Origin: a candidate division WS6 bacterium OLB20
Lineage (GTDB): Bacteria; Patescibacteriota; Dojkabacteria; B142; OLB20
DNA: 43,385 nt
Reading direction: 5' to 3'
NCBI GenBank assembly: GCA_001567355.1
Contig: JYNZ01000007.1
Span: forward strand, 1 to 43,385
Shown: piece after piece, positions 1 to 43,385 of the stretch
How the letters are laid out: every line of letters begins with the position of its first letter
Numbering within the stretch: the first letter of the stretch is position 1
Program-made: the position numbers and the translations under genes
Notes under the pieces: generated by a model
What the model was told of the DNA's origin: nothing
Seen by the model: only the letters and a program-made list of their open reading frames with translations
Database searches by the model: none

Positions 1-192
1 GCAAAAGAAAGGGCAGAAAAGAAAAACTCTCCGGCATGCACTCCTTCACCGGTCAGATACTGCTGCCGCTCGTTACGCAGCATGTGCTAGCGCCAGGATG
101 CTGTGTTTTACACTTCGCGTCAGCATCTGAATCCTCGGTTCATCCGTGAAATGCCGGACTTGAAAACAAAGACAGAAACGGAACCCTGGGGT

Positions 193-259
193 CCGGGGGA
201 ATATCCTGTCCGGGTCAGCCTGCAAAGGTGAATAGTCTGTTGGAACCATATTCCCCCGG
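193..259. repeat. perfect 12-bp inverted repeat (CCGGGGGAATAT / ATATTCCCCCGG) enclosing a 43-nt loop
   Basis: Arms at 193..204 and 248..259 are exact reverse complements. The loop contains a CCU-GCAA-AGG mini-hairpin (219..228). Purine-rich (157..190) and pyrimidine-rich (261..290) tracts flank the arms and can extend the helix imperfectly. Confidence 0.6.
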
Positions 260-272
260 TGGGTTTTCTTTG

Positions 273-307
273 CTTCGTTTCTTTTGGTCCAGACAAAAGA
301 AATGAAG
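273..307. repeat. 14-bp hairpin (one G-U pair, 7-nt loop) that re-uses the pyrimidine tract of the neighbouring long helix
   Basis: Base-by-base pairing of 273-286 with 294-307. It is mutually exclusive with pairing of 261..290 to 157..190. Confidence 0.5.
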
Positions 308-366
308 AGAAAAACATGAGCAGTTCAGTAGGTTGCAACCGAATACTTCAAATGAAGCGAAGAAAA

Positions 367-510
367 TTATCGCCCCTTAAACTTCGTATACGCCTCGTGC
401 GCGACACCCGCAGCGGCACCTATCACAAGCCCGGCAGCACCGATGAGAACTGCACCAAGGATGCCAAATCCAACTGCTTTTTCTACATATTTTGATTCGC
501 GTTCTGCCAT
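367..510 (-). CDS. small glycine-zipper membrane protein (47 aa), paralog of 525..740
   Basis: My own translation, since this is below the ORF-track cutoff: MAERESKYVEKAVGFGILGAVLIGAAGLVIGAAAGVAHEAYTKFKGR. Its first 20 nt match the start of 525..740 at 19/20 positions. Confidence 0.45.
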   Translation of the reverse strand: MAERESKYVEKAVGFGILGAVLIGAAGLVIGAAAGVAHEAYTKFKGR

Positions 511-524
511 GTTGTTCTTTATAG

Positions 525-740
525 TTATCTTGATCTCCTCTCGAGTTTAGTCCTGAGCATAGCATTGATAGTCCTGCTTGTTGTCTTTTTCCTGAAGATA
601 TCTGTATCTCTTAGGTCTATTGCCTCATGTGCGATTCCACCAGCAGCACCTAAGACAAATCCTGCGACTCCAAGCATTACCGCTCCCAGTGCTCCAAAAC
701 GGATTGCCTTTTCTGTATATTTTGATTCGCGTTCCGCCAT
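525..740 (-). CDS. small glycine-zipper membrane protein (71 aa)
   Basis: ORF MAERESKYTEKAIRFGALGAVMLGVAGFVLGAAGGIAHEA... has the same N-terminus and the same G/A-rich TM helix as the 367..510 product. Confidence 0.5.
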   Translation of the reverse strand: MAERESKYTEKAIRFGALGAVMLGVAGFVLGAAGGIAHEAIDLRDTDIFRKKTTSRTINAMLRTKLERRSR

Positions 741-909
741 ACGTATTTATGATCCTGTGTTCAATCGTATCTGCCGGGGATACTGCTGTATCCCTCCCCT
801 TGCTGTAATTATAGCGCACGCACTCTGAAAAATCCTGAATCCTTTCTGAAGTGAAAGCAATCCTCAGATAAAATCTAACGGATCGGCCTGACCATGCTAC
901 AATTACAGT

Positions 910-1272
910 ATGGATATGTACAGAGAGGCGCTGCTTGACCACTACCAGAACCCGCGCAATTTCGGGGAACTTGTTGACGCCGATGTTACAATAGAACTGG
1001 AGAACAGCCATTGCGGAGACCGCGTTGTTCTGTTTCTCAAATTTGCTGACGGATTTGTGACAGAAGCCAGTTTTGAAGGCGAAGGCTGCGCGATAGCGAT
1101 TGCTGCCGGATCGGTTCTGACAGAGCATATTATCGGCAAGCCCGTTACCGAGCTTAAAGACTTCCGGCTGGAAGATCTCATGAATCTCCTTAAAGTAGAA
1201 CTGACTGTATCGCGAGCTAAGTGTGCTGCACTCAGTGTTGATGCGTTACAAAAGGCACTGGCAGAAAATTAG
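910..1272 (+). CDS. sufU: Fe-S cluster assembly scaffold, NifU N-terminal / SufU-like
   Basis: The motifs HYQNPRN, HCGD, EGEGCAIA and AKCAALS give the three conserved Cys ligands in the SufU/IscU order. There is no LPPVK motif. Confidence 0.75.
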   Translation: MDMYREALLDHYQNPRNFGELVDADVTIELENSHCGDRVVLFLKFADGFVTEASFEGEGCAIAIAAGSVLTEHIIGKPVTELKDFRLEDLMNLLKVELTVSRAKCAALSVDALQKALAEN

Positions 1273-1329
1273 CTTATTGAGCCGCCGTTATTGACCGTAT
1301 TTTTATATAAACTGTATACTTAGTAAGCA

Positions 1330-1695
1330 ATGCACGATCATATTGATCAAAAAAATATCATCAGGAACTTGCTATCCGTTGCCCCCAAGCATTGCGATAA
1401 TTGCGGATCAAAGTATTCAGAAGAGGATTTCAGAATTGTACGCAGCTCAGCTGTAAATACCGTTCTGCACCTCAAATGTACCGTCTGCAATAACGCATAC
1501 ATGCTTAATGTGATGAACCCCATGAACGGCATGGTCGGTTCACAGCGCACTCCTATCAACATTGACCTGCGAGGGACTGAAGAGATCGAGCAGTTTGCAG
1601 GCAAGGACGCTGTCAGCCAGAACGAGGCAATCGATACATACAACGAGATAGATCCTGAGTTTGACCAGGAGGCAATGCAGGATATCCTGCTATAG
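1330..1695 (+). CDS. hypothetical zinc-ribbon protein
   Basis: Two CxxC pairs (CDNC ... CTVC) and an acidic C-terminus. I recognise no family. Confidence 0.45.
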   Translation: MHDHIDQKNIIRNLLSVAPKHCDNCGSKYSEEDFRIVRSSAVNTVLHLKCTVCNNAYMLNVMNPMNGMVGSQRTPINIDLRGTEEIEQFAGKDAVSQNEAIDTYNEIDPEFDQEAMQDILL

Positions 1696-2778
1696 CTTTA
1701 CTGAAGCTGTTTTCGCTACAAAATCAGCTGAAAACTGCGCGGTATCTGTTCCGGTGACAACCGTTTGAATCCCCAGATCGAGAATAAGCTGTTCCATATT
1801 ACTCCTGTGCACGGGGTCAAGTTCTGACATGATGTCATCCAGCAGCAGGACCGGCGTTGTCCCCTCTTCACTGCGCAGCACATCAAGCATGGCCAGTTTG
1901 ATTATCAGTGCCGCGAGCCGCTGCTGACCGCGCGAACCGAATATCCGCATCGGCCGACCGCCGAACGATATTATCAGATCATCACGATGCGGACCGTACA
2001 GTGTCCTGCCAGCTGCCCGCTCCTTCAGTCTTCCCTGTTCAAGTTTTTCACCAAATCGCTCTGCAATGTTTTCACCTCCCGACAGATCAGCGAACTTTGA
2101 TTCATACGACAGGTCAAGATCTCTGACCTCACCGCCAAACAGCGATGCCGCAAGATCCCTGACGACAGGCACAAAGCCGCGCAAAAGATGAATGCGCTGC
2201 GATATCAGTTCTGAACCAAGCGAAATCAGCTGCTCATCCCAGAACGGCAGTTCCCGCTCAGAGGCACGCCCTTCCAGGATCAGGCCCAGCAGCGTATTGC
2301 GCTGTCTGAGTACTTTTTTATAATCACGTAAAGCATTCTCGTACTGACGGCTCTGCATGCTCAGGAATTCGTCGAGCTCGGCCCGGCGTACTTCGGGTGC
2401 ACCGCTGACAAGGTCAAGATCCTGCGGAGCAAACAGCACTGTCTGCAGATGCCGCGAAAAGTCTGCTCTGCGTTTGCCGGCACCGTTTACCTCATAACGT
2501 TTAGTCTGTCTGCCTGACTGCTCACTTACCACGAGCCCCAGTTTGCGGCCGTCGGCAAGCGAGGCGTCAATACGTGCAAATGGAATCCGGGCCTGCCAGC
2601 TGATAGTATTGCCCTCGGTAAACGGACGGAATGATCTGGCTCTGCTCAGGTGGTACAGTCCGTCAAGAAAGTTGCTTTTTCCCGCACCGTTTGGCGCGGC
2701 GATCAGCGTAACGCTGTCAGACAGATCTGTCTTCAGCGTAAGATTACGGAAGTTTTGAAATGATACGGATGTGACCAC
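1690..2778 (-). CDS. recF: DNA replication and repair protein RecF
   Basis: Walker A APNGAGKSNFLDG near the N-terminus, an SMC-like signature region, and LLLDDIMSELD (Walker B). The length of 362 aa is typical. Confidence 0.9.
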   Translation of the reverse strand: MVTSVSFQNFRNLTLKTDLSDSVTLIAAPNGAGKSNFLDGLYHLSRARSFRPFTEGNTISWQARIPFARIDASLADGRKLGLVVSEQSGRQTKRYEVNGAGKRRADFSRHLQTVLFAPQDLDLVSGAPEVRRAELDEFLSMQSRQYENALRDYKKVLRQRNTLLGLILEGRASERELPFWDEQLISLGSELISQRIHLLRGFVPVVRDLAASLFGGEVRDLDLSYESKFADLSGGENIAERFGEKLEQGRLKERAAGRTLYGPHRDDLIISFGGRPMRIFGSRGQQRLAALIIKLAMLDVLRSEEGTTPVLLLDDIMSELDPVHRSNMEQLILDLGIQTVVTGTDTAQFSADFVAKTASVKL

Positions 2779-2810
2779 TGTGCAGCTATTGTAGCACGCA
2801 GCTGCTGCCC

Positions 2811-3224
2811 TTACTTGCTGTCTGTGTGGTCGTGGTCGTGATTATGATCGTGATCGTGATCGTGGTCATGACTGTGATCGTGGGCCTCCGGTTTCATACC
2901 TGGGACCTGCTCACGCAGCCACATTGCCGCCTTCTGCTGCAGTATTACTGCAGAGATGTAACGCCGGCCGCGATCATTGTCATACTCTTTTTTCAGTTTG
3001 GGATCCAGGATGCCGGCAATCTCTGCCTCCACCTCAGCAGATGTGACCTTGAGGTCATGCTCCTGCGCAATTTTTACAAACAGAAGCTCCTGTGACAATC
3101 GTTCGGTGATCTCCTCGCTCCACTGTTTACGCAGTTCTTCTTCTGAGGTGTTCTGTGACTTGAGAAAGTCCTCAAGCTTGATACCCAGCTCGTCGACACG
3201 CTGCTTGTAGTCATCGATCCGGCC
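2811..3224 (-). CDS. tig: trigger factor, C-terminal segment (downstream reading frame)
   Basis: The frame of ORF 2811..3098 stays open upstream to 3272. It reads RIDDYKQRVDELGIKLEDFLKSQNTSEEELRKQWSEEITERLSQELLFVKIAQEHDLKV..., a typical trigger-factor C-domain. It ends in an HD-rich tail. Confidence 0.8.
   Translation of the reverse strand, partial: GRIDDYKQRVDELGIKLEDFLKSQNTSEEELRKQWSEEITERLSQELLFVKIAQEHDLKVTSAEVEAEIAGILDPKLKKEYDNDRGRRYISAVILQQKAAMWLREQVPGMKPEAHDHSHDHDHDHDHNHDHDHTDSK
2826..2882 (-). repeat. coding (His-Asp)n microsatellite-like tract
   Basis: Encodes HDHSHDHDHDHDHNHDHDH. The plus strand shows gtgatc/gtggtc-type units. Confidence 0.8.
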
Positions 3225-4015
3225 TGTACTTCTGCTTCGATAAGCTTGGCGGGGATGTTGACCTTGGATGCCTTAACTGCCTCGCTCAGCATAGTCTGCA
3301 GGCGCTTGTTCTCCATCATGCGGACCTTGTCAGCCTTAAGCCGTTCGCGCAGCTCATCCTTGAGGTCTTTGACCGACTCAAAGCCGATCTTCATGTCTTT
3401 TACCTGTTCGTCGGTAAGTTCCTTGACCTGTTTATCCAGGTCAGGCTTTTCTTCTTTTTTGGCTTCTTTCTTCTCGGCACTTGTATCTTTTTTGCTATCT
3501 GCTTCATCCGTGTCCTGCTTTTTTTCTTCAGCCTGTCTGATCAGGTCCTTCTGCTGTCTGTCGAGCTCCAGCAGGCGCTTGATCGAGTTGCTGATATCCT
3601 CGTCGGTTACCTCGGCGCTTTCCTCCTTGATTTTGATTTTGGTGAAATCTCCGAGTTTGAAATCAGGGAAGTCTACAAATGAAGCCGAGAACTCAAGTCC
3701 GGCATCATCAGTGACCTTTTTGACAGAATACTGCACCTGGGTGATCGGATTATACTTTTCTTCCTCCATGATCTCTGCAGTGATTGCCGGGATCATGCGG
3801 TTGATTGTTTCTTCATACAGGCGGGTACCCAGTTTTGCCTCGATCAGATTTTCAGGTCCCTTACCTTTTCTGAAACCGGGAAGCGAAACATCCGCAGAAA
3901 GACGTGTAAATGCCTTTGCTTTTTCGTCTGCAAAACGTGCTTTGTCAACGGTAACAGCCAGCTCAATATCGCCGTCCTTTGATTTATTTACTTTGTATGA
4001 ATATCCCTGCGCCAT
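3074..4015 (-). CDS. tig: trigger factor, N-terminal segment (upstream reading frame; the last ~47 codons are out of frame)
   Basis: The N-terminal ribosome-binding domain has the GFRKGK signature (LPGFRKGKGP). The recognisable TF sequence ends at ...IPAKLIEAEVQA and continues in the other frame. Confidence 0.85.
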   Translation of the reverse strand: MAQGYSYKVNKSKDGDIELAVTVDKARFADEKAKAFTRLSADVSLPGFRKGKGPENLIEAKLGTRLYEETINRMIPAITAEIMEEEKYNPITQVQYSVKKVTDDAGLEFSASFVDFPDFKLGDFTKIKIKEESAEVTDEDISNSIKRLLELDRQQKDLIRQAEEKKQDTDEADSKKDTSAEKKEAKKEEKPDLDKQVKELTDEQVKDMKIGFESVKDLKDELRERLKADKVRMMENKRLQTMLSEAVKASKVNIPAKLIEAEVQAGSMTTSSVSTSWVSSLRTFSSHRTPQKKNCVNSGARRSPNDCHRSFCL

Positions 4016-4093
4016 GAAATGTTCTAAAACTTGTGTAAGACGTCAGATTATACCGTAGAAACGATTGATAATAAAGCACTTTCGGGGTGATTC

Positions 4094-5209
4094 CTAACGC
4101 TGCAGGCGCTCCCGGAGAGACAGCTGGATATCGGGGGTGTCAGCAGTCAGTGAAATTGCAGTGATCACCGCTGTTACAGGACCGACGAGCAGTGCCGCAA
4201 AGGATGCACTCATGAACCAGAGCATCCCCTGCACGACATACGGATCCTCCCAGAACGGTAGCGCGGAGCCCTTGCTGAGCATGATTGATGTGATCGTGAT
4301 ACCCAGAAAGACAAAAAAGAAGCTGTTAACAACACGACCTACAGCAATCTGATTGTGCGCTGTACCTTCACGTACGAGGTTGATGGTTGTTGTCTTCGGA
4401 TATGTTTTCTTCTTGCGGATGATGCTCTGTGCCACATCAAGTGCAGTGTTGATTGTAGCTCCGAAACTGATAAAGAGCACAGCTACATTTATCAGGTTCC
4501 AAAAATCAGCAAGAGGTGTGTTGCCGGAGATCAGACTGACGTTTGTATAAAACAGCTCTGTAAGAAACGTGGATTTAAACAGCATAACGTTGATCAGGAG
4601 GATGATAAACAGTGTCAGCACCTGCGAGATCGAGACAATAAACGCGATGCGGATGTTGCGGACCTGGATCAGCATACTGGCAAAAGCGATGATACCCAGG
4701 GCGAGCAGCGACATAATGAAGATATTTGACAGTTCAAACAGCAGCCCCAGCGCTCCGGAAAAGGTAAGTAGAAATACGAGAAGTGTCGGCACAATGTATT
4801 TGAAGCCCTCTTTTCCAAGTATTACAGCCATGAGGGCAAAAAATACAATACTTACCCAGAGCAGAATGTTGCTGCGTGCATGTCCGGCAAACCGGTAGAA
4901 TTCGCCGATTGATGTCTGGACATCTTCTACATAAATCAAGTCTCCCTGGTTGATCTGTTCAAGCTCGACATCGCGGACGGGAATACGCAGCGAAATAAAC
5001 TCGCCGTTACTGTCAAGACGTGCCTCAACGTTCTGATAAAACTGACCGCCGTCCTCAATCAGCTCAAACCTGTCGGTGATACTTGCACTCTGTAAAGAGG
5101 AGGAAGGCTCCTGACGGGAGATACTGAACAGCGATACTGCTCCGACCAGCAATGTTAGGATAAGCGCAATCAGCGCATCCCTGGTCAGTAACTGTTTGAG
5201 CTTCTGCAT
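4094..5209 (-). CDS. multi-pass integral membrane protein (possibly YibE/F-like)
   Basis: An N-terminal TM, a ~100-aa extracytoplasmic segment, then about 7 hydrophobic helices. The family assignment is from memory only. Confidence 0.5.
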   Translation of the reverse strand: MQKLKQLLTRDALIALILTLLVGAVSLFSISRQEPSSSLQSASITDRFELIEDGGQFYQNVEARLDSNGEFISLRIPVRDVELEQINQGDLIYVEDVQTSIGEFYRFAGHARSNILLWVSIVFFALMAVILGKEGFKYIVPTLLVFLLTFSGALGLLFELSNIFIMSLLALGIIAFASMLIQVRNIRIAFIVSISQVLTLFIILLINVMLFKSTFLTELFYTNVSLISGNTPLADFWNLINVAVLFISFGATINTALDVAQSIIRKKKTYPKTTTINLVREGTAHNQIAVGRVVNSFFFVFLGITITSIMLSKGSALPFWEDPYVVQGMLWFMSASFAALLVGPVTAVITAISLTADTPDIQLSLRERLQR

Positions 5210-5230
5210 GATGCTCCGTGCTGGATAAAA

Positions 5231-5392
5231 TCAGTCCTCGTCCGCAAATGATCCGCCTTCGTCTGCATTCTCATCGTCCATGTCGTGGAACTCATCAGCA
5301 AGGCTGTCGAGCGCATCCTCGTCATCACTGGTATCCTCATCATCAAAGTATGAGGGTGAAAAAGAATCATCGTCTTCGTAAGGGTCGTCCAT
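5231..5392 (-). CDS. hyper-acidic small protein (53 aa), not in the ORF track
   Basis: My own translation: MDDPYEDDDSFSPSYFDDEDTSDDEDALDSLADEFHDMDDENADEGGSFADED. It has 26/53 Asp+Glu and no Lys or Arg. It fills the dus-to-membrane-gene gap on the same strand. Confidence 0.35.
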   Translation of the reverse strand: MDDPYEDDDSFSPSYFDDEDTSDDEDALDSLADEFHDMDDENADEGGSFADED

Positions 5393-5431
5393 GGCAAAAT
5401 CAGTATTTGTTTCAGATTATGTGGAGTTCTG

Positions 5432-6523
5432 TTAATTGTCAAGCATTATTTCAGTTGTTTCTACCTGTGCCAGAATGCGTTCCACCTGCTCTGCATTTTC
5501 TGATCTGACAAGTTCTGCACGCACCTGTGCAGCCCCGTGGAATCCCTTCATGTACCAGCCGAGATGTTTACGCAGCTGGACAAACATCTGCTCAGGCTTA
5601 AGACGGGCGTGCAGATGGGCATGCTCTATCGCCACCGCGATGCGTTCCTGCAGTGGTACATCATCAAAGTCGAGCCCTTTGAATATCCACGGGTGCCCGA
5701 ACGATGCCCGACCGATGAGGACACCGTCCATGTTCCCGGACATACGTTTATCTGCATCTGCGAGCGACTGGACATCACCGTTACCAAGAAACGTAATGCG
5801 CTGCTCACTGCTGTGAGCGCTGTTCCATTCCGCCACTGCGTCAGCCGCTCGGTAGAGCTGCTCCCAGTCAGCTGAACCTGTGTACATCTGCTTCAGCGTT
5901 CTGCCGTGCATGGTTATGTTCGCGGGTTCCTCCTTCAGCAGGGTATTTACCCAGTCAACCGCCACAACATCCTTATAGCCGATGCGTGTTTTAACAGACA
6001 CCGGTATGTGCCTGCGCTCTGCAGGCAGGCTGACCCCTAGTTCGATCAGTCTGTTTTTTGTTGCCTCAGTCTGGGCAATCAGCTCGGGACGGACGTCTTT
6101 GAGTCCATCTTTAACCCAGTCAGCCACTCCCTGTTTTACCGCTCTGACAATATCAAGCGCCAGATCAGGTGTGGCGATCAGCGCGGCTCCCGAACCGCTT
6201 GCTGCAACACTCTTAGAGGGGCATCCCATGTTGATGTCCACTCCGTCAAACCCGAGTTCACCGACGACTTTTGCTGCGATATAAAAGAACGCCGGGTCAT
6301 TGCCGTAAATCTGCGCCACAACAGGACGTTCAATCTCATGGTAGAGAAAATCGTAGAAAAGCTGCTCAGGAGCATGGTAAATACCGTTTACGTTGATAAA
6401 TTCTGTCAGGACGACGTCAGGCTCACCGTACTTTGCAGCGATGTATCTGAACGGAGCATCGGTCACCCCGTCCATCGGGGATAATCCGATCACCGGCTTT
6501 TTCAGTTGTTGCCAAAAATTCAT
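5432..6523 (-). CDS. dus: tRNA-dihydrouridine synthase
   Basis: LSPMDGVTDAPFR at the N-terminus and the DINMGCP active-site motif, in a TIM-barrel-length protein. Confidence 0.85.
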   Translation of the reverse strand: MNFWQQLKKPVIGLSPMDGVTDAPFRYIAAKYGEPDVVLTEFINVNGIYHAPEQLFYDFLYHEIERPVVAQIYGNDPAFFYIAAKVVGELGFDGVDINMGCPSKSVAASGSGAALIATPDLALDIVRAVKQGVADWVKDGLKDVRPELIAQTEATKNRLIELGVSLPAERRHIPVSVKTRIGYKDVVAVDWVNTLLKEEPANITMHGRTLKQMYTGSADWEQLYRAADAVAEWNSAHSSEQRITFLGNGDVQSLADADKRMSGNMDGVLIGRASFGHPWIFKGLDFDDVPLQERIAVAIEHAHLHARLKPEQMFVQLRKHLGWYMKGFHGAAQVRAELVRSENAEQVERILAQVETTEIMLDN

Positions 6524-6561
6524 GGTATGTGTATCCTGAGCGTGAAATTATACCAGTTACC

Positions 6562-7224
6562 ATGTCCCAGGGGCGCATATTTGTTATCGAGGGTACCGAT
6601 GGTGCCGGAAAAGGCACGCAGGCCAGACTTCTGACCGAACTGCTTGAGGCGAAAGGCTTTCCTGTTGCGACTCTTGATTTCCCCCGTTACGGTCATCCCA
6701 GTGCCCATCTGGTGGAGTCATATCTGAACGGTGACTACGGCACGATGGCTGATGTTACTCCACAGGCTGCTTCTATCCTGTTTGCTGTAGACAGATTTGC
6801 AGCTGCAAATGAGATCCGCAGTCAGCTTGAACGTGGCAGTATCATCATTGCCAACCGTTACTCGTCTTCGAACATGGGGCATCAGGCGGGCAAGATTGCT
6901 GATCTTAATGAGCGGGCACGGTTTCTTGACTGGCTGCAGGAACTTGAGCATACATATCTCAAAATTCCCCGTCCTGACAGGGTTTTTCTGCTCTATCTTG
7001 ATGCAGACGAGGCACAACGCCGGGTCGATCTTAAGGAGAAACGTGAGTATACGCGCGGTAAAAAGCGCGATATTGCAGAGGAAGATACAGACCACCAGAG
7101 AAAATCAGCTGAGGCATATCTATGGACGGCAAAACGATACGGCTGGGATATTATTGATGCCAGTGGCACCGAAGCAGAAGTGCATTCCCGTCTTCTCAAG
7201 CAGATCCTTCCGCTACTCGACTGA
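6562..7224 (+). CDS. tmk: thymidylate kinase
   Basis: The P-loop IEGTDGAGKGTQ follows MSQGRIFV. The start is moved to the ATG at 6562, because the track start at 6529 adds non-homologous residues. Confidence 0.9.
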   Translation: MSQGRIFVIEGTDGAGKGTQARLLTELLEAKGFPVATLDFPRYGHPSAHLVESYLNGDYGTMADVTPQAASILFAVDRFAAANEIRSQLERGSIIIANRYSSSNMGHQAGKIADLNERARFLDWLQELEHTYLKIPRPDRVFLLYLDADEAQRRVDLKEKREYTRGKKRDIAEEDTDHQRKSAEAYLWTAKRYGWDIIDASGTEAEVHSRLLKQILPLLD

Positions 7225-7376
7225 ACCTCAGTAGCAAAAGCGGCCCGAGGCTGTCATTATTCCGGAATGTTCTGCACAGACAGCGAACACTCTCCCTGAC
7301 ATCGTTTTAACGGTGTCGTAATTCTGATCGAAAGGTGCAAGTGCAAGTTGCAGTAAAAATAGCCACCTAACTCCTG

Positions 7377-7565
7377 TTAGAGGTCAGTGTAAACTGATTC
7401 TGCGGAAAAACCGCACACCGGGCAAAGGAATCCTCCTTCAAGGAAGTACAGCCTGTTTGTGCAGTCAGGGCATTTGCTTGCATTTGCCTTCTGCTTGCTG
7501 TCTTCCAGCCGGCGCTCCAGTTTTACCTGGAGATCCCTCCAACTCTGCTGATATTTTCTATGCAT
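7377..7565 (-). CDS. small zinc-ribbon protein
   Basis: CPDC...CPVC in a 62-aa ORF downstream of the NUDIX/dcd operon. Confidence 0.4.
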   Translation of the reverse strand: MHRKYQQSWRDLQVKLERRLEDSKQKANASKCPDCTNRLYFLEGGFLCPVCGFSAESVYTDL

Positions 7566-7634
7566 GATGAGTTGGTAACTATATATAGTATAACGGGAAA
7601 CTGAGAATATAGTAACTGTTTTTGTATATTTTCC

Positions 7635-8228
7635 TCAGACAGCCAGGACTTTTTTCACCACCAGCCTTGACCAGTATGTCAAACGCTCGATATTGTCCAG
7701 CAGAAAACGAGTGTTCACAAATTGCAGATCTGCCAGAGCATCCTCATTTGAGGTGACATCATCAGTGTTTATCTCAAACAGGTAGGTCAGTCCAACGTGA
7801 ACATGATTAACCGGGTTTTCATCTTCGATGTATATGATGCCCAGAAACTCCCGACTCGTGACATCACCGTTGATGGTAACCTCTTCCTCGAGCTCGCGCT
7901 CGAGTGCCGCCTCAACGATATCCAGTCTTGAAGCATCTATCTCGTCTACGTGTCCCCCGATAAATACAGGCCAGAGATCATGCAGACGCTGCTCACCACC
8001 GCTTGCTGATATTCTGTGGAGAAGATAGGTATCTTTGTATCGTAGAATGATCTGGGGAATGATCTGCTTAAATGCAGGGTCGTCTTCAATCTCGGACCTG
8101 GGTCTGAACTCTCCGTATTCACGGATCATATCAAGGCAGGCATCCGCACCGTCAGTCAGCAGTCCGTCCCATCTGCCGCGTGAAAACAGTCTGTCTGCGG
8201 TGATTCCCCATGCTTTCTTGTTGCTCAT
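7635..8228 (-). CDS. NUDIX hydrolase
   Basis: Nudix box GGHVDEIDASRLDIVEAALERELEEE. The start overlaps the dcd stop by 4 nt. Confidence 0.8.
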   Translation of the reverse strand: MSNKKAWGITADRLFSRGRWDGLLTDGADACLDMIREYGEFRPRSEIEDDPAFKQIIPQIILRYKDTYLLHRISASGGEQRLHDLWPVFIGGHVDEIDASRLDIVEAALERELEEEVTINGDVTSREFLGIIYIEDENPVNHVHVGLTYLFEINTDDVTSNEDALADLQFVNTRFLLDNIERLTYWSRLVVKKVLAV

Positions 8229-8887
8229 AGTGGCAGGGCAAAGTCTTTTTTAAGCGCCGCGAGCCGGCCTTCACGGATCAGCTGCATTTCATCCTCACGG
8301 TCTGACTTTCCGCCGATAAATCCATCCTTGCCGCCATTGTATTTGGCTCGCGTAAGCCCGTGCAGCTGCGCATCCTCTGCACTGATGTCTGAACTGATCT
8401 TTTGAAACACCACCTGGCAGACACGCTCACCCGGGTATATTCTGATCAGCTGCTGGTCTGTGTTATTTACAATCGGGATCATCAGATGACCGGTGTATCC
8501 TACATCGATGATTCCGGAGAGAGCGACACTGAGGCCACGACGGTTGATGGACGAGCGCGGATAGAGTACACACATAAGATCCTTTGCATGCAGGCCTATT
8601 GCCTCGTAAGTGGTACCAATAACCGACTCCTGGGGCAGCAGTTCAAAGTACTGTCCGGGTTTGAGTGTCACCGTATCAAAGTTTTCTGCAGCTGTGCCCG
8701 AAAGCGGGTCAATCATAATGGCACGCCGGCCCTCTTTTGTCAGCTCCCAGGTTTTAGGAATATGAAACTCCAGACCAAGTCGCAGATCAACAGCATGCGG
8801 CTGCATCTGAAAACCGTCCAGACCAGGCGTAAAACTTACCTCGCCTGTCCTGATACGTTCCTGTATGTCAGCTCTGCTGAGTATCAT
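8225..8887 (-). CDS. dcd: dCTP deaminase (dUTPase superfamily)
   Basis: MILSRADIQERI... N-terminus, with PHAVDLRLG and GIIDVGYTGHLMIPIVN motifs typical of Dcd. Confidence 0.85.
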   Translation of the reverse strand: MILSRADIQERIRTGEVSFTPGLDGFQMQPHAVDLRLGLEFHIPKTWELTKEGRRAIMIDPLSGTAAENFDTVTLKPGQYFELLPQESVIGTTYEAIGLHAKDLMCVLYPRSSINRRGLSVALSGIIDVGYTGHLMIPIVNNTDQQLIRIYPGERVCQVVFQKISSDISAEDAQLHGLTRAKYNGGKDGFIGGKSDREDEMQLIREGRLAALKKDFALPL

Positions 8888-9410
8888 TAGTAGTGTGTAA
8901 CGTATATGTCAGAAGCAGGGTACCCCGGTCATTCAGTTGTTCCATTGCTGTGAGCTGCATCGGGATATCAAAGCTGCTGCCATCCGAGATGCGCAAACCG
9001 CTTCCGAACAGACGCGGCTCGAGCGTGAGGACGAGTTCATCAACAAGTCCGGCCTCGAGAAACTGCCGGTTGACATTTGCGCCACCAATGAGCGCAGCAT
9101 GTGTGATACCTCTCTCCATAAGTACAGCGATAACGTCCTGGGGTGTTCCCTTCATAAAGATAGCGTTCTCATGCTTATCAAACCTGTCCGGTTGAGATGT
9201 AAGAACAATATTCAGCCTGTCTTTAAGCGATGCTCCACCAGCTGCCCGAAATGTTGTACTGCCAAGAATAACCGTGCCAATTTGCCTGGAGAGCTCCCGG
9301 AAGTGTTTTTTATCCTCGGCGGAATTCCAGGTGAAGCTGTCAGCGTGTTCGTCGTTTGCGATGACACCGTCAGCTGTCGTAACCATTATCAGAGTAATCT
9401 TGGGCCTCAT
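8868..9410 (-). CDS. dihydrofolate reductase-family protein (RibD C-terminal domain type)
   Basis: MRPKITLIMVTTADGVIA..., GSTTF and LIGGANVNRQFLEAGLVDEL match the RibD_C/DHFR-like fold. The start is set at the internal ATG at 9410, which abuts the upstream NUDIX stop. Confidence 0.7.
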   Translation of the reverse strand: MRPKITLIMVTTADGVIANDEHADSFTWNSAEDKKHFRELSRQIGTVILGSTTFRAAGGASLKDRLNIVLTSQPDRFDKHENAIFMKGTPQDVIAVLMERGITHAALIGGANVNRQFLEAGLVDELVLTLEPRLFGSGLRISDGSSFDIPMQLTAMEQLNDRGTLLLTYTLHTTNDTQQS

Positions 9411-9411
9411 G

Positions 9412-9936
9412 TCAGGAATGTAACAGGTAGAGAGACCAGGTCGCAAGTGTATGGGCATTATTCACTTTCTCATCGTTGAGCAGCTTTGTGATTTCGCTTG
9501 CTGTCTTCCAGTGCAGCGTGATCTCCTCTTCGGCTTCAAGCTCCTGCTCTGCCATACCGGCCAGGTCGGCAGTAAATATATGCAGCTGTTCACACGAACG
9601 ACGGTGGTATGGATACATGATACCGATCTCTTTGAGATTGACAATCTCGCATCCGGCCTCCTCTTTTGCCTCACGGCGCAAAGCATCTTCAAGAGATTCG
9701 TGTTCATTGACCATGCCCCCGGGAAAATTCCAGATCCGTGTGTCATTTGGCCATGTATATTCCTGCAGGATCAGGAGCTTTCCTTCACCATTGCGGATAA
9801 TCGCTCCTACTGACTGTGCACTGCCCTCAATACTGACATAGTCTGTTTCGGTGCCGTCAGTGAGTCTGACCGTATCCTCGATCAGTGTTATTCTGGGATG
9901 CGTAAATATGACCCGTGTTTCCTTTTTTTTCCACAT
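9412..9936 (-). CDS. NUDIX hydrolase (ADP-ribose pyrophosphatase-like)
   Basis: Nudix box GGMVNEHESLEDALRREAKEEAG. The start is set at MWKKKETRVIF. Confidence 0.8.
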   Translation of the reverse strand: MWKKKETRVIFTHPRITLIEDTVRLTDGTETDYVSIEGSAQSVGAIIRNGEGKLLILQEYTWPNDTRIWNFPGGMVNEHESLEDALRREAKEEAGCEIVNLKEIGIMYPYHRRSCEQLHIFTADLAGMAEQELEAEEEITLHWKTASEITKLLNDEKVNNAHTLATWSLYLLHS

Positions 9937-10046
9937 GCGCCTATTGTACGACTTAGCGCTCCGGTTGCGCAATGTGTATTCAGATTGCCAAATGCGTATT
10001 GAGCAGGAGTCGTCCGAGTTGCTATAGTGAGTCATTCTTACGAGTA

Positions 10047-10544
10047 ATGTCTATGAGTGCTAAACGTGTACGCCCGGACTGGGATGAGTATTTCATGCAG
10101 ATTCTTGAGACAGTCAGTCATCGTGCAACATGCGACCGCGGATACAGCGGCAGTGTCATCGCCCGTGACAAACAGATTCTCAGTACAGGCTATGTTGGCG
10201 CACCCGCCGGACTGCCGCATTGTGACGAGGTCGGACATGAGATGCACGAGGTGATCCATCCGGACGGGACACGCTCTAAACATTGTATTCGCACCACACA
10301 TGCTGAGCAGAATGCGATTGTTAATGCCGCAAAAAACGGTGTGGCGATCAACGGAGCGACAATTTACTGCAATATGGAACCCTGTTATGTCTGCGCCAAA
10401 CTGATCATCAATGCCGGCATCGTCAGAGTTGTCTGCAACAGACGCTACCATGCAGCCGCCAGGACACGCGAGGTGCTTGCCGAGGCCGGGGTTGAACTGA
10501 CGGTACTGCATGACGAAGAGCAGGAATATGATAATAAAACGTAA
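10047..10544 (+). CDS. comEB: dCMP deaminase (cytidine/deoxycytidylate deaminase zinc-binding)
   Basis: WDEYFM..., HAEQNAI and the PCYVCAKLIINAGI zinc-ligand motifs. Confidence 0.85.
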   Translation: MSMSAKRVRPDWDEYFMQILETVSHRATCDRGYSGSVIARDKQILSTGYVGAPAGLPHCDEVGHEMHEVIHPDGTRSKHCIRTTHAEQNAIVNAAKNGVAINGATIYCNMEPCYVCAKLIINAGIVRVVCNRRYHAAARTREVLAEAGVELTVLHDEEQEYDNKT

Positions 10545-10565
10545 ATAAATTAAGTACAAAACATA

Positions 10566-11387
10566 ATGAGACAGTACCTGGATGCACTGCAGCATGTTCT
10601 TGATAATGGTGTTGACAGTAAGGACCGCACCGGAGTAGGCACACGCCGCCTGTTCGGCATGCAGGTCCGGTACAACATGGACGACGGGTTTCCGGCTGTG
10701 ACGACAAAAAAGCTTTACTTCAAAGGTGTCGCTGCTGAACTGCTCTGGTTTTTAAGCGGCAGCTCTGACAATAACGAGCTCAACAGACTCGGGACAAAAA
10801 TATGGGACGCTAATGCAAATGCTGATTACTGGAAACCGAAAGCGCGGTTTGAAGGCGATCTGGGCAGAGTCTACGGCGTTCAGTGGCGCAGCTGGCAGAC
10901 ACCTGACGGTAAAACAGTTGACCAGATTGCACAGGTAATTGAAACAATTAAGAAGAATCCCACAGACAGGCGCATGATCGTCTCCGCCTGGAACCCCGGG
11001 GAGCTGGACCAGATGGCACTGCCGCCATGCCATGTCATGTTCCAGTTTTTTGTCGAAGGGGACAGACTGTCACTGCAGATGTACCAGCGCAGCTGCGATA
11101 TGTTCCTCGGCGTGCCGTTTAATATCGCATCATACTCGCTGCTTCTGCACATGGTTGCCCAGGTGACAGGACTGACCCCGGGTGAATTTATTCATGTTAT
11201 GGGCGATACACATATCTACCTGAACCATATTGATCAGGTCAGGGAGCAGCTTTCGCGCAAACCGCGCAAACTGCCTGATTTGTGGCTTAATCCGGAGATA
11301 AAAGATATCGACTCGTTCACCATGGACGATATCCGGCTTGATAACTACGACCCGGCACCTGCAATCAAAGCTCCCATGGCAGTCTGA
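10566..11387 (+). CDS. thyA: thymidylate synthase ThyA
   Basis: MRQYLDALQHVLDNG..DRTGVGT, MALPPCH and SCDMFLGVPFNIASY are hallmark ThyA motifs. Confidence 0.95.
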   Translation: MRQYLDALQHVLDNGVDSKDRTGVGTRRLFGMQVRYNMDDGFPAVTTKKLYFKGVAAELLWFLSGSSDNNELNRLGTKIWDANANADYWKPKARFEGDLGRVYGVQWRSWQTPDGKTVDQIAQVIETIKKNPTDRRMIVSAWNPGELDQMALPPCHVMFQFFVEGDRLSLQMYQRSCDMFLGVPFNIASYSLLLHMVAQVTGLTPGEFIHVMGDTHIYLNHIDQVREQLSRKPRKLPDLWLNPEIKDIDSFTMDDIRLDNYDPAPAIKAPMAV

Positions 11388-11435
11388 AACAGTTGCCATG
11401 GCTGGCCGTCTTGGCTACACTGAAAAGAAAACGCC

Positions 11436-12560
11436 ATGTGCCCACTACTGATCAGGTTAGGTTTAACGTTTCTTGCCATACTCACCGGCACTGCGGGTCT
11501 GTTTCTCATAACCTTCAGAACACAGCTCGTTAATCAGGATATCTACAAGCAGGGCCTGGACGAGTCAGGTATGTATGAACTTGTCACATCGCAGCTTGAG
11601 CGCCGGCTGATTCCCGACCGGGACAACGAAGAAACACAGGGAGCATTCGTTTTTCTTGATCCCATTCTCGCCAATCTGGACATCGAAAGTCTTGTAAAAC
11701 AGACTGTCGATCGCAATATCGACAACGCATTTGCGTGGCTTAAAGATGAACGTTCAGATCTGTCTGTATACTTTCCGAAGCAGGAACTGCTGGCCAGTTA
11801 CAACCGTGACGATGTTGTGGCAAATGTCATGGACGAGTTTGACCGCAGAATTGCGGAGCTGCCCGAATGTACCCCCGATCAGGTTGAAATTATCAGAAGC
11901 GAGCAACACGAGAATTTTCAGCTGCCATCCTGCCGCCCTCCTGACCCGGCCATGGTTGCCGTGCTGAAAGAAGAGCTGCATACCACTGTCGACCAGACGC
12001 TCGGTTCAGAAAATCTGATCCAGACAGCATTAAACGAGGCAGGTCTCGGCGGGATCGGTCAGGAGACACCGCTTGCAACCCTGTTAGAGAACAATCCAGA
12101 TTCAGAGGACATTCTCGCGCAGCTGGAGACAGCTAAAAACTACCTGACAGCCGCCCAGGCAGCAGGATGGGTGTTGCTGGGTATCACGCTTATCCTCGCA
12201 CTGGTGGTTGTCGTTACAGGTCAGATATCACTAAAACGCATGATCAGCGTCCCTGCGGGCATCTTTCTGATCGCTGGCCTGCTGCTTGCCGTCATCGGAC
12301 TGATCGCCCTGCAGCTGCCCGATTCTGCACTTAATCTTCTGCCGCTGCCTGATGACGGCGGACAGGAGATACTCGCATTTCGTGAGCCCTTAGAAAATAT
12401 TATCCGGTTTATTATTCCAAAGCTGTTTGAACTGACTCTGTACACAGGTGTTGCCCTGTTTACCGTCAGCCTGCTCTTCCGGATTGCTGCGCTTCTGATA
12501 AAAGCGCCACCCCGTGAGGCAAAAACAGAGACGGCAGCACCTGCGCCTGCTGCCGCATAA
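11436..12560 (+). CDS. membrane protein, unknown family (paralog A)
   Basis: An N-terminal TM, a ~220-aa extracytoplasmic region with a Cys pair, and 3-4 C-terminal TMs. It aligns by eye with 12582..13748. Confidence 0.6.
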   Translation: MCPLLIRLGLTFLAILTGTAGLFLITFRTQLVNQDIYKQGLDESGMYELVTSQLERRLIPDRDNEETQGAFVFLDPILANLDIESLVKQTVDRNIDNAFAWLKDERSDLSVYFPKQELLASYNRDDVVANVMDEFDRRIAELPECTPDQVEIIRSEQHENFQLPSCRPPDPAMVAVLKEELHTTVDQTLGSENLIQTALNEAGLGGIGQETPLATLLENNPDSEDILAQLETAKNYLTAAQAAGWVLLGITLILALVVVVTGQISLKRMISVPAGIFLIAGLLLAVIGLIALQLPDSALNLLPLPDDGGQEILAFREPLENIIRFIIPKLFELTLYTGVALFTVSLLFRIAALLIKAPPREAKTETAAPAPAAA

Positions 12561-12581
12561 TTAACGCGTTACAACAAGCAC

Positions 12582-13748
12582 ATGGTCAGACAGACCGTCC
12601 GGGTGTTGCTCTTTATCCTGGCACTGACAGCCGGTGTGGCAGGAATCGTTACCCTCACCTTTCGTATGCGCGCGCTTGATGCTTCCACGTATAAGCGGTC
12701 CCTTGCTCCTTCCGGCATATACCGTGAACTGAGGCTCACAATGGAGGACAGCTTTGTTGCAGCAACTGCAGGTGAACAGGCAATCGGAACGCCGTTTGCA
12801 GATGCGCTCGTTGCCCAGATGGATCTGCCGGGCGTGACAGTGATCATGATGGAGACCAATGTTGACCGGCTGCTTGCCTGGGTGAATAAACAGAGCACGG
12901 AGCTGCGCATGTATGTTCCCTTCAGCGAACTGGAGGCAGAGATCGCGGGACTTGATGTCAGCAGTTTTACATTTTCGGAAGTAGAGCAGCTGACCGCCAG
13001 TCTTGCAGATTGTACACCCGAGCTTAACGAGGTAAACGCGGTGTTTCCTGTCTGCCGGGATTCTGACGAGGTACATTCGATCGATATGCAGGCGAAGCTT
13101 GAATCATTTATCAGCATGCTGCAGGACGACTCGCGCCTGACATCCGTGACAGTGCTGAAGGACTACTTTAACAATGAATCCCTGAGTGAGGATATGCTGT
13201 TTGTGCAACACCTTGGAGCTCACCCGGCAGAAGTCAGGCTGCCGATCGATGCCAGCCTGCAGGCAGCCCAGGATATTGCGCAGACATCTTCACTGATCGG
13301 CTGGGGACTGCTGGGTATTGCCGGTGTGCTTCTTATTCTGGTGGTGATGCTTGGCGAGATGAGCTGGCGGGGTGTTTTATCAGTCATTGGTCTGGCTGGC
13401 ATGCTTTCGGGTGTGCTGGTGGTCGTGCTTGGTGTTATCGGCATGAGTTCGCCGGATACACTTCTTGAAGCCACAGTTCCCGGGCTGTTTCTGACACAGT
13501 ATTACTCAGCTGACATGCTTGAGTCCTTCAGGTTATTCAGCAACCGGCTGTTTACACTCCTGTTTGAGATGACACTGTACACCGGTGGGGCAACAGCAGT
13601 TATCAGTCTGCTTGTGTTTATCACCGCAAAGCTATTGCCCAAAACGGCTGCTGAGCGTAGAATGAGCGAGAGTATCGGGACCGGGCTGCCGGAGGCGGAT
13701 ATCGCCCCCAAGCTGGTACCCGGCAAAACCAAGTTTTTCAGACCATGA
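12582..13748 (+). CDS. membrane protein, unknown family (paralog B)
   Basis: Same architecture as paralog A. Shared strings include SG.Y.EL, CTP(D/E) and (L/M)TLYTG(V/G)A. Confidence 0.6.
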   Translation: MVRQTVRVLLFILALTAGVAGIVTLTFRMRALDASTYKRSLAPSGIYRELRLTMEDSFVAATAGEQAIGTPFADALVAQMDLPGVTVIMMETNVDRLLAWVNKQSTELRMYVPFSELEAEIAGLDVSSFTFSEVEQLTASLADCTPELNEVNAVFPVCRDSDEVHSIDMQAKLESFISMLQDDSRLTSVTVLKDYFNNESLSEDMLFVQHLGAHPAEVRLPIDASLQAAQDIAQTSSLIGWGLLGIAGVLLILVVMLGEMSWRGVLSVIGLAGMLSGVLVVVLGVIGMSSPDTLLEATVPGLFLTQYYSADMLESFRLFSNRLFTLLFEMTLYTGGATAVISLLVFITAKLLPKTAAERRMSESIGTGLPEADIAPKLVPGKTKFFRP

Positions 13749-14242
13749 AGATTCTGACAACAATCAGCGATCACGACAGTGCGGACTATTCCGGTTTTGT
13801 ATACCGTGCAGCCGCTCGGGGTGCCTTTTTCAATGAGGCCGGACTGATGCCGCTTCTGCATGTAGGTGCTTCAGATTACTACAAGCTTCCCGGAGGAGGT
13901 ATCGAGCCAGGAGAGTCAATGGATGACGCACTGTCTCGCGAAGTACTTGAAGAGACAGGCTGCGAGCTGGCAGAGACGATACTGCTGGGTATGATAATTG
14001 AGGTGCGGTCCGAATTCAGGATGGTACAGGTATCGTTCTGCTACACAGGAAAGATTGCCACGCAGAACGCACAGCCGGAATTTACCGCTGATGAGCAGGA
14101 AAACGGTTTTGAGCTGATGTGGACAGGCGCAGATGAAGCGCTGCAGCTGCTTGCACAATCCTCTACAAAGGACTACGAATCCGACTTTATCACCAGGCGT
14201 GATGCCTCAATTATCCGCGAAGCGGGAAACGTCCTCTCCTGA
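13745..14242 (+). CDS. NUDIX hydrolase
   Basis: Nudix box LPGGGIEPGESMDDALSREVLEETG. It overlaps the upstream stop by 4 nt. Confidence 0.8.
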   Translation: MKILTTISDHDSADYSGFVYRAAARGAFFNEAGLMPLLHVGASDYYKLPGGGIEPGESMDDALSREVLEETGCELAETILLGMIIEVRSEFRMVQVSFCYTGKIATQNAQPEFTADEQENGFELMWTGADEALQLLAQSSTKDYESDFITRRDASIIREAGNVLS

Positions 14243-14277
14243 TATCAGCAACCAGGCATACTGATTCTGAACGGTAA

Positions 14278-15249
14278 TCAGGCGGGGACAGGGTTCGTGT
14301 ATGTATCTGCAGTTGTATCAACTTCAACACCTTTTTCTTCAAGCCAGCGTTCAAGATCGATTGCAGCCATGCAGCCCATGCCTGCTGCAGTGATTGCCTG
14401 ACGGTAGCGGTGATCGTTGACATCTCCCCCGACAAATACGCCTTCGACAGAGGTATGTGTCTTGTCTTTGACAACTATGTAACCCTGATCGTCAAGCTCG
14501 ACAGCATCGCCCAGAAACTTTGTGTTAGGAATATGACCGATGGCAAGAAACATTCCATCAACTGCAAGATCCGATTCTTCACCGGTCTCTGTATTTTTCA
14601 GCCTCAGCGATCCGACAACATCCTGACCCTTGACCTCCAGTACTTCTGTATTCCAGATTACTTGAATCTTCGGGTTGTTCAGGACACGGTCCTGCATGAT
14701 TTTAGATGCACGGAACTCGCCTCTGCGGTGAATCACGTAGACCTTGCTTGCAAATCGGGTAAGGAATGTAGCCTCTTCCATTGCGCTGTCACCACCACCG
14801 ATCACAGACACTACTTTGTCCCTGTAGAATGCTCCGTCACAGGTTGCACAGCTGCTCACCCCTTTACCCCAGAACTCCTGCTCACTCGGCAGCCCCAGTT
14901 TACGCGGCGAAGCGCCGGTTGCAAGGATGACTGAACGTGCCTTGTACTCATCTGCACCTACCCAGACCCTTTTTACCTCTCCGCTGAAATCGACCTTTGA
15001 GACATTCTGGTGAACGATCTCCGCCCCGAAGCGCTTTGCCTGTTTGATCATATGCTGCATCAACTCAGGTCCGACAATCCCCTCGGGGAATCCCGGGAAG
15101 TTTTCTACCTCGGTTGTGGTCATAAGCTGACCGCCAAACTCCAGGCCCGCAAAGACGAGCGGCTTAAGGTTGGCTCTGGCTGTATAGATGGCGGAAGTCA
15201 ATCCGGCAGGGCCGGACCCGATAATAATCACATTGTGAATATCTGACAT
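14278..15249 (-). CDS. trxB: thioredoxin-disulfide reductase
   Basis: GSGPAG FAD motif, redox-active CATCDG and GGGDSAMEEA NADPH motif. Confidence 0.92.
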   Translation of the reverse strand: MSDIHNVIIIGSGPAGLTSAIYTARANLKPLVFAGLEFGGQLMTTTEVENFPGFPEGIVGPELMQHMIKQAKRFGAEIVHQNVSKVDFSGEVKRVWVGADEYKARSVILATGASPRKLGLPSEQEFWGKGVSSCATCDGAFYRDKVVSVIGGGDSAMEEATFLTRFASKVYVIHRRGEFRASKIMQDRVLNNPKIQVIWNTEVLEVKGQDVVGSLRLKNTETGEESDLAVDGMFLAIGHIPNTKFLGDAVELDDQGYIVVKDKTHTSVEGVFVGGDVNDHRYRQAITAAGMGCMAAIDLERWLEEKGVEVDTTADTYTNPVPA

Positions 15250-15271
15250 GAAACGTTCCTACAAAGCTAAG

Positions 15272-15610
15272 TTATTCCTGCAGAGCTTCTTCCAGTTCCT
15301 GCTTAAGAACATCCTTGGGGCGGTATCCGATAAACTCTGCAATCACCTTGCCGTCCTTAAACAGTTTCATGTTGGGAATACTCTGAACCCGGTACAGCAT
15401 TGCAAGCTGCTGCTCATCGGGAGATTCTGTGTTAAGTTTAGTGATTTTAAGCCTGTCATGCAACTCGTCAGCAAGTTCTTCAAGCACAGGCTCCATCATC
15501 AGACAGGGACCGCACCAGCTCGCCCAGAAATCGACAAGCACAGGGCGATCGGACTTTAAAACCTCAGCAGAGAACGTTGCAGCATGCACAGGGATTGTTG
15601 TATGTGCCAT
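15272..15610 (-). CDS. trxA: thioredoxin
   Basis: WCGPC active site in a 112-aa protein. Confidence 0.92.
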   Translation of the reverse strand: MAHTTIPVHAATFSAEVLKSDRPVLVDFWASWCGPCLMMEPVLEELADELHDRLKITKLNTESPDEQQLAMLYRVQSIPNMKLFKDGKVIAEFIGYRPKDVLKQELEEALQE

Positions 15611-15627
15611 GTTTCGGTCAGTAATAA

Positions 15628-15864
15628 TTAATTTGAAAGCAGCTCGGCAAGAAAACGCTTACAGGCATCCTCCTTGTCGTCACATTCACGCATGAATTCC
15701 CAGAAGTGCTCCTGAATATAACTGTTCATTGCATTGTTAAGTGCCGAGCGGGCTGCCTTCATCTGGGTAAGAACAGCAAACGCATCCTGGTCATCAGCGA
15801 TCATTTTACCGACACCGCCGAGCTGTCCAATCACATTATTGAGCAATTGTTCCGGTGTTTTCAT
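15628..15864 (-). CDS. CsoR/RcnR/FrmR-family (DUF156) transcriptional repressor, non-canonical ligand set
   Basis: It aligns by eye with CsoR (L..I.GQ..G...M...D....LTQ..A...AL). The conserved first Cys is replaced by Ala (DAFAV). The start is set at MKTPEQ. Confidence 0.7.
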   Translation of the reverse strand: MKTPEQLLNNVIGQLGGVGKMIADDQDAFAVLTQMKAARSALNNAMNSYIQEHFWEFMRECDDKEDACKRFLAELLSN

Positions 15865-15893
15865 AGCTGATTTTGTAACTGACTGATTATAGC

Positions 15894-15910
15894 ACACCCC
15901 TGGGGGGTGT
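15894..15910. promoter_or_regulatory. candidate operator: perfect inverted repeat ACACCCC-TGG-GGGGTGT
   Basis: 7-bp arms with a 3-nt spacer, 30 nt upstream of the regulator start codon. G/C-tract palindromes are the known operator style of this family. Confidence 0.4.
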
Positions 15911-16046
15911 CAATGTGTTGCATCGGTATATATCCATACTGTAAAATTGCTCATGCACGCTATTGCAGGATACAACTCTTGGTGTGTATCTGCTCCTCTA
16001 GTCACCTCCACCCCTGCCGAAATTTCTGCCGGTTACCCGAATCGCT

Positions 16047-16664
16047 ATGTTTGCTGAGCATTTACCACGATATCAGCAGCCGCTTCCGGGATTTTTAACC
16101 TCACTACCGGAAGTCGCCTTTACTGTTCAACCTGATACCGAAACTCTGATCGGCACCGAAGCCGGTCCGCTGCTGGCACTTGTCACTCCAAGCCATATCC
16201 GCTTTCGTGACCCGGTCAGACCTGACGACTTTTTTTTCGAGGTGTATGTTCTCCAGGCGATGAGAATGCAGCGACTGCACATGGATGTACAGACACGACT
16301 GCCCGGACAGCCCGAGAGTATTTTGCAGCACAGGCTGCATGCATTTGATCTGTTTAAGCGTTCCGCCCAGCACTTCCAGCAGAACGGCATTTTTCCCAGT
16401 GTCTTTCATGGCATCTGGTATGAGGGTACTCACAACTGGAACCATCTGCACAGGCGTCGTAACAGCTCAGCCAGCGAAACAGCACGCGCACTGGAGGATG
16501 CTTTTTCTGTCAGGTGCGCACGACATATCGGATTACACCACTTCTGTATTCTTGAGGATAGTGAGTACGACGAGGATGAGGATACAACATTCACACGGAT
16601 TGAAATCTATCGCGATCCCAAGCCAGGGTTTACAATCAATCTGCAGACAGGCAGATATGACTGA
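16047..16664 (+). CDS. hypothetical protein
   Basis: A 205-aa ORF that is longer than the antisense alternatives. I recognise no motif. Confidence 0.4.
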   Translation: MFAEHLPRYQQPLPGFLTSLPEVAFTVQPDTETLIGTEAGPLLALVTPSHIRFRDPVRPDDFFFEVYVLQAMRMQRLHMDVQTRLPGQPESILQHRLHAFDLFKRSAQHFQQNGIFPSVFHGIWYEGTHNWNHLHRRRNSSASETARALEDAFSVRCARHIGLHHFCILEDSEYDEDEDTTFTRIEIYRDPKPGFTINLQTGRYD

Positions 16665-16929
16665 TTAGTCTGGAGCAGATATCATGTCCTGAAAAACCGC
16701 TCTGACCGGACAGCATCTGACCAGGCCCTCTTTGACAGAATCAGTATTTGATCCATTGCCGGATCCCTGAAACTACCTCACTGGGGGTAAATTGCGCTGC
16801 CGGATGCAGCGTTGCACGAAGTCTGGTGCCCTCCTGCGCTGAAGCTCCGAAGGTGGACCTTGCTTCTCATCCCGGGAATAAACAGTTCTAAGGTCTGATA
16901 TGATACCAGACGTAGCTTGATGCGAAGTC

Positions 16930-17004
16930 TGGTGAGCTGGCCGGGACTCGAACCCGGAACCAATTGCTTAAGAGGCAACTGCTCTACCATTGAGCTACCA
17001 GCCC
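16930..17004 (-). tRNA. tRNA-Lys (anticodon CTT), CCA encoded
   Basis: Hand-folded cloverleaf: GGGCTGG acceptor, GCTC/GAGC D-stem, anticodon loop CTCTTAA, T-arm CCGGG-TTCGAGT-CCCGG. Confidence 0.9.
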
Positions 17005-17102
17005 GCAAAGACAAACATATCGCCTGTACCAGCGATACGCGGGTTTATTATACCAGATGGGCATGAGACTTAAAACCTGCCTGCAACGGCAGAAAGGCAA
17101 TC

Positions 17103-17176
17103 TGCGTCTGGCAGGATTCGAACCTGCGACCCCCAGTTCCGGAAACTGGTGCTCTATCCAACTGAGCTACAGACGC
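17103..17176 (-). tRNA. tRNA-Arg (anticodon CCG), CCA not encoded
   Basis: GCGTCTG acceptor, GCTC/GAGC D-stem, anticodon loop TTCCGGA, T-arm GCAGG-TTCGAAT-CCTGC. Confidence 0.9.
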
Positions 17177-17191
17177 GCCGCGGTAAGAATG

Positions 17192-17265
17192 TACGCCCTG
17201 AGGGATTCGAACCCCCAACCTTCGGTTCCGAAGACCGGCGCTCTATCCAGTTGAGCTAAGGGCGC
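17192..17265 (-). tRNA. tRNA-Arg (anticodon TCG), CCA not encoded
   Basis: GCGCCCT acceptor (G1-U72 wobble), anticodon loop CTTCGGA, T-arm GGGGG-TTCGAAT-CCCTC. There is one mismatch at the top of the anticodon stem. Confidence 0.85.
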
Positions 17266-17378
17266 GTACTGCTGTGTAAATCAGACCGGTACTCTGCTTT
17301 GTCTGCTGCCTGCACACCTGCAGCGTCTGACGGCGCAGGCTGATGCAAATTGTATCATGGATTACCATGCCGGTGTTA

Positions 17379-20213
17379 TCAACCGAAGGGGCTTGCTTTG
17401 CCGGTTGCACCAGCTGCGGCGTTTTTCGGATCCATTGGAATGACTCTGTTGATCACCGGCTCCTTTGCTGCATCGACCCTCAGGAAGGCATTGCCCTTTG
17501 GACTCTTGTAAATACTGACCTGGTTTGTCTGCTCAGACGGAAATCTGTAGCCGGGCAGATCCACCGTCAGATGATATTCACCCGGCTCAGGCGAAAAGCC
17601 GTAGCGCCCGGATTCATCGGTCATCTGTACATCAATCTGACGTTCCTCACTGATGCTGAACAGACGGACAAATGCACCGGGTAGCCGGTTGCGTGTCTGC
17701 GAATTATAAACATAGCCCCAGTTGCGCTTATTGGCACCATCGAGCAGCAGAAGCAGTGCAAACTGCAGCACATACAAGACGACAACAAAGAAGTTGAACG
17801 CGACAGGGGAGATGAGTGTTGCAACAATTGAAAATGCGAGACCGCTGTATACAAGAACTGTGTTTATCCTGTGCAGGTTTTTGCGCAGATTGCGTTTAAA
17901 TTCGGCCTTCTTCGCTGCAGCAGTCATGTTGACAGCAATATCCTCAGCGATTGTTCCGTCATCCTCTTCTATCTCCACGCTGCGTTCAACTTTGCCGTAC
18001 TCAGGATGTTCGACTTCCAGCCGGAATGTTCCTTTGTCCGAAGGTAATCCGTATCTGCCCTGCAGGTCGGTAAGTTTCTCCTTAATAAATTCCTTGCCTT
18101 TGTATACGCGGACAGCAGCAAACGGAACAGGTTTTCTGGTCTTTGCGTCATAGACAATTCCCCAGACCTTATACCTCTTGCGATCCCGAACCCATCCTAT
18201 GGCATAAAGCACAAGCCTTGGCAGAGCATACAGATTTGAGAGCAGCGTAGCACCCGTTGCAAGCATCAGCAGAACCGGTGCATAGGTACCGGCAAATGCC
18301 TCAAGTCCCTCGCGTGCAACCGGTGTTGGTGTCGGGATCAGACCGGAGAACACTGACGCAGGGACAACCCCCTGTGCCTCACACAGTGTCGACTCCTCTG
18401 AAGTCAGTTCAACCGTACAGTCCATCTGATAATAAATATCTACTCCCTGAAGAAGATTGGAAAGCTCTATCACGCCCGTGTGCGAAGTTGTTGCTTCTGC
18501 CGAGACAGATTCAAAGCGCAGATTCTCGGGCTCCTGACCATACCGCATCACACAGGTGCCCGGTTCTTTTGTTGTATAGGTAATCAGCACCTGATTATCA
18601 ACATTAAGTGAGTATGGGGGTTCTGACTGGACAATACATGAACCCGTTTCGGGCAGCACAGTAATTATCTCTCCGTCAGTTGCAAATGCTCCCTCATGAA
18701 ATGCCTGCTTACCTGCCGCTGACTGCGCCCTGATTCTGAAGATATAGCGGGTATCCTCCTCAAGAGTGTCAATCGTCATGCAGTGACCGGTAACACGGTA
18801 TTCCTGTCCGGTAGCAGTCGATTTTGTATAAACTGCAGCCTCATACAGGCCATACGAAACTGATCCCTTGGTGGGAATATTGGTATCCCAGCAGACTGTC
18901 ACCGCAGTTGGAGTGTTGTTCGTTACAGTGACGTTCGAGATAGTTACAGGCACCTGGCATGCCAGCTGAAGTGGATCTTCAGAGCAGCTAATAACCGGTG
19001 GCTCAACCACAACAGTAGCAGTGCCGCTTGCTGTCGGTGTAACAGAAACTGAGGTCTCGGGGCTTGGAGTCACTGTCGGACTTGGTCCAACCACAGTAAT
19101 ATCCGCTGTAGTTGCAGTCAGAGCGCCGTTTATTGTATCTGTCACGGTTACTGTATATGTACCCCCTTCAAAGAATACCAGTGAATCAGTAAAGGTACGG
19201 GAGCCGGAATCACCAGATGAGAATGTGTAGTTTGCCGGCAGTGCAGCAGTCGGCGATGTGGATGAAAACGTCACGGTGCCGGCGTACGTCGGATCCTGGG
19301 ACATACTCCCGTCAAGCGCCGTGACCGTCAGCGATATGGGATCCCCTGCATTAACAGATGTAGCACTTGGTGAGATTGAGAGTGATTCAACTGTACTGAC
19401 GATAAAGTCGGGCTGGTTTGATCCGTTATTTCCGTACTCGACCCATGAACCGTTGATACCGTCAGTTACATTCACTACACGTGCCCGCCACTTGTACGAC
19501 ACGCCAGGTGTAAGTCCGGCAATCTGGGCTTCGGAAATAAGTGCAGTCCCTCCGGTATACGCCTGAGGAGGCGCTGTAGAAATGCCGAGAACGCCGGGCT
19601 CATCAGTGACGTCTACTGCTACAACATTTGTACCGGTAAAGACCTGTCCTGTCTCAACAACCTCAAATTCTGCCTGCAATGTTGCCGGATTCCCGGGAGT
19701 TGCGCCGGGGTCTGAAATGTTTACTTTCAGTACGACCTCCTGCTCCTGCGTTCTGCCCCCGACAGGGATTGTTGTCAGTGCATCGGATTTGAACTGTTCA
19801 CGGAATGTCGGTGTTGACGGGATGGTTGCAATATCAGGATACGTTCCGACCTGCCCGACCTGACCGCCACTGCTTGTTCCCTGTGCCACTGAGACAGATC
19901 CGTTAACGTTACATGGTCCAAGTGTTGTCAGGATGGAAATACGTCCTCCACCGCCTCCACCTCCGTCAAATGCTTCATCTCCGCCATCTCCACCCTCTGC
20001 TGAGAGCGTTCCATTAATATCACATGTTTCTCCCTCGATCAGAATACTGCCTCCTGCACCACCTCCTCCACCCGGCGAGGCGATAAGGCCATTGGTCCCA
20101 TCCATCAGAATGTCACCGTTGATAATACGTCCCCGGTTCTGGCCCTGATGCAACCGCACCTCCACCCCGTCCTCCGGCTGCACCGGCACCTGAAGGTCCT
20201 CCGCCCGAACCAA
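17379..20213 (-). CDS. giant protein segment 3: end of Gly-rich module A', Ig/FN3-like domains, C-terminal multi-TM module with two CarboxypepD_reg-like domains
   Basis: In-frame sense begins near 20156 (RLHQGQNRGRIINGDI...). The strings GGGGAGGSILIEG, GGGGGGGRISIL and SYKWRARVVN mirror the N-terminal module. The C-terminus has hydrophobic helices flanking WGIVYDAKTRKP... and WGYVYNSQTRNR... beta-sandwich-like units. Confidence 0.75.
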   Translation of the reverse strand: MVRAEDLQVPVQPEDGVEVRLHQGQNRGRIINGDILMDGTNGLIASPGGGGGAGGSILIEGETCDINGTLSAEGGDGGDEAFDGGGGGGGRISILTTLGPCNVNGSVSVAQGTSSGGQVGQVGTYPDIATIPSTPTFREQFKSDALTTIPVGGRTQEQEVVLKVNISDPGATPGNPATLQAEFEVVETGQVFTGTNVVAVDVTDEPGVLGISTAPPQAYTGGTALISEAQIAGLTPGVSYKWRARVVNVTDGINGSWVEYGNNGSNQPDFIVSTVESLSISPSATSVNAGDPISLTVTALDGSMSQDPTYAGTVTFSSTSPTAALPANYTFSSGDSGSRTFTDSLVFFEGGTYTVTVTDTINGALTATTADITVVGPSPTVTPSPETSVSVTPTASGTATVVVEPPVISCSEDPLQLACQVPVTISNVTVTNNTPTAVTVCWDTNIPTKGSVSYGLYEAAVYTKSTATGQEYRVTGHCMTIDTLEEDTRYIFRIRAQSAAGKQAFHEGAFATDGEIITVLPETGSCIVQSEPPYSLNVDNQVLITYTTKEPGTCVMRYGQEPENLRFESVSAEATTSHTGVIELSNLLQGVDIYYQMDCTVELTSEESTLCEAQGVVPASVFSGLIPTPTPVAREGLEAFAGTYAPVLLMLATGATLLSNLYALPRLVLYAIGWVRDRKRYKVWGIVYDAKTRKPVPFAAVRVYKGKEFIKEKLTDLQGRYGLPSDKGTFRLEVEHPEYGKVERSVEIEEDDGTIAEDIAVNMTAAAKKAEFKRNLRKNLHRINTVLVYSGLAFSIVATLISPVAFNFFVVVLYVLQFALLLLLDGANKRNWGYVYNSQTRNRLPGAFVRLFSISEERQIDVQMTDESGRYGFSPEPGEYHLTVDLPGYRFPSEQTNQVSIYKSPKGNAFLRVDAAKEPVINRVIPMDPKNAAAGATGKASPFG

Positions 20214-23200
20214 GCGTTACCGGTTCGCGCTGACTGCCGTACGCTGTCCCGCCTGATGGTGAAGGATTGCCTCCGTCATTTTCACCGTTGCCTCCATTGC
20301 CTCCATGTGCTCCTCCTGCACCACCGGACTGCCCCGCTCCTGCGGCACCAGTACCCGGTCCCGTGCTTGAAGAAAAGCCTCTGCCGACGCCATCGATAAC
20401 GGCTCCGGAACTGAGGGTGAAGTCTCCTTCGACCTGCAGAATCGATCCGCGATTGGCATTTGTATCAACAGCCGGTCTGATATGAACATTAGTACCGATA
20501 TATACGTTGTGGAAGTTACTGATGCCGGCAGGCAGGTTATCTGCGTAGCCGCCATTTGAATACTGACTGCTGTTAGAAATATACAGGTCACCGTATCCCT
20601 CGTTGTACTCGGATCCGACTTCTACATAGACGGTACCCGGACCTCCCCAGAATGAACCATACTGCCCGCGACCGCCGGCTGCGTTAAACCTGCTGAATGT
20701 CACCAGATCAAGCGGTGCAATACCGTTGTCGCTGTCACCATTGAAATTTGTATGAACAGCTATCCTGCCACCGCTTCCCGCTGTTCCACCATTACCTCCT
20801 GACCCGCCGATGGCAGTGTACGACCCGCTGCCTCCAACGATATCAGCCTCAACAAGAATGCTACCACCTGCACCGGGATCAAGCGCGTTTCCATCCGTAC
20901 CCGAGCCGTTAGCAGCGATAGTACCATTGTTCAGAAGTGTACCTGTTGAACTGCCGTCATCAATGATCAGCCTGATAGCGCCGCCGCCTGACGCAGTGCC
21001 GCCGCCTGATCCAAGATGCAGTGGATAACGGAAATCACCGTAGGGATTGCCGCCGCCTGATGCATACCCGCCGTATACACCGGGACCGTTTGTTGCATAG
21101 CCTGGACCTCTGTCCGCTCCATAACCGAGACCTGATGCCGTTACAAGTCCGCCCGCCTCTACCTCCATACGGTCAAGCCTGAGTGTTACGCCTCTGTCAC
21201 CATCTGAGTAGTCAGTGTCCCCGTCGTTGTATCCTGACAGGGTCAGCACTCCGCTACTCGCGACCCGGAGATCCGAAAACTCATACTCGCCGGTGTTGTT
21301 AGACCAGGTATTGCCGTACAGAACCATTCCTCCCGGAAGGACATCTCCGATAACTATATCCGCATCCTCTGTGCTGTCACCAAGACTGAGAACACCTGCA
21401 ACATTAAGGTCATATCCATTGATATACAGAGGGTCAGGGCCGTTGAGTGTGCCGTAGATCGTTAGGTCAGGATACGAAGCGTCTCCGGTAATCCCGTTAG
21501 AATCCGCGATGTTGACAACCGAGTTCTGTCCGATGACGCTCAGTCTTCCCGCCCGTGTCAGATTAATAGCAGCAAATGTATATTCTCCTTCAGGCAGACC
21601 TGAGGAATGACCGTTGGAATTATTCTGCTGATCAATATATAACAGACCTCCCTGTGACTGATGAACACCTGCCTGTTCGATGTAGATGGAACCGGGACCT
21701 CCCCACCAGGATCCGAAGTTGCCACGACCGCCCACTGCACTGATGTGGCCGCCCAGCGGGTTATAGTCAAATTCTGCAATGGATCTGTTGGTGTCACCAT
21801 TCTCACTGAAGTAAAGAGCGATACGTCCGCCGCCGCCGGGCTGGCTGGCATTGGATGTGCTGCCCCCGGACGCCGAGATTGAGCCGGTACCGCCCAGCAG
21901 GTGCGTGGTTACATAGATTGAACCTCCCGAACCTGCATCTGCTCCGCCTCCGGCTCCGGATGACCGGATCGAACCGTTAACGACGAAATCACCACCCCCG
22001 TTACCATCATCAATTACGAGCCGGATTGCGCCACCACCCGCAAAACCGTCACCACCGCTGCCCAGGTGGACCGGTGCATAGACATCGCCATAGATAGACG
22101 AGAGCGGGGCACCACCTCCCTGACCTCCATATGATCCTGCATTGCCTGATACGTATCCGGGTCCTCTGTCAGGGCTGTAACCCAGCGAGTCTGCTGTAAC
22201 CACTCCTCCGTTTGCGATATACATGTTTTTCAGGAGCAGCGTTAGTCCCCAGTCATTAGTGTAGTTTGTATCACCATTATTATGGCTGATGAGGGTCAGC
22301 GTACCGTTTGAGTTTACTGTCAGGTCACCCAGTTCATATGGAGTGTCCGCATCATGGGCCCAGGTAGAAGCACGCAGTGTGAGACCTCCACGTTCAACAC
22401 CTCCAACAGTCAGGTCCGCGTCACTGTTGATACCAAAATTCATCTCACCGTTGATATCGACATCAACCCCGCTGATTGTTATGCTGTTCGGCGCATTAAA
22501 CGTTCCATCAATCCGCAGATTCGGAAAGCTGGAATCCCCTGTCAGACCGTCAGAATCGGTTATGGTCAGATTAGAGGCCTGTCCAAGCACTATCAACTGA
22601 CCTGCTCTTGTCAGTTTAACGCGCTCAAACTGATAGTTGCCCTGCGGAAGACCTGCAGAATATCCGGATGAATTGTTTTGCTGATCGACATAGAGTAATC
22701 CTCTCTCTGGAGCCGAGAGTCCTATCTGGTCAATATAAATGGTACCCGGACCACCCCACCAGCCGCCAAAATTACCGCGACCGCCCGCTGCCGAAATATT
22801 ACCAAGCGATGGATCAAAATTTGCGGGAGGAATGTTGTTAATCGCGTCTCCGTTTTCCCTGTAATACACAGCGATTCTTCCTCCGCTTCCGGGTCTGGAG
22901 GCGTTTGAAGTACTTCCGCCGTTAGCTGTTATCGAACCAGTGCCGCCTATGGTATCAGCATTTATCCAGATACTGCCCCCCGAGCCTGCAGCCGAGTCTC
23001 CACCGGAACCGTTGGCAGTGATTGACCCGTTATTAATCAGCTGACCGACTTCTCCCGGACCGGTGATATCAAGCCGTATTGCCCCTCCTCCTGCAAATAC
23101 ACTGCCACTGCCCAGAGCATCAGGAGTATAAACACTTCCATAAATTGCTGATGTCGGTGCCCCAAACCCCTGACCTCCATAGGAACCTCCCTGACCGCTG

Positions 23201-24189
23201 ACAAAGCCCGGTCCTCGTGATCCCGGATAGCCAAGTCCGTCTCCGATAACTCTTCCACCTGCATCAACCCTCAAGAGTTCGGCCTGCAGAGTCAATCCCC
23301 AGTCATCGGTATAGAGTGTATTGCCGTTCTGATAGCTGTAAAGGGTCAGCCTGCCCTGGCTGGCTACATGTATTGCGTTAAACTGGTACTGGTTTGTCTG
23401 ATTGTGTGCCCATGTGTTTGCTCGCAGCTTGATACCACCGGTTACAGTATTACCAAGGATAAGATCGGCAGACGTATTGTCCCCGCCAAGATTGATCTCA
23501 CCGTTAATATCGACTTCAACACCATTAATCGTAAATGTTTGCGGAGCGACAAGTGTTCCATATATCAGGAGGTCTGACGCAGAGCTGTCACCGACCAGTG
23601 AATCAGAATTTACAAGGGTGAGAACAGATGATTGTCCCAGCTGAGCAAGCAGTCCTGCGCGGGTCAGCTCTATCCGTTCAAACTGATAGTCGCCCGGGGG
23701 CAGTGATGCATACTGACCGGCTGTATTGTTCTGCTGATCAACATACAATAGACCTTTCTGTGGCTGATGAATGTTTCTCTGTTCGACATACTTTGTACCG
23801 GGGCCTCCCCACCATGATCCGAAATTACCTCTTCCACCAACAGCTACCAGCCTGTTTGCTGTCGGTGTAAAGTCAAAGGCAGGGATACTGTTTCCGGGAT
23901 CCCCGGACTGGTTGTAGTAGACAGCAATTCTGCCGCCACCACCCGGACGGGATGCATTTGAGGTGCTGCCGCCATTTGCAGAGATTGATCCGGTACCGGC
24001 AATAATATCTGTGTCAACCCAGATGCTGCCGCCGGAGCCGGCGTTTGACGATCCTCCTGCACCACTTGACGTGATTGAGCCGTTGATGACAAGCCGTCCT
24101 GTTTCTGAGCCGTTGCGTGTAATCAGTTTTACTGCTCCTCCTCCTGCAAAACCCTGGGCGCCGCTGCCAAGCTCCTGCGCTGATAGACA
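20113..24189 (-). CDS. giant protein segment 2: tandem 351-aa repeats and the start of module A'
   Basis: The track ORF 20113..23748 starts mid-repeat at a TTG. The same frame is open up to 24189 and encodes ...ELGSGAQGFAGGGAVKLI...GGRGNFGSWWGGPGTKYVEQ..., the missing part of the repeat. Confidence 0.75.
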   Translation of the reverse strand, partial: CLSAQELGSGAQGFAGGGAVKLITRNGSETGRLVINGSITSSGAGGSSNAGSGGSIWVDTDIIAGTGSISANGGSTSNASRPGGGGRIAVYYNQSGDPGNSIPAFDFTPTANRLVAVGGRGNFGSWWGGPGTKYVEQRNIHQPQKGLLYVDQQNNTAGQYASLPPGDYQFERIELTRAGLLAQLGQSSVLTLVNSDSLVGDSSASDLLIYGTLVAPQTFTINGVEVDINGEINLGGDNTSADLILGNTVTGGIKLRANTWAHNQTNQYQFNAIHVASQGRLTLYSYQNGNTLYTDDWGLTLQAELLRVDAGGRVIGDGLGYPGSRGPGFVSGQGGSYGGQGFGAPTSAIYGSVYTPDALGSGSVFAGGGAIRLDITGPGEVGQLINNGSITANGSGGDSAAGSGGSIWINADTIGGTGSITANGGSTSNASRPGSGGRIAVYYRENGDAINNIPPANFDPSLGNISAAGGRGNFGGWWGGPGTIYIDQIGLSAPERGLLYVDQQNNSSGYSAGLPQGNYQFERVKLTRAGQLIVLGQASNLTITDSDGLTGDSSFPNLRIDGTFNAPNSITISGVDVDINGEMNFGINSDADLTVGGVERGGLTLRASTWAHDADTPYELGDLTVNSNGTLTLISHNNGDTNYTNDWGLTLLLKNMYIANGGVVTADSLGYSPDRGPGYVSGNAGSYGGQGGGAPLSSIYGDVYAPVHLGSGGDGFAGGGAIRLVIDDGNGGGDFVVNGSIRSSGAGGGADAGSGGSIYVTTHLLGGTGSISASGGSTSNASQPGGGGRIALYFSENGDTNRSIAEFDYNPLGGHISAVGGRGNFGSWWGGPGSIYIEQAGVHQSQGGLLYIDQQNNSNGHSSGLPEGEYTFAAINLTRAGRLSVIGQNSVVNIADSNGITGDASYPDLTIYGTLNGPDPLYINGYDLNVAGVLSLGDSTEDADIVIGDVLPGGMVLYGNTWSNNTGEYEFSDLRVASSGVLTLSGYNDGDTDYSDGDRGVTLRLDRMEVEAGGLVTASGLGYGADRGPGYATNGPGVYGGYASGGGNPYGDFRYPLHLGSGGGTASGGGAIRLIIDDGSSTGTLLNNGTIAANGSGTDGNALDPGAGGSILVEADIVGGSGSYTAIGGSGGNGGTAGSGGRIAVHTNFNGDSDNGIAPLDLVTFSRFNAAGGRGQYGSFWGGPGTVYVEVGSEYNEGYGDLYISNSSQYSNGGYADNLPAGISNFHNVYIGTNVHIRPAVDTNANRGSILQVEGDFTLSSGAVIDGVGRGFSSSTGPGTGAAGAGQSGGAGGAHGGNGGNGENDGGNPSPSGGTAYGSQREPVTLGSGGGPSGAGAAGGRGGGAVASGPEPGTYYQR

Positions 24190-25565
24190 TCACCGTAGGT
24201 ACTTGTGATCCCGCTTGCGAATCCCTGACCGCCGTAAGAACCTCCACCGCCCGAGACAAATCCCTGTCCTCTGTTTGCAGGGTGACCGTAACCGTCAGCG
24301 CTTATCCTGCCTCCTGCGTCAACAGTGATGTCATCCGCAGTCAGTACAAGTCCCCAGTCATCCGTATAGTTTGTATTACCGTTCTGAGCGCTGATCAGTT
24401 CCAGGACTCCCTTTGATGCAACATGAACCGATTCAAACTGATACTGGTAGTTCTGATCATGCGCCCATGTAGACGCGCGCAGGCGAAGCCCCGCATTGAC
24501 ACTGTTTCCAACCGTAACAGATGAATTGGAAGTATCTCCGCCAAGATCAATCTCTCCATTAATATCCACCGTTACTCCGTTAATCTCGAGACCGTCAGGA
24601 GCAATAAACGTTCCATAATTGAGGAGTATCGGCGCAGTAGTGTCACCGGTCAGGCCTGAAGAGTCAGTGATAGTAAGAGTGCTGGCGTTTCCAAGCACCA
24701 TCAGATGTCCCTGCCTTGTTAGCGAGAGCAGTTTAAAGCGGTAGTCACCCTCAAGCAGACCTGCCTGATAACCTGCTGAATTATTCTGCTGATCAACAAA
24801 AAGAGAGCCCTGTGTGGATACGTCCACACCTGTCTGCTCTACATATATGGTTCCGGGGCCGCCCCACCATCCTCCAAAGTTCCCTCGTCCGCCGACTGCA
24901 GCGATTCTGCTGTTTGCCGGGTTGTAATCAAATGCGGTTATGCCTGCCCCGGTATCACCGTTCTGCTCAAAGTAGAGAGCGATTCTGCCTCCACCACCCG
25001 GGCGGAAGGCACCGGAAGTGCTGCCTCCGTTAGCAGCAATTGATCCGGTACCACCAAGCACATCGGTTATCACCCAGATCGAGCCGCCCGAACCTGCATC
25101 TCCTGCTCCTCCTGTGCCGTGTGCCTGGATTGATCCGTTAACATCAACATATCCGTTATCTACAACCAGCTTGATCGAGCCTCCGCCTGCAAATTCGTCA
25201 CCACCGCTGCCAAGGTTGACTGGCTCATAGACACTTCCGTTTATTGTTGTTGTCCCGGCACCAAATGCCCGACCGCCGTAAGATCCGCCCGTTCCGGATC
25301 CGCTGTAACCGGGTCCTCTGTCGGCACGGTATCCGTTACTGTTTGCTGCGATCGCAGCACCTGTATCAATACGGATATTATCTGCCAGAATGGTTACTCC
25401 GAAGTCGTCGGTATAGTTTGTGTTTCCGTTCTCAAACGGACGGACAGTGAGCACTGCCGAATTTGTAACCAGAATGTCGAGACCTCTGCAGTCAAATATT
25501 CCCTGATTATTCGTATCGGCGGTCCAGGTCTGATTCAAATCGATCAGACCATCCGGATCCGGACA
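20586..25565 (-). repeat. about 4.7 tandem copies of a ~1,053-nt (351-aa) coding repeat
   Basis: The DQQNN phase marker sits at 24794, 23739, 22686 and 21633 on the minus strand. Spacings are 1055 (across the frame break), 1053 and 1053 nt. A last degenerate copy ends near 20586. Confidence 0.85.
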
Positions 25566-27584
25566 GCTGCCGAGCGCAGTGACCACTGCCACGGTGTTAG
25601 AATATCCAGCAGCAACACCGTCCAGTACACGGATCTTAATACTGGCTTCGGTATCATAGGAGAGATTATTAATGCTTTTGATGCCGTTATCTGCCGGGCT
25701 GAACGTCACAGATGAGGGTGATAGTGTCCCGCCGAGAGCTGCGTTTGTATCAGCGGGGTCTACCGCGGTGAGAGACGGTGAGCCCGAGTAATCTGTCTTA
25801 ACATTATTGTACTGGTCGTAGGCTGTTACTGTTACCGTATCCATTGAAGCGGAGACCAGAGCAATCTGCGGTGCAGTGATTGTGAAGTAACTGATCGCAT
25901 CCGGTGTTGCCGTAAACGTAAACTCCACCGGACTTCCGGACAGACCCGAACCAGAAGCCCGAACTCTGTTTGTACCTGCGATTCTGCCAAGTGAGTATGT
26001 TCGTGTACTGATTCCGTTCTGATCTGTTGTACTGCTGCCTGATGTCAGGACACCTCCGTTCTGCCCTTGTGTCACAGACCAGGTCACGTTATACCCCGGC
26101 ACCGGAAAGCCGCTGCTGTCGGTGACAAGTACCACCAGCGGATCAGCAAGTGCAGTAAAAACGGTCCCTGTCTGGGAATTACCGCTGACGAGGGAGATAT
26201 TGGCAGCAAGTCCGGCAACAAGAACATCGCGATCTGTTTCAGCATTTCCACCAAATGATGCCCATGTGCTGAACCCGCCTTTGCTGTCACGCACACGAAC
26301 CTGCCAGTGGTACTCGGTACTTCTGGTCATTCCGGTTACCGTAATCCTGCCGCAGTTGCCAGGAGGGGTGAGACATGTCTGGGGATTTGCCTGATTGTTT
26401 GCCTGCGTATGAGTCGGAACATTCGTAAACGGCGTGCCGATTGGCCTGACCTCCAGCTGCAGCGCGAGAGTCTCACCTGCATCGATATCAGACATGTCGG
26501 CAGCAAATACAACCGTGTTTTCGGATGTGGCCTGCCCGACCAGAATCTCCGTTGTATTATTGGACCTGAACTGCTTGAGAATTGTCGGAGTATCAGGTCG
26601 GCACGTTGGTCCAAGCCTGCTGCCTGTACCACCATCCTGCGATGATTCCGTCTGACCGCCTGTGACTGTTGCGGAACCGGTAAAGTCATTATCACTGATA
26701 CAGAACATTCGCAGTCGGCCGCCACCACCGCCGCCACCCTGGTATGTAGCGTTTTCAGCTCCTCCGCCATTTGCCTCGACAGTACCGCCACCGGAGAAAG
26801 TCTGTGCCTCAATCCAGATACTGCCGCCTGCGCCGCCACCTCCGCTGCCGTTTGCACTGGCTGTGCCTGCAAGTCCGTTTGCAGAGATGCGTCCATTGAT
26901 CACGAGATTGCCTGAGACTTCAAGTCTGATTGCTCCACCGCCTGCTCCTCCCGCGCCACCTTCACCCGCGTCGCTGCCTGCAGAACCGAGTGTAAGCGGT
27001 TCCTCAGCATTACCGTAGGGAAGACCGGGAGCACTTGCAGGATTCGTCTGGTCTGCATTACCTTCTCCACCAGCGCCGCCATGCCCTCCTCCTGAACCTC
27101 CGGTCTGTCCGGATGCTGCGTCAGGTGTACCGTTGGCTGCCTCAGACTGGGCATCGGTGTAGCCCATACCGTCAGCATGCAGAACTCCTCCAGGCTCTAT
27201 CGTAAGGTTGCTGACGCGCAGCGTTCCTCCCCAGTCGCCAGAAGTAGATCCGTTTTCGGTCACAAAACTTGAGATGATTACTTCGCCGCCGTTACCGATA
27301 ATGATATCCAGCGTTTCGCAGTTGATGACGCCATCATCCCCGTCGGGTGTGACGACAATCTGTGAGGTAATAACCGCCGGTGCAGCCGGAAGAGGACAAA
27401 CCTGCTCAGCTGCGATTCTCTGAAAGAATCTGAACATGCTTAACAGGGCGAAGAGCGACCCGACAGCAACAAAAGCGATCAGGGTCAGATAAATGAATGT
27501 CTCAAACTGACGCGTGCGCTTTGTCAGTCCGGGCAGACGTTGAATAAGAGGATCCAGCTGTACTTTGAAACGTTTCTGGCTCAT
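24129..27584 (-). CDS. giant protein segment 1: signal-anchor, Gly-rich module A, Big_1/Ig-like domains, first 1.7 repeats
   Basis: ATG at 27584. TM helix FIYLTLIAFVAVGSLFALLSMF. An invasin/intimin-like Ig stretch (SLVSGNSQTGTV...VTDSSGFPVPGYNVTW). The last ~17 codons (QRRSLAAAPRVLQEEEQ) are out of frame. Confidence 0.8.
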   Translation of the reverse strand: MSQKRFKVQLDPLIQRLPGLTKRTRQFETFIYLTLIAFVAVGSLFALLSMFRFFQRIAAEQVCPLPAAPAVITSQIVVTPDGDDGVINCETLDIIIGNGGEVIISSFVTENGSTSGDWGGTLRVSNLTIEPGGVLHADGMGYTDAQSEAANGTPDAASGQTGGSGGGHGGAGGEGNADQTNPASAPGLPYGNAEEPLTLGSAGSDAGEGGAGGAGGGAIRLEVSGNLVINGRISANGLAGTASANGSGGGGAGGSIWIEAQTFSGGGTVEANGGGAENATYQGGGGGGGRLRMFCISDNDFTGSATVTGGQTESSQDGGTGSRLGPTCRPDTPTILKQFRSNNTTEILVGQATSENTVVFAADMSDIDAGETLALQLEVRPIGTPFTNVPTHTQANNQANPQTCLTPPGNCGRITVTGMTRSTEYHWQVRVRDSKGGFSTWASFGGNAETDRDVLVAGLAANISLVSGNSQTGTVFTALADPLVVLVTDSSGFPVPGYNVTWSVTQGQNGGVLTSGSSTTDQNGISTRTYSLGRIAGTNRVRASGSGLSGSPVEFTFTATPDAISYFTITAPQIALVSASMDTVTVTAYDQYNNVKTDYSGSPSLTAVDPADTNAALGGTLSPSSVTFSPADNGIKSINNLSYDTEASIKIRVLDGVAAGYSNTVAVVTALGSCPDPDGLIDLNQTWTADTNNQGIFDCRGLDILVTNSAVLTVRPFENGNTNYTDDFGVTILADNIRIDTGAAIAANSNGYRADRGPGYSGSGTGGSYGGRAFGAGTTTINGSVYEPVNLGSGGDEFAGGGSIKLVVDNGYVDVNGSIQAHGTGGAGDAGSGGSIWVITDVLGGTGSIAANGGSTSGAFRPGGGGRIALYFEQNGDTGAGITAFDYNPANSRIAAVGGRGNFGGWWGGPGTIYVEQTGVDVSTQGSLFVDQQNNSAGYQAGLLEGDYRFKLLSLTRQGHLMVLGNASTLTITDSSGLTGDTTAPILLNYGTFIAPDGLEINGVTVDINGEIDLGGDTSNSSVTVGNSVNAGLRLRASTWAHDQNYQYQFESVHVASKGVLELISAQNGNTNYTDDWGLVLTADDITVDAGGRISADGYGHPANRGQGFVSGGGGSYGGQGFASGITSTYGDVYQRRSLAAAPRVLQEEEQ

Positions 27585-27631
27585 TTGGGTGAAGCTGAAT
27601 CCAGTTTAACAACTGCAATCAATGAGAGCAA

Positions 27632-28261
27632 TCAGATACGGATTTTATCCCCGAGTACAACATCCGGAGGTGAAACATAGAGATCGATAAACGACTTGGT
27701 AAGAGCAAGCGTGTCACGCAGCTGAAACAGTTCGATGCCCTCATAGAGGCGGCGGTCGGCAACTACGCCGATCGATTTGACACCGAGCGCATTGCAGGTA
27801 TAAAGCGCCCGCGGAAGGTGAAACTCCTGCGTGATCAGAATCGCCTCGTGCACCCCGAAAATTGCCTTGGCACGGTAACACGTATCGTATGTCCTGCGGC
27901 CTGCAAAATCAGCCTGGAGATCACTTTGCCTGACTCCCTGTTCGCGAGCGAAGTCGATCATCACCTGGGGCTCATTATAGTCATCAAACCGGTTGTCGCC
28001 GGACATGATTATTTTCTGAACTGTCCCCTGTTTGTAAAGATCCACTGCTGTCATGATCCTGTCCTCAAGTACGGCACTCGGCTGCTGCCCGTAATCGCTG
28101 AGTCCTGCACCAAACACAATGGCAACTCTATGCCCGGGGATCGCATCTGCGGGGTCAAACATGAGGGGCACGTATGTGTTGACGACATACAATCTGATGG
28201 AAAACGGAACTGCAAGAATTATCAATAGGCCGATTATTACTCCTGTCAGGATCCTTCGCAT
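27632..28261 (-). CDS. sanA: SanA/ElyC-family (DUF218) envelope protein
   Basis: N-terminal TM. MSGDNRFDDYNEPQVM, DFAGRRTYD and ILITQEFHLPRAL align closely with E. coli SanA as I recall it. The start is set at MRRILTG. Confidence 0.8.
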   Translation of the reverse strand: MRRILTGVIIGLLIILAVPFSIRLYVVNTYVPLMFDPADAIPGHRVAIVFGAGLSDYGQQPSAVLEDRIMTAVDLYKQGTVQKIIMSGDNRFDDYNEPQVMIDFAREQGVRQSDLQADFAGRRTYDTCYRAKAIFGVHEAILITQEFHLPRALYTCNALGVKSIGVVADRRLYEGIELFQLRDTLALTKSFIDLYVSPPDVVLGDKIRI

Positions 28262-28359
28262 ATTTACACGCGGACGGAACAGCTCAGCTACTTCCGGACG
28301 TTTTTCTTTTGAACCTGCGCATTTGCATAGTAAACTATAGCAGAGTATCTGACGATAAC

Positions 28360-28839
28360 ATGAATAACAGCGGCAAACAACGTGACCAGGGCTGGCTTGA
28401 GGATCAGCTTTATTCGCTGTGGGAGGAGCATTTTGTGGATGTCCCCCGGCCAAATCCTGTACTCATTACATTCGGACGCCGGTCAAAGCGTCAGCTTGGC
28501 TGCATCAAGTGGGCTGACAAAAAGACGCAGAAAATCGGCAGACTGACCAGGCACCTGGTGCCGGGTTCTTACGATGATAAACGGATCAGCATTATCATTG
28601 TCACCGGGTACTTTAAGGATACAGCCATCCCCGACGAAGTCGTCCTTGGCACAATCGCCCATGAGATGTGTCACTATGCGCATGGTTTCAACTCACCGCT
28701 GCAGCAGCTCTACGATCATCCCCACAAGGGAGGTGTGATAAGAAAGGAGATGCAGAAACGTGAGCTCGGCACACTATACAAAACGGCCAACCGCTGGCTT
28801 AAGGAAAACTGGCAGAACTATCTGAAATCAGTTCGCTGA
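28360..28839 (+). CDS. SprT/YgjP(DUF45)-like zinc metallopeptidase
   Basis: HExxH motif (IAHEMCHYAHG) in a ~160-aa protein. The start is set at the ATG at 28360. Confidence 0.55.
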   Translation: MNNSGKQRDQGWLEDQLYSLWEEHFVDVPRPNPVLITFGRRSKRQLGCIKWADKKTQKIGRLTRHLVPGSYDDKRISIIIVTGYFKDTAIPDEVVLGTIAHEMCHYAHGFNSPLQQLYDHPHKGGVIRKEMQKRELGTLYKTANRWLKENWQNYLKSVR

Positions 28840-29469
28840 CTGCGTCTGGACATCGACAGTGTAACCAAGTCCTGAGAGTAACAGCTCAAGCAACTGAATG
28901 CTGTCCTGCTCGGCTTCGGCAAAGATGTCAGGATCACGCTCTACAGTAAGACGTGCATCCGCATCAAGCTCTTCGAGCGCCAGGTTAAAATCCTGATTGG
29001 GGTCATTTGCAAACAGCTGTCGAAGTATTCCGTTTGTGGCAACTGCGTTTATTTCTCCGTAAAGACTTGAATCAAGTATCTCTGCCTCCGGGATATTAAC
29101 TGTGACAGTTTTTGCCTCATTATCAACAACAATGTCCTCCGGCCCGACCTTCTGATAGTCTACACCGACATCGACACGGATGATGGCCTCTGCCTCAATT
29201 GTCTGTCCCCACCAGAAATTTGACCAGTCAGACCCCTGGTCTATCCGGATTGTCTTCTCCTGATCGAGGAAGACTGTTTTAGTTACCAGAAACGCCTCCG
29301 TAGTAATTTTCTCAAGAATGATCTCGCTGGTAACCACTCTTACCTGCTCAGGTTGCGGGGGTGCCTCTGATCCACCCAGCAGCATTCCTCCGGCGATAAA
29401 AATACACACCGACAGCAACAGCGTAAACAGAACAGTCCCGATAAAGATTTCAATTTTGTGATCTTTCAT
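28828..29469 (-). CDS. DUF4230-like membrane-anchored protein
   Basis: N-terminal TM followed by a pattern typical of DUF4230 (...AEAIIRVDVGVDYQKV...VTVNIPEAEIL). The assignment is from memory. Confidence 0.5.
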   Translation of the reverse strand: MKDHKIEIFIGTVLFTLLLSVCIFIAGGMLLGGSEAPPQPEQVRVVTSEIILEKITTEAFLVTKTVFLDQEKTIRIDQGSDWSNFWWGQTIEAEAIIRVDVGVDYQKVGPEDIVVDNEAKTVTVNIPEAEILDSSLYGEINAVATNGILRQLFANDPNQDFNLALEELDADARLTVERDPDIFAEAEQDSIQLLELLLSGLGYTVDVQTQSAN

Positions 29470-29474
29470 AGTAG

Positions 29475-30893
29475 TTATGATACAGCATTTGTACCTGCCG
29501 GGTACCTGATCAGTTCAGGATTTTTCTCCTTCCAGTATCTCATCACCGGATCAATGAAGTCCCAGGCTGCAGCCAGCTCCTCAGCACTGAGAAAGAGATT
29601 CCGGTTAAGCCTGATCACATCAAGCAGAATCTTTTCGTAGGCATCGGGCAGCATGTTTGTAAACTGGCTCTTATACTCAAAATCCATTGTGACTGTCTCA
29701 AGCTTTGCGTGTGTGGGCTTTTTCACTTTCATCTCGAGACTGATGCCCTCTTTAGGCTGTATGCGAAAGATAAGCCTGTTTTCACCAGTCAGACCCGCGA
29801 CCTCCTCCATCGGTTTGTAATGCAGAATAAGCTCGGTACGTTTTTCTGCCATGCGCTTTCCTGAGCTTATGACGACATCAAGACCATCCCATCTTCCGCC
29901 CTCTACGTTTGCGTGAAGTCTGACCATTGTCTCGGTGTCTGAATCCTGCGGGATACCCTGCTCATCAAGATATCCCGGTACAGCACTGCCTTCAATCACT
30001 CCGGCAGCGTACTGCCCGCGGATTACATCATCCTCGGGTGATGCGATCCTGAGAGAGGATATGGCTTCAGCCTTGGCATGCCGGATGGCATCAGTGTCAA
30101 AGTCTGACGGGATATCAATCAGCACCAGTGCCAGCAGCTGCAGAATATGACTCTGTACCATGTCGCGAAGATGACCGTAACTGTCGTAGTACGATCCTCT
30201 TCCCTCGACGCCAAGCGTCTCATGCGCAACGACTTCAATCCTGTCTATCCGCTTCTGCGACCAGTCACTGATAAACACCGGATTGCCTGCTTTAAAGTAC
30301 AGAAGATTCTGTACAGTCTCCTTTCCAAGATAATGGTCGATACGATAGATCTGACGTTCCTCAAAAACTGAAGTAACAAAACTGCTAAGCTCATCAAAAG
30401 ACTGTCGATCACGTCCGAACGGCTTTTCGATGACAAGCCGTGTATCTTTTATGTTGCCGCAGATCTGTTTCATCTGGGTGTGGCGGATACCTTCAAACAC
30501 CTGCTCATAGAGGTCAGGGCTGATGGCAAGATAGAGTATTTTGTGCGTGCAGACACCGAGTCGCGTGTCGATACTGTTAAGTTTGTCAGCAAGTGCCGCG
30601 TACGCCTCATCATCATTAAAGTCACCACGGGCATAGGTTATTCGCTTTGCAAAACGCTTCCATGATGACTGTTCGTACATGCCGTTTGCATACTGCTTAA
30701 CCGCCTCTTCAGCATAATCCCTGAAGCTGCTGTCGGTGTAGTCCCTTCTGGCAAAGGCCACGATTTCGCAGGAGTCCGGAAGCAGCCCCTGCCTGTCAAG
30801 ATTATATAAGGCCGGCAGAAGTTTACGGCTGGTCAGATCGCCTGTCGCTCCGAAGATAACAAGGATTGTAGGGATGTTGAGATGCTCTGTCAT
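29475..30893 (-). CDS. zwf: glucose-6-phosphate 1-dehydrogenase
   Basis: IFGATGDLTSRKLLPALYNL NADP motif and RIDHYLGKE active-site motif. The ATG at 30893 lies 1 nt after the pgl stop. Confidence 0.92.
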   Translation of the reverse strand: MTEHLNIPTILVIFGATGDLTSRKLLPALYNLDRQGLLPDSCEIVAFARRDYTDSSFRDYAEEAVKQYANGMYEQSSWKRFAKRITYARGDFNDDEAYAALADKLNSIDTRLGVCTHKILYLAISPDLYEQVFEGIRHTQMKQICGNIKDTRLVIEKPFGRDRQSFDELSSFVTSVFEERQIYRIDHYLGKETVQNLLYFKAGNPVFISDWSQKRIDRIEVVAHETLGVEGRGSYYDSYGHLRDMVQSHILQLLALVLIDIPSDFDTDAIRHAKAEAISSLRIASPEDDVIRGQYAAGVIEGSAVPGYLDEQGIPQDSDTETMVRLHANVEGGRWDGLDVVISSGKRMAEKRTELILHYKPMEEVAGLTGENRLIFRIQPKEGISLEMKVKKPTHAKLETVTMDFEYKSQFTNMLPDAYEKILLDVIRLNRNLFLSAEELAAAWDFIDPVMRYWKEKNPELIRYPAGTNAVS

Positions 30894-30894
30894 G

Positions 30895-31620
30895 TCAGGG
30901 GTTCTGGTCAGTAAAAACTGTCGCATCCACAGCACTGAGTATCAGCGCAGGATGTACAGGTATCATTGTCTCCCATGCTTCTTCGGGATATGAGGCATCA
31001 AGTTTTGCAAGATCGCTGATAATCCGGGCCTTTTTCTCTCCACGGACGTAACAGAAGACAGCATCAGCCTGTTTTATCATTGCAGGTGTAATTGTGATCC
31101 GTCTGGGATGGATAGTGTCAAGCTCGTGCGCGACAGCAAGTTCATCAACAAAAAACGTATCAGCAAATGCTGGATTCTCTGCAGGCAGAATCCCGGCAGT
31201 ATGACCGTCCGTGCCGATGCCGAGCATCGAGATGACAAAATAACCGCTCGCAAGTGCCTCTTCAAGGAGGGCATTAAATGCATCGGCCTCTTCCTGGTGC
31301 GACTTTCCACCAAGAATATCTACCAGGCGTGCCCCCCGTTCCCGCAGAAAATGATAGAACGATGTATTACGGAACTGCACCCAGTCGGAATGCTCATGCT
31401 CAGGATCTGTGTCCCAGCGTTCATCGCCCATCATGACCATAAGCTTTGTGTAGTCAAGATGTTCATCAATATAGGTAGGAAGTTCGTTGTATACATCAGC
31501 AGCGCTGCCACCGGCAAGCAGAAGCAGGACATGGTCATGCTCTGCAAGCGAGGTCTCAAGCAGCGAAGCGAGGTGCTGTGCCGCCTGAATCTGGGGAGAT
31601 CTGCTGACTTCGAATTTCAT
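30895..31620 (-). CDS. pgl: 6-phosphogluconolactonase (glucosamine-6-P isomerase/6PGL family)
   Basis: LLLAGGS... and the LGIGTDGHTAGILP motif. It is translationally coupled to zwf. Confidence 0.8.
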   Translation of the reverse strand: MKFEVSRSPQIQAAQHLASLLETSLAEHDHVLLLLAGGSAADVYNELPTYIDEHLDYTKLMVMMGDERWDTDPEHEHSDWVQFRNTSFYHFLRERGARLVDILGGKSHQEEADAFNALLEEALASGYFVISMLGIGTDGHTAGILPAENPAFADTFFVDELAVAHELDTIHPRRITITPAMIKQADAVFCYVRGEKKARIISDLAKLDASYPEEAWETMIPVHPALILSAVDATVFTDQNP

Positions 31621-31641
31621 GCAACCAGCATACCACAGTCG

Positions 31642-32163
31642 TCATCCGGCAGCCAGCGCGAAGACCTGATCTTTCTCTCCTGCAAGGTTTCTTGCAAGAA
31701 AACTCTTATATGAGTCACGGACATACGCAGCAAAGTTCACTCCTTCAAAGATCATCTGTTCGACCCTCAGACGTCTGCCCTGCATCGCACGCGACTCGGC
31801 CTCGGCAATCATACCGGCATATTCACGGAAGTGTGCCGGCATTCCCTGCCAGTACTGCTGTACAAACGGATTATCCCAGTCAGTTGGATTTGTCTGGATC
31901 TTATCTGTACCATCACTGAAATCTGGCACAAGGGGTTCGCAGTCAAAGACAAGCTCGATATCTGCCAGAACACTCATAACCGGAGTAACATGACCGTACC
32001 CAAACATCTCTTCAGTAATCACTGTAAGGATGACTTCACGTTCCTGACCGTCAAGTTCATAGCGCGAGAATATTCCATTCAGCCCAAAGTGAAGGGCATT
32101 CTTGTGCCCCTGTTGCTGAGCCTGGTTTAGCGTTTCCCAGCGTGATCCGTGAACTGTTTCCAT
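31642..32163 (-). CDS. hypothetical protein upstream of pgl-zwf
   Basis: A 173-aa ORF 21 nt upstream of pgl. I recognise no motif. Confidence 0.5.
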   Translation of the reverse strand: METVHGSRWETLNQAQQQGHKNALHFGLNGIFSRYELDGQEREVILTVITEEMFGYGHVTPVMSVLADIELVFDCEPLVPDFSDGTDKIQTNPTDWDNPFVQQYWQGMPAHFREYAGMIAEAESRAMQGRRLRVEQMIFEGVNFAAYVRDSYKSFLARNLAGEKDQVFALAAG

Positions 32164-32195
32164 GGCGACTATGATATATACCTATTATATCACAA

Positions 32196-34283
32196 CTAGC
32201 GCCAGGATGGAATCGACTTACTCAGATACCTCATAAGTGTCGCGCGTAAGCCTGTCTGTCGTGGATAATCCTTGCCGTGCTCTGCAACAAAGGCTTCGGC
32301 ATGCTCAAGTTTTGCCTGAGCAATCTCTTTGTCCAGCCCATTGGCTGAAGCAAAGTATGCTCTGAGTCGTTTGAGATATGCATCCACTTTTCTGTGCAGC
32401 TTGAAGTCTGAAAGATCAAGCTCGCGCTTGCCTGTATGTGCCATCGGCTTTATCCGGCCGCGCGTATCAAGGTACCCGAAGTCGGCCTGATTGTAATGGG
32501 AGAACCATTCCAGATTGTCATATGGTGTCCAGGGCAGGATACCTCTGAACTTCATCACGCCAAGCTCGGCAGCGTAGGCACATGCCTCAGCAAGTTTGAC
32601 ATGCATATCAATCGGGTTAGCCACCGTGGGCATCCCGGTCTCAGAGATCATAATCTCAGGAAATCCATTGAGACCGTATTTTGCCGCTGCTTCAAGAAAC
32701 AACCCCTGCACGTGCATCATGGTTTCAAAGCCAGCCAGATCCCTTCGGCCCCAGTTGTTCATCATCGGATCAAACCGTTCAGGAACATTATCAATATAGA
32801 ATGCATTTGCGCCGACATTCTGCCTTGTGGCACCTACAAAGTACTGACAGTAAGTCTGATGACCAAGGATGTCAGTAAGCCAGCGCCCTTTTTCACCGCA
32901 GCGTTTAAGAAAGTACTGCAGCGGATAGTCATTAAATGATTCTGATGCCGGCACTACCACCTGCTTGTTAAAAATGTACAGTGGCGAACGGTCCCAGGCC
33001 TCCAGTGACGGAGTTATGTGTGTAAAGCCAAGCTGCATCGTCGGAGAGAAACGGCCATCCTTGCGGGCCTTATCAACCTCTTCATACAGTCTGATGTGGG
33101 TATCAACCATGCCCTCAAACTCCTCATAGACACGCCTTCCCGGTTTGTAGTCAAACCCGGTGTACTTTTTTACTTCATGATAGAGACCGGTCAGGGTTTT
33201 ATCGCTGCGGTGGTATGGATGAGTCAACCCTTCGATCTCTGCCATCGGCACAACCGAAGTCAGCTCGTTAAAACTGAACAGCAGTTCCGGACGGTCATCC
33301 TCAAGTCCCTCAAGCAGACCCATCGAAAATTCAACAAACAGGTCCTGCGTCTCGGGATTTCTCCATCCGTCTTTTAACCACAGCGGCTGCGTGAAATGCT
33401 GCAGACAGATTACCGGTTCCAGTCCACGATTACGCGCATAGCGAAGCTGTTCACGCACACGTTCAACGGCACCTGGCTTAAAGCACTGTGTTCGGGATTC
33501 CTCATCAAAATCAACCATTGTGGCCCATTCGGCACTGAAACGGATCGAATTTGCTCCCATTCCGGCAACCGAGTCAACATACTCCTCCCATGTAAGGTTG
33601 AGACTGTCACCGACCGGCTCGATGACACGAATAAGGCCGTCGCCGTCCAGTTCCGGTGCATCAAAATTGACCCCCTCACGCCTGAATATGTCAGACAGTC
33701 CTGCCTGGAGACGGACAAACCGCTCATGCAGCTCCTCATCAGTCATCGATGACGCCTCATCAACACTGAGACCCGCAAGCGTGTTAACACGCATTACAAC
33801 ATCCATCCTCAGGTGCAGCGCTCTGTTAAGGGCCATAGACAGACCTCTCACAACCTGCCTGATATCTGGATCCGTGTCATATCGACTGATCAGTTCTTCG
33901 GCTGTAGTGGCATCAATCACCGGCTCAAACAGTCTGGCCCCGCCATTGACTCCATTGCGCTCGTAATCGTTATTGCGAAGATCCACTTCAAAATCCCAGC
34001 TGTAGACAGCTGCTTCAACTGCTTTAGTTTTCACCTTTAGAGCTGCATCGGGTCTGATCTCTTCTACAGCACTCTGCATCTGAGGGTTAAGACCGCGATG
34101 AGTCAAAATATGTGACCAGTTGTGCTGACCGCGATACTCAAAAGGATTACTCTGAAAATTGCTGTTTGACGGTCCCACCAGCGAACCCGGTGGCAGTACC
34201 GCAGCAATCTCGGAATATGGCGTAAACGGGGCCTCACCATATTCACGTTCAGCCTGTTTTTGTAGTGATTCAGTGTTTAGCAT
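32196..34283 (-). CDS. glycoside hydrolase family 1-like (clan GH-A) enzyme with a ~220-aa N-terminal extension
   Basis: SIRFSAEW, FNELTS (acid/base NE) and ISETGMP (nucleophile ETG) occur in GH1 order and spacing. There is no signal peptide. Confidence 0.6.
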   Translation of the reverse strand: MLNTESLQKQAEREYGEAPFTPYSEIAAVLPPGSLVGPSNSNFQSNPFEYRGQHNWSHILTHRGLNPQMQSAVEEIRPDAALKVKTKAVEAAVYSWDFEVDLRNNDYERNGVNGGARLFEPVIDATTAEELISRYDTDPDIRQVVRGLSMALNRALHLRMDVVMRVNTLAGLSVDEASSMTDEELHERFVRLQAGLSDIFRREGVNFDAPELDGDGLIRVIEPVGDSLNLTWEEYVDSVAGMGANSIRFSAEWATMVDFDEESRTQCFKPGAVERVREQLRYARNRGLEPVICLQHFTQPLWLKDGWRNPETQDLFVEFSMGLLEGLEDDRPELLFSFNELTSVVPMAEIEGLTHPYHRSDKTLTGLYHEVKKYTGFDYKPGRRVYEEFEGMVDTHIRLYEEVDKARKDGRFSPTMQLGFTHITPSLEAWDRSPLYIFNKQVVVPASESFNDYPLQYFLKRCGEKGRWLTDILGHQTYCQYFVGATRQNVGANAFYIDNVPERFDPMMNNWGRRDLAGFETMMHVQGLFLEAAAKYGLNGFPEIMISETGMPTVANPIDMHVKLAEACAYAAELGVMKFRGILPWTPYDNLEWFSHYNQADFGYLDTRGRIKPMAHTGKRELDLSDFKLHRKVDAYLKRLRAYFASANGLDKEIAQAKLEHAEAFVAEHGKDYPRQTGLRATLMRYLSKSIPSWR

Positions 34284-34322
34284 TATTTATCCACTATATA
34301 TTATGTCCATATTATAACAGAG

Positions 34323-35042
34323 TTATCGGACAGTCCATAATATACCATGAATTATTTCGGAAGCAAGACTTGCCAGGCGGAAAGGGATGACAAAGCTCTC
34401 TAATGGAGCGTTTTCAGGAATATCAAGCACTTCATAAAACGTGGCAGCACGAAGATCTGTGCGCGAGGAGATGGCTGGCCGGTCGACAAACTCAGAATAA
34501 TAAATGAATCTGTCCGCTGCGCCGGCAGTAAAAATTTCAAGGTCAGTAGAACCGTCACCGACGGCGATTGTAGTACCTGAGAGACCAAGTGATTCAGCTA
34601 CCATTATCTTGCCGTTGTTCCCTGCAAGCGGATTGGCATCATCCAGGCCGGCCAGTACGCCCTGCTCGAAGACCAGCACATTGCCAAATAACTGCTCAGG
34701 TTTAAAACCAAGCGGAACAAGAACTGTCTCCAGCACCTGTTGAAAACCGCCTGATACAACATATGTTGACGATAGCGGGAGCATTGGCAGGACATCGACA
34801 AAGCTTACCGACAGATGGCTCTTCAGTTTCTCTGCGGCCGAGAGCAGTTCAGCCTCGTTCAGCTGAAGAAGCGATAATCTGCTGCGCAGAGACTCGGAAA
34901 AACTGATCTCACCGTTCATGCCTGCATCAGTGATTGCAGATACTGATCGCAATACCTCATCGCCAGCACCGGCCTCTGCAAACAGAAACTCCAGCGTTTC
35001 GGCACCAACTATCGTACTGTCAAAATCAATGACAAGATTCAC
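34323..35042 (-). CDS. HAD-IB phosphatase (phosphoserine phosphatase-like)
   Basis: The DFDST (DxDxT) motif at the N-terminus and the GDGSTD motif near the C-terminus. Confidence 0.65.
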   Translation of the reverse strand: MNLVIDFDSTIVGAETLEFLFAEAGAGDEVLRSVSAITDAGMNGEISFSESLRSRLSLLQLNEAELLSAAEKLKSHLSVSFVDVLPMLPLSSTYVVSGGFQQVLETVLVPLGFKPEQLFGNVLVFEQGVLAGLDDANPLAGNNGKIMVAESLGLSGTTIAVGDGSTDLEIFTAGAADRFIYYSEFVDRPAISSRTDLRAATFYEVLDIPENAPLESFVIPFRLASLASEIIHGILWTVR

Positions 35043-35079
35043 CTGTGTATTGTTTAAACCTGTCTGTTATACTAGAGCT

Positions 35080-36231
35080 ATGAGCAAAAGGCAAGCAGCA
35101 GCAGTCACAGCAACCGGTGTAGTCCTGATCCTGTCCACATTGGCCATACTGGTGTTTGCCTTTCGCGGAGCCATACCAGCCTTTGTCCCGCCGGGGCAGG
35201 ATATAGCCGAATTGATTCGGTCAGGCGCGTCACCACTATCCGCACCTGAGGATGTCCGTATTAGCATCTTTTCGGACGACCTCGAAAAACCACGTGACCT
35301 GCTCGCTGTCAACGACCGGTGGCTGCTGGTGTCAGAGATGGGAGCAGGCAGAATAACTGCGTTTGACCGTACGACAGGCAGCCTTAAGCCTGTGATTGAT
35401 AACCTGAACACGCCGCACGGACTCACAATGCACTGTATTGAAGATGGTTGCAGACTGTACGTTGCAGAGACAGCACGGGTCAGTTCGTATTATTTTAATC
35501 CTGACACTGCTGAGGCTGACTTTGACCGCGAACTGGTTTCGCTACCCGGACCGGGTGGGCATTTTACCCGCAGTCTCCTGCTGCCTGATGACTCTACACT
35601 TCTCATCTCTGTCGGTTCAAGCTGCAATGTATGTATAGAGGACGATTACCGCAGAGCAGCAGTTCTGTCATATGATCTGCAGGAAGGAACTCTGAATGAG
35701 TATGCTACAGGGCTGAGAAACAGTGTTTTTCTGACAAAGCGCCCCGGGACAGACGAGATCTGGGCAACAGATAACGGACGGGATAATCTGGGTGATGATC
35801 TGCCCCCGGATGAGGTAAATATTATCACCGCTGCTGATTACGGATGGCCATTCTGTTACGGGGACAGGATTACGGATACGACGTTTTCATCACCCGGCGA
35901 CTTCAGCTGCAATGATACTCAAGGATCACAGATTGATCTCCAGGCACATTCAGCTGCTCTTGGTCTGGGATTTTTCGGTCCCGAGTGGTCGGAATACCAG
36001 GGAGATCTGCTCGTCGCCTATCATGGATCATGGAACAGAAGCATTCCCACCGGTTACAAACTTGTCCGGTTTGATCTTGACGCATCCAGCCTTGAGCCCG
36101 AGGATTTTATTACAGGCTGGCTTAGTGACTTTACAGCAATCGGCAGACCTGTTGATATTGAGTTCGCCGGAGGCGACATGTATGTAAGCGATGATCATGC
36201 TGGAGTCATCTACCTCATCAGACCTGATTAG
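35080..36231 (+). CDS. PQQ-dependent sugar (glucose/sorbosone) dehydrogenase-family beta-propeller, membrane anchored
   Basis: The start is set at MSKRQAAAV, followed by a TM. PHGL, ATDNGRDNLGDDLPPDEVN and YGWPFCYG are motifs of the soluble GDH family. Confidence 0.7.
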   Translation: MSKRQAAAVTATGVVLILSTLAILVFAFRGAIPAFVPPGQDIAELIRSGASPLSAPEDVRISIFSDDLEKPRDLLAVNDRWLLVSEMGAGRITAFDRTTGSLKPVIDNLNTPHGLTMHCIEDGCRLYVAETARVSSYYFNPDTAEADFDRELVSLPGPGGHFTRSLLLPDDSTLLISVGSSCNVCIEDDYRRAAVLSYDLQEGTLNEYATGLRNSVFLTKRPGTDEIWATDNGRDNLGDDLPPDEVNIITAADYGWPFCYGDRITDTTFSSPGDFSCNDTQGSQIDLQAHSAALGLGFFGPEWSEYQGDLLVAYHGSWNRSIPTGYKLVRFDLDASSLEPEDFITGWLSDFTAIGRPVDIEFAGGDMYVSDDHAGVIYLIRPD

Positions 36232-36292
36232 AATTTCTGTAACCGTACCCACATTCATTCCGTATCTGTCGTCGTATTTTTATGACAGATAA

Positions 36293-36793
36293 ATGGAATA
36301 TTCTCTCCGCCATGAAATGCTCGACAAGGGCATTTCTGTTGTTCGCTTTCTTACCTATACAAGAGCAGCAGGCAGACTGCTTCAGCAATCCGGCATCCCG
36401 ACCGATACTCTGATGCGGCTTCTTCCAGAAGACAGACAAGCCGAATCGCTGACAGACCGGCCGCTGCAGGCCGCCAACATCGCTCTGATTGAGGAGGGTC
36501 GGCTCCTGCACCAGAAGCTTGTCGGAGAATATCTGCTTGAACCCGACGAGGAGGAGTTTCTGCTCAATGCAGCAACCGAACACCGGACCATGTCCGATGC
36601 AATCATGTACGGTGAAGGTGATGCCACAACAATACTTCGCGACCAGGTCAGTTCATTTATACCGTTTCTGATCGATCGTATCAGAAACAGGACAGCATCG
36701 GTCATTGACACTGCAGAGGCACCGGCGGTGGTTATCCCCCGGCGGCAGATAGTAAGTCAGGGGGGACAGCCAGCGTATGCATATTCAGGCTGA
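36293..36793 (+). CDS. hypothetical protein
   Basis: A 166-aa ORF, preferred over the antisense 36218..36583 ORF because of its protein-like composition. A possible helix-turn-helix-like stretch (RAAGRLLQQSGIPTDTLMRL) is unverified. Confidence 0.4.
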   Translation: MEYSLRHEMLDKGISVVRFLTYTRAAGRLLQQSGIPTDTLMRLLPEDRQAESLTDRPLQAANIALIEEGRLLHQKLVGEYLLEPDEEEFLLNAATEHRTMSDAIMYGEGDATTILRDQVSSFIPFLIDRIRNRTASVIDTAEAPAVVIPRRQIVSQGGQPAYAYSG

Positions 36794-36830
36794 TTTTCAA
36801 CTGACGGTGTAAGTATGCGATAATAGCTGC

Positions 36831-37415
36831 ATGAATAAACAAAACGAGCAGAAGCCTGCCGGCTCAGGACAGCGCAGGCAAAATAACAGGTCCAGGCAGC
36901 GACCGCAGCAGCAACAGCAGAACCTGTCCCAGCGTAAGGAAGAGGCTGTTTATGCCTTTATCGACAGCCAGAATCTGAATATCTCAATTCAGGAGAAGGG
37001 CTGGAAACTGGACTGGACTGAGTTTCGCAAGTACCTTGGCGAAAAACTCGGCGTTACCAAGGCTTTTCTGTTTATCGGGTATGTGCCCGGTAACGAAACC
37101 ATGTACTCAATCCTGCAGCAGCAGGGGTACATACTGATCTTCAGACCTACTGTGGACTCAGACTCCGGCGTAAAGGGAAACATCGATGTAGAACTTGTTC
37201 TGCGTGCAATGATCGAGTACCCCAACTACGACAAGGCAGTCATAGTTACAGGTGACGGGGATTTTCATGCACTGATTGACCATCTGGATTCACACGGCAA
37301 ACTCAAAACGCTGATGATTCCAAATAAAGAGCGTTATTCCAGTCTGTTCAAGCGGTTTGAAAGCAAGATGGATTTTATCAGTACCAAGCGCAGGACGCTT
37401 GAGTATAAACGCTGA
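36831..37415 (+). CDS. NYN-domain (LabA/DUF88-like) protein with a basic Q/R-rich N-terminal tail
   Basis: YAFIDSQNL..., GNIDVELVLRAM and VIVTGDGDFHALIDHL are characteristic NYN/LabA acidic-residue motifs. Confidence 0.8.
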   Translation: MNKQNEQKPAGSGQRRQNNRSRQRPQQQQQNLSQRKEEAVYAFIDSQNLNISIQEKGWKLDWTEFRKYLGEKLGVTKAFLFIGYVPGNETMYSILQQQGYILIFRPTVDSDSGVKGNIDVELVLRAMIEYPNYDKAVIVTGDGDFHALIDHLDSHGKLKTLMIPNKERYSSLFKRFESKMDFISTKRRTLEYKR

Positions 37416-37493
37416 TCAGATCCACAATCACTGATACTGTTGCCGTCAGCCTTCCCTATAAGGTAGTATAGACTAACTAGTTTGCACTAAACT

Positions 37494-38579
37494 ATGGAGC
37501 CTGTACTGCCACGTTCTGTCTACACAACCCGGATCACTCCGAAAAAAAAGATACGCCGTCTGCGTACCGACAGGGTACTTACTCTTCTTCTGCCACTAGT
37601 CATCGGTCTCTTATCGCTCTTTATCGCGATCACTGTCCAGTCAGGACAGGGGCATACACAGACACTTGCCCAGGGAAGTACTGATACAACGGTTTTTGCA
37701 CCAGAGCAGAAGACCGGGACAGAGATCGAGTCAGCACCTGAAGTCAAAGGTGAACACTGGACAACTTCGTTCAGACACAGCAACGGTCTCACATCAGTTC
37801 TGATCGTCGGTGTCGATTCACGCAATGTAAAGCTCGAAAACGGTGTATTTGTTAACACCAGGCCCGAAGGTCAGGCGGGGACACGCAATACGGACACTAT
37901 CATGCAGGTCGTGTTCAACCATCAGACAGGTGATGCTGTTATGATTTCCATCCCCAGAGACATGGGCGTTGACGTCAGGCTTGACTGCCTTGAATTTCAC
38001 GGCAGTATCCACTGGGTTTACGACCGTGCCGAACGTGCCCGCTGCGAAATCGGTGGCGTAGGCGCCCTGAAAACAGCTGTCAGCAGTATTACCGGCATTC
38101 CCATCCAGTACCACATTTTTGTCACCCTTGATGCTTTTCATGACATAGTCAACATCGTAGGAGAGGAACACGACGGTCAGACCGGTATCTGGGTGGACAA
38201 TCCTCACCAGTTCTGGGAGATCTATCCCTATAACGATCATGGCTGGGAAAACGTCTACTTTCCGGAGGGTCGGCAGTTTATGACCGCCGAACGCGGAATC
38301 AGGTATGTCCGCAGCAGACAGTTTACACAGGACTGGGGCCGTGCCGAACGGCAGCAGATCTTTATAGAAGCTGTAAAAGATCGTGTGCTGTCGTCAGGAA
38401 CGCTACTTAACCCGGCTAAAATGCTGGAAATTTTTAACCTTTTCCGTGAGAAGCTGCTGATTTCCGAGCTGACCTTTTCCGAAATGCTGGAACTGGTCGG
38501 TCTGATCCAGAGCGTCGACAGCAGCCGGATTGTTAACGTCGTTTTAGTCCGGATTTTGGAGGACAGAAAGAAGTCCTGA
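37494..38579 (+). CDS. LCP (LytR-CpsA-Psr) family protein, main segment (upstream frame)
   Basis: An N-terminal TM, then VLIVGVDSR...NTDTIMQVVFN...ISIPRDM and RSRQF...DWGRAERQQ LCP motifs. The last ~10 codons are out of frame. Confidence 0.85.
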   Translation: MEPVLPRSVYTTRITPKKKIRRLRTDRVLTLLLPLVIGLLSLFIAITVQSGQGHTQTLAQGSTDTTVFAPEQKTGTEIESAPEVKGEHWTTSFRHSNGLTSVLIVGVDSRNVKLENGVFVNTRPEGQAGTRNTDTIMQVVFNHQTGDAVMISIPRDMGVDVRLDCLEFHGSIHWVYDRAERARCEIGGVGALKTAVSSITGIPIQYHIFVTLDAFHDIVNIVGEEHDGQTGIWVDNPHQFWEIYPYNDHGWENVYFPEGRQFMTAERGIRYVRSRQFTQDWGRAERQQIFIEAVKDRVLSSGTLLNPAKMLEIFNLFREKLLISELTFSEMLELVGLIQSVDSSRIVNVVLVRILEDRKKS

Positions 38580-39016
38580 TCAACAAACAGCCACACGGTC
38601 GTTCGGGCGGTCCCTACTACATGGTGCCCACCCACTGGAAGGAATGCCCGGGTAATGAGTTCTGCAAGGTACAGGAATATATCGCCAGTATCCTCGAGAG
38701 TCCCTTTGTCTACGAGGAGCAGCCTTCAATTGCAGTATATTCAACACAACGGGATGAATCCGGTCGGGCAAGTTTTGCGAGTCCTCAATATCAGAATATT
38801 CTCAACGAATCACTGCCGGTCATCTTTGACGAGCAGACCTCACTCAGTAATATTGCAGCCGAGGATCCGCTTATCATTATTGACTTCTCAGATGGCAGTA
38901 AGCCCTACACCCTCGCCTCGCTTAAACACGCCACCGGCGTGGAGGCCCTTCCTTCGTCTGTCGCACCAGGCGCAAATCCAGGTAAACATGATATAGTGGT
39001 TATCGTAAATCCATAA
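38537..39016 (+). CDS. LCP family protein, C-terminal segment (downstream frame; LytR_C-like)
   Basis: The frame of ORF 38621..39016 is open from 38537 and reads ...SPDFGGQKEVLINKQPHGRSGGPYYMVPTHWKEC..., continuing the LCP protein. Confidence 0.7.
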   Translation, partial: RRFSPDFGGQKEVLINKQPHGRSGGPYYMVPTHWKECPGNEFCKVQEYIASILESPFVYEEQPSIAVYSTQRDESGRASFASPQYQNILNESLPVIFDEQTSLSNIAAEDPLIIIDFSDGSKPYTLASLKHATGVEALPSSVAPGANPGKHDIVVIVNP

Positions 39017-39038
39017 TCTGTGATATACTAGTTATATT

Positions 39039-39671
39039 ATGGAACGAGTCGTGACAGCTGAACAAATCAGAAAGGAGGCAGTCTATACGATAGCAAAGCG
39101 CTATGATGACGCTGTGCGTATAGGCAGAATCGTAAACCCAAACTTCAATCCACGTATCGAAAGAGGGGCATTATTTGCACGTCTATTCCCTTCTGTAGAG
39201 AATCTTGACTTTTCAGGACGCGAGAACTTTCAAGCAGCAATTATGATTGGAAGTAATAACCCAGAACTTAAGCGCAGCAGTGCAGGTCTTCTTGTAAACA
39301 GTCTATTAAGTCGGGTTCGAGTCAGAGATGAAGATGTCGAGTATACAACTGATCTTCCTTTTAGTATCCACGATGAACTTACCGTACGCTCATATCAATT
39401 CGCACGTGATGGACAGTTCAGAAACCTTCGGGAAATCGGTAGAGTCATGTACGAGGGACGCATACCTAAGGAAGATCGTCCTCGAATGCTGCATCTGCAA
39501 AAAATAGCAGGTGGTCTTATTCAGAGACACTTTGCCGACACTGCGTTGTTACCGTCCGCTTCACTTGAGGACTGGGTCAACAGAATTGAACCATTTGTTG
39601 GCGAGAATCCACATGCCTCGGGCCAGACAACGGCACTGCTCGTCCGTGTACTTAGAGCAGCTGGTGACTGA
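39039..39671 (+). CDS. hypothetical protein, compositionally AT-richer than its neighbours
   Basis: A 210-aa ORF with no recognised motif. My hand count of its first 120 nt gives about 46% GC, against about 56% in the preceding 120 nt. Confidence 0.5.
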   Translation: MERVVTAEQIRKEAVYTIAKRYDDAVRIGRIVNPNFNPRIERGALFARLFPSVENLDFSGRENFQAAIMIGSNNPELKRSSAGLLVNSLLSRVRVRDEDVEYTTDLPFSIHDELTVRSYQFARDGQFRNLREIGRVMYEGRIPKEDRPRMLHLQKIAGGLIQRHFADTALLPSASLEDWVNRIEPFVGENPHASGQTTALLVRVLRAAGD

Positions 39672-39731
39672 TTAGCATTTATTCATTCCCTGACAGGGAT
39701 TTCCGTGTTAAAATAACCTCACCGCATCAGT

Positions 39732-39808
39732 CGGGGTTTAGTTCAGTTGGCTAGAACGCGCGCTTTGGGAGCGCGAGGCCGTCAGTTCGAGTCTGACAAC
39801 CCCGACCA
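39732..39808 (+). tRNA. tRNA-Pro (anticodon TGG), CCA encoded
   Basis: CGGGGTT/AACCCCG acceptor, GTTC/GAAC D-stem, anticodon loop TTTGGGA, T-arm GTCAG-TTCGAGT-CTGAC. Confidence 0.92.
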
Positions 39809-39910
39809 TCTTTTCCCCTGCTATTACTGGAACGCGCGCATGATTGCGAGCTTGTGAGCATTTCATGATGAGCCCGCCGAATCTTGGAGCGACCCAGGCC
39901 TGCTGGATTA

Positions 39911-40381
39911 TCAACGCATCCGACGCTGCGGACGTTTTGAGCTCTGACGCTTCTGCAGGGACAGGTAAAGCATGAACCCTGCAACAGGGACCAAAAGATA
40001 GTTTCCTACACCTCCGGGTGCTGTCCCGGCAAGTTCAACCGGTTTTAGCCATGTAAGAATGATTCTGCTGGAGTATTCAATCAGCAGCAGTATAAACATC
40101 AATGGTATCAGCGAACGGTATCTGACCAGCACGATTGCGGAAACCAGTGCAGTCAGCAGCTGCGAAAGCCCCCATAGGGAGAAGATATGGATTACAGCAG
40201 CCGCGGCGGCATCAGAGTAAGTATCAAGCGGAACCGTTGCAATTGACTGTGCTCCCCCGTCAGACGCGAACATATGAACAAGACTGCGAAACAGACTTAC
40301 CAGGGTGATCAGGGCAAGAACGTACCAGGCTGCAGGATGTCCGTTGTACTTGTTGTCAGCTGTTTCAGGGAGCAGTTGCAT
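39911..40381 (-). CDS. small 4-TM membrane protein, unknown family
   Basis: A 156-aa ORF with four hydrophobic helices and a basic C-terminal tail. It lies downstream of the HTTM operon on the same strand. Confidence 0.5.
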   Translation of the reverse strand: MQLLPETADNKYNGHPAAWYVLALITLVSLFRSLVHMFASDGGAQSIATVPLDTYSDAAAAAVIHIFSLWGLSQLLTALVSAIVLVRYRSLIPLMFILLLIEYSSRIILTWLKPVELAGTAPGGVGNYLLVPVAGFMLYLSLQKRQSSKRPQRRMR

Positions 40382-40512
40382 ACGTACAGTCTAACCAGAA
40401 TGACAGTTAAAAACTATATGCGTTTAACAGATTATTAAGGATTACTGGCAACAGAATCGCTACAATGGGCGGGGACGGGTCCCCCTGCTTGATGGGAGCT
40501 TTGCTGACACCG

Positions 40513-41688
40513 CTATGATGTGGCAGCATCCCCCACCACAGTGACCTTGCGGGTCATAAACAGCTTCCGGAATACACGTACAGGAAACAGCACGGGCAGA
40601 ATATCAGCAGCCGTCACCGGTTCACCTGCAGCGTTTACCAGCGTCAGGACACCAGGTTTGGCAGTTGTTTTCACAGAGATAGCATCGCTGATGTCATACG
40701 TCTTTAATCGCACAGCACGTTCCAGAAGCTCGGCATCTTCTGATGAAACCGTCAGTACTGCCTTGCGATAGCGCAACATTCTCAAGATACCTTTAAAATC
40801 CTGATTCTTCAGGTACAGCATCACTGCTACCAGCATGACAAAGTTGAAGTAGAATACTGACGGAGCCAGTATGATCATGATGCCGATATGCAGGAGAACG
40901 AGTCCTGCAATGGCAAATGGGCGCAGCGCCTCAAACCACACAGCAAATGGTGCGCCGATTTCAATAATGAGCGACATATAGGTGGTAAATGCGCTGAAAA
41001 TGGTATTGTGCAGGAATCCGGTCTGCGGGAACCTGAACCAGCGGTCAGAAAGAGTTACATAATAAATCGCTGATCCATCAAGCCATGTTCTGTCGTGCAT
41101 CGGCTTCGTTATGCCTGCAAAAAAGTAGATAATGGCTACAACAGCCTGACCCAGACGCTTTGCCCACATCGTTTCCTCCGGCTGCTGCCAGATGCTGGTG
41201 ATATCATTCCGGAACATCCTACGACGCTCAATAAACCAGGGGACGGAAAGTGTTTTTCCAACCGGCGCCAGCATCGCAAAAAACAGCAGCAGCACCATCA
41301 CCTGATCCTGTCCGTTAACAGACCAGGGATTACGGTGCATCATTGATGCAACAAGCATAAACAGGTACAAGGCCATCAGACGCGCCCTGATACCAGCTAT
41401 AAGCAGTACAGATGCAGTCAGGCCGGCAAAGTACAGCAGCCAGACAAACCATTCAGTCTGGATCAGAGTAAACAGGGATGTAGCTGTGCCGATAAATTCA
41501 AAGTTAATAAACTTCAGAGACACTATGCCGTTAGGTCCGTAGTACTTCTGCCACTCCGGAAACGAGATCAGCAGTATCATCAGCACAAACATGCCCAGGG
41601 CAATACGGTACATATCGAGAGCGAAAGGCTTTTCTCTGAAAAACCAGAAGTTATGAAATACTGTGAATACTCTTTTCATGACTGACAC
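40513..41688 (-). CDS. HTTM-domain membrane protein (SdpB / vitamin K-dependent gamma-carboxylase-like)
   Basis: The N-terminal FALDMYRIALGMFVL helix, then 7-8 TMs with the HTTM pattern, plus a ~95-aa soluble C-terminal extension. Confidence 0.7.
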   Translation of the reverse strand: MSVMKRVFTVFHNFWFFREKPFALDMYRIALGMFVLMILLISFPEWQKYYGPNGIVSLKFINFEFIGTATSLFTLIQTEWFVWLLYFAGLTASVLLIAGIRARLMALYLFMLVASMMHRNPWSVNGQDQVMVLLLFFAMLAPVGKTLSVPWFIERRRMFRNDITSIWQQPEETMWAKRLGQAVVAIIYFFAGITKPMHDRTWLDGSAIYYVTLSDRWFRFPQTGFLHNTIFSAFTTYMSLIIEIGAPFAVWFEALRPFAIAGLVLLHIGIMIILAPSVFYFNFVMLVAVMLYLKNQDFKGILRMLRYRKAVLTVSSEDAELLERAVRLKTYDISDAISVKTTAKPGVLTLVNAAGEPVTAADILPVLFPVRVFRKLFMTRKVTVVGDAATS

Positions 41689-42238
41689 GTAACCCTGCGG
41701 GTGTAATATCCATGAACTTTGTCACCATAGAAGATCCCGGCGCAGGGGGCTTGATACTTACACTGTCAAGGCTGAATTCAACCTCCTCCACATTCCGCCC
41801 GTCAGCAGAATGTTGCCTGCAGAGGTAATCACCATACATCTGATAAATCTCATCTCTGGCGTATGAGTTAAGCTGAAACTTTGCTTCTCGATAGTCAAAC
41901 AGGTTACGCTGCAGAAGACTGCGGTCAGTTGTGAGCGGGTTGGGTAGTTCAGAGGTTCCTCCATCTTCATACGTCAGAGTTGTGCGCAGGTACCAGTTCT
42001 GTCTGTCTACCGGAGAAAACATTCTCCACGTTGTTGTCATTCCCAGCAGCCAGCCGGATGTGCTCATTGCCCAGTTAAAATTGCTGATGTGAGTGTTTAT
42101 CTGATGGACAGCCGGCCTTGTCCCGTCATCGGGAACATACGGGACAGAGAACGCAAGTTGAGTGCTCAGTACAATATACAGCACATAAACTATGCACAGG
42201 TAGGCAGCTGCTGTTTTGAGGAACGGTATTCTCTTCAT
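41651..42238 (-). CDS. membrane-anchored HTTM-partner protein (SdpA/DUF5819-like?)
   Basis: An N-terminal TM and a W.MFSP motif (TWRMFSPVDRQNWY). It overlaps the HTTM gene start by 38 nt. The family call is from memory and needs an HMM check. Confidence 0.4.
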   Translation of the reverse strand: MKRIPFLKTAAAYLCIVYVLYIVLSTQLAFSVPYVPDDGTRPAVHQINTHISNFNWAMSTSGWLLGMTTTWRMFSPVDRQNWYLRTTLTYEDGGTSELPNPLTTDRSLLQRNLFDYREAKFQLNSYARDEIYQMYGDYLCRQHSADGRNVEEVEFSLDSVSIKPPAPGSSMVTKFMDITPAGLRVSHEKSIHSIS

Positions 42239-42258
42239 TCGGGTAGACCTGGACAGCC

Positions 42259-43385
42259 TCAGACAGGATCGTCAATTGACCTGCTTATCTTATCCTGGAA
42301 CGAGTCAAGGTCAGGATCATTTCGCTTCTGCCATCTCTGTCCAGCTGTATTAAGCAGTTCACCGATCCTGTAGTGAACACCAAATACGTACATCGCAAAG
42401 CCCATCAGTACAAGCGATACTGCGATCAGAATGCGGTCAGCCTCCTCAGAGATCAGAGCTGTACAGGGCAACAGTCCGGGTGTGTATGTAATTGAGTCAC
42501 GTCCGCGTTCAATTGATCCTTCGGTAATTACAACAGTGTTGGACAGAGCTGTATCAACAAGTGCGTCATCCAGTGCAACCTGATATGTCAGGGTCAGTGT
42601 TGACTGTGCTGTCAGGGTAAGTGATGACCATGTTATTACATTCCCGCTAACCGAACCCCCGTTTGTAATACTTGTCTGAACCACATCGTCTGCACTGACT
42701 CTGCTGTCCAGAGTATCTGTGACGGTAAATGTTCTGGACTCACTGTCAGGATTGGTAATGACAAGCGTAAACACTGCAATCTGTGCGGCAGGTGTATTTG
42801 CATCACTGCAGATGGTCGCAGCAGACTTTTCGATCATTATCTGATCAACAGGTGTGCACTGATCTGCCTCGCACAGATCTGGATCATCAACGCACTGATC
42901 AAGTATACAGACCGGACCGGAACTGCCATCCTGACAGGTATGACCTACCGGGCACGCATTGTTACCCTCATCAGGATCGCAGGGCTCTCCGCAGTCAGGT
43001 ACAGGAGTACAACCGTCAGAGTAACAGCTGGCAGGTGAGGTTACGCACTGATTCAGCTCGCAGATACCCTCTCCGTCGTTGTTTTCATCAACACAGGTGT
43101 GGTTGTTGATACATGCATCAGTACCTTCTGACGTATCGCAGGTGCTTCCGCACGCTGCAGGTTCATACTCCACCGGGCAGGAGCCTCCGGGATAAAACGG
43201 TGCGCAAGCCTGACCGGATGCACTGATCTCAAAGTATCCTGTCGGACAGCTGGAACTTGTAACAGTAATCTGCTCACATGCATCACCGTCTGAAGGGTCA
43301 GATGTACATCGTGTACATATAGTTGAGACCCCGGGCGGCGGCGGAGCCGGAGCAGGTGCAGGTGCTGGTGCCGGCGCAGGGGCTG
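42259..43385 (-). CDS. Cys-rich, DUF11-like, C-terminally anchored surface protein (5' end beyond the window)
   Basis: The frame stays open to the window edge: my translation upstream of 43173 gives a ...PAPAPAPAPAPPPP linker and more Cys-rich sequence. It has two ~52-aa 8-Cys modules, a DUF11-type repeat (TFTVTDTL...VITW...LTLTYQV), LPCTA, one TM and a charged tail. Confidence 0.65.
   Translation of the reverse strand, partial: APAPAPAPAPAPAPPPPGVSTICTRCTSDPSDGDACEQITVTSSSCPTGYFEISASGQACAPFYPGGSCPVEYEPAACGSTCDTSEGTDACINNHTCVDENNDGEGICELNQCVTSPASCYSDGCTPVPDCGEPCDPDEGNNACPVGHTCQDGSSGPVCILDQCVDDPDLCEADQCTPVDQIMIEKSAATICSDANTPAAQIAVFTLVITNPDSESRTFTVTDTLDSRVSADDVVQTSITNGGSVSGNVITWSSLTLTAQSTLTLTYQVALDDALVDTALSNTVVITEGSIERGRDSITYTPGLLPCTALISEEADRILIAVSLVLMGFAMYVFGVHYRIGELLNTAGQRWQKRNDPDLDSFQDKISRSIDDPV

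Follow-up and report, generated by a model that had tools for sequence, protein, structure and literature searches.

Three adjacent open reading frames in a Dojkabacteria (WS6) genome are the remains of a single gene for a giant envelope protein

Three consecutive minus-strand open reading frames in the window studied here (the whole stretch of 43,385 nucleotides) are what is left of a single ~10.2-kb ancestral gene, the intact form of which encodes a conserved envelope protein of ~3,400–4,000 amino acids in Dojkabacteria (WS6) and in some other CPR bacteria. We place the probability of the combined account, in which one ancestral gene has been broken by real and recent frameshifts and its intact form is a surface fibre for contact or adhesion, at about 70%. 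The original prediction had read the three frames as one gene for ~3,400 aa with two 1-nt breaks; repeat phase bears this out, and stronger evidence comes from single-ORF orthologs that span both junctions. The locus occupies 23.5% of the window, against the ~24% of coding capacity first estimated.

ORF1 is open on the minus strand from 27605 to 24132, with an ATG at 27584 (1151 aa); the frame of ORF2 is open from 24189 to 20116 (1358 codons) and that of ORF3 from 20216 to 17382 (945 codons). ORF1 and ORF3 lie in the same register, from which ORF2 is shifted, and joining the frames by adding one base near 24181–24182 and removing one near 20154 gives a fusion of 3,402 aa. The frames and their junctions are as follows.

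24129..27584, minus strand: ORF1, 1151 aa; residues 1–1134 belong to the ancestral giant protein and are followed by 17 out-of-frame residues, QRRSLAAAPRVLQEEEQ, before the stop
24180..24183, minus strand: junction 1, inside repeat unit R2; reads TAT-CA-GCG, the window being one base short, so that a −1 shift is needed
20113..24189, minus strand: frame of ORF2, 1358 codons open, first start codon at 23748
20140..20160, minus strand: junction 2, inside module A'; one surplus base near 20154, so that a +1 shift is needed

At junction 1, ORF1 reads ...YGDVY, its TAT ending at 24183; two bases, CA, follow, and from 24180 the frame of ORF2 reads AQELGSGAQGFAGGGA, which completes the motif YG.VY.P..LGSG..FAGGGAI known from other copies of the repeat. 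Since the motif is completed across the junction only by a change of frame, the window must be one base short, and the DNA spacing of the repeat copies, which is otherwise 1053, 1053 and 1056 nt, is 1055 nt across this junction. At junction 2, which can be placed to within about 15 nt, ORF2 reads ...GGRGGGA(V) to about 20155 while the frame of ORF3 resumes with (L)HQGQNRGRIINGDI from about 20153, and one base is therefore in surplus. The claim that ORF2 starts mid-repeat, with its frame open upstream to 24189, is upheld by the 147 codons from 24189 to 23749, which contain no ATG, GTG or TTG yet complete the repeat; the earliest possible start is the TTG at 23748, leaving 147 repeat-encoding codons without a start.

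Gene callers nevertheless predict three products (1151, 1211 and 928 aa), and the locus might now consist of three working genes, a split giant protein made as separate and perhaps reassembling pieces. ORF1 retains its own start and membrane helix, and GGAGGA precedes the GTG of ORF3. We regard such a split as very unlikely, because a perfect repeat remains readable in the start-less codons of ORF2, whose first TTG falls inside a repeat and has no obvious Shine–Dalgarno sequence, neither ORF2 nor the 640-residue ectodomain of ORF3 carries an export signal, the GGAGGA is merely two glycine codons, and the orthologs are single ORFs.

The intact orthologs sought in related genomes were found. L047, a syntenic ortholog from Dojkabacteria, consists of one ORF of 3,751 aa that aligns over both junctions and is collinear with the fusion (residues 1–2155 at 38% and residues 2379–3402 at 53%), with 65% identity over 209 aa across junction 2. 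Its genomic position is conserved relative to that of the window copy, the two sharing G6PD, DUF4230 and DUF218 genes upstream and a thioredoxin-reductase-like (TrxB-like) gene, 78% identical, downstream. A second single ORF (L004, 3,959 aa) can be aligned through junction 1 with 44% identity; P0133–P0136 and P0142 are single ORFs of 3,384–3,597 aa, and P0279 is a 3,391-aa member on a 988-kb contig. True orthologs were recovered by exhaustive HMMER searching and by a genome scan with repeat alignment, whereas word-indexed searches with ORF3 or with one repeat unit were flooded by low-coverage Ig-like and Gly-rich matches and missed them. In about 20 representative clusters of 3,300–4,600-aa 'hypothetical proteins', the C-terminal ~900 residues match ORF3 (HMMER).

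Five tandem units of ~351 aa, between about residue 660 and residue 2400, occupy the same positions in the fusion and in almost every member tested. Identity of the family to the window copy is 36–68% by segment, and the fusion is collinear with it over its full length, with both module A and the C-terminal membrane module covered. A continuous reading frame is a trait of the family that the window copy lacks: two frameshifts interrupt this copy, and the orthologs have none. Members come from Dojkabacteria/WS6 and from some Saccharibacteria-labelled MAGs, and include P0131, P0152, P0170 and P0174 besides P0133–P0136 and P0142. The architecture had been thought to lie outside described families; its core indeed matches no curated family, but it is not unique to the window. 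It marks out a family that has many members yet neither a name nor a Pfam or NCBIfam model for the core, and literature searches returned general statements on giant proteins of CPR bacteria and nothing on this solenoid family.

The breaks could be errors of sequencing, assembly or consensus, such as a minority indel allele introduced by bubble popping, the gene being intact in the organism. Both lesions are single-base indels, none of the three segments shows further decay such as in-frame stops, and one family MAG (L003) also has two frame breaks, seemingly related to assembly across near-identical DNA repeats. We think this explanation unlikely. The exact ORF1 product, frameshift tail included, recurs on 3 contigs of 20–50 kb, possibly sharing one project or its libraries, and the ORF3 product is found on 2 contigs; over a stretch of 14,660 nt L001 and the window are 100% identical, and the organism is detected in at least runs SRR29904083 and SRR29904086. 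Inspection of the sequence around both junctions revealed neither a homopolymer nor a simple repeat. The repeats here are merely 63–76% identical to one another at the DNA level, leaving nothing for an assembler to confuse, and this divergence together with the continuous repeat register across junction 1 led us to reject misassembly between repeats. The other genes of the window, more than 30, are full length and none is broken. JGI metagenomes scanned for an exact pattern, the flanks of junction 1 separated by a gap of 1–4 nt, gave no match, and hence no near-identical strain with an intact site.

Alternatively, the shifts could be bypassed or switched, either by programmed −1 and +1 ribosomal frameshifting or by reversible phase variation, of which the genes of surface adhesins are a classic case. 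In addition, the two shifts are opposite in sign, ORF1 and ORF3 share a frame, and the downstream frames are perfectly kept. Between the junctions, however, the frame of ORF1 contains 47 stops, so that the shifts, despite their opposite signs, have no compensating effect, and we reject compensating frameshifts; past junction 2 the frame of ORF2 contains 53 stops. Manual reading of either junction showed no X XXY YYZ heptamer and no stop- or rare-codon +1 site, the tracts that might support switching are missing as well, and the shifts are absent from L047, L004 and P0131–P0136, the frames of which are continuous. The lack of slippery sites and of conservation of the shifts led us to reject programmed frameshifting, and we judge bypass or switching of any kind to be most improbable.

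The identical truncated product on three contigs indicates that the gene appears to be truly broken here. Judged from assembled contigs, which a systematic error common to a whole project may affect, the frameshifts are probably genuine and not noise of the assembly. Most likely the gene is a recently inactivated or truncated copy; with no nonsense mutation or other decay visible in 10 kb, any inactivation would be very recent. The giant protein is probably not made from this locus in the source population. ORF1 would then provide the only product that could be both made and exported, comprising the membrane helix, module A, the Ig domains and 1.35 solenoid units, with a predicted C-terminal end of ...YGDVYQRRSLAAAPRVLQEEEQ. 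The ORF2 region, with its 147 start-less codons and no recognizable export signal, would probably not be expressed as an exported protein, and the GTG and SD-like start of ORF3 appear fortuitous, its ectodomain likewise lacking a predicted export signal.

The features of the conceptual protein, which follow the domain order first proposed, are listed from N- to C-terminus.

27429..27584, minus strand: N-terminal segment, a K/R-rich cytoplasmic tail and a hydrophobic helix (residues 30–48) by hydropathy, kept in orthologs
26595..27398, minus strand: module A, a Gly-rich β-solenoid half-unit matching repeat-profile positions 41–218
26235..26594, minus strand: FN3-like domain after module A, containing EYHWQVRVRD; sub-threshold match to Pur_ac_phosph_N; homologous to the domain after A'
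25608..26138, minus strand: two Ig-like domains, the first being Pfam Big_1 (ORF1 residues 483–558)
20338..25607, minus strand: five-unit array of tandem 351-aa β-solenoid units
24555..25607, minus strand: R1, 351-aa β-solenoid unit
23500..24551, minus strand: R2, 351-aa β-solenoid unit, holding junction 1
22447..23499, minus strand: R3, 351-aa β-solenoid unit, modelled with AF2
21394..22446, minus strand: R4, 351-aa β-solenoid unit
20338..21390, minus strand: R5, 351-aa β-solenoid unit, diverged
19638..20337, minus strand: module A', another β-solenoid half-unit, sharing 39% identity with module A
18351..19637, minus strand: stalk, with an FN3-like domain containing YKWRARVVN, a Big_1-like Ig domain, Pfam fn3 and a last β-sandwich
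18693..18938, minus strand: Pfam fn3, 38.2 bits against a cut-off of 25 (fn3/Pur_ac_phosph_N above Pfam cut-offs)
18642..18656, minus strand: LPETG motif within a linker between domains, 126 residues upstream of TM1
17382..18350, minus strand: C-terminal membrane module, three membrane helices and two transthyretin-like (TTL) sandwiches
18225..18281, minus strand: TM1 of the C-terminal module, accompanied by an interfacial helix
17931..18161, minus strand: first transthyretin-like sandwich of the C-terminal module
17733..17870, minus strand: TM2–TM3 hairpin of the C-terminal module
17427..17717, minus strand: second sandwich of the C-terminal module

Internal homologies of the fusion were detected by BLAST with a tiled query. 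The earlier count of about 4.7 repeats of 351 aa was a fair one, the array consisting of four full units and a diverged fifth, which is 39% identical to the reference copy as compared with 53–60% for the other copies. Module A' is, as proposed, a second and diverged copy of the N-terminal module (38.8% identity over 165 aa, E = 1.5e-9). The end modules are not mirrored, however; A and A' are direct duplicates in the same orientation, each a solenoid half-unit followed by an FN3-like domain.

Big_1 scores 39.6 bits against a gathering cut-off of 34.9, and CarbopepD_reg_2 scores 49.8 bits against a cut-off of 32.2. For the repeat and for modules A and A', Pfam searches at E ≤ 10 returned no credible match, and profile and sequence searches of the PDB gave nothing for the repeat or ORF1 and only FN3 domains for ORF3; the solenoid core has no matching family in Pfam, NCBIfam or the PDB. 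AlphaFold models of R3 and of the C-terminal module were compared with known structures by Foldseek. The AF2 model of R3 is all-β (pTM 0.86) and has no significant neighbour in the PDB, the best of its weak β-helix matches having E = 0.23. That of the C-terminal module (pLDDT 86) combines α-helical TM segments with β-sandwiches and matches the carboxypeptidase D TTL domain with an rmsd of 2.4 Å; its topology was read from the distribution of charge.

Members of the family are laid out alike: the N-terminal helix is followed by module A and its FN3-like domain, by Ig domains and then by the five 351-aa units. Next come A' and its FN3-like domain, Ig/FN3 domains, in many cases an LPXTG, and finally the C-terminal module with its three helices and two TTL domains; P0131 and P0174 carry lectin-type inserts. 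LPXTG is present in 27 of 48 members, as compared with 0.66% of shuffles, and in one subgroup it lies directly before TM1 at canonical spacing. From this layout we envisage that the K/R-rich N-terminus of the intact protein would stay in the cytoplasm while a single helix inserts the chain. About 3,050 residues would be extracellular, with Ig/FN3 spacers attached to a rigid rod of β-solenoid that consists of the five 351-aa units and a half-unit at either end. The C-terminus would span the membrane three times, placing the two transthyretin-like sandwiches on the K/R-rich side, presumably in the cytoplasm, and the LPXTG before the first C-terminal helix may allow sortase to pass the ectodomain to the cell wall. 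On sequence grounds the N-terminal helix could be a signal-anchor or a Sec signal, uncleaved or cleaved. Anchoring in the membrane at both ends is plausible, but is made less certain by the possibility of cleavage and by the many members with LPXTG before the C-terminal helices.

The intact protein would probably serve to contact a partner cell or a surface, or to adhere to it; some orthologs carry the lectin-type inserts. A more elaborate proposal, which we consider quite unlikely, is of an undescribed envelope fibre with a fixed-length five-unit β-solenoid 'ruler' in every lineage, inserted by its N-terminal helix and transferred by sortase at LPXTG. Its C-terminal stub of three helices and two cytoplasm-facing transthyretin-like domains would be kept as a functional membrane or cytoplasmic module, a cell-wall sorting signal grown into a signalling or anchoring device, and the frameshifts would have switched the fibre off here. 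If this were true, the switch-off would mark the fibre as conditionally dispensable for the epibiont.

Long right-handed β-helices serve as extracellular shafts in FHA/TpsA, in passengers of Ag43-type autotransporters and in the tapirins of Caldicellulosiruptor, and the solenoid modelled here may be comparable. These β-helices are the top Foldseek neighbours of the repeat model, at non-significant scores (E of 0.2 or worse). In contrast to the β-solenoid adhesins of diderms, anchoring would be by α-helices in the monoderm-type envelope of CPR bacteria, and no Pfam match to a TPS secretion domain or a β-barrel translocator was obtained at E ≤ 0.1 in the three ORFs. The Gly-rich segment of A and A' is weakly similar to the N-terminal domain (NF047640) of AgmC, a Myxococcus adventurous-gliding protein, but scores of 24.4 and 16.4 bits against an NCBIfam cut-off of 275 led us to reject membership.

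Gram-positive LPXTG proteins of the SdrD type (MSCRAMMs) similarly combine Ig-like domains with CarboxypepD_reg/SdrD_B-like sandwiches and end in LPXTG, a hydrophobic helix and a K/R cluster. Unlike them, the present protein continues for about 260 residues beyond the charged tail (sandwich, TM hairpin, sandwich); in canonical sortase substrates a hydrophobic helix and a short basic tail come close behind the motif, and the window copy has its LPETG 126 residues before TM1 and about 280 residues after TM1. The 43-kb window contains no sortase gene; CPR genomes can encode sortase (PMC7143001).

Genomes of CPR bacteria (Patescibacteria) are about 1 Mb in size, yet retain surface-protein genes of 10 kb. 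Vampirococcus lugosii has ten giant membrane-localised proteins of 1,392–4,163 aa (PMC8080830), likewise a very heavy investment of a tiny genome in membrane-anchored surface proteins with interaction domains, for which host recognition or attachment is proposed; by description they are set apart by WD40, TPR and PKD domains, as opposed to the Gly-rich β-solenoid found here. Giant surface proteins are prime candidates for host-binding molecules outside Saccharibacteria. The locus reveals a well-populated and wholly unannotated family, with a conserved five-unit β-solenoid shaft, an odd C-terminal membrane module, frequent LPXTG and occasional lectin inserts, which offers a concrete target for structural and cryo-ET studies of Dojkabacteria. 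The broken state, if real, suggests that the fibre can be lost under some conditions. Automatic annotation cuts such giant genes into 'hypothetical' pieces, which repeat phase and ortholog collinearity restore. As a separate observation, relatives can carry two tandem copies of the gene.

Three consecutive minus-strand open frames of the window had been proposed to encode one giant protein interrupted by two 1-nt shifts. Translation delimits the frames as follows.

27605..24132, minus strand, ORF1
24189..20116, minus strand, ORF2
20216..17382, minus strand, ORF3

ORF1 and ORF3 share a common frame, from which that of ORF2 is shifted, and both breaks interrupt recognisable protein motifs. At the ORF1/ORF2 break (junction 1), the last meaningful residues of ORF1, ...TYGDVY, end with a TAT codon at 24183 and are followed by 17 out-of-frame codons and then TAA. 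The ORF2 frame, open upstream to 24189 and carrying the missing repeat remainder as predicted, encodes AQELGSGAQGFAGGGAVKL starting at 24180. When joined, the two give Y-G-D-V-Y-x-A-Q-E-L-G-S-G, a motif that matches other repeat copies (YGSVYTPDALGSG, YGDVYAPVHLGSG and YGSVYEPVNLGSG); because just two bases (CA) separate the two readings, one base is missing here. At the ORF2/ORF3 break (junction 2), ORF2 encodes ...GGRGGGAV and ORF3 carries on ...HQGQNRGRIINGDILMDG, the matching position of the paralogous N-terminal module reading GGAGGGAIRLEVSGNLVINGRISANG; one extra base lies near 20154, a position uncertain by ~15 nt. Four families of direct repeats in the DNA, whose spacing is independent of translation, have start-to-start distances of 1053, 1053 and 1056 nt, and of 1055 nt whenever junction 1 is crossed, in agreement with a frame break at this point.

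It is unlikely that the three frames are instead separate functional genes. The first 147 codons of the ORF2 frame contain no ATG, GTG or TTG, though they encode a perfect repeat stretch, and there are 47 stops in the ORF1 frame between the junctions and 53 in the ORF2 frame past junction 2, all of which counts against independent genes. Furthermore, no export signal is present in ORF2 or in the ectodomain of ORF3, and the GGAGGA ahead of the ORF3 GTG is merely two glycine codons. The proposal of one interrupted gene is therefore confirmed. The single protein obtained by the two 1-nt corrections (the fusion) has 3,402 aa and its locus occupies 23.5% of the window, close to the ~3,400 aa and ~24% first estimated.

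Tiled self-comparison and alignment of the fusion revealed tandem repeat units of 351 aa, with Gly-rich modules before and after them.

Fusion residues ~63-330, module A
Fusion residues 660-1010, repeat unit 1
Fusion residues 1012-1362, repeat unit 2
Fusion residues 1363-1713, repeat unit 3
Fusion residues 1714-2064, repeat unit 4
Fusion residues 2066-2416, repeat unit 5
Fusion residues ~2417-2650, module A'

The original prediction of ~4.7 repeats agrees well with these five units; copies are 53–60% identical to the reference copy, the diverged fifth only 39%. Over 165 aa, modules A and A' show 38.8% identity; a related FN3-like domain directly follows each of them, and both resemble the Gly-rich centre of the repeat unit (profile positions ~40-218). 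A' is therefore a second diverged copy of the N-terminal module, as had been proposed; the end modules are not ‘mirrored’, however, since by alignment both run in the same orientation, as direct duplicates. One Big_1 domain (ORF1 483-558) and one fn3/Pur_ac_phosph_N domain (ORF3 426-507) were also recovered above the Pfam threshold, together with two CarbopepD_reg_2 matches; ORF2 gave no Pfam match. The sole NCBIfam match, AgmC_N, lies far below threshold (24 bits as against a cut-off of 275), and membership of that family is ruled out. PDB sequence searches returned nothing for the repeat or ORF1. The AlphaFold2 model of unit 3 is all-β (pLDDT 79, pTM 0.86), and its sole Foldseek neighbours in the PDB are β-helix proteins (tapirins, pectate lyase, FHA, Ag43 and tailspikes), all non-significant at E ≥ 0.2. 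We interpret the modelled unit as part of a β-solenoid that has no close relative among solved structures.

The original prediction had proposed a search for intact single-ORF orthologs, and such proteins were found. Scanning GTDB genomes, one for each species, with the repeat alignment gave 79 distinct loci; the solenoid segment alone is common to many CPR, Chloroflexota and PVC genomes, and the whole architecture was found at three loci. L047, from a Candidatus Dojkabacteria MAG, is a single ORF of 3,751 aa, collinear with the fusion (residues 1-2155 at 38% identity and 2379-3402 at 53%, up to the extreme C-terminus) and 65% identical over 209 aa across junction 2. Its neighbours match those of the window: G6PD, DUF4230 and DUF218 lie upstream in unchanged order, and the thioredoxin-reductase-like gene downstream is 78% identical. 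L047 is a positional ortholog, which identifies the source of the window as a CPR bacterium of the Dojkabacteria/WS6 type. In the window, G6PD and a 6-phosphogluconolactonase-like gene (29475..31620, minus strand) stand just upstream of the giant gene. Junction 1 is spanned by a 3,959-aa ORF labelled Saccharibacteria (L004; 44% identity, E = 9e-28).

An exhaustive HMMER search with ORF3 yielded ~20 representative clusters of 3,300–4,600-aa proteins, all nameless or ‘hypothetical protein’, whose C-terminal ~900 residues match ORF3. In two of them, P0135 (3,387 aa) and P0136 (3,384 aa), residues 2488-3379 align to ORF3 29-924, as the fusion predicts, and both proteins share with it the N-terminal helix, the CPLP motif, module A, the repeats, module A' and the C-terminal module. 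These two are tandem genes on one contig (L082 3018..23181, JGI 3300069644), intact paralogs lying head to tail that together take up ~20 kb in a small genome; the 90% cluster of P0135 also includes P0279 (3,391 aa), which is on a 988-kb contig. In almost every member tested, repeat-profile searches found five units, four of them full and one shortened, at near-identical positions, so the repeat number is ancient and conserved. Judged from these sequences, the normal state of the giant gene is one uninterrupted ORF, and collinearity, repeat number and synteny place the window copy in this unnamed family, of which it lacks the single-ORF feature.

In candidate division WS6 bacterium GW2011_GWE2_33_157 (L003, 9940..11010) the ortholog likewise lies in three frames.

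5977..10017, first frame of the L003 ortholog
9977..10978, second frame
10885..15549, third frame

Its two breaks occupy corresponding positions in two DNA repeats that are nearly identical (EGTIV-IAGVNS spacer of 7 nt and 2 nt) and look like a local assembly problem or hypervariable spot, at sites that differ from those of the window. Frames of 2,500 to >6,300 codons in Anaerolineae/Thermoflexales MAGs of the Chloroflexota (L014, L032, L034 and L012) carry the 351-aa unit at 30–35% identity without the CPR-type end modules; the unit is therefore a mobile component from which giant proteins are built in several phyla.

Several results indicate that the frameshifts of the window are real and not assembly noise. 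Three contigs of 20–50 kb carry the exact product of ORF1 together with the tail that the frameshift generates, and two carry the ORF3 product. A Logan contig (run SRR29904086) whose ends differ from those of the window matches it over 14,660 nt at 100% identity; ThyA of the same organism is present in run SRR29904083 too. Neither junction has a homopolymer, the repeats are too divergent in DNA for assembler confusion, and >30 other window genes, including ThyA, TrxB, RecF, Dus, G6PD and trigger factor, have full-length family matches. A systematic artefact is improbable. Recoding or classical phase variation is also unlikely, because neither junction has a slippery heptamer, +1 site or simple repeat and the shifts are absent from orthologs. 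Two indels without any stop are compatible with recent inactivation: if real, the inactivation is recent, because no nonsense mutation is present.

The last 323 residues (model pLDDT 86) start with a membrane helix, TM1, and a short helix with a conserved YPR motif, followed in the model by a transthyretin-like sandwich, a long helix running into a tight helical hairpin with a 4-residue loop, and a second sandwich. Both sandwiches can be superposed on the transthyretin-like domain of carboxypeptidase D (2.4–3.3 Å). In 26 family members K/R clusters occupy every sandwich-adjoining linker (net +3.3, +3.6 and +1.8), and positive charge is absent from the hairpin loop and from TM1 on its ectodomain side; the positive-inside rule predicts that both sandwiches face the cytoplasm. 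In the intact protein a K/R-rich N-terminus would precede one helix (N-in), and ~3,050 extracellular residues would then form a solenoid shaft with Ig/FN3 spacers that ends at the C-terminal membrane module.

In 27 of 48 family members (among them P0133, P0170, P0183 and P0189) an LP.TG motif lies no more than 260 residues ahead of the first C-terminal helix, a strong enrichment over shuffled sequences (0.66%). One class lies in an inter-domain linker, ~120–147 residues upstream of the helix, and includes the window copy.

18642..18656, minus strand, LPETG of the window copy (linker class)

The second class, a subgroup with the motif directly before the helix and a K/R cluster, is arranged like a sortase sorting signal, but ~260 further residues follow it. 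The window copy, whose LPETG precedes TM1 by 126 residues and in which about 280 residues come after TM1, is probably not a canonical LPXTG protein. Sortase can be encoded by CPR genomes (PMC7143001); the window contains no sortase gene. Between unit 5 and module A', P0131 has an F5/8 type C insert (residues 2573-2686) and P0174 a Laminin_G_3 insert (2508-2639), lectin-type modules consistent with a binding role; P0131 carries an extra N-terminal Laminin_G_3 (residues 84-238).

Host attachment has been proposed for giant membrane proteins of CPR epibionts (PMC8080830), and is the most likely, though unproven, role of the intact protein. It would work like other giant β-solenoid/Ig adhesins; having neither a TPS domain nor a barrel, it belongs to neither the TPS nor the autotransporter proteins. 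It would be a giant surface fibre or adhesin with a conserved 5 x 351-aa solenoid shaft and a 3-helix, 2-sandwich C-terminal module. The family is uncharacterised and structurally distinctive; the copy here is probably dead, and the function is one that we infer.

Downstream of the giant gene and on its strand are three tRNA genes (Arg-TCG, Arg-CCG and Lys-CTT; 16930..17265, minus strand), of which the first starts 113 nt past the stop codon of the giant gene. A dense nucleotide-metabolism cluster (6529..14242) comprises thymidylate kinase, dCTP deaminase-like, DHFR/RibD_C, thymidylate synthase and three NUDIX hydrolase genes. Tandem paralogous membrane proteins of 374 and 388 aa (11436..12560 and 12582..13748, plus strand), without Pfam matches, are both similar to one L047 gene (33% and 26% identity). 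A Cys-rich 304-aa protein (42259..43173, minus strand) with weak DUF11 and tip-pilin Ig-like matches and a hydrophobic C-terminal helix is probably another surface protein; two unannotated membrane-protein genes (41651..42238 and 40513..41688) adjoin its gene.

Follow-up and report, generated by a model that had tools for sequence, protein, structure and literature searches.

Homologues of the vitamin K-dependent carboxylase (GGCX) are widespread in bacteria. To our knowledge, none of them has a defined protein substrate, and the only functional handles on the bacterial proteins are SdpAB and MloH, the latter with a small-molecule substrate. In Bacillus subtilis, processing of SdpC to the SDP toxin depends on SdpA and SdpB (PMC6818787). 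MloH of malonomycin biosynthesis is described as a vitamin K-dependent-type carboxylase (Law et al. 2018, as presented in bioRxiv 10.64898/2026.08.19.745780). A module type combining DUF5819 and HTTM was described computationally in 2026 as a split GGCX-like complex. The AF3 model of this pair resembles whole GGCX, the residues K189, W195 and F273 are conserved, and Leu59 and Phe60 of DUF5819 touch the vitamin K pocket in the model (bioRxiv 10.64898/2026.08.19.745780). In human GGCX, K218 is the catalytic base and hydrogen-bonds the hydroquinone, and the exchange K218A abolishes catalysis; the Glu pocket comprises Asn159 and His160 together with Tyr395 and Arg436 from the linker/clamp (bioRxiv 10.1101/2025.02.09.637231).

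Here we analyse a stretch of 43,385 nt from the candidate division WS6 bacterium OLB20 (contig JYNZ01000007.1, positions 1 to 43,385; referred to as the window), which carries a gene for a polytopic HTTM protein, a small partner gene directly upstream of it and a gene for a Cys-rich surface protein (Table 1). The first-pass annotation of this DNA had stated that no function is established for bacterial HTTM operons. This is essentially right, but a split GGCX-like module had already been modelled in 2026.

Organization of the locus

An ORF scan of the window confirmed all three tightly packed minus-strand ORFs and reproduced the coordinates assigned to them in the first-pass annotation, including the 20-nt gap between the Cys-rich ORF and the partner gene, the 38-nt overlap between the partner and the HTTM gene, and the gene for a 4-TM protein 131 nt downstream, from which it is a further 102 nt to a tRNA-Pro gene. 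The HTTM ORF starts with GTG, and an in-frame ATG lies 9 nt downstream of it. Since real homologues exist elsewhere, the partner and the polytopic protein represent genes and not chance ORFs. Promoter or terminator signals above background were not detected inside the cluster, no DCC gene was found anywhere in the window, and the genomic surroundings of the pair are housekeeping genes. The 156-aa 4-TM protein matched no Pfam or NCBIfam model and was rejected as a member of the system, as none of the related loci encodes a homologue of it. The partner is also encoded, in identical form, on another contig (1.9 kb).

Table 1 Features of the HTTM locus (positions refer to the window)
Feature	Position	Strand	Basis or remark
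4-TM protein, 156 aa, 3-4 TM	39911..40381	-	membership of the system doubtful
Polytopic HTTM/GGCX-superfamily membrane protein, 391 aa, no Cys; proposed catalytic subunit	40513..41688	-	relatives, profile, Foldseek
C-terminal tail of the HTTM protein, ~72 aa	40516..40731	-	alignment; closest relatives have a DCC1-like CxxC domain here
KPMHDRTWLDG, residues 195-205 of the HTTM protein	41074..41106	-	HMMER alignment to GGCX; invariant Lys195, Trp202, Gly205
HRNPWSVNGQDQ, residues 118-129 of the HTTM protein, family motif	41302..41337	-	aligns with GGCX W157-N158-N159-H160-S161
Partner, 195 aa, N-terminal TM helix and ~165-aa outside-facing alpha/beta domain; proposed accessory subunit	41651..42238	-	HMMER family, AF2
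WRMFSP signature, residues 71-76 of the partner	42011..42028	-	most conserved motif of the partner family
TM helix of the partner, residues 4-32	42143..42229	-	preceded by basic N-terminus MKR
Type-I anchored Cys- and acid-rich surface protein, 3' part only	42259..43385	-	candidate substrate; sole link is the 20-nt spacing
TM anchor of the Cys-rich protein, residues 318-336; cytoplasmic tail of 38 aa behind it	42376..42432	-	sole TM segment
Two tandem ~52-aa eight-Cys modules, fragment residues 78-130 and 131-181	42841..43152	-	self-alignment, all eight Cys in register

Conservation of the gene pair

The partner gene is located directly upstream of the HTTM gene in 12 of 12 distinct related loci, mostly with overlaps of 4-38 nt, and the stop and start codons usually overlap. 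This strict gene pairing is a direct observation and supports a conserved two-gene module; the order of partner and HTTM gene, for which the first-pass annotation had pointed to sdpA-sdpB, holds in every one of these loci. The same arrangement is present at a more distant locus (L021), where the partner carries VFAVFAPN. The related-locus search with alignment A3 returned one genome locus and two metagenome loci only. On the other side of the partner gene, a co-directional upstream gene is missing in four related loci, and in two others it is a cytoplasmic-looking DUF6065 gene. Three loci (L005, L002 and L018) encode there an anchored 18-Cys protein with a cupredoxin and a Cys-rich domain, translationally coupled to the pair; this protein belongs to another lineage and is not homologous to the Cys-rich protein of the window.

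The HTTM protein compared with GGCX

The designation of the polytopic protein as an HTTM-domain protein stands by way of its relatives, profile A4 and Foldseek, but not by a direct Pfam match. With hmmscan at E<=0.1, the PF05090 (HTTM) model did not match the 391-aa protein, whose only direct Pfam matches were LMF1 (2.6e-4, 21.6 bits, cut-off 27) and DoxX (6.8e-4, 20.6 bits, below the cut-off of 23.6), both from the same clan as PF05090. PF05090 is carried by the homologues P0001-P0004 (E 7e-72 to 1e-11 against the window HTTM), and profile A4, made of the window HTTM and its relatives, matched human GGCX with E=2.5e-13 over 233 profile positions. The homology of the transmembrane core to GGCX is thus directly observed. 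In a Foldseek search of the PDB, GGCX accounted for each of the 16 best matches of the HTTM model (E 1e-5 to 4.5e-4, TMq 0.46), followed by a match at E=0.27, and is the best and sole structural match. As the model, obtained from a 5-sequence alignment, is poor (pLDDT 52.5), the fold of the C-terminal tail was not interpreted. Relatives, profile and Foldseek together support that the 391-aa protein belongs to the HTTM/vitamin K-dependent carboxylase (GGCX) superfamily. The HMM check for SdpB was negative: TIGR04033 matched neither the window HTTM nor P0001 at E<=0.1. HTTM proteins linked to DUF5819 match this model at 1e-12 to 1e-22, yet below its cut-off.

In profile A4, Lys195, Trp202 and Gly205 of the window HTTM align with Lys218, Trp223 and Gly226 of GGCX, and Lys195 is invariant in both alignments A4 and A7. 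In the segment W157-N158-N159-H160-S161, N158 alone is retained; W157 is not conserved, and Gly126 and Gln127 replace N159 and H160 of the Glu pocket, next to Asp128, which is invariant within the clade. The GGCX region with Y395 and R436 is absent from the chain. The Glu-pocket residues expected of a gamma-glutamyl carboxylase sensu stricto (Glu to Gla) are not present in the window HTTM. Since N159 and H160 are replaced by Gly and Gln, the sequence argues that the reaction would not be classical Glu gamma-carboxylation. Human GGCX differs further in being a single polypeptide of 758 aa into which the lumenal clamp that binds the propeptide is fused, whereas in the window the clamp part is either absent or supplied by the separate, sequence-unrelated 195-aa protein. 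At the C-terminus, P0001, P0002, L005 and L018 carry a DCC1-like domain (PF04134, CxxC). A degenerate form of this domain was considered for the window tail and rejected, as the tail contains no Cys and gave negative scores against a custom DCC HMM.

The partner protein and its relation to DUF5819 and SdpA

The partner is the founder of a real family without a Pfam or NCBIfam model. A word-indexed search with the partner alone returned only itself, and it was an exhaustive HMMER search that revealed the family, with 160 representative clusters (clustered at 50% identity) at E<=1e-3. Its signature is GLxNxWxMFSPxxRxNW…DFREAKF…YLCR, in which the W.MFSP motif noted in the first-pass annotation is found again. 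No Pfam or NCBIfam model matched the window partner, and the scan of 71 members gave only a cyclophilin fusion in one member. The name SdpA-like, which the partner had received, is justified for the gene position only, since no HMM supports it: TIGR04034 and Pfam SdpA matched none of 4 family members at E<=10, and none of 71 at E<=0.01. The basic N-terminus in front of the TM helix places the N-terminus inside and the C-terminus outside, and the same orientation is indicated by those members of the family that have a signal peptide, a cyclophilin domain and an extra TM segment. In the cyclophilin member, the partner domain is joined to a cyclophilin with a signal peptide, as would fit an enzyme that acts on proteins after export. 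For the AF2 model of the partner (pLDDT 84), Foldseek found no fold match in the PDB (best E=0.13, TM 0.18); the partner profile matched no PDB sequence, GGCX included, and tblastn against plasmids gave no match. The partner contains two Cys, one of them within the TM helix.

Cassettes of DUF5819 (PF19136) and HTTM, in part with a DCC1-like domain, occur in Bacillota and Actinomycetota and have the gene order and the tight coupling in common with the window pair; in the annotated cassettes a single-TM protein of ~200 aa precedes HTTM. In both systems the protein encoded directly upstream of HTTM consists of an N-terminal TM helix and an outer domain of ~160 aa with a central W-x-[LM]-F-[AS]-P motif. 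Direct similarity between the HTTM proteins is seen with BLASTP (window HTTM against annotated DUF5819-linked HTTM proteins, 1e-11 to 1e-22), the Lys/Trp/Phe triad is conserved, and the DCC1-like fusion of the cassettes is also present in P0001, P0002 and L018, the homologues nearest to the window HTTM. The window pair departs from these cassettes in that its HTTM protein has no DCC1-like domain, the partner has no PF19136 match and carries the extra motifs DFREAKFxLNxY and YLCR, and the upstream gene encodes a large anchored protein instead of a secreted peptide of ~100 aa. Such signal-peptide proteins of ~100 aa, rich in Gly, Ala and Trp, precede DUF5819-HTTM-DCC cassettes on Bacillota plasmids, sometimes together with an S8 protease. 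The link between the two partner families is weak. An HMM scan found no PF19136 match in the partner family, whereas genuine DUF5819 proteins from L010 and L011 reach 1e-26 in the same scan. Hmmsearch between the families gave at most 5.5 bits, hhalign of A2 (partner) against A6 (DUF5819) a probability of only 5.8% (E=0.0066), in an alignment where the TM helices and the W-x-[LM]-F-[AS]-P motifs of the two families coincide, and a Ralstonia partner scored weakly against both profiles (11.5 and 8.0 bits). WRMFSP is colinear with QNWxLFAPxP of DUF5819, and Leu59 and Phe60 may be equated with this motif of the partner.

With SdpA-SdpB and YitP-YitO the window pair shares a small partner gene followed by a polytopic gene of the HTTM family and, probably, an exported protein that is acted upon. 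It differs in the lack of TIGR04033 and TIGR04034 matches, of an SdpC-like precursor and of SdpRI-like genes, and compared to SdpABC its candidate substrate is large and encoded upstream. MloH, compared here by its published description only, is likewise a bacterial HTTM enzyme and, as described, an example of carboxylation within this family that is not directed at protein Glu. According to the same description its HTTM and DUF5819-like regions are fused and it is part of a PKS-NRPS cluster, whereas the window genes are split and lie in housekeeping surroundings.

The Cys-rich anchored neighbour

The Cys-rich ORF runs from the window end (43383) to a stop codon at 42259, with 374 uninterrupted codons in between. 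The fragment contains 24 Cys (6.4% vs a window mean of 0.85%), and its first 185 residues include 22 Cys and 30 Asp+Glu vs a single Lys+Arg; the Cys-rich and acidic strings quoted in the first-pass annotation are present. Residues ~193-288 gave matches below the cut-off to DUF11 (PF01345; 21.5 bits, cut-off 24.6), to a GBS104-like Ig domain of the isopeptide pilin type (21.0 vs 26) and to TIGR04226 (18.5 vs 30). Against PDB sequences only an Ala-Pro linker was matched, and tblastn against plasmids gave no match. A homologue of this protein beside the pair was found in none of the related loci, so that the gene is not a conserved neighbour, an outcome the first-pass annotation had itself named as refuting the substrate idea. 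The protein is therefore treated as a candidate target only. Encoded 20 nt upstream and co-directionally, it is the best substrate candidate in this genome, albeit a doubtful one. The unrelated 18-Cys protein at the same position in L005, L002 and L018 keeps the substrate idea alive as a hypothesis.

Proposed function and alternative explanations

We consider it reasonably probable that the two proteins form a quinol-dependent modifying enzyme of the GGCX type, made of two subunits and active on the outer side of the membrane. The conserved Lys, Trp and Gly and the outward topology of the partner are direct observations; we infer a physical complex, the use of quinol and the chemistry. The HTTM protein would be the catalytic membrane subunit, as it keeps the lysine that deprotonates vitamin K hydroquinone in human GGCX. 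The partner would be an obligatory accessory subunit, contributing one extra TM helix and an extracytoplasmic domain that may cap the active site, while its WRMFSP loop would extend towards the pocket for the quinone. Because of this extra helix and the capping domain with its loop, we propose that the partner could fill the role of the last TM helix and the lumenal clamp of GGCX, or that of DUF5819 or SdpA in other bacteria. The complex would most likely bind a membrane quinol (menaquinol), whose oxygenation could generate a strong base. This base would abstract a proton from a substrate on the outside of the membrane and lead to carboxylation or another carbanion-type modification. Several findings weigh against the split-GGCX reading, namely the lack of a direct HTTM match, the weak link of the partner to DUF5819 and its lack of a structural match, the low-confidence HTTM model, the non-conserved Glu-pocket residues and W157, and the candidate substrate that is not conserved.

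The pair could also serve specifically to mature the adjacent Cys/Asp/Glu-rich anchored protein, for example by carboxylation of acidic residues for Ca2+ binding or by modification of the Cys modules. The 20-nt gap on a shared strand, with no promoter or terminator above background in the cluster, the extremely acidic ectodomain (30 D+E vs 1 K+R in 185 aa) and the conserved catalytic Lys are in line with this idea, as is the non-homologous anchored 18-Cys protein at the same coupled position on three contigs of another lineage. We nevertheless regard it as unlikely, given that the gene has no homologue beside any other pair, that a co-directional upstream gene is missing from four loci and is a DUF6065 gene in two others, that N159/H160 of the GGCX Glu pocket are replaced, and that a propeptide-like recognition element was not identified in the Cys-rich fragment, of which the 5' end is missing. 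A broader version, in which large Cys- and acid-rich anchored surface proteins (DUF11-type here, cupredoxin/18-Cys in L005 and L018) would be the natural clients of the pair, carboxylated or carbanion-modified in a quinol-driven manner, appears quite improbable.

As a further alternative, the pair could link quinones to thiol-disulfide exchange or to the redox folding of exported Cys-rich proteins, in functional analogy to DsbB/VKOR or to the redox functions suggested for its clan relatives LMF1 and DoxX, and would then not be a carboxylase; we assign a low probability to this reading. The closest homologues do fuse a DCC1-like CxxC thiol-disulfide oxidoreductase domain to HTTM, Cys-rich anchored neighbours occur in two lineages, one member is fused to cyclophilin, and sub-threshold LMF1 and DoxX are the only direct Pfam matches of the window HTTM. 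However, the latter has no Cys at all and has lost the CxxC domain from its tail, and the partner has only the two Cys mentioned, one in the TM helix. By comparison with GGCX, the fused DCC domain is probably cytoplasmic, because an even number of TM helices precedes it, and this position suits quinone recycling better than the oxidation of exported thiols. Maturation of a small secreted peptide, as in SdpABC-type toxin or bacteriocin systems with the downstream 4-TM protein as immunity protein, is hardly probable at all. The requirement of SdpA and SdpB for conversion of SdpC to the SDP toxin (PMC6818787) and the ~100-aa signal-peptide proteins (Gly/Ala/Trp), sometimes with an S8 protease, before DUF5819-HTTM-DCC in Bacillota plasmids would agree with it. 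Against it stand the missing SdpA and SdpB HMM matches, whereas DUF5819-linked HTTMs do match SdpB at the values given above, the 4-TM protein that is not conserved with the pair, the housekeeping context, and the result that no plausible small secreted-peptide ORF was found in or beside the cluster.

Implications

The locus adds an accessory-subunit family missed by current domain libraries and extends the idea of a split GGCX beyond DUF5819. Its HTTM clade is divergent, with the catalytic Lys kept and the Glu pocket not, which points to a different chemistry or substrate. In addition, candidate substrates amenable to experiment lie beside the pair in two lineages. If the link to a substrate is false, the locus adds just one more case to a module type that has been recognised before, though not characterised; if it is true, the function of bacterial HTTM systems becomes directly testable. 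Should Cys- and acid-rich proteins indeed be the clients, a protein substrate and a protein modification would for the first time be assigned to a GGCX homologue from bacteria, and the enzyme responsible would be split and include an accessory subunit of a new family.

A conserved partner–HTTM gene pair

The first-pass annotation had described three tightly packed minus-strand ORFs, encoding a Cys-rich surface protein, a 195-aa partner and an HTTM protein, and these were confirmed at their positions (see table). The Cys-rich and partner genes are separated by a gap of 20 nt, the partner and HTTM genes overlap by 38 nt, and 131 nt lie between the HTTM gene and the 156-aa ORF. Since no promoter-like or terminator-like signals inside the cluster exceeded the shuffled background, co-transcription of the cluster is plausible. 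The neighbouring genes have housekeeping and cell-surface functions: three of them encode very large Ig/fn3-type proteins, the others an LCP transferase, G6PD, 6-phosphogluconolactonase, thioredoxin reductase, trigger factor and RecF.

Features of the window and of other contigs or loci (L numbers)
Feature	Location	Strand	Remarks
Cys-rich ORF	window, stop at 42259, open to window edge	-	374 codons; ORF reading
Partner ORF, 195 aa	window 41651..42238	-	ORF reading
HTTM ORF, 391 aa	window 40513..41688	-	ORF reading
Membrane ORF, 156 aa	window 39911..40381	-	then tRNA-Pro; ORF reading
Two ORFs, 131 and 210 aa	window 38621-39671	+	between LCP gene and tRNA-Pro; 210-aa ORF without match in Pfam or NCBIfam
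Three successive very large ORFs, 944, 1211, 1151 aa	window 17379-27584	-	fn3, CarboxypepD_reg, Big_1 domains; probably surface proteins; 1211-aa ORF without Pfam match or Cys, ~100-nt overlap with 944-aa ORF
tRNA cluster	window 16930-17265	-	Lys-CTT, Arg-CCG, Arg-TCG
Trigger factor homologue, 313 aa only	window 3074-4015		N-terminal domain and weak C-terminal match; no PPIase domain detected
DUF6065 (PF19541), ~315 aa	L008 7109-8056; L009 236-1180		directly upstream of, overlapping, partner gene; two loci, one sample
Cupredoxin/18-Cys protein	L005 6417-7976; L018 3-1445; L002 2-280		directly upstream of partner of HTTM-DCC1 pairs; 4-nt overlap with partner start
Tandem partner-HTTM pairs	L008 7986-11169		both HTTMs apparently split by frameshifts (long-read contig)
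HTTM fusion	L019 636-3713		>700-aa polytopic C-terminal region without Pfam match
Large polytopic membrane proteins	L021 1834-3006; L009 3233-4648		downstream of HTTM genes; weak DUF6044 match (L021), PMT-family glycosyltransferase (L009)
Second HTTM paralogue	L020 845-2684		directly downstream of partner-HTTM pair, 4 nt apart
(CGGPGG)n repeat ORF	L001 2-226	-	contig end; upstream of partner gene, opposite strand
~100-aa signal-peptide proteins, Gly/Ala/Trp-rich amphipathic segments	L010 2003-2861; L011 2781-3116; L013 1764-2066; L016 520-852; L017 1434-1745, 4010-4330		beside DUF5819-HTTM-DCC

The HTTM gene directly follows the partner gene in every related locus retrieved (L001, L002/L005, L003, L004, L006, L007, L008, L009, L018, L019 and L020, with L004 being a Planctomycetota MAG and L008 holding two tandem pairs), and most often the two genes overlap at their stop and start codons, by 4–25 nt. 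Upstream of the distant HTTM homologue P0004 (L021) a 187-aa single-TM protein with a VFAVFAPN motif is encoded. In L001, L006, L007 and L020 the partner has either no gene upstream or one on the opposite strand. In L008 and L009 the upstream gene encodes a cytoplasmic-looking DUF6065 protein without signal peptide or TM segment; in L005, L002 and L018 its product is a 480–519-aa protein that combines an N-terminal anchor with a cupredoxin domain (PF13473) and an 18-Cys domain. Since the pair occurs in every related locus retrieved and the upstream gene is variable, the two-gene pair is the conserved unit.

Conservation of the Cys-rich gene beside the pair, on which the first-pass annotation let its reading depend, was not borne out: homologues of the Cys-rich or the 4-TM (156-aa) protein are absent from every related locus retrieved, and the Cys-rich protein is still only a candidate substrate. 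Anchored Cys-rich neighbours occur in two lineages and are mutually non-homologous, the cupredoxin/18-Cys protein being a second, unrelated candidate client. Its copies in L005 and L018 are 52% identical, the partners and HTTMs 55–57%.

The HTTM protein and its partner

For the 391-aa protein no direct Pfam HTTM call was obtained, only sub-threshold matches to LMF1 (2.6e-4) and DoxX (6.8e-4), and since the NCBIfam scan gave no match, it is not SdpB. PF05090 is present in all four word-sharing homologues from a search of 5.8 billion proteins, and in the two closest of them the C-terminus holds a DCC1-like (PF04134) domain as well. A profile of the window HTTM and seven relatives matched human GGCX (the gamma-glutamyl carboxylase that depends on vitamin K) in the PDB at E=2.5e-13, and in the profile alignment GGCX Lys218, Trp223 and Gly226 align with the invariant Lys195, Trp202 and Gly205. 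Lys218 forms a hydrogen bond to the hydroquinone, and catalysis is abolished in K218A (bioRxiv 10.1101/2025.02.09.637231). Since V124-N125-G126-Q127-D128 align with GGCX W157-N158-N159-H160-S161, the residues N159 and H160 holding the substrate Glu are not conserved; an invariant Gly and Asp stand in this stretch of the window clade instead. The AF2 model, built from five sequences only, was poor (pLDDT 52.5), and its top 16 PDB matches were all GGCX (E 1e-5 to 4.5e-4; next E=0.27). The profile match, the conserved Lys/Trp/Gly, the lost N159/H160 and the structural matches together argue that the protein is a member of the HTTM/GGCX superfamily, not classed as a Glu carboxylase.

No Pfam or NCBIfam model matches the partner or any of 71 relatives; an exhaustive HMMER search places 160 representative clusters in the family at E<=1e-3, of which 54 reach <=1e-10. 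Its consensus runs from an N-terminal hydrophobic helix through GLxNxWxMFSPxxRxNW, a DG turn, LPLPxQxxRxF and DFREAKFxLNxY to YLCR. The AF2 model (71 sequences, pLDDT 84) consists of a TM helix, a second long helix, a beta-hairpin, two helices and two more strands; no PDB structure matched it, and sequence comparison gave no match to GGCX. The partner domain is predicted to face outward, because its N-terminus is basic and some relatives have a signal-peptide cyclophilin and one additional TM segment ahead of the family helix. N-terminal extensions occur in family members P0032, P0022 and P0062; in P0032 (494 aa) a signal peptide, a cyclophilin PPIase (PF00160, 3e-31) and the extra TM segment precede the partner domain, a fusion that hints at work on exported proteins.

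Relation to known systems

Of the earlier interpretation, the HTTM-plus-partner module stands, but membership in the SdpA/SdpB families found no model match. This type of module is already known from SdpAB and DUF5819-HTTM. By tblastn of P0001, a homologue of the window HTTM, annotated cassettes were found in Bacillus, Virgibacillus and Streptomyces plasmids, in which 'DUF5819 family protein' precedes 'HTTM domain-containing protein' and a DCC1-like/DUF393 protein is fused or adjacent; a Ralstonia cassette has a hypothetical 190-aa protein at the DUF5819 position. These HTTMs are directly similar to the window HTTM (BLASTP 1e-11 to 1e-22) and match SdpB (TIGR04033) at 1e-12 to 1e-22, below cut-off, whereas the window clade has no match. 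DUF5819 proteins show the same build as the partner, but QNWxLFAPxP stands in place of WRMFSPxxRxNW. The statistics for their homology are weak (hhalign probability 5.8%, E=0.0066, motif in register; HMM scores <=5.5 bits), and the Ralstonia partner is weak against both profiles. In an AF3 model the DUF5819/HTTM-DCC1 complex is similar to GGCX as a whole: a GGCX TM helix is replaced by that of DUF5819, the DUF5819 domain lies at one side of the clamp, and Leu59/Phe60 contact the pocket for vitamin K. Conservation extends to Lys189/Trp195/Phe273, and the authors name MloH as the fused version (bioRxiv 10.64898/2026.08.19.745780).

Processing of SdpC to the SDP toxin requires SdpA and SdpB (PMC6818787). 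Genes upstream in the Bacillota cassettes encode ~100-aa Gly/Ala/Trp-rich signal-peptide proteins, which look like toxin or bacteriocin precursors. Two copies of them are present in L010 and in L017, and an S8 peptidase precedes them in L011 and L013. No comparable small protein was found within the window, and we consider it most improbable that the pair belongs to an SdpABC-like toxin module.

Proposed function

The pair is rather likely to form a two-subunit GGCX-like enzyme, as regards both the complex and the enzyme type. The HTTM subunit would bind membrane quinol, and Lys195 would start quinol oxygenation. The helical bundle would be completed by the partner, whose WRMFSP loop and DFREAKF helix would cap an outward-facing active site. 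A substrate at the outer face would first lose a proton and then undergo modification. That the Glu pocket is lost, as judged from the alignment, argues against classical Gla formation. In the relatives the fused DCC1 domain (CxxC thiol-disulfide oxidoreductase), probably cytoplasmic, may recycle the oxidised quinone, like VKOR in animals, and the window HTTM would need another route. Its C-terminal ~72 residues occupy the position of that domain, and neither DCC similarity nor Cys was found in them; the entire protein holds no Cys. A role of the pair as redox folding factor appears unlikely.

In the 374 visible residues of the Cys-rich protein, an (Ala-Pro)n linker and an irregular Cys region are followed by two ~52-aa modules in tandem, whose eight Cys are in register, then by a ~95-aa beta-rich region (sub-threshold DUF11/pilin-Ig matches) and lastly by a TM anchor with a cytoplasmic tail of 38 aa. 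The Cys content of 6.4% is exceptional within the window (mean 0.85%), and searches of plasmids and of the PDB turned up no relatives. The protein is tied to the pair by spacing and strand only, and that it is the substrate of the GGCX-like pair is possible but rather doubtful. What is new here is a partner family outside existing models, a divergent HTTM clade without Glu pocket or DCC domain, and neighbours that are large, anchored and Cys-rich.
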